Virus record (IMG/VR): IMGVR_UViG_3300046665_000548 | Span: 310,001 to 374,000 of that record | Strand: one strand, 5' to 3' | Length of the DNA stretch: 64,000 nucleotides | Shown: piece after piece, positions 1 through 64,000 of the stretch | Numbering within the stretch: the first letter of the stretch is position 1 | Layout of the letters: each line of letters begins with the position of its first letter | Notes under the pieces: model-generated | Told to the model about the DNA's origin: nothing | The model's database searches: none | The model's input: only the letters and a program-made list of their open reading frames with translations | Program-made: the position numbers and the translations under genes

Positions 1-1263
1 TATAGAATTGCCAAACCCGCCACCGGTAGGAGTAACTTGCTGACTCTTAACAACCGCAGTGTTAGCCGCGTGCACATAAGCAAAACGCCATTGATCGACT
101 GTGTACTTTGCAGCGCCCGAACTGACATGAGTGATCTGTGTATTGGTATTCTCTTGGCTTACTTCCATAAAAGGATTGGAAAGCATCTGTAGCGCGTAGG
201 CATTGGCCATTGAAGGAATGCTGTTTGCATTGATGCCGGAGAGCGTCCAGTAAACAATCTCAACCTTTTCGCCACCAATAAGCGCAACGGTAAGTGTGAT
301 TGCGTTGCCGCCCGGAGCAGAAAAATCTACGCCCTTGACTTGCTTTGTGCCATTGATGAACATCATCACAGAATTTGACGTGTAGTTACCTGTGGTGTTC
401 AGTACGGTCTGGCCCGCCGAGCCCGTCAAGATATCTTCATAGATTGTCTGCGAACTAGACGAGATCGGAGCCTGTGTGTTGTACACAACGTCAATCGTTT
501 CGGTGACATTACAAGCGACCGCAAATACAACAGCGGTACCGGTAGTGACGATAACATCACTACCATTGCTTTGGCGTATACCATTGCGATAAACGTCAAT
601 TGCGCCGGGGGTATAGGCGTACGTTGTAGGAAACGTAGTTTGACTAGCCGTTGGCGTAAACGTCTCGCGATACGCAGACGTGCCGGAACCACCTGGAAGG
701 GTTAAAGTCCCTTCAATGTTCACGTTCCCCGCGACGTTCAGATTCCCGCCAACACCGGCACCGCCACCAACTACGAGCGCTCCGGTGCTTGACGATGATG
801 AAGCCGTAGTGGCAGTGATTGACAATGCTGAAGAGAGGGTCGTTACGCCGGACACAAAAAGTTTTTTGGCGATCTCAACACCACCAGCAAACAAGGCAGC
901 GGCAGTTGTGCCAACGCCTGTAGCTTCCGTCGTGTCTTCGAATGCATAGATTTTCTTGGCTTTAGATGCGGGAAGATCACAAAAAAGAGCTTTGATACCT
1001 GCCGTCCATACGACAGCCGCGTTACCGTTACTGCTTTCGAAAATTTGGGTTGGCGTCAGTTCGTTGGCGGCGGTGTACGTGAAGACGCCAGTCTCGAAGT
1101 CATTGCCCATGCGGCGCGTAAGCCACGTCGTATCACCGACAGACATGAACGACGAAAATGTCTTAAAGCCGTTAGGCGATGCGCCCAATACAGTAGAAAG
1201 ACCAGTGCCCGAAGCCGGTGTGGTCGCTGTCTCTTGAATACTGTCTGCTAGTTTGAATGCCAT
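1..1263 (-). CDS. Tail-fibre-like virion protein (3' end outside window)
   Basis: Not in the ORF track because it runs off the window. ATG at 1263 gives MAFKLADSIQETATTP...FETGVFTY...IFESSNGNAAVVWTAGIKALFCDLPA, a typical fibre N-terminal module, then TGALVVGGGAGVGGNLNVAG and two ~65-aa 'F...Y....V..NG' modules. Confidence 0.75.
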   Translation of the reverse strand, partial: MAFKLADSIQETATTPASGTGLSTVLGASPNGFKTFSSFMSVGDTTWLTRRMGNDFETGVFTYTAANELTPTQIFESSNGNAAVVWTAGIKALFCDLPASKAKKIYAFEDTTEATGVGTTAAALFAGGVEIAKKLFVSGVTTLSSALSITATTASSSSSTGALVVGGGAGVGGNLNVAGNVNIEGTLTLPGGSGTSAYRETFTPTASQTTFPTTYAYTPGAIDVYRNGIRQSNGSDVIVTTGTAVVFAVACNVTETIDVVYNTQAPISSSSQTIYEDILTGSAGQTVLNTTGNYTSNSVMMFINGTKQVKGVDFSAPGGNAITLTVALIGGEKVEIVYWTLSGINANSIPSMANAYALQMLSNPFMEVSQENTNTQITHVSSGAAKYTVDQWRFAYVHAANTAVVKSQQVTPTGGGFGNSI

Positions 1264-1272
1264 CCCCAGTAT

Positions 1273-4200
1273 TTAGGATGTCACTGCGATCAAATGCGGC
1301 GACGGGAACACCATTACCGTGTTGTCACGATTTTCCATATTCAGCATGTTGACGTAGTAATCACCCTGCGGAATGCTGATGTTTAGCGGCCCTTCCTGGA
1401 CCTGCATGGTGTCCGGATATACGAACACGGTCATTTCTGGCTGTGGCCGCCATGCGCGATCCTGAATGGGTGTTCCTAGCGGAAGCTTGCTCAGCCATAT
1501 GCGCAGAGAACCATCTTGATAGGTCTGGCCGAACTTTGGCTTCATACGAAGGATACGCAGCTTTACTGGATCGTCCGTCACCTGGAGGATGAAGCACACC
1601 GCCTGACCGGCCGGGATGTCGTACTGGTTCTTGAGCAGGACCGACTGGCCAACTGGCGTAGCCATATGGAACGGATAGCTCGGTGCCTTTACGGTTGCTG
1701 AAACCTTACCGACAATGCGCGGAGCAAAATCAAGGATGATGTTCGACGCCGTTCCATGGATGTATGGACCGGCGAAGCCATCGCTGGTGAATGGCGCGAG
1801 AAGCTGCTCAACAGTGCTGGTGATGCCAACGCTACCAAACGCATCAATCGTGGCGTGGAGTGTGTTCTGGCCACGTGCACGGATCGGTGCGGGAGAGATC
1901 GCGATAGAGGTGAACGGACCAAACGTCGTAGCCTGTGCGCGGCCCTTAACGATAAGATCGAGGTTGGTGTTCTGAGATGCGCCACCGATTGTGCTCTGAC
2001 CGGAACCAGAGACCGAGGTATGTGGGATCGCAAACGAACCAAACTCGGGAACAGTGCTATTCGCGGTGCCTTCGACGGTAGCCTTGGTCCGGCCGACCGA
2101 CGTGACAGGCAAGATTGCGGCGATACTGGTGACGGAGACCAGCGCGCTGCCGGATGCGTTCTGAACAACCGGACCGATCTTCGCAACACTGAATGCACCG
2201 GCTTTGCGTTCGAGCGTACCCGCACTGGTGAACGGCGCAATCGTATTTGCGCCAGATAGCCGAGCAGCACTGTTAGCGGACGCAAATGACGTGACTGCAA
2301 GGGTCGATGAGCCGGTTGCCGTGGCAACCGCATCGGCAATAACCGTGGTATTGAAGTATCCACTGTTTTGTTCGGCAGAGCCAGCAATGACGGCTTTAAC
2401 GGAACCACTCGACAGGGTTGCCGGGATCGTATCGGACGCAGTACCGCGCAGGATACCGGAGACATCCGTTGTGCTCGTAAACGGCCCAACGCGTGAGGTG
2501 TCGTACGCAACAATCCTTGCCTTGGCAGCGCCAGACGAGGATATAGTCGGAAGTATCTGGTTTGCACTGCCGCCGTTGGCCCCGGTAGCTTGTGCAGCCG
2601 ACGTAACCGGACCAATCGTATTATTGGCAGAACCATCTGCGGTAACGCGGGCGATGGATTCGGAGGCAAATGGCGCGACCGTATTTGCACCCGATGCGCT
2701 GGCCCGGACGTAGGTTGTCGAGATAAACGGCGCAATGGTGATTGCACCGGAAGCACTGACTAGATCGACAGAGAGCCCCGCAGAGGCGAATTCGGCAAAT
2801 GCGGTGGCCGATGTCGCCCTAACTTGGACAGCGCCTTCTGTGACGCTCTGTAGGGCTCCGATGGACACTGTAGCGGTGCCGCTGGCGACCAACCCCAGAA
2901 GACCGGTGGAAGTAAATGCACCAACCGTATTGGTGGCTGCCGCTTTCGCGATACTCGACAGATTGCCATTGCTTGAATAGGCAGAGATCGTGGATGCCGA
3001 AGCACCAATGATCGGCGGGTAACCGCCAACAGCGATTTCCGTGAACGCCGAAATGGTCTGGCTGGCCGTACCACTGATGGATTCAAATATCGGAAGCCCG
3101 TGACCATCGGACAACACCGGCTGCACGGTCTGGGCAACATTAACCGAGACCCTGGCAAATCCTTCCGCAACGGATGTGATGGCGTTGATCGAATGTGTGA
3201 CCGAACCACCGATGACGTTACCAATGGTGGTAAAGCTTTCAAACAAACCGATTGAATTGGTTGCCGCAGCAGCCTTAACCAGAAGCTTGAATTGACCACC
3301 ATTGGTGAACGGCGTAATCGTCTGGGAAACATTAGCGGCATTTCCGCTGACGGAACCACGGCCTTGTGACGCGACGATAACGAAGCTTTGCGAAACCGTA
3401 CTATGGATTGGCGTCGTACCGCTTGCGACGTTTGTGAACGGATCGATTTGAAGCGCAGGAGCAACATCGACGCTCTGATCGATACGGACAGTTTGCGTGA
3501 ATGGAGCGATGTTATTCGCGGCCGAACCAACAATGACAATTTGAGCGCTAGCAACGGTCGCGAACGGATCAATGTTTTCGCTTACTATTGCGTTGACTAG
3601 ACCTGACGAGGTAGCGCTATTGACAAACGGTTCAATCTGGTTCGCAGTCGAACCAAGGTTTTGAACCACACCAAGCGTGACGTTCGAGAATGGCGCGATT
3701 TGCGTGCTAGCAGAAACCGTACCAATAGTCTGACCAGCCGCGACCAGAGCTTCTTGTGGAATGCTTTGATCCGCATACGCCCCAACGATGGCACGAGATG
3801 TGGATGTGCCGGTAATTGGCTCGATCAGTACGCTGAGAGAACCAACATCCAGCGCCTGAACGTTTGTACTCTGGGTGAATACGAACGAGGATGCCGCGCT
3901 GCCTAGAATTCCTACCTTGGCGGCGGACGCGGTGGTGAATTCATCAACGACAGATGTGCCACTCGCGTTACGCGTATTGAAGAGGTAGCCGTTCGAGATG
4001 AACTCGCCCAGGTTCGATGTGCCAATACCGTGGATGTTTTCAACAGTGCCCTCGGCATCAATCGAAAACAGACCAATCGAATTAGTACCAGACGCATTGT
4101 TCGTAACCTTGGCCGCACCATTCGACGCGATGTCAAACGTGGCAGTCGAAGTACCGGTGACGGTTTCCACAGCGACCGCAGCCGAGATAACCGGGCTGAT

Positions 4201-5493
4201 CGTGGATGGCCCAAATAGGCTCGCGAGTGCCTTTGCCGAAGCAGTCTGGGTCGCATTGGTGAAGGTTGACGTGCCGCTTAGAGACGCGAGGCCATTAACA
4301 ACACCAACGGACGTGACGGGAGCAATGGTCGATGCGCCTGCGGCGAGATCAGGAACCACTCCGATACCATTACTGGTAACGGAACCGATATTCTGCGCAG
4401 CCGTAACTGTGACGATTTCACTCGAAGTCGCGGCCGAGATGAACGGCGGAACGATTGAGTTGCCGCTGAGCAAATAGACCTGGATTGCATTCGCATCGGA
4501 GGAGAAGTCGCCAATTGTCTGTTCGGCCGAAGCGAAAGCTTTTGTTCGCGAAGTGAAATTGTCGATAGTAGCATCGACTGTCGCATGGATCGGAACGATA
4601 CCAACAGCACCAAGAGCGTATTCCTCGCTCTCGATAACCTCACCATCTTCGTCAAGTAGAAGCTCATCAAATTCGCCCGTTAGCGAATTATTGCGGTTTA
4701 CGAATGGAGCTATCGTCTGGTCAATTGACACAAACAAATCATAGAAAGCGTTCGTACCGACTATTCCAGTAAACCCGACTACTGTCTGATCGGCCTGCGC
4801 TACAATGAGAGTAGCGACGTTGCCTGAAGCAACAACCGCATCGATTGACTGAGCCGCAACACCACCAACGTTCGTTTTAGAACTCGCGGACTGCACGTAG
4901 GCGTCCATCGTCTGGGCCGCTGTAACGGTTACGCTGACGCTGTTAATAGCCGAACTGACTATTGGGTCCAGGGTTTGAGCCACAGTCGTCTTGACGACAG
5001 TCAAACTGTTTGCCGAGCCGACAATCGGGGCCAGGGTTTGGATCGCGAAGCCAGCAACGGTGTTCAAACCAATCGACGTTCCACCAAAGGGGTCAACGAT
5101 CTGATTGGCGTTGGCTTTTGCCGAAATGCTACTACTTGACGTGCTAACAAACTGATCAACCGCCTGGGTAGCGCTCGACTTGATCGAGTTCGCAAGGATT
5201 GCCGTCTGCCCGAATGCGCCAATTGCTTGAGTAGCAATAGCCGTTGTGGTGGCAGTAGCGCTGGCGGTCTCACTGAATGATGCTGGAGTATTGCTTGCCG
5301 TGACCGTAACACGTGCTGAAGAGCTACCGGAACTGCCGAACGCCGCAATATTCTGGCTCGCCGTCTCCGTGACGATGGCCGCAGCCGTACCCGACGTTTG
5401 GACAAGACCAATCGTATTAGCAGCCGTTCCCGCTACATCCGTAGAGGGGAAGCTTGCAAACGGCGCTGAGCCTAAAGATCGGTTACCTAACAC
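1273..5493 (-). CDS. Giant Ser/Thr/Ala-rich 21-aa-repeat fibre/scaffold protein (1406 aa)
   Basis: Phe recurs every 21 aa; globular C-terminal domain shared with 7077..10652 and 14261..22702; late TAAATA upstream (5525-5530, minus). Confidence 0.8.
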   Translation of the reverse strand: MLGNRSLGSAPFASFPSTDVAGTAANTIGLVQTSGTAAAIVTETASQNIAAFGSSGSSSARVTVTASNTPASFSETASATATTTAIATQAIGAFGQTAILANSIKSSATQAVDQFVSTSSSSISAKANANQIVDPFGGTSIGLNTVAGFAIQTLAPIVGSANSLTVVKTTVAQTLDPIVSSAINSVSVTVTAAQTMDAYVQSASSKTNVGGVAAQSIDAVVASGNVATLIVAQADQTVVGFTGIVGTNAFYDLFVSIDQTIAPFVNRNNSLTGEFDELLLDEDGEVIESEEYALGAVGIVPIHATVDATIDNFTSRTKAFASAEQTIGDFSSDANAIQVYLLSGNSIVPPFISAATSSEIVTVTAAQNIGSVTSNGIGVVPDLAAGASTIAPVTSVGVVNGLASLSGTSTFTNATQTASAKALASLFGPSTISPVISAAVAVETVTGTSTATFDIASNGAAKVTNNASGTNSIGLFSIDAEGTVENIHGIGTSNLGEFISNGYLFNTRNASGTSVVDEFTTASAAKVGILGSAASSFVFTQSTNVQALDVGSLSVLIEPITGTSTSRAIVGAYADQSIPQEALVAAGQTIGTVSASTQIAPFSNVTLGVVQNLGSTANQIEPFVNSATSSGLVNAIVSENIDPFATVASAQIVIVGSAANNIAPFTQTVRIDQSVDVAPALQIDPFTNVASGTTPIHSTVSQSFVIVASQGRGSVSGNAANVSQTITPFTNGGQFKLLVKAAAATNSIGLFESFTTIGNVIGGSVTHSINAITSVAEGFARVSVNVAQTVQPVLSDGHGLPIFESISGTASQTISAFTEIAVGGYPPIIGASASTISAYSSNGNLSSIAKAAATNTVGAFTSTGLLGLVASGTATVSIGALQSVTEGAVQVRATSATAFAEFASAGLSVDLVSASGAITIAPFISTTYVRASASGANTVAPFASESIARVTADGSANNTIGPVTSAAQATGANGGSANQILPTISSSGAAKARIVAYDTSRVGPFTSTTDVSGILRGTASDTIPATLSSGSVKAVIAGSAEQNSGYFNTTVIADAVATATGSSTLAVTSFASANSAARLSGANTIAPFTSAGTLERKAGAFSVAKIGPVVQNASGSALVSVTSIAAILPVTSVGRTKATVEGTANSTVPEFGSFAIPHTSVSGSGQSTIGGASQNTNLDLIVKGRAQATTFGPFTSIAISPAPIRARGQNTLHATIDAFGSVGITSTVEQLLAPFTSDGFAGPYIHGTASNIILDFAPRIVGKVSATVKAPSYPFHMATPVGQSVLLKNQYDIPAGQAVCFILQVTDDPVKLRILRMKPKFGQTYQDGSLRIWLSKLPLGTPIQDRAWRPQPEMTVFVYPDTMQVQEGPLNISIPQGDYYVNMLNMENRDNTVMVFPSPHLIAVTS

Positions 5494-5588
5494 TGCACGC
5501 CCCTAAGGGCGGTTGCCCTCTGATTATTTACCGGAAAGGCGGACTTTATAGAACCGGCCTTAGCCGGACTAAGTGTCTAAATATCTAA

Positions 5589-6290
5589 ATGAGATACCAC
5601 GAGATCATCAACGAACGTTCCGACAAGGTTTACGATTGGACCTCACCTATCACCCTTTACCGAGGATCGGGGCGCGGCAACCCCGACGCGTTTGCGGACA
5701 CCAAACTGGGATATCCGACGTTCACGGATGTTCGATACGTCGCCAACAAGTATGCGATTAAGGCTAACGACGGAAATGCACACACCCCGGATGGCAAAAC
5801 ATTCGCGTACAAGGTAAAAGTGAATAAGCCATGCCTGTTGTGGATGGTCGAGAATGGCCCGGAGAACGTGGTCGAGATCAATACGCTGCAACAGCGCTTT
5901 GGACTCACTGACCAGCAAATGGTCGAAATCGTGACTCGCACAGTACAGATTTGGCGAACCAACGGCGGCGACCGGCTACCTACGAACATTCAGCCAGAAC
6001 AGATCATCACTGTCCTACACGGGGATGAAGCATTTCTCCGCGATCACTGCATCTATACGGACTCGTACAGGATTGCAGATGATACGTCCTTCCAGACTCT
6101 GGCCAAACAGAAGGGGTACGATTCCTTTGTCTTGAGGGGACCGTACAATGGCGATCATGTGCATGACGGTCTCGATCATAGCGCGGACGTTGACGGCGCG
6201 CTTGAGTGGAAGGTCATGAACCCGGCATGTGTCAAGCTATTGGGCGAGGTTGTTCGTAAAGACGATATGCCTGCTGCGGGAGGCGAATAA
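5589..6290 (+). CDS. ADP-ribosyltransferase-fold (ART-PolyVal-like) protein, putative internal head protein
   Basis: LYRGS...FTD...A.KYA...YKVKVNKP...KGYDS..L...EW motifs; N-terminal MRYHEIINE leader; TAAATA 5 nt before the ATG. Confidence 0.55.
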   Translation: MRYHEIINERSDKVYDWTSPITLYRGSGRGNPDAFADTKLGYPTFTDVRYVANKYAIKANDGNAHTPDGKTFAYKVKVNKPCLLWMVENGPENVVEINTLQQRFGLTDQQMVEIVTRTVQIWRTNGGDRLPTNIQPEQIITVLHGDEAFLRDHCIYTDSYRIADDTSFQTLAKQKGYDSFVLRGPYNGDHVHDGLDHSADVDGALEWKVMNPACVKLLGEVVRKDDMPAAGGE

Positions 6291-6291
6291 G

Positions 6292-6954
6292 ATGGAGATG
6301 AGAAAGCTTATAGACCTCACCAATGAGTCGGTACTGAACGAACTCCAGGGTTATCGGGACGGCACACTCGATGACGTACAGCAGGCGCTGACTGGAAGCA
6401 CGAAGAACCACGATGTTCTAGCAACGTTTCAGAGCTTTCTTGCCCAGAAGGGTTTCAAGGTTATTCATTCTGGCGGCTTCGGGATCGTCTTCTCTAGGCC
6501 CGACTTGAACTACGTGATCAAAGTCTTCTTGGATGACCCCGCCTATTTGAAGTTTCTGCAATTTTGCTTCAGTAGCTCCGATCCTCATTTGCCCAAGTTT
6601 CGAGGGAAGCTGATCCCTATCCTGAAGGGGCGCATCCATGCAGTTCGCATGGAACGCCTCAATCCGATTAGCTCGGGCTACGGCAATCTGATTTCAAGCC
6701 TGGAAGAATTCGCGGTCTCTCACTTTGACCCCGAAGGTTTCATAAACGACTGTCACCAGTACGGTGATCCCCGAAATATGGGGCTGCTAGAGCAGAATAA
6801 GGGCGTATTGGAAACCCTGGATAGATTACGAGCGCTGGAGACGCCAGACATTCGCTTCGATCTAAAGCCAGACAATTTCATGATGCGCGGTGACGTTCTG
6901 GTCGTAACCGATCCATTCTATTCTCATTCGGCTTGGATGCGCGGAATCGCCTAA
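6292..6954 (+). CDS. T7 gp0.7-like protein kinase
   Basis: Gly loop SGGFGIVF, YVIKV, PHLPKF, catalytic DLKPDN, VVTDP; start moved to ATG 6292 (GGGAGG upstream); paralogue of 34181..34828. Confidence 0.7.
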   Translation: MEMRKLIDLTNESVLNELQGYRDGTLDDVQQALTGSTKNHDVLATFQSFLAQKGFKVIHSGGFGIVFSRPDLNYVIKVFLDDPAYLKFLQFCFSSSDPHLPKFRGKLIPILKGRIHAVRMERLNPISSGYGNLISSLEEFAVSHFDPEGFINDCHQYGDPRNMGLLEQNKGVLETLDRLRALETPDIRFDLKPDNFMMRGDVLVVTDPFYSHSAWMRGIA

Positions 6955-7076
6955 CTGAACTGGGTTACAATAATATCGATTCCTCCATAAATATTTCCAG
7001 GTGGGATCAGATGAAAATTGACGTTCTAGTAAAAGTCGTGACAGTCGGCCCTCGCCGTATGCGAGAGCGGTAACTC

Positions 7077-10000
7077 ATGGCCATTACAGTATCCCGCTTT
7101 GAAAACTTTATATTCAATTCAAAAGACGCTGACGACAGCACTCTTTTGCGTGACGACCAGGGTTTTCTGCTTGTCGATGACGGTAGTAACCCGCTTCTTG
7201 ACGAAGATGGCAGTTCGTATCCCGTAACTCCTCCGATCAATATCCTGGTCGGGATAGACGACAATCAGATCATCGCTAGTTTTACGAGTTCCGACATTGG
7301 TGCGGTTACCGTAACCGCCTCGTCTACCTCCAGCGTTGGTCAATTCACGAACACGGCCAATAATTATGCCCTCGGGTCCGCGAGCCAAACGGTTGGGGCC
7401 TTCTCGACCACCACGGTTATTTCAGCAATCGCTTCGGCCTCGGGCGCGAACGCAATCGAATCGTTCTCGTCTGCGGGAACTTTGCGCGCTGTTCCATCAT
7501 TGTCGGCCAACCAGACGATCACTGGTTTTAGCGATACGGCAAACGGACTCGTAACGGCATCCGGTTCGGCTTCGCCAACAATCGGGACGTTCATAAGCTC
7601 CGCTATTGAATCAACAATCGTTAGCTCCTCGACCGTATGCCAAATTAACCCGTTTGTTAGCGCCTCGATTGGCTTTGTTAGAGCAACTGGTTCGTCGGCC
7701 TTATCAGTCGCTCCCATAACATCGACATCGGTTGTGTCCGCCGTCGCGACGCTTTCTGGATCGCAGGTTATTGGTGCATTCGTTGACGCCGGAACTGGTC
7801 TGGCAGTTGTCAGTAGTTCAACCGTTTCGGTTATCAGTCCGTTCACGGTAACCGCGAACAGTTTCGCCCGAGTATCATCTAGCACGGCTTCCCAGGTTGG
7901 TGCTGCTACAACTAGTTCGGCTGCGGCAGTAACCGTGGCGGGTTCCGCCGCACAGTCAATGGGCGTGCTTACACCGACCACATCCGTGGCCGTCACCGAC
8001 GCCGCTTCGGTAGCACAAACAATCGCGATATTCACCAATACAGCGAGCGCAGAACGTGTTGTATCTGGATTGGCATCGCAGTCGTTTGCGGCGTTCACAA
8101 ACACGTCGAATGCTTCAACTAAAGTTTCGGTTACTGCATCCCTAACTCTGGAGCCATTTACAGAATCTTCGAGCGGTACCGTTCAAGTATCGGGCGTGAT
8201 CGTTAATTCTAGCGGACCGTTCGCGAGTACGTCTAATGCGTCGAGCACGGTTGCGGCATCCGCCGCACAGTCGTTTGATGCGGCAACCACAATTTCACTT
8301 GCCTCGAATAAAGTATCTATAACGGCCAATCAACTTGTTGCTCCAATTGTAGAAGCAGCAACTAGCGCGACGGTAGTTACCGGTTTGGTCGTGCAGACGG
8401 TTGGGGCGTTTTCGGCCTCTTCAAGTGTGTCCGTCATATCAACAGGTTCCGCCTACCTACCGGCTTCTAATCACACAGATGATGAAGATTTCGCGGGAAT
8501 TGGTCCGTTCAAGAACATCGCGGCGGTTGGCGACACTTTTGTTTCCGGCGTCGCAAACCAGTCCTTCGCGGTCTTCGTAAACAATTCATACGATTCGGTG
8601 TTGGCAAGTGCGTCGGCAACATCTGTTATTGACCCGTTCACGAACACATCTGATGGCGATGTTCGAGTATCAGCAACTGTAGCTCAAATCATCTCGAATG
8701 TTTCGTCTGCATCTACCGTCCGAGGCGTGGTGTCTGTCTCGGCGTCTAATCTGATTACGCCGTTCACGACGACAACAGTCATTAGCGTTATCTCGACTGG
8801 CTCCGCAATCCAAACCATCGAAGGCCACACAAGCACGGGTTCTATTTCTGCCGTAGCTGGTATCGTTTCGACAACATCAGTAGCCCCGATTACTTTGGTA
8901 GCGACCGGCGTTAGCATCGTGTCAGCGACGACCTCAAGCCTTGTTGGGCCGGTATCGTCCGTTACGGCTGGCTCCATCATAGTATCGGGCTCAGCGACAC
9001 AGACTTTCGATAACGTTACTTCAATATCGAACAATTTCTCGCCAATGTCTGGCGATGCCGTCCAGCTTATTGGCCCAGCCACGAGCGCATCAATTACGCT
9101 CAACCTAGTACGATCATCAGTTACGCAAACGTTTGGTGCATTTACGGGTACGGCCTCCTCCTCGGCGCAGGTCAGTAGTTCGAACACTACTACACTTACG
9201 CCCATCATATCGTCGGCGGAAGGTAATGCGCGATACATCGGTTCCGTTGATGTCACTATTGAGGAATTTATTAGCACGGCGGATGGATGTGTTCAACGCG
9301 TTGACGGACTTGCAGATAGCGTTGTTGGCGATTTCATATCAACTGCGATCACGCGCTCCATCAATTCAGCAACCGCAACCCAGACGTTTGACGACTTTAC
9401 CCAAGCATCGGGTGGAAGCCAGGAAATTCGGGTCTGGGGCACGTCAGAGATCAATAACGCATCGTCAAATGCGTTTGGCTTCGCGCAGGTTTCCGGTGTA
9501 TCTGCGGCTCTAATTGGTCCCCTTAGTACGAATGGAGCGGCCAACGCGGTTGTATCAGGAACCCCACTCGGGGTCATCGAACCGTTCTCTGACATAGCAT
9601 CCGTGATGGTGACGGTTTCGTACTCAGGAACCGTCACGATTCCCTCACTGATCAGCACGACTGCGGGTACCGCAACCAATGTCACTTACGGTCAGAGCAC
9701 GATTGGAAACTTTACATCTATCGACGTTGCCGGTCCAATTGTAGTCGCACGACCAGCGACCCAGGCGATAGGCATCTTCACGAACGTTGCAAGCTCGAAG
9801 GCTATCGCTGGTTTGACCGCTGCGACCGTGCTGCAAATCACCTGCGCGGCAAGCGGCACGATTACCGTCTCGGCATCGGTAGATCAAACGCTGCAAGATT
9901 TCGATAACGAGACAAACTATATTCCGACCGGCATGCCGGATATGGTTCTGCCAGATGTAATAAGCTCGGGAAGCGCAAAGACCAGAATATTTGGTTACGG

Positions 10001-10652
10001 GCTCAGTGCCGTGCAGCCATTTTCGACGGATAGCATTGGCTACCGTATAGCTTCGGGAACTGCTAACGGAAGCATCGGACTGCCAACGGGCACGATCTCC
10101 GCTAATGTACCCGTGTCGGGATCAATCACCGATCTTGTCGCACCGCTACTGAGCATCAGTACGGTTAAGGTAGCCATTGTTAGCACACCAATCATCTCTG
10201 ATATTGTGATGCCGGGTGACCGTGCATACGGTTTGTTGGGATCGAAGAAGAAGATCACTCCTCCTCTCTATCCGTACAATATATTCGATACGCCGCCGAT
10301 CAAGCGCACGCGCTATGAGGTTCTTGGCATGGAGGCGGCTTGCTTCGTCATCAAGATGAACAATTTGCCGATGCAATTGAGACTATCGCGCCTGCCGAGT
10401 TTGAATGGTTTCCAGGATAACACGCTACGAGTTTGGATCAGTCGTGCCCCTATGAGTGCGTCAGTAAAGAACGGCGCTCTTTGGTATCTCAACAAGCGCG
10501 GATTGATAGTTAAAGTCCTTCCCTTGAACGTACAAGGGGACCATTTCTCGGTCGAGGTCGGACAAGGGGACTACTTTTTGAACGTCCAAAACCTTGAAGG
10601 GAAGGCAACCCAAATCTTCCTAAATCCCGCGACGACGATAATGACCGCATAA
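7077..10652 (+). CDS. Giant 21-aa-repeat fibre/scaffold protein (1191 aa)
   Basis: 21-aa periodicity; acidic LLxDDG motifs near the N-terminus; shared C-terminal domain (QDNTLRVWIS...GDYFLNVQN). Confidence 0.8.
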   Translation: MAITVSRFENFIFNSKDADDSTLLRDDQGFLLVDDGSNPLLDEDGSSYPVTPPINILVGIDDNQIIASFTSSDIGAVTVTASSTSSVGQFTNTANNYALGSASQTVGAFSTTTVISAIASASGANAIESFSSAGTLRAVPSLSANQTITGFSDTANGLVTASGSASPTIGTFISSAIESTIVSSSTVCQINPFVSASIGFVRATGSSALSVAPITSTSVVSAVATLSGSQVIGAFVDAGTGLAVVSSSTVSVISPFTVTANSFARVSSSTASQVGAATTSSAAAVTVAGSAAQSMGVLTPTTSVAVTDAASVAQTIAIFTNTASAERVVSGLASQSFAAFTNTSNASTKVSVTASLTLEPFTESSSGTVQVSGVIVNSSGPFASTSNASSTVAASAAQSFDAATTISLASNKVSITANQLVAPIVEAATSATVVTGLVVQTVGAFSASSSVSVISTGSAYLPASNHTDDEDFAGIGPFKNIAAVGDTFVSGVANQSFAVFVNNSYDSVLASASATSVIDPFTNTSDGDVRVSATVAQIISNVSSASTVRGVVSVSASNLITPFTTTTVISVISTGSAIQTIEGHTSTGSISAVAGIVSTTSVAPITLVATGVSIVSATTSSLVGPVSSVTAGSIIVSGSATQTFDNVTSISNNFSPMSGDAVQLIGPATSASITLNLVRSSVTQTFGAFTGTASSSAQVSSSNTTTLTPIISSAEGNARYIGSVDVTIEEFISTADGCVQRVDGLADSVVGDFISTAITRSINSATATQTFDDFTQASGGSQEIRVWGTSEINNASSNAFGFAQVSGVSAALIGPLSTNGAANAVVSGTPLGVIEPFSDIASVMVTVSYSGTVTIPSLISTTAGTATNVTYGQSTIGNFTSIDVAGPIVVARPATQAIGIFTNVASSKAIAGLTAATVLQITCAASGTITVSASVDQTLQDFDNETNYIPTGMPDMVLPDVISSGSAKTRIFGYGLSAVQPFSTDSIGYRIASGTANGSIGLPTGTISANVPVSGSITDLVAPLLSISTVKVAIVSTPIISDIVMPGDRAYGLLGSKKKITPPLYPYNIFDTPPIKRTRYEVLGMEAACFVIKMNNLPMQLRLSRLPSLNGFQDNTLRVWISRAPMSASVKNGALWYLNKRGLIVKVLPLNVQGDHFSVEVGQGDYFLNVQNLEGKATQIFLNPATTIMTA

Positions 10653-10714
10653 AACCCGGTCATTCTGGGTGCGAGATAAATACTCCCACAGACCCTTTGT
10701 GAGGAGTTTTTACA

Positions 10715-11119
10715 ATGGCACTTCAGTTCGACACTACGCTCCGAAACACGATGCTCGATTCCATCGAGACCTCTATTTCGGCTGGTGGCGCTGGCAAGGT
10801 TCAGATTTGGACCGGTTCAGTTCCCGCCAATTGCGGCGCAGCAAGCACAGGCACGAAGCTTTGGGAGTACACCCTGGCAACCGATTTCATGTCTAGCGCA
10901 TCCGCTGGCTCTAAGGCTTTCAACCCGGTTCCGCTTTCGGCAGCCGCCGTCGCTACCGGTACTGCTGGTTATTTCCGCATCGTGAACAACGGCGGCACTG
11001 CTATTATGCAGGGCACTGTTGCTACCTCGGGCGCTGATCTCAACCTGGACAACACCAGCATCAACTCTGGTCAGACCGTGCAGATCACATCGTGGACCGT
11101 TACCGCTCCTGGCGCGTAA
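10715..11119 (+). CDS. Small virion structural/fibre subunit (134 aa)
   Basis: RN..LD.I...IWTGS.P...ATGTAGYFRI...GTV..SGADLNLDNTSI..GQ.V.ITS pattern common in phage structural proteins; own late promoter (10677), GAGGAG RBS and terminator. Confidence 0.7.
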   Translation: MALQFDTTLRNTMLDSIETSISAGGAGKVQIWTGSVPANCGAASTGTKLWEYTLATDFMSSASAGSKAFNPVPLSAAAVATGTAGYFRIVNNGGTAIMQGTVATSGADLNLDNTSINSGQTVQITSWTVTAPGA

Positions 11120-11146
11120 CGACCTAAACGATCAGATCAAGTAATC

Positions 11147-11171
11147 AGGGAGGGCTTTGCCCTCCCTTTTT
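11147..11171 (+). terminator. Rho-independent terminator
   Basis: AGGGAGGGC-TTT-GCCCTCCCT followed by a T run, between convergent genes. Confidence 0.8.
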
Positions 11172-11173
11172 GT

Positions 11174-11836
11174 TTAAGCAACCTTTGCTTTCTGTCGCTT
11201 CTCGTAGCGTTGCTTTGTCTCGGAATGCTGCTTCTCGGCCTTCGCCATCTCGCGGATGGTTGCGGCCACATCGCTCTCAGCCATATCCGCGAGCGGAAAG
11301 GTCTTTCGAAGAACGATTGCGCCATACTTTTCAGAATCTTCCGACGCTTCCGAAGACCAGTATCGGCCGGGGTTCTTGAATTTTTGGCCTGCGAGATTGA
11401 AGCCGATATAGAACTCCATCGTCTCGTCATCGAGATTGACGATGTAGGCGTATTCGCAGAACAGGCTGTCTTTCAGGAAACCGTTCGATGGACTGTAATA
11501 GCGAGCCTCAAGCATCTTCAACGGATCGCCCTGCGTGCCGCGAAGCAGACAGTACCAGTCGTCGGTACTCTGATTGCCCACGCTGAGATCGACCATGCCA
11601 GCGAGCTTTAAGAACGTCTTGGCGGTGTCATCCGGCTTCTTGTCGGTATCGACCGGGATCAGATGCTGAACCTCCGACCGCATTTTCTGTATGAAATCCG
11701 CGCCATTATTGGCCCGGTATGTTCGGACGAACTCGACCATGGTGACGCCAAGGCTGTCCGGGTACGAGTCGTAGTGGTTGTATGTAACATGATCTGTGCC
11801 ATCGACACGAAAACCCATTGCACCTCGTGTACCCAT
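11174..11836 (-). CDS. Hypothetical protein (early)
   Basis: MGTRG...YNHYDSYP..LG...EYAYIVNLD; GGAGA RBS; early-type promoter upstream. Confidence 0.75.
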   Translation of the reverse strand: MGTRGAMGFRVDGTDHVTYNHYDSYPDSLGVTMVEFVRTYRANNGADFIQKMRSEVQHLIPVDTDKKPDDTAKTFLKLAGMVDLSVGNQSTDDWYCLLRGTQGDPLKMLEARYYSPSNGFLKDSLFCEYAYIVNLDDETMEFYIGFNLAGQKFKNPGRYWSSEASEDSEKYGAIVLRKTFPLADMAESDVAATIREMAKAEKQHSETKQRYEKRQKAKVA

Positions 11837-11871
11837 GATCGTCTCCAATGTAACCTGAATTGCGGGGCACC

Positions 11872-11899
11872 AACTTACCAGATTTTATCCGAACGTCAA
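11872..11899 (-). promoter_or_regulatory. Sigma70-like early promoter
   Basis: TTGACG-N16 (ending TGG)-TAAGTT; same geometry as four other copies. Confidence 0.6.
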
Positions 11900-11921
11900 G
11901 CCATCTTGTGGTAAATACAAG

Positions 11922-12389
11922 ATGAAATTATCCGACATCGCCCCACTTAACGAATTATTTCAGACCCCGGTACCTTACCGATGGGTAGAAAAATCTGAAA
12001 GAAATTGGGAGGGCACGTTCGACGTTAACGGCCTGACGTTCGATTTGTTCTTTTCTTATCAATACAGCTTGAGCCAGAAGGGGAAGCGCGTTTTCACGTT
12101 CGACTTTGTGCAGGATGACGACATGCACAATACGGGTCGGGCTGGTAATTCGTCCGTTAGAGTATTCGCGACCGTCGTCGTTATGTTGGCAGAATTCCTC
12201 TCAAAAATTAAACCGACCGAGGTCATCTTGCATGGCAAGAATGGCGAGAAGGACAGTCTCTATTCGAAAATGGCCAGGGCTCTAAGGGGCACTGCTCAAA
12301 AACTCGGTTATGAGGTCAGCCTGACCTCTGACGCGAGCGAATACAAGACCTTTCACATCCGTCAGATGAAGACCGCTTCTCCAATATAA
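11922..12389 (+). CDS. Hypothetical late protein, putative internal head protein
   Basis: TAAATA 4 nt before the ATG; leader MKLSDIAPLNE. Confidence 0.7.
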   Translation: MKLSDIAPLNELFQTPVPYRWVEKSERNWEGTFDVNGLTFDLFFSYQYSLSQKGKRVFTFDFVQDDDMHNTGRAGNSSVRVFATVVVMLAEFLSKIKPTEVILHGKNGEKDSLYSKMARALRGTAQKLGYEVSLTSDASEYKTFHIRQMKTASPI

Positions 12390-12423
12390 ATACCACCATA
12401 ATTGCTTACGGAGAAGCTTACTC

Positions 12424-12891
12424 ATGCCGGTTAATCACGAGGTTCATATTGCGAACAATGGTGCTCTGCCGCCAGCAACATGGGCGCGCATCACTACAAA
12501 TCGCATCGCTGGCCTGATCGAGATCGGTGAAAACCCCCAGGCGATGATCCAGAAGGCTGTGTTTGAAGCGACGATCCTGGGTATCACGCTGAACCATCAC
12601 ACGGCAGTACAGAGCAGCGAACGCCAGAAGCTACAGGATATTGGCTTTGATCGCCTGATCGAACCATTTGAGCCTTTCGATGAAATCGAGGCTGCTTTGG
12701 TAGAGGTTGTTGCCGCAACTGTAGGAACCCTATTCGAAGCACATTTTGCTAACCCAGAAGTGCAAGATGTAGTTCGCGTTATGCTTGGTTCTGACTTTGC
12801 CACGCAGATGGACATCGAGCGTGGTTGGTATGCCTCCTCCGACAGGTCTAACCCGATAGCTGCTGAATACTTCGCCCGTAAGGGTCAGTGA
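12424..12891 (+). CDS. Hypothetical late protein
   Basis: TATAAATA at 12385-12392 and GGAG RBS. Confidence 0.7.
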   Translation: MPVNHEVHIANNGALPPATWARITTNRIAGLIEIGENPQAMIQKAVFEATILGITLNHHTAVQSSERQKLQDIGFDRLIEPFEPFDEIEAALVEVVAATVGTLFEAHFANPEVQDVVRVMLGSDFATQMDIERGWYASSDRSNPIAAEYFARKGQ

Positions 12892-12933
12892 ACATAAATA
12901 CCAGCAAATAACTCTCTCGGAGGAAACCTTTAG

Positions 12934-13608
12934 ATGGCCACTACAACTGCTATGTGCTCATCGTTCAAGCAGGAGCTTCTACAGGCCGCTCATTGCTTCA
13001 ACGCTGACGTAACTCTCGCTTCTGCTTCCGGCACCTCTGGTGCATTCGCTGTAACCGTTACTTCAACCGCTGGACTTGCTGTCGGGATGGTTTACGCGTC
13101 GGGCGGAGCAGGATTCGCTGCCGGTTCGGTGGTTTCGGAAATCACCAGTGCTACTACCTTTGTTGTCTCTAAGGCATTGACTGCTACTGCATCGGGTTCG
13201 CCAGTTTTCACTGCTGACGTGATCAAGATGGCACTCGTAAAGACCGGCAACGGCGGCACCTACGGCGCAGCCACAACCAACTACTCACAGCTTACGAGCG
13301 GTTCTGACGAAGTGACCGGTACCGGCTACTCGGCTGGTGGTACCACCCTCGCCAAGTCTACTCCGCAGCTTACGACCACGACTGCATGGCTGACGTTCTC
13401 TCCCGATCCGAACTGGACCTCTGCTACATTCTCGGCAAACGCCGCGCTAATCTACAACACTTCGAGCCGCCTTGGTGCAGCTTCCGGTATCTCCGGTCGC
13501 GCTGTTTCGGTTCATGATTTCGGTGGCACTCAGAACGTGTCGAACGGAACATTCACGGTTGTTATGCCGACCGCGAACTCCACGACCGCTATTCTTCGCA
13601 TCACCTGA
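12934..13608 (+). CDS. Small virion structural/fibre subunit (224 aa)
   Basis: AMCSSFKQELL...KMAL...EVTGTGYSAGG..L...ALIYN...V.DFGG...NGTFTV..P......AILRI; late promoter 12895, GGAGG RBS, terminator. Confidence 0.7.
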   Translation: MATTTAMCSSFKQELLQAAHCFNADVTLASASGTSGAFAVTVTSTAGLAVGMVYASGGAGFAAGSVVSEITSATTFVVSKALTATASGSPVFTADVIKMALVKTGNGGTYGAATTNYSQLTSGSDEVTGTGYSAGGTTLAKSTPQLTTTTAWLTFSPDPNWTSATFSANAALIYNTSSRLGAASGISGRAVSVHDFGGTQNVSNGTFTVVMPTANSTTAILRIT

Positions 13609-13635
13609 TCTACGTAAAAGTAAGATGGCAAAATC

Positions 13636-13666
13636 GGGTGGAGATTTAATCTCCGCCCTTTTTTTT
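13636..13666 (+). terminator. Rho-independent terminator
   Basis: GGGTGGAGAT-TTA-ATCTCCGCCC followed by T8. Confidence 0.8.
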
Positions 13667-13758
13667 GTGAGTATTCGTGGCTCACGTGATCATACCAAAC
13701 CCGGTGTTACTACCAAAACTTGAAGCATAAATAGGTATAAACCGGGAGAATTTAAGAA

Positions 13759-14187
13759 ATGTCCAAGGGTGATACCTTCGAAAATGATCTGCTTAAGCTG
13801 ATCTTCAACGCTACTGCTATCGCTAATATGGCCGATAACGCAGCAACGTCTCCTCTGACGAATCTTTATGTTGCCCTTCACACCGCTGACCCAGGTGAAT
13901 CAGGAACCCAGTCAACCTCAGAAGCCGCATATACCTCGTACGCACGTGTTGCTGTTGCCCGCACGACCGGTGGTTGGACAGTTACCTCTAACTCGGTTTC
14001 ACCAGCAGCAAATATCGATTTTCCGGCGTGTACCGGTGGTACCTCGACCGTGACCTTCTTCTCAGTTGGTATTGCTTCCTCAGGTGCAACCAAAATTCTC
14101 TACTCTGGCGCGGTATCCCCGTCCATCTCAGTTTCGACCGGCGTGACTCCTCGTTTGACCACAGCGACTGCGATTACAGAAGACTAA
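13759..14187 (+). CDS. Small virion structural/fibre subunit (142 aa)
   Basis: FENDLLKLIFN...LYVALHTADPGE.G.....E..YTSYARVAV.R family of phage fibre proteins; late promoter 13728. Confidence 0.7.
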   Translation: MSKGDTFENDLLKLIFNATAIANMADNAATSPLTNLYVALHTADPGESGTQSTSEAAYTSYARVAVARTTGGWTVTSNSVSPAANIDFPACTGGTSTVTFFSVGIASSGATKILYSGAVSPSISVSTGVTPRLTTATAITED

Positions 14188-14215
14188 TCGTGACATCTAC
14201 CAAGTAGATATGCGG

Positions 14216-14245
14216 AAGCCGCTTTAAAATGGCGGCTTTTGTTTT
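14216..14245 (+). terminator. Terminator between small subunit gene and giant fibre gene
   Basis: AAGCCGC...GCGGCTT followed by TTGTTTT. Confidence 0.6.
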
Positions 14246-14260
14246 AGGAGCCACTCGCTC

Positions 14261-17200
14261 GTGACTACATTTGATTCCACCAGGAAAGACTCGGGCATAA
14301 CGCTGTCGAACGGTGATCTCACCGCGTCTAGCGTTACAGATGCTCCTTTGTATGTATTTGGAACAACTGGCAAGAGCACTGGAAAATTCAGCTTCACGGT
14401 ATCTACTCCTAACGGTTTTGATAACAATACATTCAGATTGTATCTTAGTAACCTTCCTTCATCCGGGGCTGCTCCAGCAGCCGGATATCTTGAAATCTAT
14501 CGTTCGGGTTCTGTCTGGGTCATAAACGACACCAATGGTACTAACAATAATTTCGGTGGAAACGCTCCATCATCCAATCCAGACATTCTAACAGTTCACG
14601 TCGATATTACTGCTCGTAAGGTCTACTTCAGTCTTAACGGCGGAGCATATTTCAATAGTGCTGATCCAGTAGCTGGTACTGGAGGATTTTCGATTCCAGG
14701 TACTGGTGATATCTATCCAGCAGCGCGTTTGAGTGCTTCAATATCCGTTAACGTCACTATAAATTTTTTCCCAACGAGTCTTCCATCTGGGTTCAGTTCT
14801 TGGGATGCTCCCAGCATTCAATCAGCCGATGGCACTTCTTCTGGAACTGGTGCTGCCTCTGGTGTAGGCGTAGCTCTAACTGGGACTCGTTTCGATCCAC
14901 TCAAGACAGAAACTGGTCTAACTCTCTCTAATAATGACCTTACTGTTTCGGGAACGGGTGGTGCCGGAAACTACACTTGGAGTACCACTGCCAAAACTAC
15001 TGGAAAATATAGTTTTGAAATTACATCAAGTTATTTCTACACTTCTGATCTTGTCATTTATTTGGATCAGCAATCGGGAGCATCAGCGCAACCGGGTCAG
15101 TTTACTGATGCTGGTGTGCGACTCACTTATCTTGATCCTATCATTCCCGGTTGGGGATGGAACGCTCGTGACACATCTTCAACCAATTTTTTCGATACCT
15201 CGCATCCAATAACAAACGGTTCTACTAATACCGTTCGTGTTCACGTCGATTTTACCGCCAGAAAAATATATTACGAAGTAAACGGTTCGCTTCTATACGG
15301 TGCTGATCCGGTTGCTGGTACCGGTGGTATATCAATGACTACAGTGGGTACACATAAACTGTGTATGGCTGTTAGTATTCAAGCTCATCCATCATCTGCT
15401 ACCGTTAATTTTAATCCAACATCTCTTCCATCTGGTTATACGGGATGGGATTATGTTCACAATTATCAATCAGGTGTCGGCACTGCCGCAGGCGTAGGTA
15501 CGGCAACTGGCAACGGTACAGCAGTCATATTGAGTAGAAGCACTTTCGACTCAGTCAAGACAGATGCTGGTCTTGTTCTCTCAAATGGTAATCGTACCGT
15601 TGCTGGGCCAGGAAATCTTGGCTCTCTCTATACGTGGAGTACAACAAGTAAATCTACCGGCAAATATAGTTTTGCTTTTACATCGAACAATTTTTACAGT
15701 TCTGACGTTCGAATTTGGATAGATGCTCAAGTTGGAACGAACTTACCAAATCAAAATGCGAACGGTGGTGTACGTCTTATTTACATCGATCCTTCGGCTG
15801 GTGGTCAGGGCTGGGGTGTTGTTAGCACGGTTCCTGCGAACACTTACGATGGGTTACATGCCATTTCGGCTAACACGTCATATACTATTCGTGTTCATGC
15901 CGATTTCACGGCTGACCGAGTATATTTCGAATTAAATGGTTCATATCTTTTTGGCGGCGATCCAGTAGCAGGTACTGGTGGCATAGTCATGAGTCCGGCT
16001 GCCGTCCAAAAAATATGTATAATGGTAGACGCGGTTGGCCCAAATCCTACTGGTGGATCAATTGACTTTGCTCCAACATCACTCCCTTCTGGATTTACTG
16101 CATGGGATGAAACACTTGGCACATCTGCTGGTACGTCAACGGCATCCGCTGTTGGTGCCGTAGCACCGCGTGGTGATGCCGCTGGCACGTCAACCGTATC
16201 TGGAGTCGGCGTCGCCTATCGACCCACACTTAAATTCTCTGCTGCGAACTCAGCAACCGCAACGACCGTAAGTATTCCGACTCACGAAGTCGGTGACTTG
16301 ATCGTGATCTACGCGATGCGTGAGAACGCTACGCCGCCAACACTTGCATCTGGCTTCACGAGCATCACGACTAACACTACAACGTTATTTGGCAGCATCT
16401 TAGGCTATCGTATTGCCACGGCCACTAATACAACATCCGGTACATGGACGAACGCACAAGAACTTATAGTCCATGTCTACAAACCACGAACCGGTGGTGC
16501 TATTCGTATCGGCAGCAGCGTTGTTGCGGTCGGTACCAGCACAACCCTGTCATGGTCTGCATTGACTCCACAGCGCACCAATAGCACGTCGTGGATTGCT
16601 GCATTCGGCGGTCATCGTTCCATTAACACGACATTGGAATCGCCACCTACCGGAATGGTCCTGCGAAATAATCTGGTAGATTCGCTCGCAGAAGTAGCCA
16701 GCTTCGATACGAATGGTGCTGTCAATTCGTTTGCCCTGTCAACAAAGACACCGGGCGGTACTGCTTCTGGTTGGGGTACAATCGTTGTTGAAATTCAAGA
16801 CCTTGCACAAATCATGCAAGGCAGTGCTTCTGGCGCAGGTTCAGCAACAGCAGTAGGTAACGCTGTAGGCATCATAACTGGTGTAGGTAATGCAACTGGC
16901 AATTCTACTGTAACTGCTTCTCCTAATATCTCTCGTCGCGTAACCTCATTCCCTGGAACGAACCCTGCATCATTCAATGGAGTAGCAACCAATAGTGATG
17001 GTTCGATCATGTATGCTGCACCATACAATGATTGTATTCTAAAGTCAGTCAATTACGGCGTTACATGGACTCAGCTTGCCGGTACATCGAATTTTTGGCA
17101 GGGCGTTGCTACATCTCATAGTGGCCAAGTTGTTGCAGCAATGGTACCCGGTGGAAGCATCTGGGTATCAACCGATTATGGTGCATCATGGACTGAAGCA

Positions 17201-20200
17201 ACATCTGCTGGCTCACATTACTGGCTTTCAATTGAAGTATCTGGCGATGGATCAACTATCATCGCTGGTGATGCTGATACAGGTGGCCGTGTATATGTAT
17301 CACACAACTCAGGTACGACGTTCACTGCTGTTGCAGGCTCGCATCCATGGCTTGGAGTTGCTTCATCATCTACCGGCTCTGTACTATATGCAGTCGGGGA
17401 TACGGGCAACTACGTTCAGAAATCGACAAATGGTGGTACGAGTTGGTCTTCACTGACAGCAGGACCAACCGGCTGGAATGGCGTCGATTGCTCTAGCGAC
17501 GGTCAGACAGTCGTTATCATCGGGTCAGGTAATGCGGCTAAGGTATCGACAAATGGCGGTACCTCGTGGGCTGATTGCCCAACTAGCGGTTCATTCAATA
17601 ACTGGAGCAACATCAGTGTATCCGACACTGGCCAATATATCGTACTTGCTGATAATACCGACTATATCTGGTTCTCTAGCAATTACGGTACTTCGTTTGT
17701 CAAGCAGAATCAGCCAGGATTCGGTCAACGTATTTGGATATCTGTGGACATCTCTTCAGATGGACAGTGGATCATTGCTGGCGAGTATGATGATGGTAGT
17801 GGCAAGGGCCAGATATATGTAATCAACTACTCTCGTCCCGTCTACGCATCTGGTTCTGGCACATCTAGCGGTATTGGCACAGCGGCTGCCGTTGGTAAAC
17901 CAATGTCGATTGGTCCGGCAGTTGTCTATGGCGCGACACTTGCCACCAACGATACGAACGTTAATATGTCGTTTCGCGTTGTTGCTACAGTTGTTGAAGC
18001 ATCAGATGGGCATCTTCGCATAACTTTTCAGTCTGGTTCAGGAGGTACCCTCGGTATTTCTCATGCCTCATTTGGCAAGTGGGATACTAATACTGGCTCA
18101 GCGGATACAACGGGAACACCTATCAAACTGACGTTTGGCGGGGCTGATACGTTCCAGATGAGCGGAACGGTTACCTCTGATTACGTCAATCACTCAGCAT
18201 CGTTCTCGCTCGTTCCTGGCGAAAAGATCGTCGTCATTTACGATACCACTTCATTTGGCGATGAACGCTATAGTGGTTCACTATCGGGTGTTGAAACGTG
18301 GTTCAAGGTTGGTACTTCATGGAGTACCCCGAACGTAACCGGATTCACAAAGCTTGCAGCGACCAACTATTCCGTTATAGCAATTGAATCAGTTAAGAGC
18401 TTTGAAATTCTACCATACGCTGGACCTACAGTTCGTTCAGTATCTAACACTGCGTATGTTAGTACGAGCAGCTTAGTTCTTAACAAGCCTACGGGAACCG
18501 TAGATGGCGATATTATGATCGCTCATACGTTTTCTGGCGTTGATTTCTATAACGACGGAACGTTCACTGCACCAGCAGGATGGACGTTGCTGACTGGTTT
18601 TCCGACAGCGGTAGACGTAAGTAACTTCTACGGTAAAATGTTTGTGTACTGGAAGCGAGCTTCTAGTGAAGGAAGCTCATACACCTTTACACAGAATAGA
18701 GACTTTTATACTCAGGGTGAAATCATCACGATCCAGGGCGCTGTTGCATCTGGTGATCCGATTGATGTTATCGGAATAGCTACAGGTCTTAGCCAGACAA
18801 GTGTCGTTAGCTCGGTCACCACTTCTGCTGATAACGAACTCGTATTGTATTTGTCGCACGACTGGGAAGGTAATGGAGCATTATCTCCTCCCGCTGGCTT
18901 TACTGAGATTTTAGACGGTCTTATCTATTCAGCATCTCGCCAACTTTCATACGCTTCAGCAACGGGTTCCGTAGCACAAGTTAACGGTAATCTCGGCGCA
19001 GGTGCTCCATTCGCCGCGTCTCTAATCGCGATTGAACCAGCCATCGCCAGTGTATCTGCTAACATCACCGTATCAGGCATCGTTGCCAACAGCGCGGTGG
19101 GCTCTCCGACACAAATCGGAATCAGTTATACCGCTGTCTCTGGAGTTACGGCTGGAACAGCGATTTCGGCACCGACAACGCAAGGCACGGCTAATAAGAG
19201 CATAACTGGCGTCTCTGCTGCCACACAAATTGGCACGGTTTCGACTATCGGCAGCGCTAACAAGGCACTGTCTGGTGTTTCGGCATCGAGCGCTGTCGGC
19301 GTTGCCACTGACAGGACGACAAGCAACGTAGCAGTTTCGGGCGTAGCAGGATCGTCTGTAATAAGCAGCGTGACTACTATTGGCCGCGCAGTTGTCTCTG
19401 CTTCTGGTGTGCAGGCATCAACGGCGGTCGGGATTGTCGCTAAAATTGGCAATGCAAACATCCTTGCGCCATCTACGACCGGTACGGGTCAGGTGGGAGG
19501 AACAGTTAATTCTGGCACGTCAAATGTAGCGCTGTCCGGAGTAAGCGCCGCATCGGCAATTGGCACGACAACAAACATTGGAAATGGAAACGTCCTTGCG
19601 ACCTCGGCGTCCGGCTCCGCTGATGTTGGAGTCGCTACCGGGGTTGGGACGACCACAGCTAGCATTGTAATTTCAGGAGTTTCTGGAACAGCAACTGCAA
19701 ACGCTGCTACAATTGGCTCAACGAACAACATTTCACTGTCGGGTGCTTCCGCAGCGACCTCCGTTGGAAGCACCACTGAGAGTGGTTCTAACAACGTCAA
19801 TATCTCCAGCACGACCGCATCAACCTTCGTCGGTTCTCCAAATGTGGGCGGGCAATCGGCTGCGGTAAGTGGGGGCGTTTCGGCGTCAACGTCATCTGGC
19901 ACGACATCCATCTCCAGCAGCGCTAATGTGCCTATTTCTGGGGCTAACGCGGCCGGTGCGGTTGGATCGCCTACGAAAATCGGATCGGCAAATGTTGCGA
20001 TTACATCAGTATCCGCCAGTGGTCAGGCCCAAACGCTTACCGGTATCGGTTCGGTTCAAATCGCCGCTACTGGTGTTCAAGGCGCAACAAGTAGTGGATC
20101 GCCAACTGTTTCGGGTGAAGCGTTTGTAGCGATTTCCGGTGCCTCGGCTAGCGTTGTTGCACAATCAAATACGGTAACGACGACTGCATCTGCGACGGTG

Positions 20201-22702
20201 ATCGGTGTTGTCGCCGGAACGTCTGCGGGCACAACTAACAAGACGACCACTTCCTTTACATCCGTCAACGGCGTCACGGCATCCATAAACGCAGGACAGC
20301 CTGCCAATATCGGCAACGCTTCGGCGGCAATCGTGGGCGTCTCTGGTAGCAGCGCGGCTTCGCCAGTCATAGTTGCCTCAGCGATCAATACCGGAGCGTC
20401 TGTCGTCGGTGTTAGTGGCACCGGAAGTACGGGCGCGACCACCGTCAGCACACAATCATCTGCTTCTATCGCGGGTATTCAAGGAAATGGTGTAGCTGGG
20501 TCTCCTAATGCGACTGGCTTTGCTATCACGCCTGTCGTCGGCGTATCCTCCAGTGCAGTCAGTGGTACTACTACTGAGAGCGGATCAGCTAACGTTCAAA
20601 TCACGGGAGCCTCGGCTAATGCTCTTTCAGGAGCGCTTACCGAGACAGGTTCTAGCTATGTCAATCTGACTGGTGTTTCGGCATCCGGCGTCAGCAGAAC
20701 AACAAGCGTTACGGGATCATCGAGCATTGGCATCACTGGTGTCCAAACAAGCTCTTCGGTTGGAACCACAACAGAGACATTTTCCGCCAACGTATCGCTC
20801 ACGAGCGCGAGCGCACAGGGTCTTGTTGGAACTACGGAACAAGCCGCAGGAACTGTTTTCAGACTCGAAGATGGCGTTGTAGCAAATGGTCAGGCTGGAT
20901 TGCCATCCGTCATTGGTCACGGAACGATTACTATCAACGGTGCATCTGCTACCGCGTATACCGGCACAACAGGAGAAATTACGGCGTCTTCGGCATCGGT
21001 CGCGGGCGTTGCAACGACTGGTATCGCTGGTTCTGTCGGTATCGTCGGCCGAGCCGTCGTTGATCTTCAGGGCGCAAGCGCAACTGCCCAAACTAGCAAC
21101 GCTCCAGTCAGCGTCACGTCATTCACTTCGATCTCGGGTGAGAGCGCAACTGCCCAGATCGGTATTGTTACTATCGGAAATATCGGAATTACGCTTGTCG
21201 ATCCACAGGGGGTAAACGCCTCGGGTAATGTTGGCGTGACGATTCCTTCCATCACGTCTAGCACGAATATTTCCGGCACAAGTGCTTCGACCCAGGTAGG
21301 AATCACAGATCAAAAGGTTTATGCCAACGTATCTCTATTGGGTACGTCAGCATCGTCGTCCGTTGGAAACGTGATCCCAGCGATACAGACCACTCTAACG
21401 GGCGTTTCATCCTCTGGTCAGGTTGGAACTTCTACTGTATCGAGTTCGTCCGCCGCATCGATCCTTGGTGTTCAGAGCGCTGGCGCGGTTCGTCCAATCA
21501 CTGGGGTTGGTAGCTTCAACACTACGATCTCTGGAGTCGAAGCAAACGGCTCGACAAATGATCTAGTCGTTCTCAGTACGGCGAATAGCACCATTGTCGG
21601 GGCCAGCGCCGCAGGTCTTGTTACTGGCCCGACCGTCACCGGCAACGCAGCTACAAACGTCTCTGGGGTCTCCGCAGCAGCTTCGGCGGGCATTGCAGCG
21701 TCTCGCGCCAACACATCGGTGGTAGCGGATGGCGTCCAGGCCACAGTTATTGCCGGTTCGCCTATAGAAAACGGCGATGCGAACGTACTGGCATTGGGAG
21801 TAGCCGCGAACTCACTCGTTGGTAATTCAGATGTAAATGGCGACACGTGGGTTTCGCTCACAGGTATCTCGGCTTCTGGCCAGATCAATTCAACCTCGGT
21901 TCGGGCCGATGCGGATAGCATCATTTCTGGCGTAAGTGGTTCCGGTCAAGTATCTGACGCGACCATTAATTCCGCAACGTACGCTGATATATTTGGAGTA
22001 TCCGCACAGACTGATACGGAAAACCTCACCGCAAGGCGAGACGCCATCGCGGTTCCCATCCAGGGCGTAGCGGGTGGCGGCACTGTTTCAAACGTATCAC
22101 CGGCTATCGCCAAGCTGGTTTCTGGTGTCGTGGCGACGGGTGTTGCAGATGCCGTCTACGCAGGACGAACCAGCAATAGTTCGATTGGCAACTTTGGCTC
22201 ATCCGCTGCTGGAAAGTCCAATACCCGCCCCGGTATGCACCGGTATGTTCAAAATGCCAGACCATATTATGACCATCTGAAGCCTCGTTTGCCGCGCTAT
22301 CGCATTCCGGCATCGCAGATGGTCGTGATGGAGTTTGTCGTTCCGACAGGCGGAAAAACCAAGCTGTTTCTGGTTCACACCGGCAAGGCACAGGACTATT
22401 CCGCTCAGGCATGGATCAGCGCGGAACCAGACGGGCGGCCGGTAACGTCAACGACCAATATGAGCGAAAAATGGTTTCCTAACCGGCGTGCGATCAATCC
22501 TGTCATAGTTTTTGATCAAGCCATTTCGACCCCTCATGGATTGACTGTCGGACTGCCCCCAGGACGCTATTTTCTCAATATTCTCAACGTCTCCAACGAA
22601 CCAAATGAGGTTGGTTTTTGGTTAGAAACTGGTATTGTGGTTCTTAGCGGGGCATCAGCCGGAACCGCCGTAGGACAGACATTTCAGTTGACCATTTCGT
22701 AA
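14261..22702 (+). CDS. Giant multidomain fibre/adhesin (2813 aa): 3 SPRY/ConA-like domains, BNR-repeat beta-propeller, 22-aa-repeat stalk, shared C-terminal domain
   Basis: Three copies of FD..K..G.TLSN.D.T...TGKYSF...DPVAGTGG...PTSLPSG..W; Asp-box-like S.(D/N).G.(S/T)W repeats; (S/T)GV.A....G every 22 aa from about 19050 to 22190. Confidence 0.85.
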   Translation: MTTFDSTRKDSGITLSNGDLTASSVTDAPLYVFGTTGKSTGKFSFTVSTPNGFDNNTFRLYLSNLPSSGAAPAAGYLEIYRSGSVWVINDTNGTNNNFGGNAPSSNPDILTVHVDITARKVYFSLNGGAYFNSADPVAGTGGFSIPGTGDIYPAARLSASISVNVTINFFPTSLPSGFSSWDAPSIQSADGTSSGTGAASGVGVALTGTRFDPLKTETGLTLSNNDLTVSGTGGAGNYTWSTTAKTTGKYSFEITSSYFYTSDLVIYLDQQSGASAQPGQFTDAGVRLTYLDPIIPGWGWNARDTSSTNFFDTSHPITNGSTNTVRVHVDFTARKIYYEVNGSLLYGADPVAGTGGISMTTVGTHKLCMAVSIQAHPSSATVNFNPTSLPSGYTGWDYVHNYQSGVGTAAGVGTATGNGTAVILSRSTFDSVKTDAGLVLSNGNRTVAGPGNLGSLYTWSTTSKSTGKYSFAFTSNNFYSSDVRIWIDAQVGTNLPNQNANGGVRLIYIDPSAGGQGWGVVSTVPANTYDGLHAISANTSYTIRVHADFTADRVYFELNGSYLFGGDPVAGTGGIVMSPAAVQKICIMVDAVGPNPTGGSIDFAPTSLPSGFTAWDETLGTSAGTSTASAVGAVAPRGDAAGTSTVSGVGVAYRPTLKFSAANSATATTVSIPTHEVGDLIVIYAMRENATPPTLASGFTSITTNTTTLFGSILGYRIATATNTTSGTWTNAQELIVHVYKPRTGGAIRIGSSVVAVGTSTTLSWSALTPQRTNSTSWIAAFGGHRSINTTLESPPTGMVLRNNLVDSLAEVASFDTNGAVNSFALSTKTPGGTASGWGTIVVEIQDLAQIMQGSASGAGSATAVGNAVGIITGVGNATGNSTVTASPNISRRVTSFPGTNPASFNGVATNSDGSIMYAAPYNDCILKSVNYGVTWTQLAGTSNFWQGVATSHSGQVVAAMVPGGSIWVSTDYGASWTEATSAGSHYWLSIEVSGDGSTIIAGDADTGGRVYVSHNSGTTFTAVAGSHPWLGVASSSTGSVLYAVGDTGNYVQKSTNGGTSWSSLTAGPTGWNGVDCSSDGQTVVIIGSGNAAKVSTNGGTSWADCPTSGSFNNWSNISVSDTGQYIVLADNTDYIWFSSNYGTSFVKQNQPGFGQRIWISVDISSDGQWIIAGEYDDGSGKGQIYVINYSRPVYASGSGTSSGIGTAAAVGKPMSIGPAVVYGATLATNDTNVNMSFRVVATVVEASDGHLRITFQSGSGGTLGISHASFGKWDTNTGSADTTGTPIKLTFGGADTFQMSGTVTSDYVNHSASFSLVPGEKIVVIYDTTSFGDERYSGSLSGVETWFKVGTSWSTPNVTGFTKLAATNYSVIAIESVKSFEILPYAGPTVRSVSNTAYVSTSSLVLNKPTGTVDGDIMIAHTFSGVDFYNDGTFTAPAGWTLLTGFPTAVDVSNFYGKMFVYWKRASSEGSSYTFTQNRDFYTQGEIITIQGAVASGDPIDVIGIATGLSQTSVVSSVTTSADNELVLYLSHDWEGNGALSPPAGFTEILDGLIYSASRQLSYASATGSVAQVNGNLGAGAPFAASLIAIEPAIASVSANITVSGIVANSAVGSPTQIGISYTAVSGVTAGTAISAPTTQGTANKSITGVSAATQIGTVSTIGSANKALSGVSASSAVGVATDRTTSNVAVSGVAGSSVISSVTTIGRAVVSASGVQASTAVGIVAKIGNANILAPSTTGTGQVGGTVNSGTSNVALSGVSAASAIGTTTNIGNGNVLATSASGSADVGVATGVGTTTASIVISGVSGTATANAATIGSTNNISLSGASAATSVGSTTESGSNNVNISSTTASTFVGSPNVGGQSAAVSGGVSASTSSGTTSISSSANVPISGANAAGAVGSPTKIGSANVAITSVSASGQAQTLTGIGSVQIAATGVQGATSSGSPTVSGEAFVAISGASASVVAQSNTVTTTASATVIGVVAGTSAGTTNKTTTSFTSVNGVTASINAGQPANIGNASAAIVGVSGSSAASPVIVASAINTGASVVGVSGTGSTGATTVSTQSSASIAGIQGNGVAGSPNATGFAITPVVGVSSSAVSGTTTESGSANVQITGASANALSGALTETGSSYVNLTGVSASGVSRTTSVTGSSSIGITGVQTSSSVGTTTETFSANVSLTSASAQGLVGTTEQAAGTVFRLEDGVVANGQAGLPSVIGHGTITINGASATAYTGTTGEITASSASVAGVATTGIAGSVGIVGRAVVDLQGASATAQTSNAPVSVTSFTSISGESATAQIGIVTIGNIGITLVDPQGVNASGNVGVTIPSITSSTNISGTSASTQVGITDQKVYANVSLLGTSASSSVGNVIPAIQTTLTGVSSSGQVGTSTVSSSSAASILGVQSAGAVRPITGVGSFNTTISGVEANGSTNDLVVLSTANSTIVGASAAGLVTGPTVTGNAATNVSGVSAAASAGIAASRANTSVVADGVQATVIAGSPIENGDANVLALGVAANSLVGNSDVNGDTWVSLTGISASGQINSTSVRADADSIISGVSGSGQVSDATINSATYADIFGVSAQTDTENLTARRDAIAVPIQGVAGGGTVSNVSPAIAKLVSGVVATGVADAVYAGRTSNSSIGNFGSSAAGKSNTRPGMHRYVQNARPYYDHLKPRLPRYRIPASQMVVMEFVVPTGGKTKLFLVHTGKAQDYSAQAWISAEPDGRPVTSTTNMSEKWFPNRRAINPVIVFDQAISTPHGLTVGLPPGRYFLNILNVSNEPNEVGFWLETGIVVLSGASAGTAVGQTFQLTIS

Positions 22703-22741
22703 ATCGGGGTTATTTCTGATTCGCAGTTGGGAGATTTCAGA

Positions 22742-24256
22742 ATGGCAATTTACGCCAAGCGCGACGGAACCAGTTTGATCGTCGGCGCGGCCGATACTTT
22801 GGTCGAAATGGAAGACCTTTTTACCAGGACTTCCGGCGTTGCCGGGGTGCGGTTGGCTCGTCCAAGTTCAACCGACATGATGATGGACGAACGCTTCCAG
22901 AACATGACCACCATTCCAGGTGTGTACGAATTCGACGGACGCTCCGAGCAGGATGCGTTCGCGGAACAGTATTCTATTACCATCGTCGGACCAAACAAGC
23001 TCGCTGACCGTCATTCCGATATGATGGAAAAGCTGGAAGAGGACCCGTACTTTCTCCCGTCCGAAGACGAAGATGATCCGGACCGCGTGAAGCGCACCAT
23101 CGGTGAACTGCATGGCATCAATGCAGAAGACCCGTGGGACAAGCGCAGCGACGAAGACAAGGAAAAGGACGAAGAATACAAGAAGAAATACGAGGCGGCG
23201 AAGAAGGCTGGCAAGCTTTCCGGCGACGATTCGTTCGCGCCTCCCGGTTCTACTACCCGTGTTACCGACATCGAGACGACCCGCAATGCTGATGGGACGA
23301 TTTCCATCGACAAGGTGCTCGCGAGCAAGGGTACTTACGAGGACAATGACAAGGACCGCAAGGACGCTGAAAAGCGCGTTCGCGGCGGTGCTCCGGCTGC
23401 TGGCACCCCGGCTGAGAAGGCATCGGGTCGTAGCATCGAGGATATCATCGGCGGCGTGTTGAACCCGCAGGCGGCACCTGAACCGGAGCCCGATCCGGTA
23501 CACGGCAATATGTCGATCCAGGATTTGATGGAACAGATGGCTAATTCGGCTCCACGTGAGCCGTTGGTCGATGACAATGGGATCGATATGACGATCTCGG
23601 AGTCGGACGATATTGCGATGTTCTACAAGCTTGAGTTCGTCGGCGCACATGTCTCTGATCTCGAAGCCGTGCTTGGCACCAACGAGGTTTGGGAGACCGT
23701 TCACGAGAAGCGCGACACTGGCGACGATTGCTGGTTTGCGTTCGTGCGTCACAAGCAGGGTTTGGCTTTCGAGAACGCTGCGACCGACGCTGGCTTCAAG
23801 ATCGCGGAGCATCCATACGGCGTGAAGCCGGATGGTGATCGGCTGGTCGAGAAAAGCGTCAAGGGCGTCACGGTCGTTGACACGGGCGAGAAGCGCGAAA
23901 TTGGTCCGCGTCCGTGGAATGCCCGTGCGGCCGAACTGGAAGCGATGACGGAAGAGGAACGCGCCGAAGAGTGGAAGAACTGCAAGGGCGACGAGTTCAT
24001 CTTCTCTGGCACGTACGAGGGCGCGGCAGCAGGCACCATCGTCTACATCACGCCAAAGTCCTACTTTGAAGAACACGGCGTCATGTTCGATCAGCCGTTG
24101 AACATCGATCATCTGATCGAGCGCGACTTGAAGGAAATCACTCCGGGAGGCGTCTACCGGACCATGAGCCGCGACTGGAATTCTCTCAGCTTTGCCCTGT
24201 CCAAAAAGGGGATGGTCGAGAATATGTACCTGCAACTCTATCTCAACACGCTGTAA
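22742..24256 (+). CDS. Acidic hypothetical protein
   Basis: Long ORF with strong codon bias; GGGAG RBS before ATG 22742. Confidence 0.8.
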   Translation: MAIYAKRDGTSLIVGAADTLVEMEDLFTRTSGVAGVRLARPSSTDMMMDERFQNMTTIPGVYEFDGRSEQDAFAEQYSITIVGPNKLADRHSDMMEKLEEDPYFLPSEDEDDPDRVKRTIGELHGINAEDPWDKRSDEDKEKDEEYKKKYEAAKKAGKLSGDDSFAPPGSTTRVTDIETTRNADGTISIDKVLASKGTYEDNDKDRKDAEKRVRGGAPAAGTPAEKASGRSIEDIIGGVLNPQAAPEPEPDPVHGNMSIQDLMEQMANSAPREPLVDDNGIDMTISESDDIAMFYKLEFVGAHVSDLEAVLGTNEVWETVHEKRDTGDDCWFAFVRHKQGLAFENAATDAGFKIAEHPYGVKPDGDRLVEKSVKGVTVVDTGEKREIGPRPWNARAAELEAMTEEERAEEWKNCKGDEFIFSGTYEGAAAGTIVYITPKSYFEEHGVMFDQPLNIDHLIERDLKEITPGGVYRTMSRDWNSLSFALSKKGMVENMYLQLYLNTL

Positions 24257-24270
24257 GGAGCGAAGCCCAA

Positions 24271-24486
24271 ATGTCTGTCAATGTTGATCTCGACATGAAC
24301 CTCAATATCGCGCTTGCGCCGACCATCGAGACCTTCGAGGTTGTGGCCAAGAGCGAAGCGCAAATGCCAGATGCCGGTTGGTGGTATCAGGTCAGCTTCG
24401 GTGGTTTCGATCTCGGTGAGCCGGAAGGTCCGTTTCCGACCCAGGAAGTCGCTACCCTGAATGCCCAATCGGGATTCCTCGACTAA
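24271..24486 (+). CDS. Hypothetical protein
   Basis: AAGGAG RBS; followed by a terminator. Confidence 0.65.
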   Translation: MSVNVDLDMNLNIALAPTIETFEVVAKSEAQMPDAGWWYQVSFGGFDLGEPEGPFPTQEVATLNAQSGFLD

Positions 24487-24517
24487 TCTTTCTATCCTTT
24501 TAGGTCCTTAGTTTTTG

Positions 24518-24544
24518 GGCGGGGCTTTGGTCCCGCCTTTTTTT
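24518..24544 (+). terminator. Rho-independent terminator
   Basis: GGCGGGGC-TTTG-GTCCCGCC followed by T7. Confidence 0.75.
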
Positions 24545-24560
24545 CTGGTATTTTACCAAA

Positions 24561-25109
24561 ATGCTGAGTGAATTCCTTGAAGACGCGCTTCCCAAGAAGG
24601 AAGCAGCCAAGAAATCAGTCTGTTGTGACTCCCGCTCAATGATGGTGGTGGGTGGCGGCGTAATTGTGCTCAAAAAGCAGTATGATCCAAACCAGCATTG
24701 GTTCGAGTTCATGCAAGGAGTTATTTTTGAGCCGCTGCATCAACTCCCACGACCAAAGCCCGAGTACGCTCGAAAGCCTAAGGTTACCAAGTTCGCTCGC
24801 CAAATGCCGGGCGATTATAAGCTGTTCCATTATATCAAGGGGCGCAATCAGCTATGTTTGCCATTCCCGGATCGCTTGAAGCTCAGCGCGAACCAAATGC
24901 AATCTGTCGCCAATGCGGAATTTCCGACCTGGGACAAAAATTCCGATAATGATGTCCCAGCCGTAAAATACACAAGGGAACGCAAAACCGACGTGGAAGA
25001 ATGGTGCCTAGCAAACTGCAAAGGTTTCTACGGCATCAAAAACGGTGAGGTTCGTTTCCAGTACAGCCGTGAATACATTCTAGCCAGGATGATGTTCGGT
25101 GATTCTTGA
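24561..25109 (+). CDS. Hypothetical protein, divergent 'FKLRWG' family member
   Basis: C-terminal VEEWCLANCKG...VRFQYSREYILARMMFG. Confidence 0.6.
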   Translation: MLSEFLEDALPKKEAAKKSVCCDSRSMMVVGGGVIVLKKQYDPNQHWFEFMQGVIFEPLHQLPRPKPEYARKPKVTKFARQMPGDYKLFHYIKGRNQLCLPFPDRLKLSANQMQSVANAEFPTWDKNSDNDVPAVKYTRERKTDVEEWCLANCKGFYGIKNGEVRFQYSREYILARMMFGDS

Positions 25110-25431
25110 ACCCAAATTGTCCACAGAAGAAGGACGACAGTTCGAAGCAATTCGTCAGTTGTTCATCGCTCAGGGCGAGAAAGAATTCGTAGAGCAGATC
25201 GCCAGCTACCCATTCGTGGTGGCTGGAAGCTATCCGGAATTCGAGGATGATCAGAAGGGTTGCTTCGCCTATATCGGGAAGGCAGAGGACTGGCTTAAGG
25301 AAAATATAGCGGAAGGTGATTATCTCGCGTTTCCCGGCATGGCTATCGGGCAGTATGCTCGCTGTTGTCGCAACGTGTATTTCAAACACGAGCGCGATGC
25401 TATCCACTTCAAACTCGGATGTAGCTACTGA
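25099..25431 (+). CDS. Hypothetical protein, 'FKLRWG' family
   Basis: WLKENI...YFKHERDAIHFKL. Confidence 0.65.
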   Translation: MILEPKLSTEEGRQFEAIRQLFIAQGEKEFVEQIASYPFVVAGSYPEFEDDQKGCFAYIGKAEDWLKENIAEGDYLAFPGMAIGQYARCCRNVYFKHERDAIHFKLGCSY

Positions 25432-25757
25432 TGTTGATTCAGTCGTACGATACCATGTATGGGCCGGAGCAGCGAGGCAATCGCTGGCTCGTGAATCAAC
25501 GATATTATCGCTATCGCGTCGAGACGGATACGATATTTGAGGACAATGAGCAGTGGCGGAAAGAAATAGACGCCCGTGAAGAATGGGCCGAACAACAATT
25601 GTCTCATACTAGACGCCGAAATAAAGGCAAGCTCATCAACAGCGTGTATGACGAGTCTGATTGGTCCATCTTGGTGGACTACGAAGCCATATGGCACCTC
25701 TGGTGGTATTTCATGAACGAGAATGATGCGCTGCTCTACAAGCTTCGTTGGGGCTAG
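25431..25757 (+). CDS. Hypothetical protein, 'FKLRWG' family
   Basis: Ends YFMNENDALLYKLRWG. Confidence 0.7.
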   Translation: MLIQSYDTMYGPEQRGNRWLVNQRYYRYRVETDTIFEDNEQWRKEIDAREEWAEQQLSHTRRRNKGKLINSVYDESDWSILVDYEAIWHLWWYFMNENDALLYKLRWG

Positions 25758-26398
25758 CTGAGAACGAAGGCGTCGATAGCATCAATGGCCTCTTCAATGC
25801 TTATTTCAAACCATTCTCCCGTTCCTCGCCGGTTGCCAAATTGGAGATGCAGCTTAGCTTCTACTTGTTTTCTCAAAGGAAAAAACTTGTAGTGGTTATA
25901 TTCGAATGAAGCGTGCGGATCACCGGTTTGATAACCTGCCAGTCTAGATTGTAAATCAGTTGTCGATCCGATCTTTACCCATCCAGGAAAAGCTGGATTA
26001 GTCATCACATAGACAAAACCTTTCTCGTTGCGCGTGATACCAAACGCCGGACCTTTATTCTCGACGGCGATTTCCTGCCGTAACCGCAATTGCTTGCTTT
26101 GTTGCTTACGTGAATATGCTTTCTCCCGAGCAGCGGGGCGCTGCTCTCTCTCGATTTGTCGCTGGTTTTTGCGTTCAGCATTTGCGTTCTCTGTTGCAAA
26201 TGCTCTATCGAACTTCCTACTCTGCGCCGCTAACACAAATGCATTGCGCGATCTAAAGTAAATTCCGATATAGGTTCGCAAATCTGCGAACTCGATGAGT
26301 TGTAATCCTCTTGCAACTCTACATTCGTTCAGAACGTCACACGCCGACCTCAAAGAAGCATCGGACGGCTCACGTGACGAAGTTTCTAAAAAATTCAC
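25754..26398 (-). CDS. GIY-YIG superfamily (T5orf172-like) nuclease-domain protein
   Basis: GFVYVMTNPAFPGWVKIGST..L..RL..YQTGDP...E..LH......GEWF. Confidence 0.8.
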   Translation of the reverse strand: MNFLETSSREPSDASLRSACDVLNECRVARGLQLIEFADLRTYIGIYFRSRNAFVLAAQSRKFDRAFATENANAERKNQRQIEREQRPAAREKAYSRKQQSKQLRLRQEIAVENKGPAFGITRNEKGFVYVMTNPAFPGWVKIGSTTDLQSRLAGYQTGDPHASFEYNHYKFFPLRKQVEAKLHLQFGNRRGTGEWFEISIEEAIDAIDAFVLS

Positions 26399-26417
26399 GC
26401 TAGGGCTCGTTTTTTAT

Positions 26418-26446
26418 TTGCATTGGTGCGAACTGGTATGTATGTT
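26418..26446 (+). promoter_or_regulatory. Candidate sigma70 promoter of the large ncRNA
   Basis: TTGCAT-N17-TATGTT at the start of the ~1-kb non-coding region. Confidence 0.4.
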
Positions 26447-26452
26447 GACCAT

Positions 26453-27440
26453 AGTTTGGAACGATAAGCCGGGCAACCGGTGAATTGGGGTAAACCCCAC
26501 ATAACCCCTACCCAGTGTCTAGTATGGTTCGCCCAGCTAGATGATGGACAGCCCAAACAACCCCGCATCTTCACATCTCATGCTGGATGTGAGCTTCTGA
26601 GCCGACCTACACAGGAAGGACAGGAGATGTGGCTGAACGGTAGGATTAGGTCTGGAGGCATCCAGAAGAGAATGCAGCCTCTGCGAAAGCATGGCGGTTC
26701 TAACAATGGCGTCGCAGTCATTGACCTGAATGCGAACCTACAAGAAGCCTATGAGTGAACGGGAAGTCGGGTTTGTTCGAGGCTTAGCGGCTAAGGGCGA
26801 CCGGCAGTTCGATGGGTTGTGTCTCTAGGAATAGAGGCGTGATCCGAGGGTGTTGATGAAAGTCATGCCCGTGAACGCCCAAGTAGTGCTAGCAGCATGA
26901 AAAGGATGAGGCGTGTTGTATTTTGATTCTCGAAAGAGAGTTGAAGCAGCAGGGACAGCACGTCTTGGTGGTTTCGCATAGCTCAGTAGTAGAGCAACAC
27001 CCAATCCAGGTGTCGGTCTCTGGTTGCGATACCAGATACGATAAACAAAAAGCGAAAGTCTGTCCCGGCTGTATGTGAAAGATGTCTAATGCCGAGCCCT
27101 GGCAAGGGAACTCGGTCTCCCGGAGGTCGCAAGCCGAAGGTGAGTTGATAGAGAAGGTTTCATAACGAGGTAGCCCTCGTGAACGGCTCGCAAGGTCGGT
27201 GGAGCAAGAACTGTTGAGTGACATGCAGCGACACGAGAACTGCCTCTCGTGCTGTTGGTCCGATGAAGCCGAACCTCGCAAGGGTTTGGTGGAGTACCAA
27301 CGAGCAAGAATGGCGACATTGGCTGGATACCTGTCGAGGGCGCAAGCTCCGGTGGGTGGATAACCGGGGAAAGCTGGCCGCAAGTCAGTCATAATCCCGA
27401 AAGACCGGTCGTGAAAACGAGTAATCTCATCGTTTCGAAA
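26453..27440 (+). ncRNA. Large ornate ncRNA, GOLLD-like
   Basis: No credible CDS over ~1 kb; many GNRA-capped hairpins (GCAA, GAAA, GTAA); embedded tRNA-like domain; GCGTGTTGTATT and 3' GAGTAATCTCA segments resemble GOLLD RNA from memory; ends at a terminator. Boundaries approximate. Confidence 0.7.
26972..27044 (+). pseudogene. Degenerate tRNA-like domain inside the large ncRNA
   Basis: TA-GCTC-AGTAGTA-GAGC D arm; ACACC/GGTGT stem with loop CAATCCA (no U33); TCTGG/CCAGA stem with 8-nt loop TTGCGATA; two acceptor-stem mismatches; no CCA. Confidence 0.65.
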
Positions 27441-27443
27441 AAA

Positions 27444-27470
27444 CCCTCGCGAAAGCGGGGGATTTTTTTT
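27444..27470 (+). terminator. Terminator of the large ncRNA
   Basis: CCCTCGC-GAAA-GCGGGGG followed by A and T8. Confidence 0.8.
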
Positions 27471-27483
27471 AGGAATTACACCA

Positions 27484-27726
27484 ATGGATGCTTTGGAATT
27501 ATTTTGTCATCGCGTGTGGATCACCGTAGGCAATACTGACGAGCTTCATTCATGGCTCGTGGAGAACATGGGCGAACCGTTTTATCGCGATCAAGATGAA
27601 GACTTGATGGTCGGTAAGAGATGGTCGATCATGACGCCTATCTGGGGTTGCCGGAACATCGCTAACTTGCGAGTGCATTTTGCGGATCAACGAGACGCGA
27701 TGCTGTTCAAGTTGAGATGGGGCTGA
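27484..27726 (+). CDS. 'FKLRWG' family protein (tandem duplicate 1)
   Basis: LHSWLVENMGEPFYR...LRVHFADQRDAMLFKLRWG. Confidence 0.75.
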   Translation: MDALELFCHRVWITVGNTDELHSWLVENMGEPFYRDQDEDLMVGKRWSIMTPIWGCRNIANLRVHFADQRDAMLFKLRWG

Positions 27727-27732
27727 CCCCAA

Positions 27733-27981
27733 ATGGATTACATAAACCATTCAAAACAATTTCCTTACTACGTATGGACGAGAACATACGACATAGACGG
27801 CTTGCATTCTTGGCTGATCGACAACTTAGGCGAGCCGTTCTATCGCGAGAGTGATTCGGTCGCATTGATGGTTGATAAAAGATGGTCAATTCTATCTCCT
27901 ATCGGTCGCAACATTGCAGCACTGCGTGTTCATTTCGCAGATGCTAATGATGCTCTCCTCTTTAAGTTGAGATGGGGCTGA
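27733..27981 (+). CDS. 'FKLRWG' family protein (tandem duplicate 2)
   Basis: LHSWLIDNLGEPFYR...LRVHFADANDALLFKLRWG; 3' end GTTGAGATGGGGCTGAC identical to the previous gene. Confidence 0.75.
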   Translation: MDYINHSKQFPYYVWTRTYDIDGLHSWLIDNLGEPFYRESDSVALMVDKRWSILSPIGRNIAALRVHFADANDALLFKLRWG

Positions 27982-28049
27982 CATCTATAAAAGACCTCGT
28001 ACGAGCGAGGTCTTTATGCTATGCGAGTGGATCATCATCAGAGGCAATC

Positions 28050-28196
28050 ATGTATCGTCGCAAACTTCTTCTTGAAGCCATCGATACCCAGGACGGGCGG
28101 CGGATATACTCCGTTGATGTCGGTGATCTTCCATTTGAAAAAGCCAAACAGTACATCGATCAGATAATCAGGACGAAAAATGTCTCTGACCAATAA
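28050..28196 (+). CDS. 48-aa protein resembling the portal (gp20) stem/clip segment
   Basis: GAGG RBS; MYRRKLLLEAI...RRIYSVDVGDLPFEKAKQYIDQI aligns with the window's portal YKQKELLEDAI...RRIFYIDVGNMPPVRAKAHIQAI. Confidence 0.6.
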   Translation: MYRRKLLLEAIDTQDGRRIYSVDVGDLPFEKAKQYIDQIIRTKNVSDQ

Positions 28197-28386
28197 CCAG
28201 AAGAGCATAGTCGCTCTCATGAAGCGCAGCACCATTCAAGCAGATGGATGGTATCGCGTAAGCGATATGATGTGGCCGGTGATTTCCGGCAAGCTACCCG
28301 ACGAACTAGTTGATGAGCGTAAAAACGATGACGGTGGATTTATTCGATTCACCGCCCAAGGAGAAATCGTAGCAAAGTATCTTTAA
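28180..28386 (+). CDS. Hypothetical protein
   Basis: AGGA RBS; coupled ORF. Confidence 0.6.
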   Translation: MSLTNNQKSIVALMKRSTIQADGWYRVSDMMWPVISGKLPDELVDERKNDDGGFIRFTAQGEIVAKYL

Positions 28387-28393
28387 CGGCGCG

Positions 28394-28690
28394 ATGAAAA
28401 ATGGGAGAGGCTTAATGATCATCAAAAATCGACCCGATTGGTGGAGACTTGCTTCGAAGACTGTTCCTCATCTGAAGAGATTTGGCGCTCAGAATGGAGT
28501 GTATTTCGATGAATCTGCGGCGATTGGATGTTTGAACCCCGCCGCAGATCGCGATCTCCATAAGTTGCTCTGCGATTTCTTGCGAGAGTTGCCCCACAAT
28601 CAGCTAGAGAAGACGTTCCCGTTCGATGATCTCTGTGATCTGTGCTCCGAACATGATCGCGTTTTCCAGACGGAGATGGAGCCGGGTTAA
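28394..28690 (+). CDS. Hypothetical protein
   Basis: ORF in a packed co-directional run; start may be the second Met. Confidence 0.55.
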   Translation: MKNGRGLMIIKNRPDWWRLASKTVPHLKRFGAQNGVYFDESAAIGCLNPAADRDLHKLLCDFLRELPHNQLEKTFPFDDLCDLCSEHDRVFQTEMEPG

Positions 28691-28692
28691 GC

Positions 28693-28887
28693 ATGGCAGG
28701 CGAAGTAATCTACGTTGATTTTTCGAAGAATGGTCTCAGCTTCGAAGATCGGATGTCTATTGCCCTGCACGAGTGGATAGCGTCCCATCCGTACGGGGTT
28801 TCGCCTGAAGACATGAAAGCTGAGATTGCCCGGCTAATGAAAAACCCTGGCTCATCGAGCCGACCAACAGGAGATACGAATGAATAG
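28693..28887 (+). CDS. Hypothetical protein
   Basis: Coupled ORF starting MAGEVIYVDF. Confidence 0.55.
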   Translation: MAGEVIYVDFSKNGLSFEDRMSIALHEWIASHPYGVSPEDMKAEIARLMKNPGSSSRPTGDTNE

Positions 28888-29167
28888 ACGCGAGCTATTA
28901 GGTGCAGCACTGACGACCGGGGCAGCAACAGTAATCGGTGTGAGCGCAGCGAATGCGGCGTCGTCCGTAGAGCCGGATGGCTGGATGATGCGCAGCAAGG
29001 ACTATTGCAAGATCATTCCGGACGGCGAGCTAGAGCGTTGGAAATTCAATTGGAAATATCTACTGTTGGATGGACGAGCAGAGATCGTTCCTTTGTACAA
29101 GGGCGACGCTGTGCCGAGAGAGCAGCTAACATTTGCTTCATTGGAGGAAATGAATAGGATGCTTTAG
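28880..29167 (+). CDS. Small protein with twin-arginine (Tat)-like signal peptide
   Basis: MNRRELLGAALTTGAATVIGVSAANAA; AGGAG RBS. Confidence 0.65.
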   Translation: MNRRELLGAALTTGAATVIGVSAANAASSVEPDGWMMRSKDYCKIIPDGELERWKFNWKYLLLDGRAEIVPLYKGDAVPREQLTFASLEEMNRML

Positions 29168-29276
29168 AATATTGACCAATCTGATTTGGATCAGTATTCT
29201 TCTCATACAACTTGAAAAGCCTCGCTCCGGGATGCCGGTGTCGGGGCTTTTTTGCGTTTTTAAAAGGAGAAATTAG

Positions 29277-29747
29277 TTGTCGCAGAAAGTAAAATGCAAG
29301 GCTCGTGCAAATCATATCGAGTACACACCAAAGAACCAGTACAGCGATGCTCGTCATCAGATTCGAATGAATGCTGTATGGGCGGGATCGAACGAAGCAC
29401 AAGAGGCTTCAGAGAACGGGATTTTCGGAAGAAACACTCCGCAATTCGATCTCAGCATGACCATCCTGAATGAGGCAGCCGCTAAACTGTTCGTCCCGAA
29501 CGCTGAGTATTACGTAACGTTCGAGCTAGCCAATCCGGTCACGGCAGAACAGATCACTCAGGTGGAAGAAACCGTTGCTCGTCTAGAGGAGACGATTTCC
29601 GACAGGCGGGCCAAATTCGAGCAAGCAAAGAAGGATGGCGATGATCGTGCCCTGGCCGATGCTGCGCATGATCTCAAGATTTACTCGAACAACCTGTCTG
29701 ATACGGCCTATGCTCTGACTCAAATGAGAGCACAGTTCAACGGCTAA
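29277..29747 (+). CDS. Hypothetical protein with coiled-coil C-terminus
   Basis: AAGGAG RBS before TTG start. Confidence 0.7.
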   Translation: MSQKVKCKARANHIEYTPKNQYSDARHQIRMNAVWAGSNEAQEASENGIFGRNTPQFDLSMTILNEAAAKLFVPNAEYYVTFELANPVTAEQITQVEETVARLEETISDRRAKFEQAKKDGDDRALADAAHDLKIYSNNLSDTAYALTQMRAQFNG

Positions 29748-29807
29748 CCTTGTTAGGGGGCACGCTTTTATGGTAGAGGTGTGCCCCACAACCAAGGGAG
29801 CAGGGAT

Positions 29808-30068
29808 ATGGCCGAAAAGTTGCTTTTGAAATGGGGCACCATCAAGGGATGGGAAGGCTTGACAGAATCATCTCAAGAAATCGCCAAGCGTTATTTTGAC
29901 GTTAAACAGTCCATGTCGGCCATGGCTGATCGTCCCGATGAAAAGCGAAAAGCAGTTCTCTGTGAACTCATCGATCAGCTTGACGGAGAAATCCAGAACG
30001 ATTGGTCTGGCGAGAAGATGACCAAGGAAGAGGCCAAGAAATACGTCCTCGAATACGACCAGCGATAA
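29808..30068 (+). CDS. Hypothetical protein
   Basis: MAEKLLLKWGTIKGW...IQNDWSGE.MT.EEAKKYV. Confidence 0.7.
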   Translation: MAEKLLLKWGTIKGWEGLTESSQEIAKRYFDVKQSMSAMADRPDEKRKAVLCELIDQLDGEIQNDWSGEKMTKEEAKKYVLEYDQR

Positions 30069-30075
30069 TACTTCC

Positions 30076-30285
30076 ATGTACGTACCGACCCCAGAGCAGT
30101 TGGCAATGCTTCGCAAAATCGGCCAAGATGGTGCCTATGGCAGCGATTTTGACGACGATGATCAGACGAACGAGACGCTGTGCGAAGTCCTTGATGCCGG
30201 TCTGGTCAGAGGAGAAGGTGCGCGCTTTGATGACTATTTCATTCTGACTGAATTCGGCCTCGCCGCCATTAAGGAAGAAAAATGA
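30076..30285 (+). CDS. Hypothetical protein
   Basis: Packed ORF, ATGA overlap with next gene. Confidence 0.55.
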   Translation: MYVPTPEQLAMLRKIGQDGAYGSDFDDDDQTNETLCEVLDAGLVRGEGARFDDYFILTEFGLAAIKEEK

Positions 30286-30506
30286 GCAGACGACAAATCT
30301 GGATCGAAGGCCGCAATGGCGTGTCGGTTGGTGTCTACGAGGGCGATCCGCTGATAGATAGCGAAGGCGTTTGCGTCTGGGAGCCTTTGGGTTACGCTAT
30401 GTTCGCGTTCTGGCCAGTCAGGTGCCGTAACGGCAAATGGCGCTGGTTTTGCGGCGTAGACCGGCATCGAGACGGCACTTATACGAAATCTTCAGGGAGG
30501 TGGTGA
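30282..30506 (+). CDS. Hypothetical protein
   Basis: AAGGAAG RBS; ATGA coupling. Confidence 0.55.
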   Translation: MSRRQIWIEGRNGVSVGVYEGDPLIDSEGVCVWEPLGYAMFAFWPVRCRNGKWRWFCGVDRHRDGTYTKSSGRW

Positions 30507-30508
30507 CA

Positions 30509-30784
30509 ATGCTAGATGCAGAGGAACACCAACAATTCATTGACACCAAGCGCCGCGCGCGAATGGACGCTGTTGACAAATATCCCCCTGAAATTCGACA
30601 GCTAATCCACAGCTATGGGCTGAACGTCGTTAAGTCCCTGTGGGATATAGGGGTAAAGAAACCTAAGCAAATACGGCACGTTGTCGAAACCGTTTTGGAT
30701 GAATTTAGTCCAACGCGTGGGACGTTTGCAAATCAAGGCGTCCGGAACCCCCTTCTCAAAGGGAAAGGAAACAATGAACTATGA
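30509..30784 (+). CDS. Hypothetical protein
   Basis: GGGAGG RBS; start adjusted from track. Confidence 0.6.
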   Translation: MLDAEEHQQFIDTKRRARMDAVDKYPPEIRQLIHSYGLNVVKSLWDIGVKKPKQIRHVVETVLDEFSPTRGTFANQGVRNPLLKGKGNNEL

Positions 30785-30948
30785 GCAAATATTACATCGC
30801 AAAGTGCGATCCTACCGAAGACTACCTCCAACGTAGCGAGGTGGTAATGCTGAAGGGGGTCGATCCGACCGAATATTCCCAGCGCGAAATGGACGCCAAA
30901 GTGCGGGCTCAGATGGACCTGGACCGAGCGAAAAGGTCTATCGATTAA
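30781..30948 (+). CDS. Hypothetical protein (55 aa)
   Basis: ATGA coupling; MSKYYIAKCDPTEDY...; followed by hairpin ATTCGAGAGGAG/CTCCTCTCGAAT. Confidence 0.45.
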   Translation: MSKYYIAKCDPTEDYLQRSEVVMLKGVDPTEYSQREMDAKVRAQMDLDRAKRSID

Positions 30949-30989
30949 ACGATTCGAGAGGAGCCGAAACTCCTCTCGAATTATTCGTC

Positions 30990-31577
30990 TTAGGCCGAGA
31001 ACGGGCTCTTGAACTTAACCGTCTTGACCTGAATCTTCGCATCCTTAGCGGCCTTGGCCGCAATACGTGCAGGACGACTTGCAGCGGCACGCAGTACGCT
31101 GTTTGAATTCACGCGCTTGATGATCGCGCGATTCTCGTCATCGCTGATTCCGGCAAGCAGGGAATCGATGCCAATCTGGGTGATCGAATAGAGGCCAGTG
31201 GCCTTGTCCAGATGCAGGTGGCCGCTGCGGGCCGGGAAGGTCGCGACAGAATCCGACAGATACCACATTGCCCACTCGACGCGGAAAACGAAGAGCGACT
31301 TTTCGCGATTCTTCGGCTGCACGATACGAAGCTGCTGTGCAGTGATTCCGAGATCGTGAATCAGATGAGCGGCAACGATGTGATAGTTGGTCGGGCCAAC
31401 CTTGTTCACGACACGCAGTACGTCCTCAAAGAGGGAGTTGTACGTCGGCAGAACATCGGTACCGCCGATCTTGGCAGCAGACTTCTGGGGAGCCATCAGC
31501 GCCAGCAGCATGCTGGTAGCTTCGGCCATCTGAGTCTGTGCGGAAACAATAAGTTCAGCTACTTTGGAAAGAGACAT
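30990..31577 (-). CDS. Mrr N-terminal-like winged-helix protein lacking a nuclease domain
   Basis: LPTYNSL...VL.V...F.FRVEWA..YL.......GLY.IT..G; basic C-terminal tail. Confidence 0.6.
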   Translation of the reverse strand: MSLSKVAELIVSAQTQMAEATSMLLALMAPQKSAAKIGGTDVLPTYNSLFEDVLRVVNKVGPTNYHIVAAHLIHDLGITAQQLRIVQPKNREKSLFVFRVEWAMWYLSDSVATFPARSGHLHLDKATGLYSITQIGIDSLLAGISDDENRAIIKRVNSNSVLRAAASRPARIAAKAAKDAKIQVKTVKFKSPFSA

Positions 31578-31697
31578 ATGAAAAAATCCATGATGAAAAT
31601 AACTCGGCTCGTCCGAGAGTGATCACAAAGTAGAATCGCAACCATTGCGCGGTCGATATCTTTTTTTTCGGGCGACTTCGTGGGTCCTAAATAGAGC

Positions 31698-32897
31698 ATG
31701 CGTGATTTCATCGACGGCGTTGCTTTGAGCAAAGCTTTTCAAGGTATTCTATTCCATGGTTCTCCCAACCATAAGCTGATCATTGACCACGAGAACGGCT
31801 CGCTATTCACGACGTTCGATGATGCGTGCAACTATGGTCCGAACGTCTTTGAATGCCGTGTAAACCTGCGCCGCCCATACACGCTGACCTCAGCCGATAA
31901 TCCACATGACCTAATGAATAGCCTTGGAAACGAAGGCTACGACGGTTGTATTATGGACCAGGATGGCGTTCGGAAGATTATCGTATTCGACGCCAAGTCG
32001 ATCACGTTCATTAAGCATCATGACGCCGCGTGTGATCTCGATGAAATGGACATTGAACAGAACGTTATCCTGAAAGAGTTTCGTCCAGGAGCCGGACAAC
32101 ACGTCTTGATGATCACCGGCAAGCTCGCCAAAGCCGGACTTGATCGCGTCATGAAGGCCCTAGGTACGGAAGACTTCACTTATGAAATCCGAAACCTAGA
32201 TATTGCAGTTGCAGCCTGGATCACGACGGACCTGATCAAAAATTCAATCGAAGACCTGGAAGGGGTCGATCTGATCCTGATTCCAGGCAAAGCCACGGGC
32301 GACGAAGAGCAGCTTGCGAAAGACCTTGGGGTAAAGGTCATGCGCGGTCCGGTCTGCTACAGCGAGCTTCCTGTGTTCTTCGAACACCACGGTGTTGAGA
32401 TCGATCCTGAAGGCATCATCCGGCCCAAGATCATCGTTCTGGGTGATGAGGCTGAGTACGCCGAAGCACTGAGCAAAACATACGAAGTACCGCACCTCAC
32501 GATTCACGAGATGCTAGACAGCCTCGGGAAGGAAGATGATCTTGTTCTGAAGATCAGCGAATTCATCTCGGATGGTGCGCCCGTCCCGCATTACCTGATG
32601 GCAGAACTCGTACGCAGTCGCCTTGTCATGCAGGATGTTCAGAAAGGCTACGTGCTGGACGGCTATCCCCACACGCCGCGTGACGCTATCTGGATGGATG
32701 ACATTAAACCGCAGCCGGACGTGATTGTTTCAATGGGATCGGCAGACCCTGAGGTGGTTGAGCACTATACGGGGAACCCGGCGCTCGTAGAGGTCGATTC
32801 ATCGGACCCAGAACGCACAATGTCGCTCCTCTACACGGGCGTCGAGATGTTGATGAGACAGTGCGTAAAGCCGGGAATGGCTAATACGAAAAAATAG
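31698..32897 (+). CDS. Fusion: ART-like domain + DUF6513-like domain + degenerate adenylate-kinase-like domain
   Basis: FHGS...YGPNVFECRVNLRRP...GYDG; ITGKLA..GL.RV...VAA.IT...LIPG...GD...LGV.V.RGP....LP.FF; GYVLDGYP with no P-loop. TAAATA 4 nt upstream. Confidence 0.65.
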   Translation: MRDFIDGVALSKAFQGILFHGSPNHKLIIDHENGSLFTTFDDACNYGPNVFECRVNLRRPYTLTSADNPHDLMNSLGNEGYDGCIMDQDGVRKIIVFDAKSITFIKHHDAACDLDEMDIEQNVILKEFRPGAGQHVLMITGKLAKAGLDRVMKALGTEDFTYEIRNLDIAVAAWITTDLIKNSIEDLEGVDLILIPGKATGDEEQLAKDLGVKVMRGPVCYSELPVFFEHHGVEIDPEGIIRPKIIVLGDEAEYAEALSKTYEVPHLTIHEMLDSLGKEDDLVLKISEFISDGAPVPHYLMAELVRSRLVMQDVQKGYVLDGYPHTPRDAIWMDDIKPQPDVIVSMGSADPEVVEHYTGNPALVEVDSSDPERTMSLLYTGVEMLMRQCVKPGMANTKK

Positions 32898-32918
32898 GCC
32901 AGTTTACTAAATATGTTC

Positions 32919-33173
32919 ATGGACATGGATCGCAAATTAGTCAGCAAAGAGCCCCACGAGATTTCTTATCTTGCGGAGAAACTAGGCGTTTCGCCAGAGA
33001 CTATTCGTCAGGCTCACAAGCAGGTAGGTCGTAGTCGCGCAAAGGTCGAGGCTTTTGTGAAGGCTCAGAAGGCAACCGCCGAAGCCGCTTTAGAAACACC
33101 ACCGACCGAACCCACCCGTGGTTTCGATCATCATTGGGTTTCTTCCCTCAACTATTCTGTTGACGTTCGCTAA
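32919..33173 (+). CDS. DUF3606-like small protein
   Basis: DR..V..EPHEI.YLA.KLGVS...I..A...VG.SR.KVE; TAAATA 5 nt upstream. Confidence 0.65.
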   Translation: MDMDRKLVSKEPHEISYLAEKLGVSPETIRQAHKQVGRSRAKVEAFVKAQKATAEAALETPPTEPTRGFDHHWVSSLNYSVDVR

Positions 33174-33182
33174 TACTGCGAG

Positions 33183-33190
33183 TATAAATA
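33183..33190 (+). promoter_or_regulatory. T4-type late promoter TATAAATA for the tRNA-Asn operon
   Basis: Perfect T4 late -10 box, 5 nt before the leader ATG. Confidence 0.75.
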
Positions 33191-33195
33191 AGATC

Positions 33196-33243
33196 ATGAT
33201 GATGAATCGCAACAATTCGAATAATATCGAGGGCCACGCATAA
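33196..33243 (+). CDS. Asn-rich attenuator leader peptide MMMNRNNSNNIEGHA
   Basis: ATG ATG ATG AAT CGC AAC AAT TCG AAT AAT ATC GAG GGC CAC GCA TAA: 5 Asn in a 7-codon stretch, upstream of two tRNA-Asn genes. Confidence 0.8.
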   Translation: MMMNRNNSNNIEGHA

Positions 33244-33297
33244 GCGGGGATTGCGATCTGTTATCAGATGCAAGCCGCCCCGCAGGGCGGCTTTTTT
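33198..33297 (+). promoter_or_regulatory. Transcription attenuator (protector 1:2, antiterminator 2:3, terminator 3:4)
   Basis: 33198-33212 pairs with 33251-33265; 33244-33260 pairs with 33265-33283; terminator AAGCCGCCC-CGCA-GGGCGGCTT plus T tail at 33272-33297. Confidence 0.75.
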
Positions 33298-33309
33298 GTT
33301 GTTAGGTGA

Positions 33310-33393
33310 TGGCCGGTGCCCGGAATGGTATCGGAGCAGATTGTTAATCTGTCGAGGGAAACCTCATTGCAGGTTCGAGTCCTGCCCGGTCAG
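33310..33393 (+). tRNA. Non-canonical tRNA with GTT (Asn) anticodon and long variable arm
   Basis: Acceptor TGGCCGG/CCGGTCA, G73; D stem CCG/CGG; anticodon arm GCAGA-TTGTTAA-TCTGT; variable arm GAGG-GAAA-CCTC; T arm GCAGG-TTCGAGT-CCTGC; followed by CCT, not CCA. Confidence 0.8.
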
Positions 33394-33418
33394 CCTGACG
33401 ATCAAAGCGTAGTAGTAT

Positions 33419-33493
33419 TCCTGGGTAGCTCAGCGGCAGAGCGTTCGACTGTTAATCGAATGGTCGCAGGTTCGATCCCTGCCCCAGGAGCCA
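33419..33493 (+). tRNA. tRNA-Asn(GTT)
   Basis: Canonical cloverleaf TCCTGGG/CCCAGGA, TTCGA-CTGTTAA-TCGAA, U1-A72, G73, encoded CCA. Confidence 0.95.
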
Positions 33494-33508
33494 CATTTTC
33501 AGCGAGTC

Positions 33509-33536
33509 TTGACAATTTGTCGAAACATGGTAGTCT
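33509..33536 (+). promoter_or_regulatory. Sigma70-like early promoter
   Basis: TTGACA-N16 (ending TGG)-TAGTCT. Confidence 0.6.
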
Positions 33537-33557
33537 GCGTGAAATAGGACAGCTTCC

Positions 33558-33920
33558 ATGAAACAGCATCTGTGTATTCACTGCAATAAACCCTTCGGGA
33601 GCGAACAGGCTGTCTATAGCCATATGTCGATGAAGCACTCAGTTGAGCAGGCGCAGGCTTGGCAAAAGCGCTGCAAGCAGATTGAGAGGGCTGCGGTGCG
33701 CCTCAAGCGGATCAAGGATGCTTCCGCTGCCCGCAAGGCGGCAGAACGTGCGGCACGCCTCGTTACGCTGTCCACTGGCGATATTGACGATATCATTAAC
33801 GAGATGCGCGACCTGATCAACATGATGGAGCCCTACTATTCTCAGGGCGACTGCGCTAATGATGCTGAGAAGTTGATCACTCGGCTCGAAGCCCTTGCGG
33901 ACGGGCAGCTTGTAACCTGA
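33558..33920 (+). CDS. Protein with N-terminal C2H2 zinc finger
   Basis: CIHCNKPFGSEQAVYSHMSMKH. Confidence 0.7.
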   Translation: MKQHLCIHCNKPFGSEQAVYSHMSMKHSVEQAQAWQKRCKQIERAAVRLKRIKDASAARKAAERAARLVTLSTGDIDDIINEMRDLINMMEPYYSQGDCANDAEKLITRLEALADGQLVT

Positions 33921-33921
33921 C

Positions 33922-34173
33922 ATGACCGGCCGCATGACATACAAGCTGGGCGACATCGCGTACTACCGTGATGGCGCTACGCAGCAACAAGTTCGCATCT
34001 CGAAGGCTAGTCGCACGTTTGCGATTTGTGTACCCTTGCTGACCCGGCATCGTGAGACAATCGACGGTCGGGAGACTGGCACGTGGGCGCGTTGGACGCC
34101 GGTAAACGGAGCACGAAGCAGGCCGCTCAATGTTCGAGTCGGCCATCTTACCCGCACCGCCGATCCGGCCTAA
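33922..34173 (+). CDS. Hypothetical protein
   Basis: Co-directional ORF filling the gap. Confidence 0.45.
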   Translation: MTGRMTYKLGDIAYYRDGATQQQVRISKASRTFAICVPLLTRHRETIDGRETGTWARWTPVNGARSRPLNVRVGHLTRTADPA

Positions 34174-34180
34174 ATATGAG

Positions 34181-34828
34181 ATGCGCCATTTCATCAACCT
34201 CGTAGAGACTGCTTATACCGACCCGTTGGACGAGTTCTTCACTGAGCTTGAACAGAAGGGTATCAAGCCCATCGAAGAGCTACAGAACATCCAAGCCCAC
34301 AAGGCGAAGAAGTTCGGAAATATGATGGAATTCGAAAAGTACATGGAAGGTCTAGGCTTTCACGTATTGGGAACAGGCTGGTTCTCGGCCGTGTTCTCGC
34401 ATCCTAAACTGAACTACGTTTTGAAGGTAGCCAATCTCGACGGCGCTTATCGCAAGTTCGTTGAGTACGCTTTTGCGAATTCGAACAACCCGCATCTGCC
34501 TCGCTTCAAGGGCCAGTTGATGCAGGTCACGTCTGACGTATTCATGATCCGGATGGAGATGCTGAACGAGATCGATCCGTCAACCTATGACGATTCGGTC
34601 AATCCCTGCTTTGCTGCGGCCCAGGCGATCTGCAACGGCGCGTATGGCGCAGAGCCCGACAATAGTCTAACCAGGACGTTCGTGGATATTATCGGCAAGC
34701 TCAAGGGCGTTCTGGTGAAGGCTGGTAGATGGCCAGCCAAACAGATCAGGCTTGATATGAAGGAAGACAACGTGATGTGCCGGGCAGATGGCACAATCGT
34801 TGTCACCGACCCTGTTGCGGTAAGATAA
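34181..34828 (+). CDS. T7 gp0.7-like protein kinase (paralogue 2)
   Basis: GFHVLGTGWFSAVFSHPKLNYVLKV...PHLPRF...LDMKEDNVM...VVTDPV; TAAATA 4 nt before ATG 34181; leader MRHFINLVE. Confidence 0.75.
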   Translation: MRHFINLVETAYTDPLDEFFTELEQKGIKPIEELQNIQAHKAKKFGNMMEFEKYMEGLGFHVLGTGWFSAVFSHPKLNYVLKVANLDGAYRKFVEYAFANSNNPHLPRFKGQLMQVTSDVFMIRMEMLNEIDPSTYDDSVNPCFAAAQAICNGAYGAEPDNSLTRTFVDIIGKLKGVLVKAGRWPAKQIRLDMKEDNVMCRADGTIVVTDPVAVR

Positions 34829-35344
34829 TCATTCAAGCATCATCTTGATCCAAACGTCGTCCGCTGGAGCAAGTTCCTGGACGCTCAAAATGGCTTCACC
34901 CTGATGTTGGTGATCGTCCCATTCAGGACGACATAGCATCCAGTTGCGCCCCTCTAGGCGGCCGATTATATCGTCGGTGAGTGTCTTCTTAGAATTCTTG
35001 ATGTAGTAGTAATTCTCGCGGGGAGGGATTGCGTCAAGCATCCCTTTAAACCGTTCGTGATCGATATTTTCCATAAACCAGACGCAGATGCCTTCCGCGC
35101 TGAACGAACCCATTGGCGACGGAGCCGCGTTATCGTACGAATCGCTTTGGAGCCAATAGCGATCAATCTCTATTGCTTTGAGAAAGTCGATACATCGTTC
35201 GTTTTCGAACGTGCTCATTGGAGAGACGGTCTCGCCCTTCCATCCTTTAAAATACAGACGTGCAGGCTTGGTGCGCTTCTCTTCGTAATCTCCGAAGGAA
35301 AGCGACCAGTGGGACATTTTTAGTACGCGATTTTCGTCTTTCAT
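34829..35344 (-). CDS. Hypothetical protein
   Basis: ORF; start shifted to avoid overlap with the divergent gene. Confidence 0.6.
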   Translation of the reverse strand: MKDENRVLKMSHWSLSFGDYEEKRTKPARLYFKGWKGETVSPMSTFENERCIDFLKAIEIDRYWLQSDSYDNAAPSPMGSFSAEGICVWFMENIDHERFKGMLDAIPPRENYYYIKNSKKTLTDDIIGRLEGRNWMLCRPEWDDHQHQGEAILSVQELAPADDVWIKMMLE

Positions 35345-35402
35345 TTTGACCCAGAATAGTCTGCTGGAATATGGTGAACCATATTTTATTTGGTTCTTTA
35401 TC

Positions 35403-36293
35403 ATGTTGTTGCAGAAGCTCAAAGAGCACGAACTTATTCATCCACCGAAATGGTTGCCGGATAACACAATTTACCTGACCATTATGGGTTCGGTCGCGTA
35501 TGGAGTCTCGTCGGATACATCCGATATGGACCTTTATGGATTCTGTATGCCGCCAAAGGAACTGGTGTTCCCGCATCTTGCTGGAGAAATCCCAGGTTTC
35601 GGCCGCCAGATTGCGCGGTTCGAGCAGTGGCAGGAGCATCACGTCAAGGCTCCAGATTCCAACCAGGAATACGATTTTTCGGTGTACTCCATCGTGAAAT
35701 ACGTCAGTCTGTGTATGGAAAATAACCCTAACATGATCGACAGCCTGTTCACGCCTCGGCGCTGCGTGATCCATTCTACGGCGATCTCGGAGATGATCCG
35801 AGAACGTCGAAAGGAATTCTTGCACAAGGGCGCATGGCACAAGTTCAAGGGCTACAGCTACGCCCAGATGCACAAGCTGCGTGGCAAGTCGAATGCATCA
35901 AATCCGAAGCGTGCAGCGTCTATCCAAGAGGTTGGGTATGATGTGAAATTCGCCTATCATGTCGTCAGGCTGCTGTCTGAGGTTGAGCAGATTCTGATCG
36001 AGGGTGACCTCGACCTGGAGCGCAACCGCGAGCAGTTGAAGGCTATTCGCCGTGGCGAATGGACCATCGATCAGCTTGAGCAACATTTTGCCGACAAGGA
36101 AGCTGTTTTGGAGAACGTTTATGCGAATAGCACGTTACGTCATTCTCCGGACGAGGCAAAGATCAAGACGCTGCTGATCGACTGTCTGGAGCAACACTAT
36201 GGAAGTCTCGATAAAGCTATCGCGAAGGATAAATCGTCAGGTCAACTGATCAGCGAGCTTGAAGCCGTACTGGATCGTTTCCGAGGTGCGTGA
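35403..36293 (+). CDS. Pol-beta superfamily nucleotidyltransferase (RlaP/YcgL-like)
   Basis: GSVAYG.S...SDMD.YG...NPNMID.LF...GYDVKFAYH..RLL...IRRGE. Confidence 0.85.
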   Translation: MLLQKLKEHELIHPPKWLPDNTIYLTIMGSVAYGVSSDTSDMDLYGFCMPPKELVFPHLAGEIPGFGRQIARFEQWQEHHVKAPDSNQEYDFSVYSIVKYVSLCMENNPNMIDSLFTPRRCVIHSTAISEMIRERRKEFLHKGAWHKFKGYSYAQMHKLRGKSNASNPKRAASIQEVGYDVKFAYHVVRLLSEVEQILIEGDLDLERNREQLKAIRRGEWTIDQLEQHFADKEAVLENVYANSTLRHSPDEAKIKTLLIDCLEQHYGSLDKAIAKDKSSGQLISELEAVLDRFRGA

Positions 36294-36485
36294 TGGAGAA
36301 AGACGGACGAGATAGGCATACTCTCGAACTGCATTATGCTTTTCGTAAGCTCGTCAATGGCGGGCTGCTGGAGAATCGGTTTATCACGTTCACTTGCTGG
36401 GTTGGTCAGTACGGTATTGCTAAGGCTTGGGAGCATTTGGCAGCAGGCACAAAAATCAATTTGAACTAGGCTCTCTAAATAACCG

Positions 36486-36956
36486 ATGCGATACGCGGAT
36501 ATTATCAAAGAGAGCCTAGTTCGGAAAACCGTCTATCACGGTAGCCCTACGTTTGATGGAGCCACCCAAATAAGTTTGGGTCATCCAGGTCTGTTTTATG
36601 TAACGGACGATTTGGAATACGCCAAAGATTATGCTCGAAGAGGTTACATAAGCGTCTTCTCGATGCAGATGCAGAACCCTTTAGACTTGCGTGTCGCTCA
36701 AAACATCGAAGAAGCCTACCAGATTTACTCAGCCAATCCTCCGGACGTAGATGAACCGTACAACATCGAAACCGATGCTGGCGAAGAATGGGCTCTCCTA
36801 GTTTCGGAGGATGTGGTGAATCACTTCAAGCAGAAGGGCTTCGATGGTTTCGTGATAAACGAAAGCTCTAACGGGCTATCCTATGCCATCACAAACCCTG
36901 CTCGCCAACTCAAGCTGATAAGCGTAGAGAAGTCCCAACAGATGATGCCTAAATAG
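36486..36956 (+). CDS. ART-fold (ART-PolyVal-like) protein, putative internal head protein
   Basis: VYHGS...GLFYVTDD.EYA..YA...NPLDL...KGFDG..I; leader MRYADIIKE; TAAATA 4 nt upstream. Confidence 0.65.
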   Translation: MRYADIIKESLVRKTVYHGSPTFDGATQISLGHPGLFYVTDDLEYAKDYARRGYISVFSMQMQNPLDLRVAQNIEEAYQIYSANPPDVDEPYNIETDAGEEWALLVSEDVVNHFKQKGFDGFVINESSNGLSYAITNPARQLKLISVEKSQQMMPK

Positions 36957-37038
36957 GGGAGTGCGACCGCAAGTCGTTCTTGGCCCATCACACTTTATTA
37001 AACAATAACCCTCAAGGTGCGGATTCGTCCGCACCTTT

Positions 37039-38175
37039 TTATTTGAGCTTCTTCTCGACCGTATCTAGCTCGGTGTTCAGAACCTGGACCAAGTTGTCTT
37101 TCTGACTGATCTCGGAATGCAGATTCGTCAGTGCCGTATCCATAGACCTGCCAGCAGTATTGACCTCAATCAAATCAGTTTCGATTGGATACGTCTCAAT
37201 GCCATGAGCAACGGATTGGGCTTTCTTGACCAGTGCATGAAGAGCACCTGAAATGCGGCGGCCAAGAATGGTAGCAAACGTAATGGGCAGAATCACCGAG
37301 AGGAGCAGCATCCAGAGTAGAAAGCGGCCGAACCGCTGTGCGGGCTCAATGTAAACCTCGGGGTAGGCCGAGACTAGGACGTGCCATCCAGACGAAAACC
37401 TCCTGAAGCTGCCAACGACCGGGTTACCATCGAGGGTGCGGATATTATCGCCCCAAACCTCTTCTGTATTATTGGAAGCGCGCATCTGCTCCCAGCTTGA
37501 ATGTGAAACCTGCTGACCGACCCACTTATTGTTGTCGATAGAGCGAGATATGATCATGCCCTTGCTGTCTGCCAGCGCCGTAACCCATCCATTAGGAGTA
37601 TTCGCCAGAGACTTAAAGTACGTTGCTGGCACAGCCACTGAAATAGCGTATTTCACCTCGCCATTGATGACTACTGGCGCGGTTACCGCAACCATATACT
37701 TCTTTGATATGCTCCCCAGAATAAGGTCAGACACGCGAGTCTCGCGATGCGCGAATACCTGATCCAGACCAAGCTTGTCGTTTTGATACGAGACGTTCGG
37801 TAGTGGTTGTCCGTGTGGAACGAGGCTGTTGACCCTTTGCTGGCCGTTGCGGTCGATAAGGACGATCCATCCTCCATCTCCATCTCTAACCCAGCCGCCT
37901 TCTCGGTCCCGGAGCTTTATCTCAAACGTTTCGAGATCGTTTGCTACGAGAGCCTGGGAACCCGAAAGGGTGATCGCGACAGACTTAAGAGATTCGATGT
38001 CACGGCCAACTTCACCATCAATACGGCGGGCTGCGGACATGGCTGTTTCGATGATGCTGTGTTCTTCGTTCTTTATGTACGAATAACCCATGTAGCAAGA
38101 CATCCCAAGTAGAGGGACATAGATAGCTAGAGCAAATACCATTAGATGAGCAAATAAAGAGCGAGGCTTGACCAT
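37039..38175 (-). CDS. Membrane sensor protein (Cache-like domain, 2 TM, HAMP-like) without kinase domain
   Basis: TM, then LIDRNGQQRVNS...VSDL..G.I...VAVTAPV..NGEV.Y, TM, short coiled coil, stop; TAAATA 4 nt before ATG 38175. Confidence 0.7.
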   Translation of the reverse strand: MVKPRSLFAHLMVFALAIYVPLLGMSCYMGYSYIKNEEHSIIETAMSAARRIDGEVGRDIESLKSVAITLSGSQALVANDLETFEIKLRDREGGWVRDGDGGWIVLIDRNGQQRVNSLVPHGQPLPNVSYQNDKLGLDQVFAHRETRVSDLILGSISKKYMVAVTAPVVINGEVKYAISVAVPATYFKSLANTPNGWVTALADSKGMIISRSIDNNKWVGQQVSHSSWEQMRASNNTEEVWGDNIRTLDGNPVVGSFRRFSSGWHVLVSAYPEVYIEPAQRFGRFLLWMLLLSVILPITFATILGRRISGALHALVKKAQSVAHGIETYPIETDLIEVNTAGRSMDTALTNLHSEISQKDNLVQVLNTELDTVEKKLK

Positions 38176-38223
38176 ACTGTATTTATGGACAAAATGATCA
38201 ACTCTGGTGTCTTCTGTATTGCG

Positions 38224-38745
38224 ATGAAGAAGCCATGGAAGCAAGGTAGTTTTGACGGTTTGTGCGGGGCATATAGTGTTGTAAATGCTGTGCACTACTT
38301 GTACGAAGATTTCTCTCAAGAAGATTGCGCCGCTCTTTTTACTTATATGGTCAGAAGCCATCCCGAATTATTCTCTCAGGCGCTGCTCAGTGGTATGAGG
38401 TTTAAACAACTTTGGGGCTTGGCCAACACGGCAAAGAAATGCATAGCGCCTTATCGGACGATGCGCCTCTATAGGCCATTCTATAACCAGAAGGTATCGT
38501 CTGTAGACGACTTCATGGATCGCGTATCCACGATGATAGGCACAAACGCCGTGATGTTGGTCGGATTGGGGCGGCCTTGGAACCACTGGTCGGTAGCAAG
38601 CAAGATCACCCCGAAAACAATTACTTTTCAAGACAGCGGTAGCTGCAACGTTCAGCGGGTGTACAAGAGTTCTCTGTCCCTAGAGGACAGTGACGGCCAC
38701 ATCATGCTTGACTACCATCAGAGCATTGTGATCGAACGCCTCTGA
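38224..38745 (+). CDS. Papain-like (C39-type) peptidase-fold protein
   Basis: KQGSFDGLCGAYSVVNA...HWSV...FQDS suggests a Q-C-H-D catalytic set. Confidence 0.5.
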   Translation: MKKPWKQGSFDGLCGAYSVVNAVHYLYEDFSQEDCAALFTYMVRSHPELFSQALLSGMRFKQLWGLANTAKKCIAPYRTMRLYRPFYNQKVSSVDDFMDRVSTMIGTNAVMLVGLGRPWNHWSVASKITPKTITFQDSGSCNVQRVYKSSLSLEDSDGHIMLDYHQSIVIERL

Positions 38746-38785
38746 GAGCATCGATAAGTAATACAAGATCATCAACAGGTATTTC

Positions 38786-39109
38786 ATGGCTACGATAAAC
38801 ATCGGCGGCGTCAAGGTCACCGGCAACAACATCTCAATTGTGAATAACAAGGTCTACATCGACGGTAATCTCATGGAAGGCGATCCCGCCGTTGCAGGCG
38901 GCATCCTTGAAGTCAGAATACTTGAGGGCACAGTAGAACACGTCTCCGCTGATGGCTCCGTGACGGCAGGCTCGATAAAGGGTAACGTAAGCGCGGGAGG
39001 TTCTGTGACCTGTGATTGCGTCGGCGGCAGCTTGACGGCTGGCGGTTCGGTGAAATGCGGCCGGGTTGGCGGTTCGATCTCGGCTGGCGGCAGTGTAAGA
39101 CACGCCTAA
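38786..39109 (+). CDS. Small protein with 'G.V.AGGSV' repeats (beta-helix-like)
   Basis: Four tandem ~15-aa (S/T)A(D/G)GSV repeats. Confidence 0.7.
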   Translation: MATINIGGVKVTGNNISIVNNKVYIDGNLMEGDPAVAGGILEVRILEGTVEHVSADGSVTAGSIKGNVSAGGSVTCDCVGGSLTAGGSVKCGRVGGSISAGGSVRHA

Positions 39110-39179
39110 ACAATACTCAAACTAGACTTTCAAATAATAGGTTTTTGCGTTACGTTGCATCCTCCGTGAGAGGTTCCAT

Positions 39180-39923
39180 ATGCAGATGTTCCGTGAGACT
39201 GTTCATTGTAATGAGCAATTGCTCGCTCCTTACGAGGGGTTTGAGCAAGTAATATTCCATGAGCATGCGCTGTCGTTAGAGTGGCGGCGCGCTCTGGATA
39301 TGAGAGAATTACGGATCATGGGCGAGATGGGTTCTGCTCGCCATGCCGTTATAGCATTTGAGAATGACTGGCGGATCAGTGCCGTAACGATGATCAGCGA
39401 CCAGTCCTTTGGCGCACTGTTGCATGGTGAAGCGAGGAGGCCGACTTACGAGGTCATGGTTGTTTCTCCATTTTCAGACGAAACGACCGATCCCGCCTAC
39501 CATCTGAATCAGACGATACTGCGCGAGCTTATCGAAGAGGTGCGCACGAAGAGCGGAAAAGCCTACAAGCGTCGTCCAGTTATTTCGGATGAAAGTATAC
39601 TCAGCTATTGCGATGCTTATCCGGCTGATCGCTCAGGTTATAAGCCCGATCTACACGGGTCGTTCGAGTTCCGCGAAGAGCATTGGTATGTTCCGGAATT
39701 CATGAACAATCGAGTTATGATCCCGGACGCAAACTGGAATCAAATCGTGTGGGATACCGCCAGATCGGGCGGCCGAGAGCCCAACATGAATCTACCCTAC
39801 AAGATCATCAACGAATGGTGTCAAAAGAACTGTACGGATGACTTTGCTTGGACAGGTGCCGCCGTCACTTGGACGTTTCGCGACGCCAACGACGCATTGA
39901 TGTTCAAGCTGCGATGGGGGTAA
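39180..39923 (+). CDS. Hypothetical protein with C-terminal 'FKLRWG' domain
   Basis: INEWCQKNC...WTFRDANDALMFKLRWG. Confidence 0.7.
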   Translation: MQMFRETVHCNEQLLAPYEGFEQVIFHEHALSLEWRRALDMRELRIMGEMGSARHAVIAFENDWRISAVTMISDQSFGALLHGEARRPTYEVMVVSPFSDETTDPAYHLNQTILRELIEEVRTKSGKAYKRRPVISDESILSYCDAYPADRSGYKPDLHGSFEFREEHWYVPEFMNNRVMIPDANWNQIVWDTARSGGREPNMNLPYKIINEWCQKNCTDDFAWTGAAVTWTFRDANDALMFKLRWG

Positions 39924-41547
39924 TTCCAGGTTGGGCACCCGTAGCAAATTTGAGCCGGGCGGCCTCGGCCTCTCCTACGTTCAGTTGGAAGGTTAGACAG
40001 AAGCGGCTTTCGCCCGCCTCTGGCCACTCCATCTTTCCGTTAAGCTGCTCGGCAAGCCTGTCAGTCATACGCAGGCCCATCGAACGAGTGTCACGATAAC
40101 CCTCGGTAACGCCTACGCCGTCGTCCGAAACGCAGAGCAATCCGGCTTCGTCCTCGACCTTAATATCAATACTGATTCGGCCAGACGTGCGGCCTCCGAA
40201 GGCGTGCTTGAGAGAGTTCGTGATTAGCTCAACGACAACGAAAGCAAGTGGGCTAGCATTATCGAGCGATACCAAGATATTTGCCTCGGTTTTCACCTCA
40301 GACGTGATCCCACGCGCGCCCGCGCCATATGCGGCCATGATCTCACCCACGATGTCTCGAACGAACTCTCCAGCGTCAACTGTTTTAAGATCATCTGACC
40401 GATAGAGCATAGCGTGAACCTTCGCCATCGCGCCAACCCGAGTGATTGCGTCTTCGAAGGGTTCTCTTTGCTCTTCAGAAAGATTTCGCGAGCTAAGCCT
40501 GAGCATACTCTGGATAACCTGGAGATTATTCTTAACGCGATGATAGATTTCACGAAGCAAAACATTACGCTCTTCCAACGTAGCGCTGGTCTGTTCAAGA
40601 AGGGTGGCTTGAAGTCGTTCCGTCTCAACACGGCGGCGCTGGTTCAGGAATAGACCGAGAGCGGCGAGACTGACTAGAACGCAGAGAACACCACCGGACA
40701 CCACGGACCAATCGCGACTCCTAATCAATGCATTATACACTCCGCGATCACTTGACGTGACAGTTGCCCAATTCGTGAGTTTCGATTTGACGTACGCCAC
40801 GAAAACTTGATTACCGTCGTATAGCGTAGTCGGTCCCGACCCCCGGCCGTTTTCAGTGATAGACTTTTGCAGGTTGCGATCTGCTTCCTTACCAAGCCTG
40901 ATATCGGGCTCCTTGGAACGCCCCACATGAATGTAGTTTTCGTCCAGAATGCCAGTAACGATCACGCCGGGTGGATCAGGCATGCTCATGAGCAGGTTCT
41001 GCATGACGGATCGCTTCATCAGCAGCATGAACACATACTGGATTTCTTGGCGTTTGATCGGCACCGCCAGCATGATAAACGGTTGGCCACGAATCTGCCC
41101 TGGCGTGTTTATAGAGAAAACTTTCGGTTCTCGAAGCCGAGAAAACTCTTCGACCGAAATTTTCGATGGAGGAAGTTCTGTGCCAAAGGGAGCAGCGGTC
41201 GTGAACAATATCTTTGCGTCAGACGCTCGGACCAAGGCGAGCGCATCCCACGTCGGCACGTCACGAACAAGCCTCTCCGCACTGTCATAAAGCAATCGAA
41301 GATTCTTTTCTGGATTATCAAACATCTCTAGGCGGGAGATGGCTTCGACCGCTCGGATATTCTCACGAAAATAGGTATCAAAGTTAGCAGTTACTTCGTC
41401 TGAACGCCTGAAGAGATCGTTCTTCATCTCATCGATGCTAACGGTTATCTGAGATGATACCCAGAACCCTGCAAACAAAAACAGCGGAACGAGAGCGAGG
41501 ACGATGCTCATCACCCCGACGTAGATGCTTTTGGTTGTGTTAACCAT
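39904..41547 (-). CDS. Membrane sensor histidine kinase, HisKA_2 family
   Basis: 2 TM plus Cache-like sensor; H-box LLREIYHRVKNNLQVI; N-box ELITNSLKHAF; G1 SDDGVG; G2 SMGL. Confidence 0.9.
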   Translation of the reverse strand: MVNTTKSIYVGVMSIVLALVPLFLFAGFWVSSQITVSIDEMKNDLFRRSDEVTANFDTYFRENIRAVEAISRLEMFDNPEKNLRLLYDSAERLVRDVPTWDALALVRASDAKILFTTAAPFGTELPPSKISVEEFSRLREPKVFSINTPGQIRGQPFIMLAVPIKRQEIQYVFMLLMKRSVMQNLLMSMPDPPGVIVTGILDENYIHVGRSKEPDIRLGKEADRNLQKSITENGRGSGPTTLYDGNQVFVAYVKSKLTNWATVTSSDRGVYNALIRSRDWSVVSGGVLCVLVSLAALGLFLNQRRRVETERLQATLLEQTSATLEERNVLLREIYHRVKNNLQVIQSMLRLSSRNLSEEQREPFEDAITRVGAMAKVHAMLYRSDDLKTVDAGEFVRDIVGEIMAAYGAGARGITSEVKTEANILVSLDNASPLAFVVVELITNSLKHAFGGRTSGRISIDIKVEDEAGLLCVSDDGVGVTEGYRDTRSMGLRMTDRLAEQLNGKMEWPEAGESRFCLTFQLNVGEAEAARLKFATGAQPGITPIAA

Positions 41548-42280
41548 TGATCGTAACCTTAAGAAGAATACACTAACGAACAGAACGGTTCGACCATTAT
41601 ATCCTCTAAACAGAAACCGTATTTCGGTAGCATCGTCAAGGGTATACTTCGTCACACTTCTCCGGAGATATTGAGTCTCAAGAGCGAGTCCCCATACAGT
41701 CCGATCATACCATTAGGGCAAAAGGAGGCTGGCCCGGCCGAAATCTGCGTCCCAAGCTTTGCTGCGGAGGGACCTTTGAGGTAATTGGACCCACAAGATC
41801 GCTGCTGCTTGGGCTGAGTTGGCACTCACCAAAAAGGCACCAAAAGATAGCTCGCAATGTCTTGACATGACAACGAGCTTATCTGACCCCGGTCGAGTAG
41901 GATTGGCTTGGGCAGATGCCAGCAGTAATGCTGAACCGCTATAGCGCGCTTGCGCGCAGAGAAGGGCGATTAAAGGGAGGGTTTCGGGTAGCCACCTCCT
42001 CCGGGTAGAACCGGTACATCGCCAATCCACTGTAGAACTCACGGAAATAATCTACAATTCTCCCCTGCCTCTTACCGAGATGCTAGACATGACTGTCGGC
42101 TATAAAGCTCTGTGAGTGGCAGGGGGAATAGAAGTATATAAAATCTTCGGAAATGTATTCATCCTCCTAAAGGATGATGATCATGAAGCATAAGTCGAAG
42201 ACGAAATGCTTCATGGAATCAGCAGCACAAGCGTAAGCTTGGGCTCTATAGAATCAGTTAAAACCACAGATAAATACAGC

Positions 42281-43114
42281 ATGACATTCGAACTGAAAGT
42301 ATCGAGAGAATATCTCAAGACTGTATCACTCATGGTTGCTACACCTATGTATGGTGGTAAGTGTGAGGGTTCATTCACACAGTCTATGACTGAGTTATCT
42401 GCCTTATGTAAGTCCGTAGGAGTTCAACTGGAGACGACATTCATATTCAGTGAAAGTCTTGTCCAGAGAGGACGCAATGCTTGCGTTGATATATTCTTGC
42501 GTTCTGCATGCACTCACTTTCTCTTCATTGATGCTGATATTGGTTTTGATCCATTCAGCGTTCTCATGATGCTAAGTCTCCAGACTCCTGGTTCTGGATA
42601 TGACGTGCTTGCTGCTGCATATCCGAAGAAGCACATCGCATGGGACAAGGTTCACGCGGCAGTATTGAGCGGCGTGAGTCCCAGTTCATTGAAAGACTAC
42701 GTGGGGGACTTTGTGTTCTCTCCTCTTCCTGGCGTTGATGTTCACCAAGAAGGACCTGTAGAGGTTTCAGAGACCGGTACCGGTTTCATGATGATCTCTC
42801 GGGAAGTATTCACGGATTACGATGCGGCTCATCCGGAGCTTCTTTACACGCCAGACCACAGCAGAACGGAAGGGTTCGAAGGTTCGCGCCAAATCATGGC
42901 GTACTTTCACTGCATCATCTGCCCAGACACGAACCGGTATCTTTCGGAAGACTATTTCTTCTGTAGAAATGTCAGAAAGATGGGAAGAAAAGTGTGGTTG
43001 TGTCCATGGATGACGCTCATGCACACGGGCAACTACACTTTTTCTGGGTCTCTTGAAGACTTACACGGAATCGGTGTCGCTGCTACCGATCATGTCGCCA
43101 GCCCGCCGCCATAG
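42281..43114 (+). CDS. GT-A fold glycosyltransferase-like protein
   Basis: VATPMYGG...ESLVQRGRN...FIDADIGF (DxD)...GTGFMMI.R...YLSEDYFFC; TAAATA 4 nt before ATG 42281. Confidence 0.75.
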   Translation: MTFELKVSREYLKTVSLMVATPMYGGKCEGSFTQSMTELSALCKSVGVQLETTFIFSESLVQRGRNACVDIFLRSACTHFLFIDADIGFDPFSVLMMLSLQTPGSGYDVLAAAYPKKHIAWDKVHAAVLSGVSPSSLKDYVGDFVFSPLPGVDVHQEGPVEVSETGTGFMMISREVFTDYDAAHPELLYTPDHSRTEGFEGSRQIMAYFHCIICPDTNRYLSEDYFFCRNVRKMGRKVWLCPWMTLMHTGNYTFSGSLEDLHGIGVAATDHVASPPP

Positions 43115-44452
43115 TTTCTCCAGTGGAGGAGCAAATCCCAGTACCATAGTGTTTGGATCGAGCGCCCCGATTAGCCGCTCGAAAACGTTTCGCACCTCTT
43201 TTGATCCCTTGAGGCGAACCGTGGATCGATTTAAGAAGTTGTTGTTGATCGAAAGCAGCGTAGAATCGCCTAGGGAGGCCAGCAGAGGCTCCTGATCTTC
43301 GAGTAGGTCGCAGAGCACGAACTGATGAGTGAGGCCCTGGAAACGCTTCCAGGCGTCGATAAACGCATCTTCCCCGGAGAAGTGTGCGTGGACATCGCTT
43401 ATAAGTTTCTCCAAAGAGCCAATATCGTATCTTTCATCGGTGATATCGATAGACGCCTTTACGAAGGCCGCGAAATCTCGTCCATCCCAATTGGTGATAA
43501 CGTTTTCCCAGAAGGTGAGGGATTCCTGGTTGGAGTCATAGATTACGATCTTGCTTTCCGCTTCGCCCAAATCGTTCCAGAGTGCTAGGGGTTTGAAACC
43601 CGCAGCCGGTGCGGCGACCGTATTGAAACGTTCTTCGCTGGGTGGCGAAGACAGTTCTTCGGTGTTCCGGACAAACACCTTCTTCGGCCGAGGAGGGAGA
43701 ACTTTAGTCACGTACCATTTCTGGCCCGGATAGAGATCAGTCGTTTCTGGGGTCTCACCGGATCGAACAGCAGTGATGGCTTTTCCGAAGCTGACATCCG
43801 ATACGTCTGGGTACACGAAGCCTTTCATCTGACGAATGTTGGGTGGCAAACTCACGATGGATAGTTTCATCCGCAATGCGCATGCGATATAGACCTGACC
43901 GAACCGCTCGCCGGGGATGACATCGATATAGTCGTTGCCCGGCTTGATCCAAAACGGCGTGTAATCGTCGTGAATGTTCTCCTCGGAACGAACGAAGGAA
44001 GGCAACATGCATGATCCTGGCGTCTTGCCATCATCGAACTTGATCGCGATGTATTTCATAACGTCAGGGAATGTCGGCGCTGGTGCACCGGCCCGGCGAT
44101 AGAAATCCATATTGATGATGAAGAATTGATTATGAATCCACGGATAGCTCTCGTGGTCGTGCTGCATCAGGTGCCCGGCGATGGCGAACTCGGTATTCTC
44201 GCAGAATTCAATGATTTCTGCTTCCAGTTTCGCAAAATCACTTATCGTGGTCCCTGATCTGATGACGACCGCATGCGTGGCTTGAGATGCGACGGCCTTC
44301 CTCAAGATGTAGTGACACATCTTTTCCCTGAAATACGGACGTGGGAAGCAATCGGCTTCGACTATGTTCCCGAGATCGACAAGGTGATCGAGCACGACCT
44401 GATCTTTGACCTTCCTGTTGAAATCCCAGATACCGTAGATCAGGTTGACCAT
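43061..44452 (-). CDS. Hypothetical late protein
   Basis: 463-aa ORF, GAGG RBS, TAAATA at 44484-44489 (minus). Confidence 0.75.
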   Translation of the reverse strand: MVNLIYGIWDFNRKVKDQVVLDHLVDLGNIVEADCFPRPYFREKMCHYILRKAVASQATHAVVIRSGTTISDFAKLEAEIIEFCENTEFAIAGHLMQHDHESYPWIHNQFFIINMDFYRRAGAPAPTFPDVMKYIAIKFDDGKTPGSCMLPSFVRSEENIHDDYTPFWIKPGNDYIDVIPGERFGQVYIACALRMKLSIVSLPPNIRQMKGFVYPDVSDVSFGKAITAVRSGETPETTDLYPGQKWYVTKVLPPRPKKVFVRNTEELSSPPSEERFNTVAAPAAGFKPLALWNDLGEAESKIVIYDSNQESLTFWENVITNWDGRDFAAFVKASIDITDERYDIGSLEKLISDVHAHFSGEDAFIDAWKRFQGLTHQFVLCDLLEDQEPLLASLGDSTLLSINNNFLNRSTVRLKGSKEVRNVFERLIGALDPNTMVLGFAPPLEKLWRRAGDMIGSSDTDSV

Positions 44453-44502
44453 TAGAACCGCCTCGAAGAGTTATACATGGTGTTATTTATTGTCGGCAGT
44501 GC

Positions 44503-44530
44503 TTGACGAAATACAAAACTGTGGTAGATT
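44503..44530 (+). promoter_or_regulatory. Sigma70-like early promoter
   Basis: TTGACG-N16 (ending TGG)-TAGATT. Confidence 0.65.
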
Positions 44531-44555
44531 GAAAACTCATTGGAGATGACCCCGT

Positions 44556-45221
44556 ATGCTGACGGTTGACGAGACCCTGGAAAAGCTGATTTCGAATTGG
44601 CCGTCTCTGCACCGCTCGCGCCTGACGGCGTTGGCGAGCATTTTTACCGGTGACTGCGACGACTGGTCGAAGGGCTACCCCAATGCTGACCGGACGAGTG
44701 GCCTCTATTCGCGCGACGAATATGAGACGAAAGAGATCACTCTCGACGCCTCCACTGCCAAGAATCATTACAATACGGAAATGCTATACCACCTTGGCAA
44801 CCGTGCCGAGAAGACGTTCGTGCGCGAGAATGCCGCTCTTATTGCTCGGACCAACCTCGGTGAGTGGAATGAATTTCGCTACGTGCCGTCATTTTCCGAA
44901 TACCAATTGAACCGCATTCCAGTTGAGAAGCTGACGCCGGAGTGGCGTGCGGCGCTGATCGAATTGTGCAAGGAAATTCTTTATCTTAGGGAAGATTTTG
45001 TGCACCGCAATCCTCGCGGCCTCAATGCGGAAAGCATCGAGCGCAAGGTCACCGATCTCAAGGAAGCGCAGAAGACCGCCCAGGAATGCTTGATTCGGCT
45101 CGGGGAAGGCGACAAGGAAGCTGAGAAGGCGCGCAATGCGGCCATCCAGAAGCTCCGCTTCGAGGCCGAAAAGTATGGCTTCGTGCTGGCCAAGATCGAA
45201 ACCGAGAGCGAGGAAGACTGA
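44556..45221 (+). CDS. Hypothetical protein (early)
   Basis: GGAGA RBS after the early promoter. Confidence 0.75.
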   Translation: MLTVDETLEKLISNWPSLHRSRLTALASIFTGDCDDWSKGYPNADRTSGLYSRDEYETKEITLDASTAKNHYNTEMLYHLGNRAEKTFVRENAALIARTNLGEWNEFRYVPSFSEYQLNRIPVEKLTPEWRAALIELCKEILYLREDFVHRNPRGLNAESIERKVTDLKEAQKTAQECLIRLGEGDKEAEKARNAAIQKLRFEAEKYGFVLAKIETESEED

Positions 45222-45970
45222 TGGGTGGAAATGTTGCTTGGACGCTGCGTCTGCCTGACGGCATCGAGCACCGCATGCAGCGGTGGACAAACGTGTTCGG
45301 TGGTATCGACGGGGTGACCTCGACGGACGCCTTCCTCAAGGGTGAGCCGGAAGCGATTCAGCAATCGCTCAAATCGTGGTTGTCTATGAAGGCCGATTGG
45401 GAAGCCAATAGTGGCTCAGGGAAATACCGCGAGCATATGACAAGCGTTTATGCGCCGTATCCGTATGGCCTTCGGCCATCCGAGTACGGGTTCTTCGTCA
45501 CCGACTTTCGCAACTACACGATCATTTCGTGTCAGACCTATACGCGGCTGTTGAGGTTCCAAATCTACGGGCGGTACCTCAATCCAGAAAGCCTCACTCC
45601 AAATGACACCGATACTTACGGTGATCCTCTGTCGGAGAAATACGCGATTCTTCAAGAACTACACCGCCAAGGTCGCATCGAGACCTTCGAAAACGAGGAC
45701 TATGAGGATCAATCGACAAAAGGTTTGTCGCTTCCAGAAATCATCAACTTGGCGATGAAGGAACATCAGTCACACCATCGCAATTCCAAGATTATCGGAT
45801 ACGTCGGCATCAAGCCGGTGGAGCCGTGGCGCATTCTCGACTTCGAAGCATTTTCCGAGGATGGTCGCCGCGCTGCGTTTTCGGCGGTAAAAAACCTGGG
45901 CTTTGGTCTTAGTGAGGCCGAAGAAAAGGATTTCGAACAATGGATCAAGGGTGACGACGATGACGCCTAA
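45221..45970 (+). CDS. Hypothetical protein
   Basis: TGATG coupling; MGG...MQRWTN...P.EYG....DF. Confidence 0.75.
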   Translation: MGGNVAWTLRLPDGIEHRMQRWTNVFGGIDGVTSTDAFLKGEPEAIQQSLKSWLSMKADWEANSGSGKYREHMTSVYAPYPYGLRPSEYGFFVTDFRNYTIISCQTYTRLLRFQIYGRYLNPESLTPNDTDTYGDPLSEKYAILQELHRQGRIETFENEDYEDQSTKGLSLPEIINLAMKEHQSHHRNSKIIGYVGIKPVEPWRILDFEAFSEDGRRAAFSAVKNLGFGLSEAEEKDFEQWIKGDDDDA

Positions 45971-46265
45971 AACTGCGAAAGAAAAACGGCAGTGGGGTGC
46001 GATCCAGCGGCTCATTGCACAAGCTAACGTCGAGCGCCAAAAAGCCGAGGATTGGAGGCTCAAGCCGTGGGATCAGCGCCACGAAAAGGAATATATCGAA
46101 TCGCAAGTCGCCTACTACAACGCCGAGGCGGCGAAGATCATGCAGGAGGTCAACCGACTGACCGTGTTAGTCACGAAGGGTAAACCGAAGCCTATCCGGC
46201 CCTCCGGTAATTACTCGGCCGAGCAATTCCTGAATGACAACGCGGAATTTAACGAGGGGCTGTAA
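45960..46265 (+). CDS. Hypothetical protein
   Basis: Coupled ORF. Confidence 0.6.
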   Translation: MTPKTAKEKRQWGAIQRLIAQANVERQKAEDWRLKPWDQRHEKEYIESQVAYYNAEAAKIMQEVNRLTVLVTKGKPKPIRPSGNYSAEQFLNDNAEFNEGL

Positions 46266-46271
46266 AAACGC

Positions 46272-46299
46272 TTGACGTTTTGTTGATTCGTGGTAGATT
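46272..46299 (+). promoter_or_regulatory. Sigma70-like early promoter
   Basis: TTGACG-N16 (ending TGG)-TAGATT. Confidence 0.65.
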
Positions 46300-46323
46300 G
46301 AGTCTATCAACGGAGACGATCCC

Positions 46324-47418
46324 ATGACCCTCGCTCAGTTCCCGATCTTTGCCGCCGCCCTGACCATCGAAACCAAGTGGAGCAAGCGCGACTATACGAC
46401 CAAGGTCGAGAACGCGATGCGGGTTCTGTCCGACGCCATCGAAGCTGACGGTATCGCGCCGACCATCTACAAGGACGTGGTGAAGGATACGTTCAATCGC
46501 GCCTTTGAGCACGCCTGGGAAGCCATTGTGACCAACGGCTTCGACTATGGCCGCGCTCTGCCCGAAGCCGAGAAGGCCCTCTACTACGACCTGAACCGCC
46601 CCGAGGCCCACACTGTCCAGAGCGGCATCAAGAAGATCGCGAAGGCGAAGCTCGACACCGAGTTCACCCGCACCGTTCTCGCCTTCTTGAACGAGATCGC
46701 CCCGCTCGGCGCGGAAATCGTTTCGCTCCGCAACAAGCTTGTGAAGCGCCAGCCAAAGCCGGTTGAGGACCGCAAGGCCAAGTACGAAGCGCCGCGCGCT
46801 GGTAAGGAAGCCATCTTCGCCGTGAAGGCCACGCTGGTCGAAGTCACCAATGAAGCGCACGCTGAACTGATCGAACGCATCGACGCTGGTCTCAAGAAGC
46901 GCCTCGAAGCGACCCTCAAGCTTGCTGCCGACGTGAAGGCTCTCGCTGGTGACCGTCAGAAGGCTCGTCGCGCCGACGAAGTGCTCCGTCAGTTCGCTGG
47001 TGCGGATTCCTTTGTGTACCAGATCACCGAGCGCAACAATGGTGAATGGTCGGCATCCGCCAACTCGGACAGCCTGATTGCAACTGAGGCGGCAAAGCGC
47101 GCCGACGCCATTCGCGAGCACTTTGTCTACAAGAACCTGGAGAAGATCGATTCGATTCTGGAATCCAAGGGCGATTTCGACGCGATCAAGATCATCGGCC
47201 GCACCGTCTCGTTGGGCGGTCTGGAGGGCTCGTTCCTCCTGACCTTCAAGGATGGCGCACGCTTCGAGATCACCAACTCGGTGGTCTACTCGGTCAGCAA
47301 GCTGGGCAACCCGTTCCTGCGCTTCCCGCTGACCTTCCACAACGTCGTGTTCGGCAACGGCACTCGTATGAAGATGCCGTCCGAAGAGAAGATGAACGCA
47401 GAATTCGTGGGGGCTTGA
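46324..47418 (+). CDS. Hypothetical protein (early, strong codon bias)
   Basis: GGAGA RBS; C-terminal S..G..F..FP..FH.V...G..M..PSE..M. Confidence 0.8.
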   Translation: MTLAQFPIFAAALTIETKWSKRDYTTKVENAMRVLSDAIEADGIAPTIYKDVVKDTFNRAFEHAWEAIVTNGFDYGRALPEAEKALYYDLNRPEAHTVQSGIKKIAKAKLDTEFTRTVLAFLNEIAPLGAEIVSLRNKLVKRQPKPVEDRKAKYEAPRAGKEAIFAVKATLVEVTNEAHAELIERIDAGLKKRLEATLKLAADVKALAGDRQKARRADEVLRQFAGADSFVYQITERNNGEWSASANSDSLIATEAAKRADAIREHFVYKNLEKIDSILESKGDFDAIKIIGRTVSLGGLEGSFLLTFKDGARFEITNSVVYSVSKLGNPFLRFPLTFHNVVFGNGTRMKMPSEEKMNAEFVGA

Positions 47419-47595
47419 ATGTCGGTACTGGCTGAGATTGTTTCAAACTACGACGAAATGCTCGATGATCTCGAAGCACTTCGGGACAGGGTGACCGATC
47501 CCGTTGAACTGGCCATTCTTGATCAAATGATCGTTGACCAGCGGGCGGCGCGCGACCGCTACCACGCCAAGGCAATGCAGAGGATCAATCAATGA
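47419..47595 (+). CDS. Hypothetical protein (58 aa)
   Basis: Fills the gap exactly; ATGA coupling with next gene. Confidence 0.5.
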   Translation: MSVLAEIVSNYDEMLDDLEALRDRVTDPVELAILDQMIVDQRAARDRYHAKAMQRINQ

Positions 47596-47903
47596 GCGTG
47601 GAGAAGATCGAAATTCACGAGTTTGTCGAGGGTCGTCCGAACGGCGACCGGGCCACTCGTATGACGGACTGTTCCACCTTCAAGGTGCAGGTGTTCGGTA
47701 AGGGTAAAGCAAAGCCCTTCACATCGTTCACCTACAATTGCTACGACGGCTTTAGGGTCAGCGTGGAAGATCGCGGTCATGCGCTTAAGGAAGCCGAAGC
47801 TCACGCGAAAGGTCTCGCTGCGGTCGTTGGCTATACCCAGCCGGTGGCGCTCCGCAAGTTCCGTGAGAAGATCGTTAGTCAGAAGAGTTGGGTAGAGGCT
47901 TAA
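47592..47903 (+). CDS. Hypothetical protein
   Basis: Coupled ORF. Confidence 0.65.
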   Translation: MSVEKIEIHEFVEGRPNGDRATRMTDCSTFKVQVFGKGKAKPFTSFTYNCYDGFRVSVEDRGHALKEAEAHAKGLAAVVGYTQPVALRKFREKIVSQKSWVEA

Positions 47904-48075
47904 TGTTCGGGCAGTTTTGGTTCTGGTACAACAATAAATGCTGCCATCTATATGTCGGCGTGACGAAGAACCGTTGGTATCCGTTCACGACTGCCATGCG
48001 CAATGGGTCTTCGAAACCTATCAATTGTGAGTGGTATCGTCGGATTCATTGGGACCCGCCTCGTAGAACCCGAGA

Positions 48076-48786
48076 TTAAATCTTTGACGCGCCTTTACGG
48101 GCAACCATCCCGTTGGCGCGGCAACGCTTGAGGAAGGCGGGCCATGAGTGTTGCCTGCTAATATCCGTGTCCAGTACATCCATTATCAGGTGGACGCGAT
48201 CCTCAGGGCCGTTATTGGCCGCCAGATGCATGACATTGGTGGATACGAAGTAGGCCGAACCATCGGCCGGAAGATGCTTTGAAAACTCTTCGCCGGTTTT
48301 TTCGTCCTTGATCGAAAACACCGCGCCGGGGTTAGTGTAAATCGGTACATGCAGGCGTACCATGTAAATGTCTGCATCGAGATCGCGATGCCATTGCATG
48401 GAGTTGCCAGGGGGCAATTTGGCACATCGAACCCTGCTCTGACGAAGGTTGAGGTCCCAAATGGTCTTCATGACCTCTTCCATATAGCCCTTGCAAAGCT
48501 CTGTGGGGACCCGCTGACCGAATGAGTTCTGGAATCCAGGCTGAGCCTCAAGAATACCAGACTCGGCTTGCTGACGCCTCCCTAGAACGAAACCGTCGCG
48601 CCAATCTCCCGTCGAGGTCCAGACGCCCCATCCTCCCCAGTTTTTTTGGGGTCCGATCATCTTCGGCTCAAGAGGTTTCAGGTATGTGTCGTACCAGTCT
48701 CTCAGTTTGTCGATGTCAAAGCTGAACGGTGCCTTCTCGGCGCAGAGGTCATCTAGCGGGTTATTCATATTGTTCTCTTCTTGCAT
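48076..48786 (-). CDS. 2OG-Fe(II) oxygenase, Asp/Asn beta-hydroxylase-like
   Basis: WHRD...RLHVPIYTNP...H.A.N.G..DRVHLI; TATAAATA upstream. Confidence 0.75.
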   Translation of the reverse strand: MQEENNMNNPLDDLCAEKAPFSFDIDKLRDWYDTYLKPLEPKMIGPQKNWGGWGVWTSTGDWRDGFVLGRRQQAESGILEAQPGFQNSFGQRVPTELCKGYMEEVMKTIWDLNLRQSRVRCAKLPPGNSMQWHRDLDADIYMVRLHVPIYTNPGAVFSIKDEKTGEEFSKHLPADGSAYFVSTNVMHLAANNGPEDRVHLIMDVLDTDISRQHSWPAFLKRCRANGMVARKGASKI

Positions 48787-48808
48787 CGTCCGTATTTATA
48801 TCGGGTGT

Positions 48809-49228
48809 TTAGTCCCAATATCTCTCTGCTGAAACGCCATAAGCGATTTCGAACAGCTTGGCTTTTTCTGGTTTGAGCTTGACGATGTTGGCCATGAAGC
48901 GAAGTTCTTTGGCCTTTTGGTCTGCATCTTTCTGATCGTAAGGCACAAGCTTGGCAGGAAGATCGGGAGCTTGTTCTTGAAGCTTCTTGCATTCCGGACA
49001 CCACTGATGTGGTTCTCGCATTAACTTGCGAGCGCGGCGTTGATTGCTCTCATTCGCAAACGTTCCGTGATCGGTGCAAAAGATTGTCCATTTGCCTTCT
49101 GTGATATCGAAACCGGCTTCCTCTCCGGAATAGAGAACCACGCTTCTATTTGTATTGGGGTTTGTTCGTGCCACGACGAATCCTTGTTCGTCGGCGCGCG
49201 AGACAGATGTACGGCTTTTCTTCGCCAC
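48809..49228 (-). CDS. Hypothetical protein (possible Zn-binding)
   Basis: CTDHG...WCPEC; GAGGAG RBS. Confidence 0.65.
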   Translation of the reverse strand: MAKKSRTSVSRADEQGFVVARTNPNTNRSVVLYSGEEAGFDITEGKWTIFCTDHGTFANESNQRRARKLMREPHQWCPECKKLQEQAPDLPAKLVPYDQKDADQKAKELRFMANIVKLKPEKAKLFEIAYGVSAERYWD

Positions 49229-49340
49229 TATCCTCTCCTCTGCTAGCGCAATATTTATCGCCTAAATCACAGTAGAAAGCCGGTTATTATGGCGTCTAAA
49301 AGTACGCAGATAAATACTGAACGCTCACAAGGAGAATAAG

Positions 49341-49655
49341 ATGCGCGGAAGATCAATGCGTGGTGTGGAAGTAGACTTCGCCCAACATCTCGCTGAAAAC
49401 GGAAATATGGTTGCGGTAGGAAACGCACGCATGAATGCGCGCGGCGACCTCCTCGGTCCAGGCGGTAAGGTCATCAAGACCCGTGCCGATATTGCTGCTG
49501 AATATCACAACAAGAGTAAGCAGGCAGTCAAGCACGTGGCTATTTCGAAGCTGGAAGATGAAGTATTCCAGACACCGGCTGAGGCGATGAAGCAGCTTGC
49601 TGATCAGAAGAAAGCTCCGCCGACGAAGCGCAAGATTAGTGACGACGAAGAGTAA
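49341..49655 (+). CDS. Hypothetical late protein
   Basis: RSMRG..VD...AVGNARMNARGD.LGPGG.VIK; TAAATA 49311, AAGGAG RBS. Confidence 0.75.
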   Translation: MRGRSMRGVEVDFAQHLAENGNMVAVGNARMNARGDLLGPGGKVIKTRADIAAEYHNKSKQAVKHVAISKLEDEVFQTPAEAMKQLADQKKAPPTKRKISDDEE

Positions 49656-49898
49656 TTCTTCTACCTATATGTTTGCTTGGGCCGTTATTGTCGTGAGGTC
49701 CGGCAAATTGAGTTAAGCGTCTAGGGATACTCCGGATATGTGGTCGTTTCGAGGACCAGTAGCGGACAACCCTGGAGTCTAAGCTAAAACCTAGATGCTC
49801 GCTCTGACCCACTGGTTTCGACCGGTGGGTTTTTCTTTGGAATATTGAACTGTCTGCATCCGAGAATGTACAGTCCGGTATTACTTTGGAGATTATTA

Positions 49899-50243
49899 AT
49901 GGCTATTAACGCAGCTACTTTCCGTCCACTTCGTGATCAAGTTTTCGTTTCAGACCTCGAAAATGGCATCTCGGTCACCCTTGGTGGTCTCATCATTCCT
50001 GACGACAATCGCACCAATCGCGGCATTCATGCTCGTTGGGGCCGCGTCTACGCTAAAGGACCAGATGCAGAAGGCGTCGATATTGGCGAGTGGGTCCTGA
50101 TCGAACACGGTCGTTGGACCAATGGCATCGATTTCGAAGAGAACGGCGAGCCGATGAAGCTTTGGAGGATCGATTGGCCGGATGCGGTGATGATGGCTTG
50201 CGATCAGAACCCCAGCGGACGAGTTGCCCTGAAGTTCGACTGA
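49899..50243 (+). CDS. groES: GroES-like co-chaperonin
   Basis: FRPLRDQVFV...TLGGLIIPD...GRVYAKGP....V.IGEWVL. Confidence 0.8.
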   Translation: MAINAATFRPLRDQVFVSDLENGISVTLGGLIIPDDNRTNRGIHARWGRVYAKGPDAEGVDIGEWVLIEHGRWTNGIDFEENGEPMKLWRIDWPDAVMMACDQNPSGRVALKFD

Positions 50244-50310
50244 CGAATCTTATGGAGGCAATTGCCTCCGTTTGTTACGTTCGATCATTGCATTTTGACG
50301 GATTGGTTTG

Positions 50311-51249
50311 ATGGCTGTTTCTTTGTGGACTGAAAAATATCGTCCGAAAACTTTGGATGAGTATGTTTGGCGCGACGCCCAACAGCGCAAGAAAGTGGAA
50401 GAGTGGATCGCAGATGGCGCTCTACCTCATCTAATGCTTTCTGGAGGCCCTGGCACGGGAAAGACCAGCCTTGCATGGCTGATGCTCTTGATGCTGGGTA
50501 TCCCGAAGGGAGACATCCTTTTCATTCCTGCTTCTCGTGAACGCAAGATCGAAGACATTCAGTCGAAGATCATCAACTTCGTAGGTACATGGGCTCTTGG
50601 TCCAACCGGGATCAAGTACGTCCTGCTTGACGAGGCCGACGCGATCTCACCGCTGGCGCAGAAGATGCTTCGCACTGAAATGGAGACTTACTCGGATGTA
50701 TGTAGGTTCGTTATGACCTGCAACTATCCGGAGAAGATCATTCCTGCTGTCAAGAGCCGCTGTCAGGGTTTCCATTTCGAAGCTCTGGATCAAGAGCAGT
50801 TCCTGTCTAGGCTAATGCACGTTCTCACAAACGAGGGCGTTCAGTTTGACGACGACGGGCTGATGAAGCTGTTTAGCGCTACTTTCCCTGATATGCGCAA
50901 ATGTCTTGGATTGGCGCAGGAACGCACTGTGGGTGGTGTATTGAGCGCTCCGGACATGGACGCACTTACTGGCACGCAAGACTATCTGATTGAGATGGCC
51001 AATCTGTTCAAGACGGGACGTTATCTTGACGCTCGGAAGCTGATTACCTCTCAGGCTCAAGTTGAAGAGTACGTGGACATCTATCGATATTTCTATCGCA
51101 ACCTTGATCTGTGGGGCGATACGGAAGATCAGAAAGATCAGGCATTGCTCACCATTCGTAAGAGCCTCGTGAACCATTCATTGGTAGCTGACCCAGAGAT
51201 CAATCTCGCGGCTTGCTGCGTTGAATTGGCTCATATCGCTAAGATTTAA
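50311..51249 (+). CDS. Clamp loader AAA+ subunit (T4 gp44/RFC-small-like)
   Basis: LWTEKYRPKTL, Walker A GGPGTGKT, Walker B LLDEAD, KSRC. Confidence 0.9.
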   Translation: MAVSLWTEKYRPKTLDEYVWRDAQQRKKVEEWIADGALPHLMLSGGPGTGKTSLAWLMLLMLGIPKGDILFIPASRERKIEDIQSKIINFVGTWALGPTGIKYVLLDEADAISPLAQKMLRTEMETYSDVCRFVMTCNYPEKIIPAVKSRCQGFHFEALDQEQFLSRLMHVLTNEGVQFDDDGLMKLFSATFPDMRKCLGLAQERTVGGVLSAPDMDALTGTQDYLIEMANLFKTGRYLDARKLITSQAQVEEYVDIYRYFYRNLDLWGDTEDQKDQALLTIRKSLVNHSLVADPEINLAACCVELAHIAKI

Positions 51250-51272
51250 TTTTAATACCATAAGGAAATACT

Positions 51273-51740
51273 ATGAGTGATCGTTTGAGAAATTTGAGGA
51301 ACCGTCCGTTCCTAATCGTCAATACATACTTCCGTCCCGCAACGACCAAGAACTCTTTTGGTAACACCCCGACTCACAAGAAGGGTTGGATGGACGAGAC
51401 CGGTAATACTGCAATGTTCGAGCGCGCATGGGTTGCCGACCGCATTCCCAGCAAGGTCATGCGTGAAGCCACTGTGATCATCGACATCATGCAAAGCGCT
51501 GCCATCAAGAACGGTTACGACAATGGCGACGCTGCCAATTCTGTTAGCGATGAACAGCTTGTTGAGCATTTCCTCGGCAAGTACATGGAAAAGTGCAAGG
51601 AAGGTTTGGACCTTTGGCTTTCGCGTCAGGCAAAGACGTTTGCTCAGTCGAAGGAATACCTCGAACTGAAGGACAAGGCTGACGCTCGGAAGGCAGAAGT
51701 CGAAGCAGAAAAGTCGGCAGCCGAGACCACGGAAGACTAA
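51273..51740 (+). CDS. Hypothetical protein
   Basis: AAGGA RBS. Confidence 0.75.
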   Translation: MSDRLRNLRNRPFLIVNTYFRPATTKNSFGNTPTHKKGWMDETGNTAMFERAWVADRIPSKVMREATVIIDIMQSAAIKNGYDNGDAANSVSDEQLVEHFLGKYMEKCKEGLDLWLSRQAKTFAQSKEYLELKDKADARKAEVEAEKSAAETTED

Positions 51741-51741
51741 G

Positions 51742-52314
51742 TTGAAACTCATCCTTACAGACGTTGACGAGACGGTTCTCAAATACGCTGATCCCTTTCA
51801 GGATTGGTGTGAAATGAAGGGCTATTCCATGAACGGAAGATTGCGTGACATGCATGACATATGCGCTCTCCTCGATGTGGACGCGAAGACGGCGGATGAG
51901 ATCATTCGGGAGTTCTCTGAATCGGGTGCTCTTGATACGCAGCCACCGGAAGATTGTGCCTTGGAGGTCCTTCCGCAGCTTTACCAGAAGGGATTTCGCT
52001 TCGTCGCCATCACGGCGTGCGGCAACGATCCGATCTTTCGGTTGAAGCGCCGTAGGTGTTTGGAGAATACTTTTGGTTTCGCCTGGGAGGATGTGCACAC
52101 CATCGGCCTAGGTGATTCCAAGGGTCCGCTATTATCCATGTATCCGCCATCTGTGTGGGTAGAGGATCATTTCATCCATTCGGTGCGCGGCGCAGAAATA
52201 GGCCACAAAACATTTTTGCTTACGCGTGAATACAATCAAGGGCGTAAACACCCGAAGGTAAACCGCGTCGTTTCATGGTTTGATATTTACGATTCGCTTG
52301 TCGGAGACGATTGA
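51742..52314 (+). CDS. HAD-family 5'(3')-deoxyribonucleotidase-like protein
   Basis: ILTDVDETV, AITA, K, WVED, YN motifs. Confidence 0.75.
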   Translation: MKLILTDVDETVLKYADPFQDWCEMKGYSMNGRLRDMHDICALLDVDAKTADEIIREFSESGALDTQPPEDCALEVLPQLYQKGFRFVAITACGNDPIFRLKRRRCLENTFGFAWEDVHTIGLGDSKGPLLSMYPPSVWVEDHFIHSVRGAEIGHKTFLLTREYNQGRKHPKVNRVVSWFDIYDSLVGDD

Positions 52315-52580
52315 TGTTTATGGAATACATCCCGGAGAAGCACACCCCAGCGCATTGGGTTGTGTGCTTCGCTGTTGAGGATCGACCGCAGCTTTTTGAA
52401 AAAGGAAATGCGGGTATTGAGTTCGTTGTCCCGGTGAGCGTTTGGTTAAAGAACCAAGCCGCTAATTCATCCTTCAAGATTTTTGGGACTGATTGGGCTC
52501 GCAAGGAAACTCAGGTTCAGATCACTTTCTATAAGAAAACTGAAGCCGAGCATTTCTTGGCCCGTTTCTATCATGGCTGA
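52314..52580 (+). CDS. Hypothetical protein
   Basis: Coupled ORF; C-terminus weakly like the 'FKLRWG' family. Confidence 0.55.
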   Translation: MFMEYIPEKHTPAHWVVCFAVEDRPQLFEKGNAGIEFVVPVSVWLKNQAANSSFKIFGTDWARKETQVQITFYKKTEAEHFLARFYHG

Positions 52581-53082
52581 TACGAGCGATAGGTTATTCT
52601 TTGCTCGTGACTTCAGACCAAGGCGAGTCAACGCGGAATGGATTCCGGGCGCTCGTTGTTGGTTCTTGGTTGCACAGAGCTTGGAAGAAGCTGAAGAGGC
52701 TATGGAACTGTTTCGGACTGCCGAGATGGATCGCGAATGCAAGATCAATGGCTGGAATCGTTACGACGAACGCAGATGCATGAGTGACAAGAAGATAGCA
52801 GAGATTCTGAACAAACCGTCTATGCTTGTCGATCCTCATGAATGTGCAGCTTGGGTAAGTCGCGTCGAAGGTCAGCAGATGATCTACGACGAAGAGCACA
52901 ACATCTGGACTTATGTTTTGCCAGATGAGGATGGAAATGCACATCTTATAAACCCGTTGTCCATGGGTTATGGGCACGACGCGATGTTCGTCACAGAAAT
53001 CAGCGTTGAAAATGGATTTCGACAAGAAGAAATTGATATAGGCTGGAAGAGAGCCTTGTATTCGAGGTTGAGTGCTGAATGA
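52573..53082 (+). CDS. Hypothetical protein
   Basis: Overlap-coupled ORF. Confidence 0.65.
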   Translation: MADTSDRLFFARDFRPRRVNAEWIPGARCWFLVAQSLEEAEEAMELFRTAEMDRECKINGWNRYDERRCMSDKKIAEILNKPSMLVDPHECAAWVSRVEGQQMIYDEEHNIWTYVLPDEDGNAHLINPLSMGYGHDAMFVTEISVENGFRQEEIDIGWKRALYSRLSAE

Positions 53083-53738
53083 GTTACGGTAAGTTGACTG
53101 TGGTTTGCGGACCCATGTATGCGGGCAAGACTACGGAGATGTTAAAACGCGTTCTTTGGGCGCGTAATGGCATGAAGCGCCAAGTAGTTGTTCTCAAGCC
53201 TGCTTTCGATAATCGATATGCAGAGACCGAGATTGTTTCCCATGATGGTCTCCGCGCAACGGCCGAGAGTATCACCGAGCTTCCGGATGGTGTTCTTGAT
53301 TCCGGATCGCTAATCGTGCTGGATGAAATACAATTCTTCAATGAGCCGTACGTGTCAGGTGATGTAGTTGCCTGGGTACAAGACCAACTGAGCGAAGGCG
53401 TTGATATCGTCGCTGGTGGACTTGATATGGATTGGAGAGGTGATCCTTTTGAGGTCACTGCGCTGCTGACGGCGATGGCCGATGAGGTCATTAAGGTCAC
53501 TGCCAACTGTACCGTGTGCGGTCGTGCTGCTCGGAAGACCTGGAAGAAGTTTGAACCTCTGGTTGGGAGCGATTATGAGGATATCGACCTGTCTGGCATG
53601 TCAGAAGAAGACATGGCTAGGACCCTGACCGCTGCGACCGAAAGGAAGTTGGCGAACGAGGTTGAGCTTGGAGCCCAAGACAAGTATGAAGCTCGTTGTA
53701 ACGAGCACTGGGTCTTCCTAGAGGCCGATGAAGACTGA
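53079..53738 (+). CDS. tdk: Thymidine kinase (type II)
   Basis: GPMYAGKT, DNRY, SHDG, LDEIQF, GLDMDWRG.PF, C..CG, YEARC. Confidence 0.92.
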   Translation: MSYGKLTVVCGPMYAGKTTEMLKRVLWARNGMKRQVVVLKPAFDNRYAETEIVSHDGLRATAESITELPDGVLDSGSLIVLDEIQFFNEPYVSGDVVAWVQDQLSEGVDIVAGGLDMDWRGDPFEVTALLTAMADEVIKVTANCTVCGRAARKTWKKFEPLVGSDYEDIDLSGMSEEDMARTLTAATERKLANEVELGAQDKYEARCNEHWVFLEADED

Positions 53739-53748
53739 ACATTAGGAC

Positions 53749-53776
53749 TTGACCAATATTAATTCCATGGTAGTTT
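53749..53776 (+). promoter_or_regulatory. Sigma70-like early promoter
   Basis: TTGACC-N16 (ending TGG)-TAGTTT. Confidence 0.55.
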
Positions 53777-54130
53777 TAGTCATTAGACCAGAAACGAAAG
53801 ATTCAATGGTGGGTGACGATATTCCGCTATGGAAACAGGCAAATATTAGGGAGGAGATGGGGCTTAACGAGCCGCCAATCGCGTTGGTGGTCGCAGGGGC
53901 AGTCGTCGTCCTTGGCGTTATGGCCCTTATGTGGTTGTTTGGGCTGTGGTAACACGCCCACGCCCTATACCGTACCTCAAAATCAAGGCGGAGATCGCAC
54001 AACTCGAAAGCCGGTTACGTGAGCTTCGGTCTGGTCCGATGGTCAAGCCAAAACCCCGCAAAGTAGTCAGTCGTTATCGCCGCAGAAGATGGCGTGGTTG
54101 ATATCGCACCGTCGCACTCAGGAGGATAAA

Positions 54131-54307
54131 ATGCCCAAATACGTTCTCGCCGCGCTGACCGTTTTGTGTTTCTCTCCGCTCATTGTTCTGCCCCAGGTTA
54201 CGCGTAAGACCGAAGCGCCACTCGTCTCCCCGATGGGCAAAGTATCGGTCGATACTCTGTACGAAGACATGGCGGACAATCTGCGTCACGCCCGTAGCCG
54301 CCACTAA
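54131..54307 (+). CDS. Small membrane/secreted protein
   Basis: AGGAGG RBS; hydrophobic N-terminus. Confidence 0.55.
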   Translation: MPKYVLAALTVLCFSPLIVLPQVTRKTEAPLVSPMGKVSVDTLYEDMADNLRHARSRH

Positions 54308-54325
54308 GGCAGAATTGGGGTTAAG

Positions 54326-54862
54326 ATGACCGTCGAGCAGAAGCGCATTCTCAGGCGCATACTTACCATTCCGTTTTCCATTATCATCATCTTCATCGTT
54401 CTGCTGGACGATTTTTTCCGTTCGTGGGTCGTGCCGTTTGCGCGTTGGATCGGCGGCCTTAGCCCGTTCCTCTGGCTACAAGGGAAGATTGCGAACTGGA
54501 ACCCTTACGCGATCCTGATCTTGTTTCTTGTTCCATTCTTGGTTCTGGAGCCGCTAAAGCTCTTCGCGCTTTATCTCATGTCGATGCATTTCGTGACGGG
54601 CGTACTGTTGTTCGCGAGTGCGAAGATTCTCGGGATCATTATCGCGGATCGCATCTTCGCGGTCAGCAAAGACAAGCTGATGACCATCGGTTGGTTCAAG
54701 TCGGGATATGATCGATGGGTGGGAATGAAGGAATGGGTCTACGCGTACCTCAGAGGCACGCCAGTGTATCCGCTGGCCAAAGCCATAGCTTCTCGTGTCA
54801 AGGCCGCCTACGGGGCTGCTAAAGGGCTTGTACGGGCTTTCTGGAGCCGGGCCGGGGCTTGA
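54326..54862 (+). CDS. Membrane protein
   Basis: Several TM segments; PY..L.LF.VP...LEPLK...K.KL.TI.WF. Confidence 0.75.
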   Translation: MTVEQKRILRRILTIPFSIIIIFIVLLDDFFRSWVVPFARWIGGLSPFLWLQGKIANWNPYAILILFLVPFLVLEPLKLFALYLMSMHFVTGVLLFASAKILGIIIADRIFAVSKDKLMTIGWFKSGYDRWVGMKEWVYAYLRGTPVYPLAKAIASRVKAAYGAAKGLVRAFWSRAGA

Positions 54863-54920
54863 CGCGAAACAGCCCCCCCGTTGCGGGAGGGCTGTTCGGT
54901 GCGGCAGCAATGGGGTTAGA

Positions 54921-55688
54921 TTAGTTCTCGCCGTAGATCGACAGAATGTCCTCGATGATTGGATGACGCTCAACGTCACCTGGGTCGAATTCACAAACTG
55001 CGATGCCTTCGCTGCCCCGAGTCTCCAGGCGCTGAACGAAATCTTTCAGACCATTCTCTTCGAAGCCACGATCATGCTGGCGAAGATCGCCCGTGATGAT
55101 CATTCGGCTATTTTCACCTAGACGGGTAAGAACCATTTTCATTTGACTAGGCGTAGCGTTTTGCGCCTCGTCAAAAAGAATGATGGCGTTCTTAAAGGTA
55201 CGACCGCGCATATAGGCGAGTGGCGCGATTTCGATGATTTCGTCTAGCACCATCTTTTCGATCTGCTGGGGGCTGTAGTGTTCTTTGAACACATCCATGA
55301 TCGGCAGAACCCAGGGTGCCATCTTCTCAACAAGGCTACCGGGAAGGAAGCCGTGCTGTTCGTCAACGGAGACTGCTGGGCGGGTAACGATGATCTTTTC
55401 AAATTGACCATTTTGCATGCCATGGATGGCGTACTGGGTGGCAAGTAGTGTTTTGCCGCATCCCGCAGGACCCATCGCAAACACTACGTGCTTACTGACA
55501 TCCATAAGACAATCAACGTATTCTTCCTGAGCTAAGTTACGTGGAAGAAGTTGGACCTTCTTCTTTGTCTTTCTCGGGTGAGAAAGCTCGTCGCTCTCGC
55601 TATCGTACACGAGTGTGAGTTTGCGATCTTGGCGGGGGTTCGGCTTATTTGCACGCTTTGCTGAGCGCTTGTTGATATTTCTAGCCAC
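54921..55688 (-). CDS. phoH: PhoH-family ATPase
   Basis: GPAGCGKT, TRPAV, GFLPG, APLAYMRGRTF, DEAQN, TGD..Q.D, RHP; GTG start with GGGAGG RBS. Confidence 0.95.
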   Translation of the reverse strand: MARNINKRSAKRANKPNPRQDRKLTLVYDSESDELSHPRKTKKKVQLLPRNLAQEEYVDCLMDVSKHVVFAMGPAGCGKTLLATQYAIHGMQNGQFEKIIVTRPAVSVDEQHGFLPGSLVEKMAPWVLPIMDVFKEHYSPQQIEKMVLDEIIEIAPLAYMRGRTFKNAIILFDEAQNATPSQMKMVLTRLGENSRMIITGDLRQHDRGFEENGLKDFVQRLETRGSEGIAVCEFDPGDVERHPIIEDILSIYGEN

Positions 55689-55792
55689 GAGGGCCTCCCT
55701 TCGTAAAGGTGATTGTGTTTGCCGCACGTGATTATTTAGAGAACCTCCCGTTGATATTAGATGTGACTTTAGTCCTAATATTCCTGACTAAA

Positions 55793-56170
55793 ATGTCGTT
55801 TGATAGTGACATCAGTTTGCCGCGCAACATAAAAATCAATGATCGGGAACGCTTCTGGATTGATGGCGTTCTCTCGACATTGGTGGGAAAATTATGCATG
55901 CACTTTCTTGAGACGCGGGACGGTCACAGGTTCCCCATCGAACAACTCACGCATGACTTTGACTCATCGTCAGTCGATGTTCGTCCTGCGAAGAAGTCTG
56001 ATTTTGAGTGGTTTACGTCCCATTCATATCGCTTCGAGATTATGGTGTGGGAAGACGAAGAGCACGCATTCACACTGACGGGATGCCAGACAAAATTCGA
56101 ATTGTCCGAATACGAACAAGGTACGTTCGTGGCTAGGATTGAGTACGAAGAGATAATTCCGAAGCGATAA
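55793..56170 (+). CDS. Hypothetical protein
   Basis: ORF between phoH and the SGNH gene. Confidence 0.5.
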   Translation: MSFDSDISLPRNIKINDRERFWIDGVLSTLVGKLCMHFLETRDGHRFPIEQLTHDFDSSSVDVRPAKKSDFEWFTSHSYRFEIMVWEDEEHAFTLTGCQTKFELSEYEQGTFVARIEYEEIIPKR

Positions 56171-56945
56171 CGTGATGCTTAAAAAACGCATCAGAGAACA
56201 TTGCATTCGTCTTCGGTCCGGGGTGCGAGCCATCTCGGGCAAAATCTATTGTAGCGTTCATCTCAACATATCGAGATGAGTCCGTGTAGTCTCCCATTAT
56301 ACTGAAATCATATTCTTTACTCCAATTACTCCAAACCCACGGAGTATTGGTGAGACCGCAGTAAGCTTCAATAAGCCGATAATGACTCAGAAACTCGAAG
56401 AAATCGTTGTTGTCATTCTGGAGCGCTTGATAATGCGCAATGGCTTGTTTCTCTTCAATCGGCTGTCCAGGCCAATTTGATCCTAGTCGGATGTCGTGTC
56501 GAAGGCCATCGCTAGTGTAATAGCTGCGCCGAGATAACGAGGTGAACATCACCACAACCAACTTTGGCTTAAGAAGAGGAATTGTTTGGCATGCGATCTG
56601 GGCAATTAGTTCGTTAGAGCAGCCACCAACGCCGTAGTTGTGCTGCTCCAGACCAATGCGATGGGCAAGCTGCGATGTCCAAACATCTTGATACGGGAGA
56701 CCGACGCCCATAGTAACCGAATCTCCCAAGAAGAGAACTTTGTTGGAGTCGGATAGTGCGTCGTATTCAATAGAGCGATAGCCGCGTGAATTGAACTGAT
56801 AGAGTATATCGCGGTGACCATAGATTGATGATTCGCGCTTGTAAGTATGGGCTCTGTCCGACCCAAACCAATGAAAGGTTTGGTTTGGAAACTGATTCCC
56901 TAAGGGGATCGCGTCGCGTTTCCAGTATGTGTCGGGGTTACGCAT
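56133..56945 (-). CDS. SGNH/GDSL hydrolase-like protein
   Basis: FNSRGYR, FLGDSVTMG.G, NYGVGG.SN, ARDGSHPG; TAAATA 5 nt upstream. Confidence 0.75.
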   Translation of the reverse strand: MRNPDTYWKRDAIPLGNQFPNQTFHWFGSDRAHTYKRESSIYGHRDILYQFNSRGYRSIEYDALSDSNKVLFLGDSVTMGVGLPYQDVWTSQLAHRIGLEQHNYGVGGCSNELIAQIACQTIPLLKPKLVVVMFTSLSRRSYYTSDGLRHDIRLGSNWPGQPIEEKQAIAHYQALQNDNNDFFEFLSHYRLIEAYCGLTNTPWVWSNWSKEYDFSIMGDYTDSSRYVEMNATIDFARDGSHPGPKTNAMFSDAFFKHHVIASELSLRTQS

Positions 56946-57014
56946 GCGTCTATTTACAGAGCAAAAGAAAAGGCCGCCCGAAGGCGGCCCAATCTATTTG
57001 TTCACGTTTTGTTC

Positions 57015-58232
57015 TTAGATGAACGAAAGCGTGGCAGTGTCGATACCAACGAGACCGAGGTAGTCGGCGGCGTTGCCGAGCGACGAAGCGGTGTTGGTGA
57101 GTTCGACGTAACCATAACGGGTCATGAAGGAAACGACTGGCTCGAAAGTAGCCGGATCGATCAGAACGCCCGAGGAGGTCAGAGGAACGTATGGGCAGTA
57201 GAATGCTGCTGCGTCCATTTCGTTGCCCTTGTAACCGACGAGAACCGGTGTGCTGTCAGCAGCATACTGGTCAACGTACACGCGCATGCTGTTGTTCAGC
57301 GTGCCGACGTACTTGGTGTTGGTCGGAGCCTCGAAGGTGCCTTCCGTCGTGCGTGCGAACGCCGAGGTCGTAGCAGACTGAAGGATCGTGAGAGCGGTCG
57401 GGGAGACCACAACCCAGTTACCAGCGCCGCGACGGGTGCGGGAAGCAATGAGGTTTGCCTGACGGTTGATCAGGATGGCGAGAGCGGCGTGCACGTCACC
57501 AACGAAGGTGGGTGTACCGGTCACGGTGTCCTGCTTGAACACGGCAGTAGCAGCACCTGGAAGAGCGCGCAGGGAGACCAAGATTTCCTGATCGATTTCT
57601 GCGGTGATTTCCTGTGCGAGAGCAGCCATGATTTCTGCTTCGATGTCGATGCCCTGCTGAGCCTGTGCGTCCTGAGCAGCTTCGAAGGTCCAGCGAGCGG
57701 AGAGCTTGCGGGTCTTTGCTTCGACAACTTCCTTCAGAATCTGGATGGAGAGACGGTTTCCGCCCTTACCTTCCAGAGCCGTTGTAGCAGCGGCCTTCGG
57801 GTTTGCCGGGGTCTCGTTGCCAGAGTAGTAGCGAGCGATGTCGAAAGGAGACAGAGCTTCGTTACCAGCGTTGGTACCGGTACCGTTCGTGGGAACAGTG
57901 TCGGCATAACGAACGCGCAGAGTGTGAATCTGAGCAACTGGTCCAGTCATCGGCTGCACGCCAATGATTTCGTTCGCGATCACGGTCGGCATAACGCGAC
58001 GGATGACCGGCAGAATTACCTTGTTGAGAGTTGCAACGTTGGCGCTGTTGGTGGCACCGGCTGTTGCAGCTTCGTTCAGGCGGGAGAGTTCCTTGCGGGT
58101 GTTCTCCAGAACGGTTTCCATCATCTTACGCTTGTTAGCGTTCGGTGTACCGTCCATGTTGTGGGTAAGATCGCGACCTTCGCAGAGTGCTGCTTTCGTA
58201 GCCTTCCACTGAGATTCAAATAGCTTATTCAT
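57015..58232 (-). CDS. gp23: Major capsid protein (T4 gp23-like)
   Basis: IRRVMP..IA.EI.GVQPM.GP, VEAKTRKL.ARWT.E.AQD, EI..EID.E, FYCPYVPL, TRYG; likely cleavage after RLNE. Confidence 0.97.
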   Translation of the reverse strand: MNKLFESQWKATKAALCEGRDLTHNMDGTPNANKRKMMETVLENTRKELSRLNEAATAGATNSANVATLNKVILPVIRRVMPTVIANEIIGVQPMTGPVAQIHTLRVRYADTVPTNGTGTNAGNEALSPFDIARYYSGNETPANPKAAATTALEGKGGNRLSIQILKEVVEAKTRKLSARWTFEAAQDAQAQQGIDIEAEIMAALAQEITAEIDQEILVSLRALPGAATAVFKQDTVTGTPTFVGDVHAALAILINRQANLIASRTRRGAGNWVVVSPTALTILQSATTSAFARTTEGTFEAPTNTKYVGTLNNSMRVYVDQYAADSTPVLVGYKGNEMDAAAFYCPYVPLTSSGVLIDPATFEPVVSFMTRYGYVELTNTASSLGNAADYLGLVGIDTATLSFI

Positions 58233-58293
58233 TATTCGCTCCTTAGTTTTGACGAACCGGCCTTAGCCGAAATGAATTTTCAAAAGTTACTTA

Positions 58294-59535
58294 TCAGACA
58301 CGCCCTGCGAGACGCAGAATAGTGCCAATTTCGTGCTCAAACTCGACTTCGACCTCGGCTTGAACGCTCTCTACCAGACGAGTTGCCTTGTCACCGGTCA
58401 CAACAGTGGTCGGAGCACGACGCTCTAGTGGCTTTGATTCGCCCAGAACCTTCTTCTCAGGCTGAGCCTTCCTCTTGCCCTCAGAGAGAACAACTGGAAG
58501 GAGCTTATCGAAAGCAGTACGGAGATTGTCCGTCTTGGTGGTCTCCAGCATGCTTTCCATGATCGAACGCTTGTCACCTGAAAGGTTAGACAGTAGTTCG
58601 CCCATGACTTTCGTACGTACTGCGCGATCTTCGGCAAGACGAGACTTACGGGCCGACAATTCGGCAGCCTTTGAGGTCTCTTCGAGCTTCTGCGTCGTTG
58701 CAGCAAGTTCTTGGTCCTTCGACTCCAGGACGTTCTGAAGCTTACGGATTTCTGTACCTTCAGCGAGGTAGCTCGTCATGAACTCTGCTGCGACTGCCTC
58801 AAAGATGCGGCGTCCGAACATGTTCTGGCGATTACGCTCAAGGTCTTCATGAAGCTGAGACATCTCTCGCTTCAGGGTATGATTGATTGCGCCTTCGACT
58901 TTCTTCGCAGCCTCGGACACGAAGCGCTTCTGCGTTTCCGCAAGCTTCTTCTTGCCTTCGGTCACGAGCTTTACGCGCGACTCAACAAGCTGACGGTGAT
59001 CATCGTTGAACTCTTTGAGTTCACGAGATACCTGATTGACAACGAACTCATCGATCTTCTTGATACGGGCAGACTGCTGCTCGATGACTTCGGCCTTGAG
59101 GGATTCGAAGGTTTCATCCAGCTTCTTCTGCTTAACAATGGTCGATGTCTTAGCTTCGTGAAGCGCCTTGACGCTCTTCATAAGCTGTTCGTTGACGAAC
59201 TTCTTTGTGACACTAAGGTGCTCGCGCAGCTTGTCCTTGTAGTGAGCCTTCGCTTCTGTGATAGCAGAAGAAAGGTTTTCACGTGCTTCGGAAAGCTTAG
59301 CAATTTCGGCTGCCTTAGCCTCTTCTGTCGTCTTCACGACATCAGAAAGCATGCGATCCATGGCCTCAACGAGATTTGCCTTATCGTGCTCATAACGAGC
59401 GGCAAACTCTTCACGAACAGACATTTCTGCCTCTTCGCGTGCTTCGGCCACTTTCTTGTCAAATGCTTCCTGAAGAGTAGCTACAAGCTCCTCCGGGAGA
59501 GTGTTTGATCCAAGAATGTTGGCAATGTTTTCCAT
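58294..59535 (-). CDS. gp22: Prohead core scaffold protein (gp22-like)
   Basis: Coiled-coil protein between protease and MCP; FGRRIFEA; GAGGAG RBS before ATG 59535. Confidence 0.8.
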   Translation of the reverse strand: MENIANILGSNTLPEELVATLQEAFDKKVAEAREEAEMSVREEFAARYEHDKANLVEAMDRMLSDVVKTTEEAKAAEIAKLSEARENLSSAITEAKAHYKDKLREHLSVTKKFVNEQLMKSVKALHEAKTSTIVKQKKLDETFESLKAEVIEQQSARIKKIDEFVVNQVSRELKEFNDDHRQLVESRVKLVTEGKKKLAETQKRFVSEAAKKVEGAINHTLKREMSQLHEDLERNRQNMFGRRIFEAVAAEFMTSYLAEGTEIRKLQNVLESKDQELAATTQKLEETSKAAELSARKSRLAEDRAVRTKVMGELLSNLSGDKRSIMESMLETTKTDNLRTAFDKLLPVVLSEGKRKAQPEKKVLGESKPLERRAPTTVVTGDKATRLVESVQAEVEVEFEHEIGTILRLAGRV

Positions 59536-59554
59536 CAGAAATACTCCTCTGGGG

Positions 59555-60202
59555 TTACGACTTAAGTTTATTGATCCATTCCAGAAGTTCTTTATGTAGA
59601 TACTTCTGGGCTTTTGGATCATTTGATGCTGCACGGGAAAGGTCATCAATGACCGATCCGCGCTTGCCATTTCGGGCCTCGTACACGGGCTTTGGATATG
59701 CGTTCGGCGCAGATGGTCGAGCAACGATATCGACGGTGATGATTTCGAAATCCGAAACCTCGCCTCTCTCGTTCACATTGCCAGAACCACGGCTAGAGAC
59801 GCCGAGTTTGACATTTGCCTCGATCAGAGTGCGGATGATGTTGCCCATCGGTGTCGGCAAGATTTGAAGCTTGCCGTAACCTGCTGCACCATCCATCCAC
59901 ATCTGAGTAATCATGTGCGAAACACGGTCGAGATTAATTGTCAGTTCTTCTGGATGATCGCATTCGCCAAGAACGCTTTCACCCTTTTGAAGAACGGACG
60001 TAACATGATCGACCGCGTTTGAGATTTCGCGAACAGGATAAACCCGCTCGTTGAGATTGCGCACGCCACCCTGGATGAAGATACCCTTCATATAGAGAGG
60101 GCGTTGAGCCCCCTCTTTTGCTGGTTCAGCGGTTTCAACTACGATACCCGCTTGATCAAATGAAAGTCGTTCAGTCAGAAACATGGATGCGCTATTCAAC
60201 AT
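59555..60202 (-). CDS. gp21: Prohead protease (gp21-like)
   Basis: GIFIQ...N.N.RVYP, GECDHP, RVSH.I, GVSSRGSG, DIVA.PSAP.AY. Confidence 0.95.
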   Translation of the reverse strand: MLNSASMFLTERLSFDQAGIVVETAEPAKEGAQRPLYMKGIFIQGGVRNLNERVYPVREISNAVDHVTSVLQKGESVLGECDHPEELTINLDRVSHMITQMWMDGAAGYGKLQILPTPMGNIIRTLIEANVKLGVSSRGSGNVNERGEVSDFEIITVDIVARPSAPNAYPKPVYEARNGKRGSVIDDLSRAASNDPKAQKYLHKELLEWINKLKS

Positions 60203-60204
60203 GA

Positions 60205-61296
60205 TTAGCGCTTCGCCAGTGGTGACTTGGTGTTAGCCTCGCCGCCCTTGCCAAAGTCCTTGTTAATGAGTGCGCCCTTGTCACCTTCCTTGGAAACCGT
60301 CGAACGTCCGTCCTCGGCCTTAGTCTTGGTGTTCTTGCGCTTCTTCATGTCCTTCACGGAAGGAGCGGTTTCGCGCTCGAATCCCTTGTGCTCGGACGCC
60401 TTGATCTGAACCGGCTTGCCGTCAGTCTGAGGGTTCGGCTTCTTCTGAAGACCAACAGAGGTGTTGTTCTGCGTGAAAGACTTACCAGCAGCGATTTCCT
60501 TGCCGTCAGTCATGGTGACAGAAACCTTCTCAAGCTCTGCTACGATGGACTCGGTGATGTCATCAAAGTCTTCCTCTTCGAGGTCTTCTTTGTCGTCATC
60601 TTCTTCTTCCTGGCTCTCGCCAAACGGAGACTTGTTGTCTTCGTCGTCAGAAGCATCCATGGTGTCAGCGTCGGCATCGGAGGCCATGTCGGTCTCAGTG
60701 CCTGCGTCGTCGGTCATGTCGTCGTCCATTGAGCCGCCGCCGAAATCGTCGCCGCCGAGGTCGTCAGACATATCGTCTCCGCCCAGGTCATCGCCGCCCA
60801 TTTCGTCATCGCCGCCCATCAGCTTCTCGAACTCAGCCGTCAGAGACGCGAGTTGATCCTTGATGTCAGCTAGGTCGTCGGCAATATCGCCTTCGCCGCC
60901 CATGTCGTCGCCACCGAGGTCGTCTCCGCCCAGGTCATCGCCGCCAACAGACATATCGTCTGCGCCCATGTCGTCACCGACTGGATCATCAAACTCGCCA
61001 TCGCCACTCGGGATGTTGCCTTCGTCGTCAGCGACAGGAGCATCAAATGCTTCGTCGTCGCCCGGAGCCGAACCTTCAGGAGAATCCTCAAGTCCGCTCA
61101 GATCGTCTTCGGTGTAGTAGCTTTCAGATGTAATATTCTCGTCCCAGCCTTCAGTAAGAACAGCGTCCTCACCGTTGCGCAGGGATTCGTGAATCTGGCG
61201 CGCACGTTCCACCATAAACTTGTGGAACAACGCCTGGGCCTGTTCATGCTCTTCGTTGAGCAGATGAACAATTGCCTTTTCAAGAATAGAACGCAT
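60205..61296 (-). CDS. Highly acidic prohead core protein
   Basis: Position in the head operon; DD(L/M)GG repeats; several (L/I)xE motifs; TAAATA at 61345-61350 (minus). Confidence 0.7.
   Translation of the reverse strand: MRSILEKAIVHLLNEEHEQAQALFHKFMVERARQIHESLRNGEDAVLTEGWDENITSESYYTEDDLSGLEDSPEGSAPGDDEAFDAPVADDEGNIPSGDGEFDDPVGDDMGADDMSVGGDDLGGDDLGGDDMGGEGDIADDLADIKDQLASLTAEFEKLMGGDDEMGGDDLGGDDMSDDLGGDDFGGGSMDDDMTDDAGTETDMASDADADTMDASDDEDNKSPFGESQEEEDDDKEDLEEEDFDDITESIVAELEKVSVTMTDGKEIAAGKSFTQNNTSVGLQKKPNPQTDGKPVQIKASEHKGFERETAPSVKDMKKRKNTKTKAEDGRSTVSKEGDKGALINKDFGKGGEANTKSPLAKR
60773..60945. repeat. Coding direct repeats (GGDDLGGD)
   Basis: 26-nt exact duplicate TCGTCTCCGCCCAGGTCATCGCCGCC at 60773-60798 and 60920-60945. 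Confidence 0.8.
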
Positions 61297-61396
61297 TCAT
61301 TCTCTCCCAATTTCAGGTTGCTCGATGCAAATCGGCATCTGGGGTATTTAGTTGGGTGAGAAAATGCGTAGTGTTTAGGATAGGAAAAGAACGATT

Positions 61397-62257
61397 TTAG
61401 ACGTTAGACATCTTCAATAGCTTGCAAATATCTCCGTCGTGGTACATGTCGAACGGGTGTTTGCCGTAAAACTCGTTCTTGAACCAGTAATCATCGTCAT
61501 TGTTGTATGACCACCAGGGAGAAAATCCGAGCACGATGTGAGTTCGGGTATTTTTTGTCGCTAATGTCTCATACACGCCATGAGCTATGTTGGTATCCCA
61601 ACTGTATAGCTTACCAACCTCAAGATGAATCGGAGCGTGACCCTCAAGCTCAAAGACGAACTCTGGAGCAGAAGTCACTGGGATGTTGATTCGAATGTTC
61701 TCAAAAACACGCTCATCCCTGTGCCATTTCTTGTCGATCTTCTCTGGATTGTGATACTTGGCGTGCACTGTCGAGATGCGAGAGCGGACCATCGTGAGGT
61801 TGAAGGTGTCTAGAATATCCTTGAGATATCCTGTTTCCGCGAATGGTGTTCGATGGCGGAAACCGTACGTATCAAAGTAGCTGTTTTTGAATATCTTGTG
61901 GGTCTCGTGTGAATTCCAGAAGAAATTCTGGGCAGAAATCTTCTGTGTACCGAGGGTCGAACGATGCACGTCCAATCCATCCTGATGGTCGGGATTGTAG
62001 ACGAGCGACACGCCAGTATAAGTGACGCCTTCGCCTTGTTGCCTTAGCCAGCCATATTCCCCGAATTGCTTAAAGCCGTCCGACAGGCAATTTTGCAGCG
62101 CCGGATAATCAATCCAGCCTCCGTCAAATTCGATGATGTCTGGATACTTGCGGCCCGGAACGCACGAATCCATGCGTTCAACGAAATCAGTATTGGCTTT
62201 GAGATAGTCTGCTACGGTGTACTTGTCTGGAATGTCTTTGGTGTAGACCTTGAACAT
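61397..62257 (-). CDS. 2OG-Fe(II) oxygenase-like protein
   Basis: WHRDE....RINIPV...HL..G..Y.WDT..AH.V......RTHIVLG. Confidence 0.65.
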   Translation of the reverse strand: MFKVYTKDIPDKYTVADYLKANTDFVERMDSCVPGRKYPDIIEFDGGWIDYPALQNCLSDGFKQFGEYGWLRQQGEGVTYTGVSLVYNPDHQDGLDVHRSTLGTQKISAQNFFWNSHETHKIFKNSYFDTYGFRHRTPFAETGYLKDILDTFNLTMVRSRISTVHAKYHNPEKIDKKWHRDERVFENIRINIPVTSAPEFVFELEGHAPIHLEVGKLYSWDTNIAHGVYETLATKNTRTHIVLGFSPWWSYNNDDDYWFKNEFYGKHPFDMYHDGDICKLLKMSNV

Positions 62258-62266
62258 TATGGTTCC

Positions 62267-62515
62267 TTAGAAGGGCATGCCGCCAGGAGGAGCCCCGCCC
62301 TCGCCCTCAGGGGCACCGTACATAACGGCAAGTAAATCCTGCCGCTTTAGGTTCTCAAGCGTATCGAGCGCTCGCATCTTTTTAAGACGATTCACTTTGC
62401 GCAGCGTAAGTTTTGGCTTACGGGTGTCGCCAAGCGTGCGAGAGGAGATACGATCCCTGGAGGGATCGTAATAAGCGGTGACGAGATCGTCTTGTGCTAG
62501 CTCGAAGAGTTTCAT
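62267..62515 (-). CDS. Small head-module protein
   Basis: DTRKPKLTL...N.LKKMR...MYG; follows the portal; TAAATA upstream. Confidence 0.75.
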   Translation of the reverse strand: MKLFELAQDDLVTAYYDPSRDRISSRTLGDTRKPKLTLRKVNRLKKMRALDTLENLKRQDLLAVMYGAPEGEGGAPPGGMPF

Positions 62516-62528
62516 GATGAACTATTTA

Positions 62529-64000
62529 TTAGCCCATCGCCGGTCCGCCGCCCGGTGGGGGCGGAGGAGCGGGAGCGCCGCCCGGAGCAGGAGGAGGAGC
62601 ACCACCGGCAGCGGCAGGATCGCCACCCGGATCAGGCATTGCGGTTTCATCCGGCATTCCGAAATCATCCATTCCGCCGCCAGAGCGCATACCAATGGCA
62701 CCCAGATCGGCTGCATTGTCGCTCTCGGCCGGGGTTGTGCCGGACACCTTCTTAAGCTTGGATGCGTTTTCTTCCTTCCATAGCGTTTCGTTCTCAAGCA
62801 ATTCTTCCTCAGTGAGGTTCAAGAAACGCTTGAGTTTGAAGCGCTCGGCCAGCTTCTTGTTCTCCGCGACCATCTGATAAACCGAAGCCTGAGCGGCATC
62901 GAGTTCGATCTGACGATACTTGGTGAAGTTCTGAGGAGGATTGAACTGAAGCTCGTACAGGTTGGAATCAACACTCACGCCGTTTTCACGTACGAAGCGT
63001 TTGAATTCCGCGTCGAATACTGGAGCCAACAGGGACTGCATTCGCATGCAATACTTGTTGAAACGGAACTCCTGGATCAGCGCAGCGCCGAGCTTGCCGT
63101 CGCTATATGCAACGTTGTTGCCGTCATCCTCACCGAGGGACAGATAGCTGGACGGAATACGAAGGCCGCGAGCCATCTTCTTAGTGAAGAAACTCAGATC
63201 GCCAATCTCTCCCAGATTGTCACCGCCAGCAAGCGTCTCAACCTTGGAGCCGCGACCTTCGGCTGATTGCGCGAAGAAATAGTCTTCCATGATGCTGAGC
63301 GGATTGTAGGCCGCGTCGAGAATGGAAGAACCACCACCGGTACGGTTTGGAATGCGGCGCTGATGAATTTCGTTCTTGATCGCCTGGATGTGAGCCTTGG
63401 CGCGAACGGGAGGCATATTTCCGACATCGATGTAGAAAATTCGGCGTTCAGGAGCGCGCTGAACTCGGTAGATGATAATAGCGTCTTCGAGCAATTCTTT
63501 CTGCTTGTACGTCTTGAAGATAGGCTCAAGGATCGAGGCACCGAATGGCCAGTTGATGTCCATGCCGACTGAAAGAGACAAATGCACCATGTGGTCGGCA
63601 TTCACGATCTGAACATCATCGACGCTCTGAGTTTGTCCAGGACGGTTTTGACGCTGATCGATGTGGGCTCCAGCCATCTGGAAGGAACCGCCCGTCACGC
63701 CCGCGCCGGAACGTGAGCCATAGGCATTGCTGCTACCAAGCGGAGTGAGACCGAACTGTGATGTATCGACCTTGTTCGTTGCGAACTTTGCTTGACGGTT
63801 CAGATCGAGACCACGAAGTAGATATTCGTCAGCTACCTTGCCGCGCTCTTCGTCTACTTTCACCATGAGAACAGAGTAGTGATCCACCCATAGCCATTCA
63901 AATGTCTCGGGGTCACGTAAGAAGAAGGCATCTCCGTTCTTGATGCAGGACCTGAACATGTACCAGAGACGTGACTTGAAATCGTTCAAGCGAACCCACT
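62529..64000 (-). CDS. gp20: Portal protein (gp20-like), 5' end outside window
   Basis: LEDAIIIYR..RAPERRIFYIDVG, EDYFF....GRGS.VETL.GG.NLGEI.D, L.IP.S.L, E.RF.K. Confidence 0.95.
   Translation of the reverse strand, partial: WVRLNDFKSRLWYMFRSCIKNGDAFFLRDPETFEWLWVDHYSVLMVKVDEERGKVADEYLLRGLDLNRQAKFATNKVDTSQFGLTPLGSSNAYGSRSGAGVTGGSFQMAGAHIDQRQNRPGQTQSVDDVQIVNADHMVHLSLSVGMDINWPFGASILEPIFKTYKQKELLEDAIIIYRVQRAPERRIFYIDVGNMPPVRAKAHIQAIKNEIHQRRIPNRTGGGSSILDAAYNPLSIMEDYFFAQSAEGRGSKVETLAGGDNLGEIGDLSFFTKKMARGLRIPSSYLSLGEDDGNNVAYSDGKLGAALIQEFRFNKYCMRMQSLLAPVFDAEFKRFVRENGVSVDSNLYELQFNPPQNFTKYRQIELDAAQASVYQMVAENKKLAERFKLKRFLNLTEEELLENETLWKEENASKLKKVSGTTPAESDNAADLGAIGMRSGGGMDDFGMPDETAMPDPGGDPAAAGGAPPPAPGGAPAPPPPPGGGPAMG

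What the first reader, a model, noticed from the sequence alone, without database searches (positions are those of the whole stretch)
28050..28196. 48-aa mini-protein mimicking the portal stem/clip segment
Seen: MYRRKLLLEAI-DTQDG-RRIYSVDVGDLPFEKAKQYIDQI versus this phage's portal (about 63360-63509) YKQKELLEDAI-IIYRVQRAPE-RRIFYIDVGNMPPVRAKAHIQAI. It has its own RBS and sits 35 kb from the portal among small accessory genes. Established: this gp20 segment forms the clip that contacts terminase, and portals are recognised by bacterial Avs4-type sensors. Inference: a decoy that blocks portal-sensing immunity, or an inhibitor of packaging by competing phages.
Basis: partly seen in the sequence, partly recalled or inferred. 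Interest (0 to 1): 0.7.

Follow-up and report, generated by a model that had tools for sequence, protein, structure and literature searches.

The report
Stand-alone mini copy of portal clip
A 608-kb phage carries a 48-codon gene copying the part of its portal protein where the DNA-packaging motor docks; it may work as a competitive mimic, and similar stand-alone genes occur in other phages, but it is not shown that this one is translated.

Summary
Window 28050-28196 (+) is an intact 48-codon ORF with a GAGG Shine-Dalgarno site. It resembles T4-type portals only: own portal BLASTP E 7e-6, portal profile E 1.7e-6.

By alignment to T4 gp20 it covers the end of stem helix alpha5, clip strand beta1, the tip turn and helix alpha6. 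That includes all of gp20 288-311, a peptide reported to bind terminase gp17 and block packaging.

It is not alone. The same genome has a second gene ("mini2", outside the window) that is a whole stand-alone clip domain. Mini2 has syntenic homologues with dN/dS about 0.11. An exhaustive search found 41 related proteins; those read are short single or tandem modules. At least five other uncultured phages carry mini1-like "half clips".

Mini1 itself has no orthologue, but its neighbour gene has none either. The source's gene caller did not call it, its codon score is weak, and an antisense frame scores higher.

Best reading (about 0.35): a portal-derived microprotein that competes for a clip partner, most likely the large terminase. 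An immune decoy, a portal-assembly cap or a dead relic remain open. No function was tested.

The parts
28050..28196 (+). Mini1 ORF, 48 aa (P0001). Residues 2-10 resemble the end of portal stem helix alpha5. Residues 17-24 are clip strand beta1, 25-28 the tip turn (G-D-L-P), and 29-46 helix alpha6.
28040..28044 (+). Shine-Dalgarno-like AGAGG, 5 nt upstream of the ATG.
   Evidence: genome-wide SD frequency
27990..28015 (+). 11-bp hairpin in the 68-nt gap between the upstream gene's stop and mini1. It has no clear U tract, so it may be a weak terminator or an RNA stability element.
   Evidence: not picked up by the terminator scan
28180..28386 (+). Downstream 68-aa ORF whose start overlaps the mini1 stop by 17 nt. 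It has a good codon score and no known family.
27733..27981 (+). Upstream 82-aa gene, called by the source annotation. It is a paralogue of 27484-27726 and has no relatives in public collections.
28038..28235 (-). Antisense 65-aa ORF fully overlapping mini1. Its codon-model score is higher, but it has no SD and collides with the + gene at 28180. It is treated as a shadow frame (rival).
63378..63509 (-). Portal segment homologous to mini1: end of stem alpha5, clip beta1, tip G-N-M-P and start of alpha6.
62529..64000 (-). Portal gene (Portal_T4, E 9e-82). The C-terminal 489 aa lie in the window; the full gene is 601 aa.

Best explanation
Mini1 is a translated microprotein derived from a T4-type portal gene. 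It keeps only the last turns of stem helix alpha5, clip strand beta1, the protruding tip turn and helix alpha6. This is the surface that the portal shows outside the capsid and that the large terminase (TerL) docks on. As a soluble monomer it would compete with portal rings for a clip-binding partner. The most likely partner is TerL, of this phage or of a co-infecting T4-type phage, so that motor docking is blocked or delayed.

Shown: the homology, the domain mapping, the intact ORF and SD, the existence of analogous and fuller stand-alone clip genes, and purifying selection on the fuller one.

Inferred: that mini1 is translated, that it folds, that it binds TerL, and which phage's terminase it acts on.
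For: 1. Mapping. phmmer against solved T4 gp20 aligns mini1 11-42 with gp20 276-307, so mini1 23-46 equals gp20 288-311. PMC4493910 reports that a 24-aa peptide of exactly 288-311 binds gp17 and inhibits packaging. It also places the tip residues N291, M292, R295 and K296 at the gp17 interface.

2. Pattern of retention. Mini1 keeps the R-R, D-x-G, [ML]-P, K-A and Y positions of beta1, tip and alpha6. It has lost flanks that are invariant in portals. The stand-alone clip family keeps the same core.

3. Recurrence. The same genome has mini2, a whole clip domain (AF2 pLDDT 85.6, beta-alpha-beta-beta). The family profile matches the portal clip profile at probability 97.9, E 5.6e-13, over 62 columns. 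Mini2 has syntenic homologues with dN/dS 0.11. There are 41 significant relatives among 1.84 billion representatives; the 39 read by sequence are short single or tandem modules, not portals, and 2 long multi-stretch hits were not read.

4. Independent half clips. P0035, P0052, P0055, P0096 and P0070 have mini1's architecture. The four whose contexts were looked up sit among non-portal genes.

5. Gene-like setting. There is a GAGG SD (about 4-fold enriched at real starts) and a stop that overlaps the next start. With mini1 counted as a gene, a 198-nt hole in a tightly packed same-strand array is filled.

6. AF2 gives a beta-hairpin plus helix at pLDDT 70.6. This would be a self-contained scaffold that presents the tip.
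Against: - No orthologue of mini1 was found in IMG/VR, in JGI metagenomes or in 5.8 billion proteins.
- It is absent from the complete relatives of 578 and 561 kb.
- Neither the 48- nor the 74-aa form was called by the source's gene caller.
- The codon-model score is -1.2 per 147 nt. The antisense frame scores +7.0.
- The tip differs from T4 at two of the four contact residues (D for N291, E for R295).
- There are no expression data: metatranscriptome contigs stop at 27437.
- Some family members carry Tat-like signals, which does not fit a cytoplasmic terminase target for the whole family.
Confidence: 0.35

Rival explanations
1. Immune decoy or antagonist. The mini-protein occupies the portal-binding pocket of a host STAND sensor (Avs4 or Avs11 type), or another portal sensor, without triggering oligomerisation. 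This would mask the real portal.
For: Portals are direct triggers of Avs4 and Avs11 (PMC13581612). Stand-alone clip genes sit next to replication and nucleotide-metabolism genes (sliding clamp, 5'-3' exonuclease, MazG) rather than in head operons. That fits production before the portal, which a decoy would need.
Against: Avs sensors are described as enveloping the conserved core through extended interfaces, so a 48-aa piece covers little of such a surface. I could not read the Avs4-portal structure paper, so it is unverified that the clip is the contacted part. The host and its defences are unknown.
Confidence: 0.15
2. Portal-directed action. Strand beta1 of mini1 pairs with the beta2-beta3 hairpin of a portal subunit, as the neighbouring subunit's beta1 does in the dodecamer. 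This would cap or poison ring assembly, of a rival phage or as a chaperone-like brake on its own.
For: The clip beta-sheet is the only main-chain to main-chain contact between gp20 subunits. It is built from one strand of one subunit and two strands of the next (PMC4493910). Mini1 has beta1 but no beta2-beta3.
Against: AF2 pairs beta1 with mini1's own N-terminal strand, and mini2 closes on itself. Both point to a self-contained monomer rather than an open strand. There is no experimental precedent.
Confidence: 0.12
3. Non-functional relic. Mini1 is a leftover piece of a captured portal gene, or of a clip-family gene that lost beta2-beta3. It stays open by chance and is not translated to any purpose.
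For: No orthologue was found. It was not called by the source annotation. The codon score is weak. It lacks the beta2-beta3 half found in the aligned members of the conserved family.
Against: The ORF begins and ends with the homologous block and has an SD. No portal-like remnants survive in any flanking frame. At 36% identity a neutral 48-codon frame would stay open only about one time in ten (my estimate). The retained residues are those kept by the selected stand-alone family. The same truncated architecture recurs in other phages. Lack of relatives is a property of the locus: the neighbour gene has none.
Confidence: 0.25
4. The real gene is the antisense 65-aa ORF (28038-28235, minus strand), and the portal likeness on the plus strand is a fossil.
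For: The antisense frame scores +7.0 per 147 nt against -1.2 for mini1. Only about 4% of true-gene windows show this inversion.
Against: It has no SD. It points against a uniformly plus-strand array and overlaps the well-scoring gene at 28180 by 56 nt. It is not in the protein collection. Antisense shadow frames commonly stay open.
Confidence: 0.05
5. Chance similarity of a short ORF to the most conserved portal motif.
For: Each database hit is weak on its own, and the Pfam score is below the gathering threshold.
Against: Independent statistics agree: 7e-6, 1.7e-6, 5.8e-8, and genome-wide 0.003 to 0.0005. The match is collinear over stem helix, strand, turn and helix.
Confidence: 0.03

Closest known systems
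T4 gp20 clip peptide 288-311, the synthetic gp17-binding packaging inhibitor cited in PMC4493910
   Same: Mini1 residues 23-46 align with it residue for residue. It has the same strand-end, tip turn and helix alpha6, and keeps D288, G290, P293, K296 and A297.
   Different: Mini1 is a natural, separately encoded gene product with about 22 extra N-terminal residues. The tip reads D-L instead of N-M, and E replaces R295. Binding to any terminase is untested.
Stand-alone clip-domain proteins (alignment A5; PHROG phrog_23805 and phrog_12349, function unknown)
   Same: They share the beta1, tip and alpha6 core (hhalign probability 94.7, E 5.8e-8; phrog_23805 E 3e-4). They are phage-borne, small, and lie outside head operons.
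   Different: The 23 aligned family members carry beta2-beta3 and lack the stem-helix piece. Mini1 is the reverse, which points to a separate origin directly from a portal gene.
T4-type portal protein (Pfam PF07230)
   Same: It is the sequence source of the segment, and the only family hit in Pfam and PDB.
   Different: Mini1 is 48 aa against about 600 aa. It has no wing, crown, tunnel loop or second stem helix, so it cannot form a portal.
MicroProteins and dominant-negative truncated paralogues; phage packaging-interference proteins such as SaPI Ppi (from my own knowledge, not checked here)
   Same: The concept is the same: a small protein that copies one interaction surface of a larger one and titrates its partner. 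Ppi blocks helper-phage packaging by binding a terminase subunit.
   Different: There is no sequence relation. Ppi binds the small terminase and comes from a satellite. I know of no described case of a portal-clip mimic.

Membership tests
T4-type portal protein (PF07230) | Full-length architecture of wing, stem, clip and crown, scoring above the Pfam gathering threshold | tested here: not met
   Only residues 17-41 match profile positions 206-230 of 433. The score is 20.7 bits against a cut-off of 22.9. The ORF is 48 aa.
Stand-alone clip-domain family (A5 / phrog_23805) | Core motif of beta1, tip and alpha6 (hydrophobic strand, D-x-G-x-[ML]-P, K-A, Y) | tested here: met
   hhalign probability 94.7, E 5.8e-8. 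A5 profile on the genome: 20.2 bits, E 5e-4. phrog_23805: E 3e-4.
Stand-alone clip-domain family (A5 / phrog_23805) | C-terminal beta2-loop-beta3 hairpin (aromatic-F-I-P-V-R ... R-I-E-x-L) | tested here: not met
   The ORF stops after alpha6. No remnant is found in any forward frame of 27900-28800.
Stand-alone clip-domain family (A5 / phrog_23805) | Conserved orthologues under purifying selection | tested here: inconclusive
   Mini2 against P0058 gives dN/dS 0.11. For mini1 no orthologue exists to test.
gp20 288-311-type terminase-binding peptide | Covers the whole equivalent segment | tested here: met
   Mini1 11-42 aligns with gp20 276-307, so 23-46 equals 288-311.
gp20 288-311-type terminase-binding peptide | Tip contact residues N291, M292, R295 and K296 | tested here: inconclusive
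   Mini1 has D, L, E and K. The phage's own portal has N, M, V and R at these positions. So two are conservative or kept and two are changed.
gp20 288-311-type terminase-binding peptide | Physical binding to the large terminase and inhibition of packaging | not testable with these tools
   Needs biochemistry.
Anti-Avs (portal-sensor) decoy | Binds the sensor domain and suppresses portal-triggered activation | not testable with these tools

The most novel reading that the evidence does not exclude
Phages with T4-type heads have repeatedly cut the clip out of their portal gene and kept it as separate small genes: whole clips, half clips, tandem copies and a MazG fusion. These would act as soluble mimics of the packaging-motor docking site. 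They could sabotage the terminase of co-infecting rivals, or blind host sensors that recognise the portal. Mini1 would be one such weapon.
Probability: 0.3. Interest if true: 0.8.

Novelty: new variant of a known kind. Interest (0 to 1): 0.6.

Why it matters
If these genes are active, they are a natural counterpart of the synthetic gp20 peptide that blocks T4 packaging. That would be a genetically encoded, domain-sized inhibitor or regulator of the portal-terminase contact, a step conserved in all tailed phages and herpesviruses.

It would open a new class of phage-phage conflict or anti-defence genes. It would give structural biologists a soluble handle on the still unresolved clip-TerL interface. 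It would also attach a testable function to protein families now listed as unknown (phrog_23805, phrog_12349).

There is a practical warning too. Many short "portal" proteins in public databases are frameshift artefacts and have to be separated from the genuine stand-alone genes.

Tried and rejected
**Structure and complex prediction**
- Complex prediction of mini1 with this phage's TerL (alignments A6 and A3) returned "no answer". It is evidence neither for nor against binding.
- Foldseek of both models against the PDB gave nothing significant. This is expected: the clip sheet in solved portals is formed between subunits, so a closed monomer does not superpose on a portal chain.
- ESM Atlas searches were uninformative.

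**Searches for orthologues of mini1, all negative**
- Word-indexed protein search.
- IMG/VR and JGI metagenome pattern scans.
- Relatives Phosso and Atu_ph07.
- Five IMG/VR portal relatives and five TerL relatives, including two complete genomes.
- Neighbour-gene scans meant to recover syntenic loci also found nothing.

**Stand-alone copies in cultured phages**
- Five Rak2-like genomes searched whole contain only the portal.
- tblastn with P0003, P0035 and P0069 listed only portal genes; P0052 and P0080 had no match.
- A promising full-length hit in Pseudoalteromonas phage XG4 was simply its portal.

**Other ideas set aside**
- Expression: metatranscriptome contigs cover only the GOLLD RNA upstream.
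- A frameshifted whole clip (mini1 plus the next ORF) was rejected.
- A T4-type late promoter was considered, but TATAAATA is not clearly enriched in this genome.
- Most short Portal_T4 hits (P0004-P0054) were rejected as frameshifted portal genes.

Full report
**Setting**

The window is bases 310001-374000 of a single 607,744-bp IMG/VR virus record. CheckV rates it 100% complete with linear ends. Its portal and large terminase are T4-type. The nearest cultured relatives are the jumbo phages Sinorhizobium phage Phosso and Agrobacterium phage Atu_ph07, with about 50% portal identity. Uncultured relatives of 561-578 kb also exist, with 65-68% TerL identity.

**The observation**

Window 28050-28196 (+) is an intact 48-codon ORF, here called mini1 (P0001). 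The portal lies on the minus strand from 62529 and runs beyond the window end. It is 601 aa in the full genome.

The similarity of mini1 to portals is supported by several independent measures:
- BLASTP against the own portal: 16/44 identities, one 6-residue gap, E 7e-6.
- Mini1 as a tblastn query against the whole genome: the portal is the only hit besides itself, E 0.003.
- Pfam Portal_T4: E 2e-4, 20.7 bits, just below the gathering score.
- hhalign against a profile of 18 portals: probability 89.9, E 1.7e-6, 38 columns.
- tblastn against 50,697 phage records: every listed hit, and the one unannotated hit that was checked, lies in a portal gene.

The match is not chance.

**What piece of the portal it is**

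phmmer against solved structures aligns mini1 11-42 with T4 gp20 276-307. The T4 portal structure paper (PMC4493910) gives these boundaries:
- stem helix alpha5: residues 255-278;

The clip is the docking site of the packaging ATPase gp17 and later of the neck. Tip residues N291, M292, R295 and K296 face gp17, and mutating them abolishes packaging. A 24-residue peptide, 288-311, binds gp17 and inhibits packaging.

Mini1 therefore consists of four parts: a shortened end of alpha5, strand beta1, the tip turn (G-D-L-P where the portal has G-N-M-P), and alpha6. Its residues 23-46 are the exact counterpart of the inhibitory peptide. AF2, run with a five-row alignment, predicts a beta-hairpin (7-12, 18-23) followed by a helix (29-46) at mean pLDDT 70.6. 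This confidence is moderate.

**A second copy and a wider family**

A 65-portal profile was run over all 17,693 six-frame ORFs of the genome. It found two extra hits with E <= 0.01, both on the same profile segment. One was mini1. The other was a 65-aa ORF at genome 468759-468956 on the minus strand, here called mini2 (P0003).

Evidence that mini2 is a real, selected gene:
- It follows a MazG-like gene with an ATGA overlap, and the source annotation calls it.
- AF2 folds it as beta-alpha-beta-beta at pLDDT 85.6.
- It has homologues in other contigs with MazG directly upstream, two of them (P0058, P0056) with the longer downstream synteny as well.
- dN/dS against P0058 is about 0.11, with dS near saturation.

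An exhaustive HMMER search with the three-member family profile covered 1.84 billion representatives. It returned 41 proteins at E <= 1e-3. The 39 read by sequence fall into these groups; two long multi-stretch hits were not read:
- most are 57-86 aa single modules or 103-236 aa proteins with one or two modules;
- one is a MazG-clip fusion (P0074);
- three have Tat-like signal peptides.

A 23-member alignment matches the portal clip profile over 62 columns spanning beta1, alpha6, beta2 and beta3, at probability 97.9 and E 5.6e-13. Pfam has no family of its own for these proteins: 16 of 23 hit only Portal_T4. PHROGs holds two unknown-function families that match them, phrog_23805 and phrog_12349.

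So stand-alone clip domains are a real, selected and uncharacterised kind of phage gene.

**Where mini1 stands in this**

Mini1 matches the family core at probability 94.7 and E 5.8e-8. Genome-wide with the family profile it scores E 5e-4. It differs from the family in two ways:
- it lacks beta2-beta3, and nothing portal-like survives downstream in any frame;
- it has the stem-helix piece that the family lacks.

It is thus a separate derivative of a portal gene. The same "half clip" architecture recurs in other uncultured phages. P0035, P0052, P0055 and P0096 each lie among non-portal genes, such as NADAR, rotamase, 5'-3' exonuclease and DNA polymerase. P0070 has the same architecture by sequence, but its context was not looked up.

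The residues mini1 retains are those of the beta1, tip and alpha6 core that the stand-alone family also conserves. Flanks that are invariant in portals are lost. This pattern fits shared constraint better than uniform decay.

**Is mini1 a gene?**

For:
- The intact frame is coextensive with the homology.
- A GAGG lies 5 nt before the ATG. A core SD precedes 29% of long-ORF starts against 7.5% of all ATGs.
- The stop overlaps the next start by 17 nt.
- It fills what would otherwise be a 198-nt hole in an array whose gaps are mostly under 10 nt.

Against:
- Neither the 48- nor the 74-aa form is in the protein collection, so the source pipeline did not call it.
- The codon-model score is -1.2 per 147 nt. 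Local small genes range from -2.5 to 8.5, and held-out genes average 5.6.
- The antisense frame scores +7.0. An inversion like this occurs in about 4% of true-gene windows. That antisense ORF has no SD and collides with the next plus-strand gene.
- No orthologue exists in any collection searched. However, scans for both flanking genes found no relatives either, so this absence is a property of the locus, not of mini1.
- No expression data exist. Soil and rhizosphere metatranscriptome contigs cover only the RNA gene upstream.

**Mechanism**

The only experimentally grounded lead is the T4 peptide result. This segment on its own binds the large terminase and blocks packaging. I therefore rank a competitive clip mimic that targets TerL first, at about 0.35.

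Whether the target would be the phage's own motor (timing control) or that of a co-infecting T4-type phage (interference) cannot be told. The altered tip (D-L, E-K against the own portal's N-M, V-R) would fit either.

Family members whose contexts were read sit beside replication and nucleotide-metabolism genes. This suggests expression before head genes, which also suits an immune decoy against portal sensors such as Avs4 or Avs11, ranked at about 0.15. A portal-capping role through the inter-subunit beta-sheet is ranked at about 0.12. A dead relic is ranked at about 0.25.

The Tat-like signals on some family members warn that the family is not functionally uniform.

**Novelty and score**

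The similarity itself is ordinary homology. What I did not find described, in the papers read or in Pfam, PHROGs or NCBI-derived annotations, is a separately encoded portal clip. These genes form a conserved family, and this genome carries two different versions.

I rate it a new variant of a known kind (domain-derived microproteins, packaging interference). Interest is 0.6. This is held down by the unproven translation of mini1 and the absence of any functional test.

Noticed in passing
window 26908-27433 (+): A complete GOLLD RNA (Rfam RF02032, 188 bits, gathering score 150, E 2.4e-52) lies about 600 nt upstream of mini1 and is followed by a strong terminator at 27444-27461. Near-identical contigs occur in soil and rhizosphere metatranscriptome runs. 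They cover only 26500-27437.
   Followed up: partly
G000:C1:468759-468956 (minus strand; L087:2759-2956), outside the window: Mini2 is a 65-aa stand-alone whole clip domain placed right after a MazG-like gene with an ATGA overlap. MazG adjacency recurs in three other contigs, and one protein (P0074) is a MazG-clip fusion. This suggests a functional link between the two.
   Followed up: partly
proteins P0064, P0067, P0068, P0071, P0075, P0076, P0078, P0081, P0082, P0084, P0087, P0091, P0094, P0097, P0101: Many relatives carry two clip modules in tandem. P0068, P0091 and P0101 start with twin-arginine (Tat-like) signal sequences, which hints at export and does not fit a purely cytoplasmic role.
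   Followed up: no
window 28038-28235 (-): An antisense 65-aa ORF over mini1 scores better in the genome's codon model than mini1 itself (+7.0 against -1.2 per 147 nt) but has no SD.
   Followed up: partly
window 27484-27726 and 27733-27981 (+): Two adjacent paralogous small genes (63% identity) have no relatives in the IMG/VR or JGI metagenome scans and no family hit.
   Followed up: partly
window 28880-29167 (+): A 95-aa ORF begins with a twin-arginine-like signal (M-N-R-R-E-L-L followed by a hydrophobic stretch). It has no family hit.
   Followed up: no
window 25754-26398 (-): A T5orf172 / MUG113 (GIY-YIG-like) domain protein lies just upstream of the GOLLD RNA on the opposite strand.
   Followed up: no
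window 33310-33493 (+): Two adjacent tRNA-Asn (GTT) genes.
   Followed up: no
window 14261-22702 (+): A 2,813-aa ORF that was not examined.
   Followed up: no
proteins P0004-P0054 (public collections): Most short proteins carrying a Portal_T4 hit are portal genes broken by frameshifts: the canonical portal sequence followed by an out-of-frame tail. They are probably assembly errors and would contaminate any census of stand-alone clip genes.
   Followed up: yes
L121, L122, L152, L161, L165 (TerL loci of relatives): In several related contigs the TerL match spans 2.0-2.2 kb instead of 1.6 kb. This suggests insertions (intein or intron) in the terminase gene.
   Followed up: no

What the first reader, a model, noticed from the sequence alone, without database searches (positions are those of the whole stretch)
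31698..32897. Tripartite fusion ART-like / DUF6513-like / P-loop-less adenylate kinase
Seen: three recognisable segments. The ADK-like part keeps PHL...ML, G..VP and GYVLDGYP, but KIIVLG runs straight into the helix with GxxGxGK deleted. Established: DUF6513 normally heads the dihydropteroate-synthase-like protein of methanopterin-pathway clusters in methylotrophs and archaea. Inference: a nucleotide-sensing pseudo-enzyme aimed at C1 cofactor metabolism, and a hint of a methylotroph host.
Basis: partly seen in the sequence, partly recalled or inferred. Interest (0 to 1): 0.6.

Follow-up and report, generated by a model that had tools for sequence, protein, structure and literature searches.

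The report
Three-domain pseudoenzyme of huge phages
A 607-kb phage encodes a conserved 399-residue protein that joins a degenerate ADP-ribosyltransferase-like domain, a DUF6513 domain that looks like a vitamin-B12-binding module, and an adenylate kinase that has lost its catalytic parts, so it most likely binds something rather than catalysing a reaction.

Summary
ORF 31698-32897 (+) encodes 399 aa in three independently folding segments: an ART-fold N-terminus, DUF6513 (Pfam E 1.4e-20), and an adenylate-kinase fold lacking the Walker-A P-loop, the LID and the two AMP-binding arginines. It is not an assembly artefact. About 10 tripartite and 35 two-domain relatives lie on independent metagenomic contigs of up to 457 kb, and the window is part of a 607,744-bp phage record.

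New points:
- The family is small (20 clusters among 1.84 billion representatives). It has not been found in cells, where DUF6513 always heads a 470-940-aa DHPS-like protein.
- A few members keep an intact kinase. The P-loop was deleted at least 3-4 times, yet all three domains evolve at dN/dS about 0.06-0.07.
- DUF6513 most resembles the base-off cobalamin-binding domains of CFeSP, DUF512 and Mmp10. Mmp10's two cobalamin-contact residues align with invariant Thr140 and the Leu/Trp174 column.

Most likely this is a non-catalytic ligand-binding protein centred on a corrinoid-type pocket; that function is inferred, not shown.

The parts
31698..32897 (+). Whole gene: 399-aa three-domain protein (P0001)
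   Evidence: ORF list and translation. Start residues M1, R2 and I5 are invariant in the ten relatives that carry the N-terminal domain. Whole-gene dN/dS is 0.063 against the closest relative, L002.
31731..32051 (+). Residues 12-118: degenerate ART-fold domain, a distant ART-PolyVal relative
   Evidence: VIA-align: PARP2 3kcz Z 8.6, MbcT 6fkg Z 8.3, PARP1 Z 8.2, ParT 6d0h Z 8.1. BFVD hits to PolyVal ARTs. Pfam ART-PolyVal matches are only E 0.04-0.17. hhalign E 5e-5 to the genome's own ART-PolyVal gene. H20 of FHGS varies across the family (Y, S or F) and Y46 is not conserved.
32031..32084 (+). Residues 112-129: flexible acidic linker beginning at invariant Cys112
   Evidence: pLDDT below 50 for residues 112-128; C112 and E120 are invariant.
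32085..32393 (+). Residues 130-232: DUF6513 domain, the most conserved part; predicted base-off cobalamin-binding-like Rossmann fold
   Evidence: Pfam PF20123 E 1.4e-20. Mean column identity 66% against 31% for the whole protein. In the domain-only model (pLDDT 85.7) only four PDB representatives reach Z>=8, and all bind corrinoids: CFeSP 2h9a Z 10.3, DUF512 9cg1 Z 9.2, DUF512 9cg2 Z 8.9, Mmp10 7qbs Z 8.2. Foldseek ranks Mmp10 chains 1-7.
32115..32117 (+). Thr140 (TGKLA motif), invariant in phage and cellular DUF6513
   Evidence: Aligns with Mmp10 Thr291, the residue that H-bonds N3 of the cobalamin DMB tail (PMC11659888). Invariant in all 43 rows of A5.
32217..32219 (+). Trp174 (VAAW motif), invariant in the phage family; Leu in cellular DUF6513
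   Evidence: Aligns with Mmp10 Leu322, the lower-axial residue under the corrin.
32355..32384 (+). Residues 220-229: phage-specific invariant motif CYSELPxFxE closing DUF6513 and leading to the kinase-like domain
   Evidence: C220, Y221, S222, E223, P225, F227 and E229 are invariant in 26 phage proteins. Cellular domains have DLKDLPxFFG at this place.
32418..32867 (+). Residues 241-390: adenylate-kinase-derived pseudo-kinase domain
   Evidence: VIA-align: 1aky Z 15.4, 7n6g_6M Z 16.0. Foldseek ADK E about 1e-7. phmmer against PDB ADKs E 1e-9 over residues 253-360. NCBIfam adk scores 41.5 bits against a 168-bit cut-off.
32424..32453 (+). Residues 243-252 (PKIIVLGDEA): site of the deleted Walker-A P-loop
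   Evidence: Alignment against P0010, P0012, P0013 and P0040, which keep G..G.GK[ST].

Best explanation
The gene encodes a non-catalytic binding or regulatory protein that belongs to a small family confined, as far as searched, to very large phages.

Shown:
- The family's core is a DUF6513 domain fused to an adenylate kinase.
- A few members still have a complete kinase, and most have lost the P-loop, the LID and the AMP-binding arginines.
- One subclade, including this window, added a shortened ART-PolyVal-like domain at the N-terminus.
- All three parts are under strong purifying selection.

Inferred:
- DUF6513 is the functional centre. It was captured long ago from the N-terminus of a proteobacterial DHPS-like C1-cofactor gene.
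- It is a DUF512/Mmp10/CFeSP-type base-off corrinoid-binding module. Thr140 would hold the nucleotide tail and residue 174 would sit under the corrin ring.
- The dead kinase, tethered by the invariant CYSELPxFxE helix, would act as a cap or scaffold on that pocket. In ancestral forms it may have coupled the pocket to ATP/AMP.
- The dead ART-like domain would add a further binding or targeting surface.
- The protein would therefore capture, hold or hand over a corrinoid-like cofactor during infection rather than transfer phosphate or ADP-ribose.
For: - Architecture and folds.
- Loss of the kinase centre (P-loop deleted, R36 to D, R88 to H, LID absent).
- Intact kinases in relatives: P0010 and P0040 (Pfam ADK 5e-30, positions 1-148 of 151) and P0012/13.
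- At least 3-4 independent P-loop deletions on the family tree.
- dN/dS of 0.070, 0.058 and 0.073 for the three domains.
- DUF6513 is the best-conserved part.
- Corrinoid-domain resemblance from two aligners. Weak but concordant sequence signals to Mmp10: NCBIfam E 0.05 and PDB profile E 0.23.
- The published cobalamin contacts Thr291 and Leu322 of Mmp10 (PMC11659888) fall on invariant Thr140 and on the Leu (cellular) / Trp (phage) column.
- Family size and restriction: 20 clusters at E<=1e-30 among 1.84 billion; contigs of 100-607 kb; cellular DUF6513 only in long DHPS-like frames.
Against: - No cobalamin binding has been measured for any DUF6513 protein, and no paper mentions the family.
- The sequence links to Mmp10 are not significant on their own. 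Z scores of 8-10 on a 100-residue Rossmann-like domain show a shared fold, not a shared ligand.
- In the phage family the lower-axial Leu is Trp, which could plug the site instead of flooring it.
- The phage shows little corrinoid context. There is no CobS_N hit, the RNR does not score as class II, and the only lead is a radical SAM protein with a sub-threshold B12-binding match.
- The relative orientation of the domains in the model is unreliable (pTM 0.44), so the 'cap' role of the kinase-like domain is conjecture.
Confidence: 0.4

Rival explanations
1. One reading: a nucleotide-sensing pseudo-enzyme that targets host C1 (tetrahydromethanopterin/methylofuran) cofactor metabolism. For example, the phage DUF6513 domain could mimic the N-terminus of the host DHPS-like enzyme and interfere with it in a methylotrophic host.
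For: DUF6513 is otherwise known only at the head of the DHPS-like protein in C1-type clusters. The phage domain shares FTYEIR, TGKLA and LPxF motifs with gammaproteobacterial versions at 31-46% identity. The kinase part is indeed a pseudo-enzyme.
Against: - The phage carries no other gene of those clusters.
- The phage domains form a separate long-branched clade rather than nesting among host sequences.
- Family members come from many different samples with non-conserved neighbours.
- The canonical nucleotide-phosphate ligands are all missing.
- The host is unknown.
Confidence: 0.15
2. An anti-defence sponge or decoy. The dead ART fold (an NAD/ADP-ribose pocket) and the dead kinase (two adenosine pockets) soak up nucleotide-derived immune signals or nucleotides. 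The ART-PolyVal ancestry hints at an early-acting, possibly virion-delivered protein.
For: Two enzyme folds that normally bind NAD+ and adenine nucleotides are kept under purifying selection without their catalytic residues. ART-PolyVal domains are typical of polyvalent and MuF-like phage proteins, as seen among the BFVD hits. The genome holds at least two further ART-PolyVal genes.
Against: The most conserved and universal part of the family is DUF6513, not the nucleotide-fold domains. The ART-like domain is absent from about three quarters of members. The phosphate-binding residues of the kinase are lost. PADLOC was not scanned, and there is no similarity to any known sponge family.
Confidence: 0.15
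3. An active enzyme after all: a kinase or ADP-ribosyltransferase that uses non-canonical residues.
For: Strong purifying selection on all domains. The window clade keeps H20-G-S and Y46 in the ART-like part. Close relatives of the family (P0010, P0040) are probably true kinases.
Against: The P-loop is deleted, the LID is absent and R36/R88 are replaced. H20 and Y46 vary within the family, and no conserved Glu sits at the expected strand (the mapping onto PARP rests on my recollection of the PARP1 motifs). The ADK score is far below NCBIfam cut-offs.
Confidence: 0.07
4. A decaying gene remnant or chimeric assembly with no function.
For: Catalytic motifs are lost in two of the three domains, and no RNA evidence is available.
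Against: The open frame is intact in more than 40 lineages. dN/dS is about 0.06 with dS about 1.2. The identical architecture occurs on independent contigs from three data sources.
Confidence: 0.02

Closest known systems
Adenylate kinase (Pfam PF00406; e.g. 1aky, 1ake)
   Same: Same fold over residues 241-390 (Z 15.4). It keeps the core motifs G-[YF]-[VL]-L-D-G-[YF]-P, the NMP-binding helix pair and the C-terminal helix. Family members P0010 and P0040 are near-complete kinases.
   Different: The Walker-A loop is deleted, the LID segment is missing, and the R36 and R88 equivalents are Asp and His. Family-specific invariant residues have been added (RD..W, QQC). It is fused behind two other domains.
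DHPS-like protein TIGR00284 (DUF6513 + pterin-binding barrel) of archaea and methylotroph-type C1 clusters
   Same: The N-terminal DUF6513 domain is homologous (31-46% identity to gammaproteobacterial copies; shared TGKLA, FTYEIR, VAA, PG, RG and LP motifs).
   Different: The phage protein has no pterin-binding barrel; an ADK-derived domain takes its place. The lower-axial-equivalent residue is Trp, not Leu. CYSE replaces DLKD and PGK replaces PGL.
DUF512 / Mmp10 C-terminal domain and the CFeSP large-subunit C-terminal domain (base-off cobalamin binders; 9cg1, 9cg2, 7qbs, 2h9a)
   Same: Best structural matches of DUF6513 by two aligners. The Thr that binds the DMB tail and the lower-axial hydrophobic position line up with conserved DUF6513 positions. 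Like CFeSP and MetH, the cellular DUF6513 protein pairs this domain with a pterin-binding-type barrel.
   Different: There is no significant sequence match to Pfam DUF512, no radical-SAM or Fe-S domain in the phage protein, and cobalamin binding is untested.
ART-PolyVal (Pfam PF18760) of phage polyvalent and MuF-like proteins
   Same: ART fold. The [HR]-G-S first strand, the F-[ST]-D second strand and the [YF]-D-G motif align with the two or three ART-PolyVal genes of the same phage.
   Different: It is about 30 residues shorter, scores only 13-15 bits (cut-off 31.2), its putative catalytic positions are not conserved across the family, and it is fused to non-polyvalent partners.
IcmF-type fusions of a B12-binding domain with a P-loop NTPase chaperone (from my own knowledge, not tested here)
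   Same: The logic of tethering a corrinoid-binding Rossmann domain to a P-loop nucleotide-binding domain.
   Different: The NTPase family differs (MeaB-like GTPase versus ADK). IcmF has a mutase barrel and is catalytic. No homology is implied.

Membership tests
Adenylate kinase | ADK/NMP-kinase three-layer fold with an NMP-binding subdomain | tested here: met
   VIA-align 1aky Z 15.4, rmsd 2.7, 143 residues aligned. Foldseek E about 1e-7.
Adenylate kinase | Walker-A P-loop GxxGxGK[ST] after strand 1 | tested here: not met
   The loop is shortened by 4 residues and reads GDEAEY. The Pfam match starts at profile position 13.
Adenylate kinase | AMP-phosphate-binding arginines (E. coli R36 and R88) | tested here: not met
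   The alignment to PDB ADKs puts Asp opposite the Arg of GDMFR and His opposite the Arg of GFPRT.
Adenylate kinase | LID segment with catalytic arginines | tested here: not met
   There is a 32-column gap relative to P0010, P0012 and P0013. The Pfam match ends at position 120 of 151.
Adenylate kinase | Score above the curated family cut-off | tested here: not met
   TIGR01351 scores 41.5 bits against a cut-off of 168, and all equivalog models fall far below their cut-offs. Pfam ADK at 39.8 bits is above its domain cut-off of 26.8.
DUF6513 (PF20123) | Score above the Pfam gathering threshold | tested here: met
   73.8 bits against 23.9, covering profile positions 2-85 of 86. The six-frame search gives 76.7 bits.
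DHPS-like protein TIGR00284 | DUF6513 followed by a pterin-binding (DHPS-like) barrel; score of at least 256.65 bits | tested here: not met
   Only profile positions 2-100 match, at 39 bits. There is no Pterin_bind anywhere in the phage genome.
DUF512/Mmp10/CFeSP-type cobalamin-binding domain | Rossmann-like alpha/beta/alpha fold that superposes on the cobalamin domains | tested here: met
   In the domain-only model the four best of 48,161 chains are 2h9a (Z 10.3), 9cg1 (9.2), 9cg2 (8.9) and 7qbs (8.2); the next is 7.4. Foldseek ranks Mmp10 1-7 at E 2.6e-4 to 1.6e-3.
DUF512/Mmp10/CFeSP-type cobalamin-binding domain | Thr/Ser that H-bonds N3 of the DMB tail (Mmp10 T291) | tested here: met
   T291 aligns with invariant T140 (residue role from PMC11659888; invariance). 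The underlying alignment has E 0.23.
DUF512/Mmp10/CFeSP-type cobalamin-binding domain | Leu in the lower-axial position (Mmp10 L322) | tested here: inconclusive
   The column is Leu in the 18 cellular DUF6513 sequences but invariant Trp in the phage family.
DUF512/Mmp10/CFeSP-type cobalamin-binding domain | Significant sequence match to the family model (PF04459 / TIGR03278) | tested here: not met
   PF04459 is not listed even at E<=10. TIGR03278 gives E 0.05, 12.4 bits. A profile-profile test could not be run because no DUF512 sequences could be fetched.
DUF512/Mmp10/CFeSP-type cobalamin-binding domain | Binds a corrinoid | not testable with these tools
   Needs purified protein.
ADP-ribosyltransferase (ART-PolyVal, PF18760) | ART split beta-sheet fold | tested here: met
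   PARP2 Z 8.6, MbcT 8.3, PARP1 8.2, ParT 8.1 over residues 10-118. BFVD PolyVal ARTs and PARP-domain proteins at E 6e-5 to 1e-3.
ADP-ribosyltransferase (ART-PolyVal, PF18760) | Score above the Pfam threshold (31.2 bits) | tested here: not met
   13-15 bits, E 0.04-0.17, in 4 of 9 family members and nothing in the others. The indirect link is hhalign E 5e-5 to a paralogue scoring 45.8 bits.
ADP-ribosyltransferase (ART-PolyVal, PF18760) | Conserved NAD-binding/catalytic set (H-Y-E or R-S-E) | tested here: inconclusive
   The window has H20-G-S and Y46, but H20 is Y, S or F and Y46 is Q, A, R or N in relatives. The invariant acidic residues are E52 and D98 only. No residue-level structural alignment was available.

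The most novel reading that the evidence does not exclude
DUF6513 is an unrecognised branch of the DUF512/Mmp10/CFeSP base-off cobalamin-binding domains. If so, huge phages carry a dedicated corrinoid-capturing pseudo-enzyme, a B12-type pocket welded to a dead adenylate kinase and, in this clade, to a dead ART. It would also mean that the cellular 'DHPS-like' protein of tetrahydromethanopterin/methylofuran gene clusters is a corrinoid-plus-pterin protein built on the same logic as MetH and CFeSP.
Probability: 0.3. Interest if true: 0.75.

Novelty: new variant of a known kind. Interest (0 to 1): 0.55.

Why it matters
- It gives the first testable functional lead, corrinoid binding with two named residues, for a domain of unknown function. 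That domain sits in the C1-cofactor gene clusters of methylotrophs and archaea, where the role of the DHPS-like protein is still unclear.
- It documents a clean natural series from an active kinase to a conserved pseudo-kinase within one phage protein family, with repeated independent loss of the P-loop under continued purifying selection. This is useful for understanding how pseudo-enzymes arise.
- It adds a conserved, phage-restricted multi-domain protein to the largely unannotated gene pool of 100-600-kb phages.

Tried and rejected
- PHROGs scan of the protein: no family.
- tblastn against 50,697 phage records: only ADK-level hits at 24-28% identity, none with this architecture.
- Word search with the N-terminal 128 residues alone: no candidates.
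- PDB profile search with the ART-like alignment: only chance-level hits, E above 0.7.
- Literature searches for DUF6513, MJ0107, DHPS-like plus methanopterin, and huge phages plus adenylate kinase: nothing useful. ART-PolyVal: two incidental mentions.
- Fetching DUF512 sequences for a profile-profile test: none in 3 + 301 Pseudomonadota genomes, so that test was left out.
- Corrinoid context in the phage: no CobS_N; the RNR large subunit does not reach the class II cut-off; B12-binding is only sub-threshold.
- C1-cluster genes in the phage: none.
- Host or habitat: one weak DNA run holder at share 0.05 and no RNA; the 1191-aa ORF has no phage relative.
- Conserved neighbourhood: only the closest relative, L002, shares the Mrr_N and RlaP neighbours; L003 does not.
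- Tree work: the careful search did not finish, so the quick tree was used. mis-parsed the domain starts of five rows and was replaced.
- One search failed on a wrong frame, and one search failed because a locus was given where a genome handle was needed.
- Complex prediction was not used because no protein-protein binding is claimed.

Full report
**What is there.** The window is bases 310001-374000 of a 607,744-bp IMG/VR virus record that CheckV rates complete. It is a tailed phage: a portal gene lies at 62529-63989. The ORF at 31698-32897 (+) encodes 399 residues. Pfam finds DUF6513 at residues 135-218 (E 1.4e-20) and ADK at residues 255-357, but only profile positions 13-120 of 151. NCBIfam finds many adenylate kinase models far below their cut-offs, and the first 100 positions of the DHPS-like protein TIGR00284. 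PHROGs finds nothing.

An AlphaFold2 model built on 26 relatives (mean pLDDT 78.8) shows three well-folded blocks separated by low-confidence linkers at residues 112-128 and 233-237. An exhaustive structural comparison assigns them as follows:
- Residues 239-390 have the adenylate kinase fold (1aky Z 15.4).
- Residues 130-233 resemble cobalamin-binding domains.
- Residues 12-118 have the ART fold (PARP2 Z 8.6, MbcT 8.3, PARP1 8.2, ParT 8.1).

Against relatives that keep G-R/K-P-G-S-G-K-S/T, the window protein has a loop four residues shorter with no Gly-Lys signature. The 30-residue LID insert is also missing. In the phmmer alignment to solved kinases, the Arg of GDMFR (E. coli R36) faces Asp and the Arg of GFPRT (R88) faces His. 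No other ADK gene exists in the phage.

**It is a family, not an artefact.**
- The word search found 37 relatives, all metagenomic, on contigs of up to 457 kb.
- The exhaustive search of 1.84 billion representatives found only 20 clusters at E<=1e-30.
- About ten proteins share all three domains. The rest (260-340 aa) have only DUF6513 plus the kinase-like part.
- P0010 and P0040 combine the ART-like N-terminus with a complete kinase (Pfam ADK 5e-30 over positions 1-148 of 151; P-loop, R36, R88 and LID arginines present). P0012 and P0013 keep the P-loop, while P0011, P0016 and P0047 have degenerate ones.
- On a maximum-likelihood tree of the core, the 'deleted' state needs four changes, three of them forced by well-supported branches. 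The kinase centre was therefore lost repeatedly (quick tree, SH-aLRT support only).
- Between the window gene and its closest relative, dN/dS is 0.070, 0.058 and 0.073 for the ART-like, DUF6513 and kinase-like parts. dS is about 1.1-1.3, so it is near saturation.
- All three modules are therefore maintained by selection without canonical catalysis.

**DUF6513.** It is the best-conserved block, with 66% mean column identity against 31% overall.

In cells it has a different partner. A motif-guided scan of one genome per species returned 34 loci, all in Gammaproteobacteria MAGs, each in a 455-570-aa frame apart from two cut at contig ends. In L007 the protein is a 528-aa TIGR00284 member flanked by pqqB/C/E and by DUF447 plus a 4-HFC-P-synthase-like gene. 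In 301 sampled Pseudomonadota genomes, 13 carry one copy each, in 491-944-aa frames. The phage domains form one clade (support 100) outside the cellular ones, on long branches.

A domain-only model built on 25 phage and 18 cellular sequences (pLDDT 85.7, pTM 0.78) was compared with 48,161 PDB representatives. Only four reach Z>=8, and all are corrinoid binders:
- the C-terminal domain of the corrinoid iron-sulfur protein (2h9a, Z 10.3);
- two DUF512 proteins (9cg1, Z 9.2; 9cg2, Z 8.9);
- Mmp10 (7qbs, Z 8.2, 25% identity).

The next hit scores 7.4. Foldseek independently ranks Mmp10 chains 1-7. Weak sequence signals point the same way: TIGR03278 E 0.05 and a PDB profile hit on Mmp10 at E 0.23.

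The DUF512 structure paper (PMC11659888) names Thr291 of Mmp10 as the residue that H-bonds N3 of the DMB tail, and Leu322 as the lower-axial residue. In the alignment the PDB chain index runs 25 ahead of the native numbering, and with that offset positions 291 and 322 are indeed Thr and Leu, which checks the offset. Thr291 then falls on Thr140, invariant in all 43 phage and cellular sequences. Leu322 falls on the VAA[L/W] column, which is Leu in cells and Trp in phages. I infer that DUF6513 is a DUF512-type base-off corrinoid-binding domain. This has not been shown.

**The ART-like part.**
- Pfam gives only 13-15-bit ART-PolyVal hits.
- A profile of the ten N-termini finds a genuine ART-PolyVal gene elsewhere in this genome (hmmsearch E 4e-4, hhalign E 5e-5; its own Pfam score is 45.8 bits).
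- The phage has two solid ART-PolyVal genes, plus a weaker one 3.6 kb downstream in the window.
- BFVD structure hits are dominated by PolyVal ARTs and PARP-domain proteins.
- H20 of FHGS and Y46 are not conserved in the family. By my recollection of the PARP1 motifs, the catalytic Glu position is Lys93.
- Catalytic competence is therefore doubtful.

**Interpretation.** The best-supported reading is a non-catalytic ligand-binding protein centred on DUF6513, with the kinase- and ART-derived modules kept as scaffold or accessory pockets. The ligand is proposed to be a corrinoid.

Against it:
- there is no biochemical evidence;
- the lower-axial Leu is Trp in phages;
- the phage shows little B12 context.

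No other C1 genes are present, the neighbours are not conserved, and the host is unknown. A nucleotide-signal sponge remains possible. Active catalysis and a pseudogene or assembly artefact are unlikely.

**Novelty.** The folds are known. What is new is this architecture, its restriction to huge phages, the repeated decay of the kinase under selection, and the cobalamin-domain reading of DUF6513.

Noticed in passing
window 33310-33395 and 33419-33493 (+): Two tandem tRNA-Asn(GTT) genes lie just downstream of the gene. The first is 86 nt, long for a tRNA-Asn. The second matches tRNA regions of unrelated phages at 88-91% identity.
   Followed up: no
window 36486-36956 (+); G000:117175-117573 and G000:280189-280569 (outside the window): The phage carries a small paralogous set of ART-PolyVal-like genes. 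Two score above the Pfam cut-off and the one in the window scores 29 bits. The N-terminal domain of the studied protein is a shortened relative of these.
   Followed up: partly
L007:5896-7482 and 33 other genome loci (L008-L040): The cellular 'DHPS-like' protein TIGR00284 pairs a cobalamin-domain-like DUF6513 with a pterin-binding-type barrel, the same logic as MetH and CFeSP. It sits beside DUF447 and a 4-HFC-P-synthase-like gene. This suggests a corrinoid-dependent step in H4MPT/methylofuran-type clusters.
   Followed up: partly
P0001 residues 53, 112, 220, 389 (window 31854-31856, 32031-32033, 32355-32357, 32862-32864): Four cysteines, one or more per domain or linker, are invariant or nearly so. 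C220 and C389 are conserved across the whole family, and C53 and C112 across the ART-bearing clade. They could form a metal site or a disulfide link between domains.
   Followed up: no
window 30990-31577 (-) and 35346-36293 (+): An Mrr_N-like 195-aa ORF lies upstream, and an RlaP/phrog_388 nucleotidyltransferase lies downstream. Both are also neighbours of the gene in the closest relative, L002, but not in L003.
   Followed up: partly
window 14261-22702 (+), 1273-5493 (-), 7077-10652 (+): Three giant ORFs of 2813, 1406 and 1191 aa have no PHROG match. The 1191-aa one has no tblastn match in 50,697 phage records.
   Followed up: no
G000:518753-520321 (L045:1435-3003), outside the window: A 522-aa radical SAM protein has a sub-threshold N-terminal B12-binding match (E 1.9e-4) and lies directly after a topoisomerase IV/gyrase A-like gene. 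It is the only other corrinoid-related lead in the phage.
   Followed up: partly
window 62529-63989 (-) and 39904-41655 (-): There is a portal protein (phrog_213, E 4e-81) and a 583-aa protein with a phage 'kinase' PHROG match. The relative L002 also carries an HWE-type histidine kinase near the gene.
   Followed up: no
window 32913-33173 (+): An 86-aa DUF3606 protein with an HTH-like region starts 16 bp after the stop codon of the studied gene. It may be co-transcribed.
   Followed up: no

Follow-up and report, generated by a model that had tools for sequence, protein, structure and literature searches.

Introduction

Ribosome-mediated transcription attenuators of amino-acid operons (trpL, hisL, pheL, thrL, leuL, ilvL) combine a leader ORF of 14-16 codons that is rich in one type of regulatory codon, a stop codon that abuts segment 2, three mutually exclusive helices (1:2, 2:3 and 3:4), and an intrinsic terminator about 100 nt from the start, and since the terminator is more stable than the antiterminator the choice between them is kinetic. 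Leader peptides that are transcribed without a 5' UTR, and attenuators upstream of the aminoacyl-tRNA synthetase genes alaS, thrS and trpS, are established in Actinobacteria (PMC8079986). T-box riboswitches also allow read-through of a terminator when a specific tRNA is uncharged, although they bind the tRNA directly and without a ribosome. Phage-encoded tRNAs, in turn, have been studied as a counter to tRNA-cleaving defences, as for the T5 tRNAs acting against the PARIS nuclease AriB (PMC12409363) and for anticodon-loop variants (PMC10264068).

Here, I analysed a locus at which a giant phage places tRNA-Asn genes behind a promoter, an Asn-rich mini-ORF of 15 codons and a strong terminator with competing RNA hairpins. 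The window, i.e. the whole stretch of DNA analysed, is 64,000 nt long and comes from a 608-kb IMG/VR megaphage contig (IMGVR_UViG_3300046665_000548). A preliminary description based on the sequence alone had proposed that this locus is an Asn-codon-sensing attenuator that supplies tRNA on demand. This type of control is known for amino-acid operons, while literature searches for leader-peptide control of tRNA genes returned nothing relevant.

Results

The observation itself was confirmed, and every element that had been described was found in its place on the plus strand. The -10 element TATAAA(TA) (TATAAATA) is at 33183-33190, and is followed by the ORF ATG ATG ATG AAT CGC AAC AAT TCG AAT AAT ATC GAG GGC CAC GCA TAA at 33196-33243, which encodes MMMNRNNSNNIEGHA, with Asn codons at 33205-07, 33211-16 and 33220-25. 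The stem-loop of the intrinsic terminator, AAGCCGCCC-CGCA-GGGCGGCTT, is at 33272-33293, and the whole terminator (33272-33303) has a 9-bp stem with 7 G-C pairs, a CGCA loop, and then a T-run and GTTGTT. Two tRNA genes with anticodon GTT, at 33310-33395 and 33419-33493, follow. Only 12 nt separate the T-run from the first tRNA, which leaves no room for a separate promoter, so the tRNAs can only be expressed by reading through the terminator.

Three details of the preliminary description had to be corrected. First, TATAAATA had been taken for a late promoter, but it is preceded by TTGACG (33160-33165) at a spacing of 17 nt, and this arrangement is conserved in the relatives, so that the promoter is of the -35/-10 (sigma-70) type rather than demonstrably a T4-type late promoter. 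TATAAATA would put +1 on the A of the ATG and occurs only three times in the window, and its hexamer lacks the usual T at the last position. Second, the antiterminator had been described as sequestering the 5' arm of the terminator, while it covers only the last 3 nt of this 9-nt arm plus 3 of the 4 loop nt. Third, it had not been seen that the first tRNA (tRNA1) is not an ordinary tRNA-Asn: it is 86 nt long and class-II-like, with a long variable arm, G3:U70, G73 and no encoded CCA. ARAGORN and the Rfam tRNA model (46 bits) both identified tRNA1, whose origin was not resolved by blastn, whereas tRNA2 is an ordinary tRNA-Asn(GTT) with an encoded CCA that scored 70 bits with the same Rfam model.

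The Asn enrichment of the leader is more than chance. Of 592 ATG ORFs of 10-25 codons on both strands of the window, only this locus has 5 or more Asn while the next best has 3, and the binomial probability of 5 or more Asn in 15 codons at the Asn frequency of the window (4.3%) is 3e-4. No Shine-Dalgarno sequence is present, so translation would have to be leaderless, which is inferred rather than shown.

Two related phage genomes, L029 and L030 joined to L141, carry the same module in different left-hand contexts: the left neighbour is an 86-aa gene in the window, a divergent gene in L029, and the stop codon of the ADK-like gene in L030. Homology between the three genomes begins at the -35 hexamer. 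TTGACG/TTGACA sits exactly 17 nt upstream of TATAAA in the window, L029 and L030, and GTATAAATA is invariant, while the spacer has diverged to about 50% identity (8/17 and 10/17). The ATG lies 5 nt after TATAAATA in all three genomes, and start, frame and stop position are kept through 6-8 substitutions and one in-frame 3-nt indel. The relatives encode MTKNRNNSNMENHA and MMMNRNNSNNTENFV; the C-terminal residues vary freely (IEGHA / TENFV / MENHA), and yet there are 5, 6 and 5 Asn codons in 15, 15 and 14 codons, and the codon that is GGC in the window is AAC (Asn) in both relatives. A 15-nt Asn core and a 22-nt block running from the stop codon (TAAGCGGGGATTGCGATCTGTT) are also invariant. The terminator is present in all three genomes, although L029 has lost one C-G pair by deletion on both arms, and the first tRNA starts 12, 9 and 13 nt after the T-run. 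The tRNA1 slot is variable, with a different 75-nt tRNA-Asn in L029 and none in L030/L141, while tRNA2 is the conserved cargo of the module, with orthologues in L029 and L141 that show compensatory stem changes. All five tRNAs behind the three leaders read Asn codons (tRNA-Asn(GUU)), although their number and type differ between genomes.

The alternative helices were then evaluated by folding. Segment 1 is the leader coding RNA within 33197-33239 (33197-33204, 33206-33212 and 33234-33239), and segment 2 (33244-33266) starts at the base after the stop codon. Here, GCGGGG (33244-49) pairs with leader 33234-39 in the 1:2 state and with CCCCGC (33278-83) in the antiterminator, while 33251-33266 pairs with leader 33197-33212. 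The 1:2 helix plus the terminator is the predicted minimum-energy fold (-39.5 kcal/mol, z = -3.0 against dinucleotide shuffles). The antiterminator (2:3, 33244-33283), in which the outer helix GCGGGG:CCCCGC closes an inner hairpin at 33251-33273, folds at -19.6 to -21.3 kcal/mol in the window, and at -19.5 to -21.3 kcal/mol across the three genomes. The 1:2, 2:3 and 3:4 helices are predicted in all three genomes, with 96% of cells paired across the three sequences for the 1:2 helix and 89% for the antiterminator. In the 1:2 helix one pair runs U-A / U-G / C-G across the three and two pairs change C-G to U-G, but this covariation is anecdotal (n = 3) and not distinguishable from shuffles (315 of 500 shuffles reach it), and the antiterminator has no compensatory change.

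Ribosome-masked folds gave the antiterminator for stalls at Asn codons 7-10 in the window and 4-10 in the relatives, and none for a ribosome at the stop codon, which is predicted to cover GCGGGG. In the window, stalls at Asn codons 4 and 6 gave a different fold. The overlap of the antiterminator with the terminator stem is only 3 nt plus loop, and at equilibrium the terminator state is more stable (-24.8 against -21.3 kcal/mol), so the switch has to be kinetic; the refolding barrier to the terminator state was estimated at about 15 kcal/mol.

Subsequently, I screened for cognate-rich ORFs upstream of other tRNAs. The top hit of 440 ORF-tRNA pairs (p = 1.5e-8) was an unrelated T4-like contig (L052/L058) with the same promoter-to-ATG geometry, a mini-ORF with 13 Thr in 30 codons using all four Thr codons, and then tRNA-Thr UGU, CGU and GGU, although this analogue has no canonical terminator. 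Other candidates were rejected: a Lys-rich ORF before tRNA-Lys in L004/L009/L026 is the C-terminus of a 153-aa protein, a His-rich ORF in L112 overlaps a tRNA-like sequence, and L124 (Gly) and L126 (Gln/Glu/Tyr) were not significant. L045 shows the layout of promoter, short ORF, terminator and tRNA without cognate-codon enrichment, and the tRNA-Thr of L029 has no leader. No second promoter of the same geometry was found elsewhere in the 608-kb contig.

Searches for more homologues gave little. Megablast of 32000-35000 against the phage records returned only tRNA matches, and exact and gapped leader patterns in IMG/VR, JGI metagenome contigs and GTDB genomes returned only the source contig or chance hits without tRNAs. 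The 3' half of tRNA2 found only the source contig in IMG/VR, and a profile search of IMG/VR with the ADK-like protein found only the source contig and a 42% relative with no tRNA nearby. Relatives found through the RlaP gene (L143-L148) either lack a nearby tRNA or, as in the more distant relatives L147 and L148, carry a tRNA-Asn directly after a GOLLD-like RNA stretch without any leader. The module is known from three closely related examples only. A search for transcript evidence listed no RNA run holding the locus, and the one DNA run held only unrelated tRNA pieces.

No Rfam leader, T-box or sRNA family reached its threshold. Phe_leader scored 23.5 bits against a gathering threshold of 55 (E = 0.23), no other leader family appeared at E <= 1, and L029 gave no such hit. 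RcsR1 scored 19.7-23.9 bits against a threshold of 60. There was no T-box hit at E <= 1 and no UGGC motif in 33196-33297 that could pair with the 3' end of the tRNA.

Discussion

The locus is best explained, with moderate confidence, as a ribosome-mediated (leader-peptide) transcription attenuator whose cargo is tRNA-Asn genes. In this view, a sigma-70-type promoter would start transcription at or next to the A of the ATG at 33196, giving a leaderless 15-codon mRNA. If no ribosome engages, segment 1 would pair with segment 2, the terminator would form, and transcription would stop about 100 nt in. If a ribosome translates smoothly to the stop codon, it would cover GCGGGG, so that the antiterminator cannot form and transcription terminates again. 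If charged tRNA-Asn is scarce, the ribosome would stall on the Asn codons, hold segment 1 and leave segment 2 free, GCGGGG would pair with CCCCGC in the 5' arm and loop of the terminator, RNA polymerase would read through, and the tRNA-Asn genes would be transcribed and cut out by RNase P. The new tRNA would relieve the stall, which closes a negative feedback loop.

The interpretation given in the preliminary description is thus partly supported. Two outcomes that had been named beforehand as refuting it did not occur, as there is no room for a tRNA promoter downstream of the terminator in any of the three genomes, and the homologues keep both their Asn codons and the alternative pairings. The sequences themselves show the anatomy, its conservation, the match between leader codons and tRNA anticodon, the absence of any other promoter for the tRNAs, and the predicted alternative folds, while the transcription start site, leaderless translation, the coupling of ribosome and polymerase, a response of read-through to charged tRNA-Asn, and the physiological trigger are inferred. 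The triggers suggested earlier (anticodon nuclease, and GatCAB or nitrogen limitation) are speculation; the most plausible one is loss of host tRNA-Asn during infection, through tRNA-cleaving defences or host shut-off. tRNA-Asn(GUU) is a documented secondary target of AriB, and phage T5 tRNA-Asn helps rescue infection (PMC12409363).

The alternative that survives best, although it appears unlikely, is that the roughly 100-nt stretch from promoter to terminator is a structured small RNA gene, or a constitutive leaky terminator that simply sets a low tRNA level, with an untranslated ORF whose Asn codons are a by-product of the A/T-rich arm of a conserved helix. The RNA does fold unusually well, part of the Asn core (ATCGCAA) is the 5' arm of the 1:2 helix so that nucleotide conservation there does not need coding, the in-frame indel lies in a hairpin loop, and between the window and L029 the neighbouring changes G33219C and C33228G keep a small hairpin. 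The absence of a Shine-Dalgarno sequence and the layout of L045 also fit, and terminated attenuator RNAs can act in trans, as rnTrpL does (PMC7968998). However, this does not explain why the only Asn-rich short ORF in 64 kb sits in front of the only tRNAs, both of them Asn, why start, frame and stop position survive while the small hairpin is broken in L030, or why the GGC codon of the window is AAC in both relatives. It also leaves the Thr-rich mini-ORF before three tRNA-Thr genes in an unrelated phage unexplained, and no Rfam sRNA family is matched.

Less likely still, the leader may be translated and gate read-through while reporting general translation capacity, meaning 70S ribosome availability or the coupling of transcription and translation at a given stage of infection, rather than charged tRNA-Asn specifically. 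Leaderless mRNAs depend on 70S initiation, and both the no-ribosome state and the ribosome-at-stop state predict termination, so any slowing of elongation would open the gate, but the codon bias is specific to Asn and matches the cargo in three genomes, and matches Thr in the analogue. That the terminator only ends the upstream operon, with a chance promoter-like sequence and ORF and with tRNAs made from occasional read-through of upstream transcription, is very unlikely, since although a plus-strand gene ends just before or inside the promoter in the window and in L030, the upstream gene of L029 is on the other strand and leaves no plus-strand transcript to terminate, and the -35 and -10 hexamers and their 17-nt spacing are conserved while the spacer sequence is not.

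More tentatively, and slightly less likely than not, phages may carry a previously unrecognised class of codon-sensing mini-ORF switches that make tRNA genes on demand, in which a leaderless ORF packed with the codons read by the downstream tRNAs gates their transcription or maturation. Two examples were found here, Asn in this megaphage clade and Thr (all four codons, all three isoacceptors) in a T4-like phage. This would give tRNA homeostasis during infection and an automatic answer to host defences that destroy particular tRNAs.

Phage tRNA genes are usually treated as constitutive cargo that compensates for codon usage or escapes tRNA-cleaving defences. A leader-peptide attenuator in front of them would mean that the phage measures decoding capacity for one codon family with the ribosome itself and makes the matching tRNA only when that capacity fails, in a feedback loop in which a tRNA regulates its own gene through translation of cognate codons. 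It would extend a classical regulatory mechanism to RNA genes, link it to the conflict between tRNA-targeting immunity (PARIS, anticodon nucleases, Schlafen-type nucleases) and phage tRNAs, and supply a compact natural sensor of charged-tRNA level for synthetic biology.

Compared with the attenuators of amino-acid operons, the locus shares the length and single-codon richness of the leader, the position of the stop codon, the three helices (predicted here), the distance to the terminator and a choice that would be kinetic. Here, however, the cargo is tRNA genes rather than biosynthetic enzymes, so that the product that feeds back would be the tRNA itself, and the element is phage-encoded, probably leaderless, and without a counterpart of the Asn type in Rfam or in the literature searched. 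A T-box controls genes of the same decoding pathway, but the present element is far too short to be one. With the phage tRNAs that counter tRNA-cleaving defences it shares phage-encoded tRNA-Asn(GUU) copies, including sequence-divergent isodecoders, that sit near an RlaP RNA-repair-type nucleotidyltransferase gene, while those studies describe the tRNAs themselves and not demand-dependent control of their transcription. The leaderless leaders of Actinobacteria resemble it in a mini-ORF without a 5' UTR (inferred here) and in a regulated gene that acts in tRNA charging rather than in amino-acid synthesis, but they regulate protein-coding synthetase genes in bacterial chromosomes, whereas here the regulated genes would be the tRNAs, in a phage.

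Organisation of the tRNA-Asn module

The module lies within IMGVR_UViG_3300046665_000548, a 607,744-bp viral contig (a megaphage), and each element listed in the preliminary description was found where it had been placed. These are TATAAATA at 33183-33190, a 15-codon ORF, MMMNRNNSNNIEGHA*, at 33196-33243, a terminator with a 9-bp stem (7 G-C pairs), a CGCA loop and a T-run at 33272-33297, and two tRNA genes with anticodon GTT at 33310-33395 and 33419-33493, which are the only tRNAs in the 64 kb. The minimum-energy fold of 33195-33300 consists of the 1:2 helix, described beforehand as a protector helix, plus the terminator (-39.5 kcal/mol, z = -3.0), while the 2:3 hairpin at 33244-33283 folds at about -20 kcal/mol.

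To assess whether the Asn codons exceed chance, I listed all 592 ATG-initiated ORFs of 10-25 codons on both strands of the window. Only this locus has 5 or more Asn and the next best has 3, and at the window's Asn frequency of 4.3% the binomial probability of 5 or more Asn in 15 codons is 3e-4. The most Asn-rich mini-ORF in 64 kb thus ends 66 nt upstream of the only tRNA genes, both of which read Asn codons.

TATAAATA, which had initially been described as a late promoter, is preceded by TTGACG (33160-33165) at a 17-nt spacing and forms a -35/-10 promoter whose -10 hexamer, TATAAA, lacks the usual final T. The pyrimidine-purine step C33195-A33196 lies 7-8 nt after the hexamer, where sigma-70 RNA polymerase usually starts, and this would make the mRNA leaderless or nearly so, although the start is inferred from promoter geometry alone. 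Read as a T4-type late promoter, the geometry would also place +1 on A33196. There is no Shine-Dalgarno sequence. Other promoters in the window follow a different consensus, a recurrent extended -10 motif TTGACn-N13-TGGTAGnTT that lies in front of genes at 11872-11899 on the minus strand (TGGTAAGTT at 11872) and at 33509-33536, 44503-44530, 46272-46299 and 53749-53776 on the plus strand, of which the one at 33509 drives the gene after the tRNAs; TGGTANNNT occurs 30 times against 15 expected. Only 12 nt lie between the T-run and the first tRNA gene (tRNA1), and no -35/-10 pair was found inside the hairpin region, so that the tRNAs can only be transcribed through the terminator.

Elsewhere in the window, the regions 35346-36293 (+), 36486-36956 (+) and 39904-41655 (-) hold an RlaP RNA-repair-type nucleotidyltransferase gene, an ART-PolyVal-like ADP-ribosyltransferase domain (below the Pfam cut-off) and an HWE/HisKA_2 sensor histidine kinase with a Cache domain, which is unusual phage cargo. 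Three very large ORFs are found at 14261-22702 (+), 1273-5493 (-) and 7077-10652 (+), with 2813, 1406 and 1191 aa; the first two have no Pfam match and the third has no PHROG match. A GOLLD RNA (Rfam RF02032) at 26908-27433 (+), about 6 kb upstream of the tRNA module, scores 188 bits against a gathering score of 150, and the overlapping 167-aa ORF at 26889-27392 (-) is probably spurious.

Conservation in related contigs

The neighbouring 399-aa ADK-like protein has two close relatives, at 86% and 83% identity, and their contigs carry the same module. L029, a 220-kb JGI contig, has TTGACA-17-TATAAATA, an ATG 5 nt later, the ORF MTKNRNNSNMENHA*, the same post-stop sequence, a terminator, and two 75-nt tRNA-Asn(GTT) genes 9 nt after the T-run. 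L030, a Logan contig, has TTGACA-17-TATAAATA, the ORF MMMNRNNSNNTENFV*, a terminator and, 13 nt later, a tRNA of the type of the window's second tRNA (tRNA2), where the contig ends. L141, a contig from a sibling run, overlaps that end and shows a single tRNA-Asn followed by protein genes. The RlaP gene lies about 2 kb downstream of the tRNAs in the window and in L029, and about 3.9 kb downstream in L141.

Homology begins exactly at the -35 hexamer although the left neighbours differ: an 86-aa DUF3606 gene whose stop lies in the promoter spacer in the window, a gene on the opposite strand in L029, and the stop codon of the ADK-like gene in L030. TTGAC, GTATAAATA, the 5-nt distance to the ATG, a 15-nt core GAATCGCAACAATTC, and a 22-nt block running from the stop codon into segment 2 are invariant in all three. 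In contrast, the 17-nt promoter spacer is only 8/17 and 10/17 identical, and the five bases before the ATG vary. This footprint argues that the promoter, the start codon, the Asn core and segment 2 are each under selection.

The start, frame and stop position of the ORF are all kept, and the differences amount to one in-frame 3-nt deletion and 6-8 substitutions with no third-position bias. The C-terminal residues vary freely (IEGHA, TENFV, MENHA), whereas four Asn codons are invariant, the total stays at 5, 6 and 5, and the codon that is GGC in the window is AAC (Asn) in both relatives. Part of the Asn core is, however, also the 5' arm of the 1:2 helix, and between the window and L029 the indel lies in a hairpin loop flanked by a compensatory G-C to C-G change, so some of the conservation could be structural; that small hairpin is nevertheless broken in L030 while the frame is not. 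Conservation of the regulatory codons and the stop position, but not of the peptide sequence, is what leader peptides show.

All five tRNAs behind the three leaders have anticodon GTT, but their number and kind differ. tRNA2 is shared by all three, with compensatory stem changes, while the slot between terminator and tRNA2 holds a class-II-like 86-nt tRNA in the window (tRNA1), an unrelated 75-nt tRNA-Asn in L029, and nothing in L030/L141. The match between leader codons and tRNA anticodon is thus kept while the cargo turns over. tRNA1 has anticodon GUU and discriminator G73 but a class-II shape, with a 16-nt variable region containing a 4-bp stem and GAAA loop, a 3-bp D stem, a G3:U70 pair and no encoded CCA; it could be an unusual Asn acceptor, or a Ser- or Tyr-type body carrying an Asn anticodon. 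An unrelated viral contig (L020, 140-224, minus strand) also has an 85-nt long-arm tRNA(GUU).

Predicted RNA structures and ribosome positions

All three sequences fold into 1:2 plus terminator (-36 to -40 kcal/mol) and can form the 2:3 antiterminator (-19.5 to -21.3 kcal/mol). On the alignment, 96% of 1:2 cells and 89% of 2:3 cells are standard pairs, against 34-47% when the partners are slid by 1-3 columns. One 1:2 pair runs U-A / U-G / C-G across the three sequences and two pairs change C-G to U-G, but with three sequences this is not statistically significant, as 315 of 500 shuffles reach it. In L029 the 3' arm of the inner hairpin has changed register but still pairs, and the terminator lost one C-G pair by deletion on both arms.

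The nascent RNA was then folded up to the base before the terminator's 3' arm with a ribosome footprint masked. Stalls at Asn codons 7-10 in the window, and 4-10 in both relatives, gave the antiterminator, while a ribosome at the stop codon covers GCGGGG and gave none. Stalls at codons 4 and 6 in the window gave another fold that also ties up the terminator's 5' arm. A real weakness is that the antiterminator overlaps only 3 nt of the terminator stem plus 3 of the 4 loop bases. At equilibrium the terminator state is more stable (-24.8 against -21.3 kcal/mol), and the estimated direct-path barrier from antiterminator to terminator is about 15 kcal/mol in all three genomes; as in the classical attenuators, the decision would be kinetic.

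Loci with the same promoter-to-ATG geometry

Searching IMG/VR for the geometry TTGAC-N17-GTATAAATA-N4-CATG returned 29 loci. Two near-identical contigs among them, L052 and L058, are from a T4-like phage, with gp32 and RecA/UvsX genes nearby, and carry a mini-ORF, MINSLTTTGCTIVTTTVTTSTRVVTTPTAR, with 13 Thr in 30 codons, using all four Thr codons. Thirty-three nt after its stop come three tRNA-Thr genes with anticodons TGT, CGT and GGT; the locus as a whole is L058 7732-8159, and it is the same in contigs L137, L138 and L140. In a screen of 282 tRNAs in 132 retrieved loci (440 ORF-tRNA pairs) this was the top hit (p = 1.5e-8), and the L029 Asn leader was second. There is no canonical terminator, but a hairpin (UGCCGG/CCGGCA) starts 4 nt after the stop codon, and its 3' arm can instead pair with the 5' acceptor strand of the first tRNA. 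The same logic might therefore act on tRNA folding or on a weak terminator, which is a lead rather than a result.

In L127 (9938-10110), the same promoter type precedes a leaderless ORF, MNTNTTSITTIWSSTFG, followed by three overlapping GACGGG/CCCGTC hairpins in a 1:2, 2:3, 3:4 layout. tRNA-Ile, Ser, Trp, Trp, Ile and three tRNA-Thr genes lie 1.1-3.4 kb downstream, and the leader is dominated by exactly those amino acids (12 of 16 residues after the Met). Six further viral contigs (L046, L048, L050, L055, L061 and L066) share an identical 16-codon ORF, MQQRVIGCCIIDDCNK, behind the same TTGAC-N17-GTATAAATA-N4-CATG geometry, with no tRNA within 700 nt.

Counter-examples were also found. The locus L045 has a promoter, a 25-codon ORF, a terminator, then tRNA-Gln and tRNA-Pro, without cognate enrichment, and the tRNA-Thr of L029 has no leader. 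More distant relatives, L147 and L148, place a tRNA-Asn directly after a GOLLD-like RNA stretch, which resembles the 3' part of the L029 GOLLD copy (1951-2475, 181 bits, containing a tRNA-like element) as judged by eye and not by an Rfam scan.

Interpretation and comparison with known systems

The proposal that the module is a ribosome attenuator sensing Asn codons is partly supported. It passed every test that sequence analysis allows and gained a second, independent codon-tRNA example, but it remains unproven, as it rests on three close homologues, no significant covariation, a short overlap between antiterminator and terminator, and sequence alone, without transcript or translation data. 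The arrangement of the parts, their conservation, the match between leader codons and anticodon, and the predicted alternative folds come from the analysis itself, while the transcription start, leaderless translation of the ORF and any response of read-through to charged tRNA-Asn are inferred. I consider this reading somewhat more likely than not.

A trigger is biologically plausible: tRNA-Asn(GUU) is a secondary but relevant target of the PARIS nuclease AriB, and phage T5 tRNA-Asn contributes to rescue (PMC12409363). Full-text literature searches, in an incomplete library and hence as absence of evidence only, found no report of a leader-peptide attenuator controlling tRNA genes, in phages or in bacteria. 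The best Rfam match over 33180-33300 is Phe_leader, full length but at 23.5 bits against a threshold of 55 (E = 0.23), and no T-box or other leader model matches, so the element is not a member of any curated family. Leaderless leader peptides, and attenuators upstream of alaS, thrS and trpS, are documented in Streptomyces (PMC8079986). The architecture is that of the trp, his, phe and thr leader-peptide attenuators, and what would be new here is the cargo, namely phage tRNA genes.
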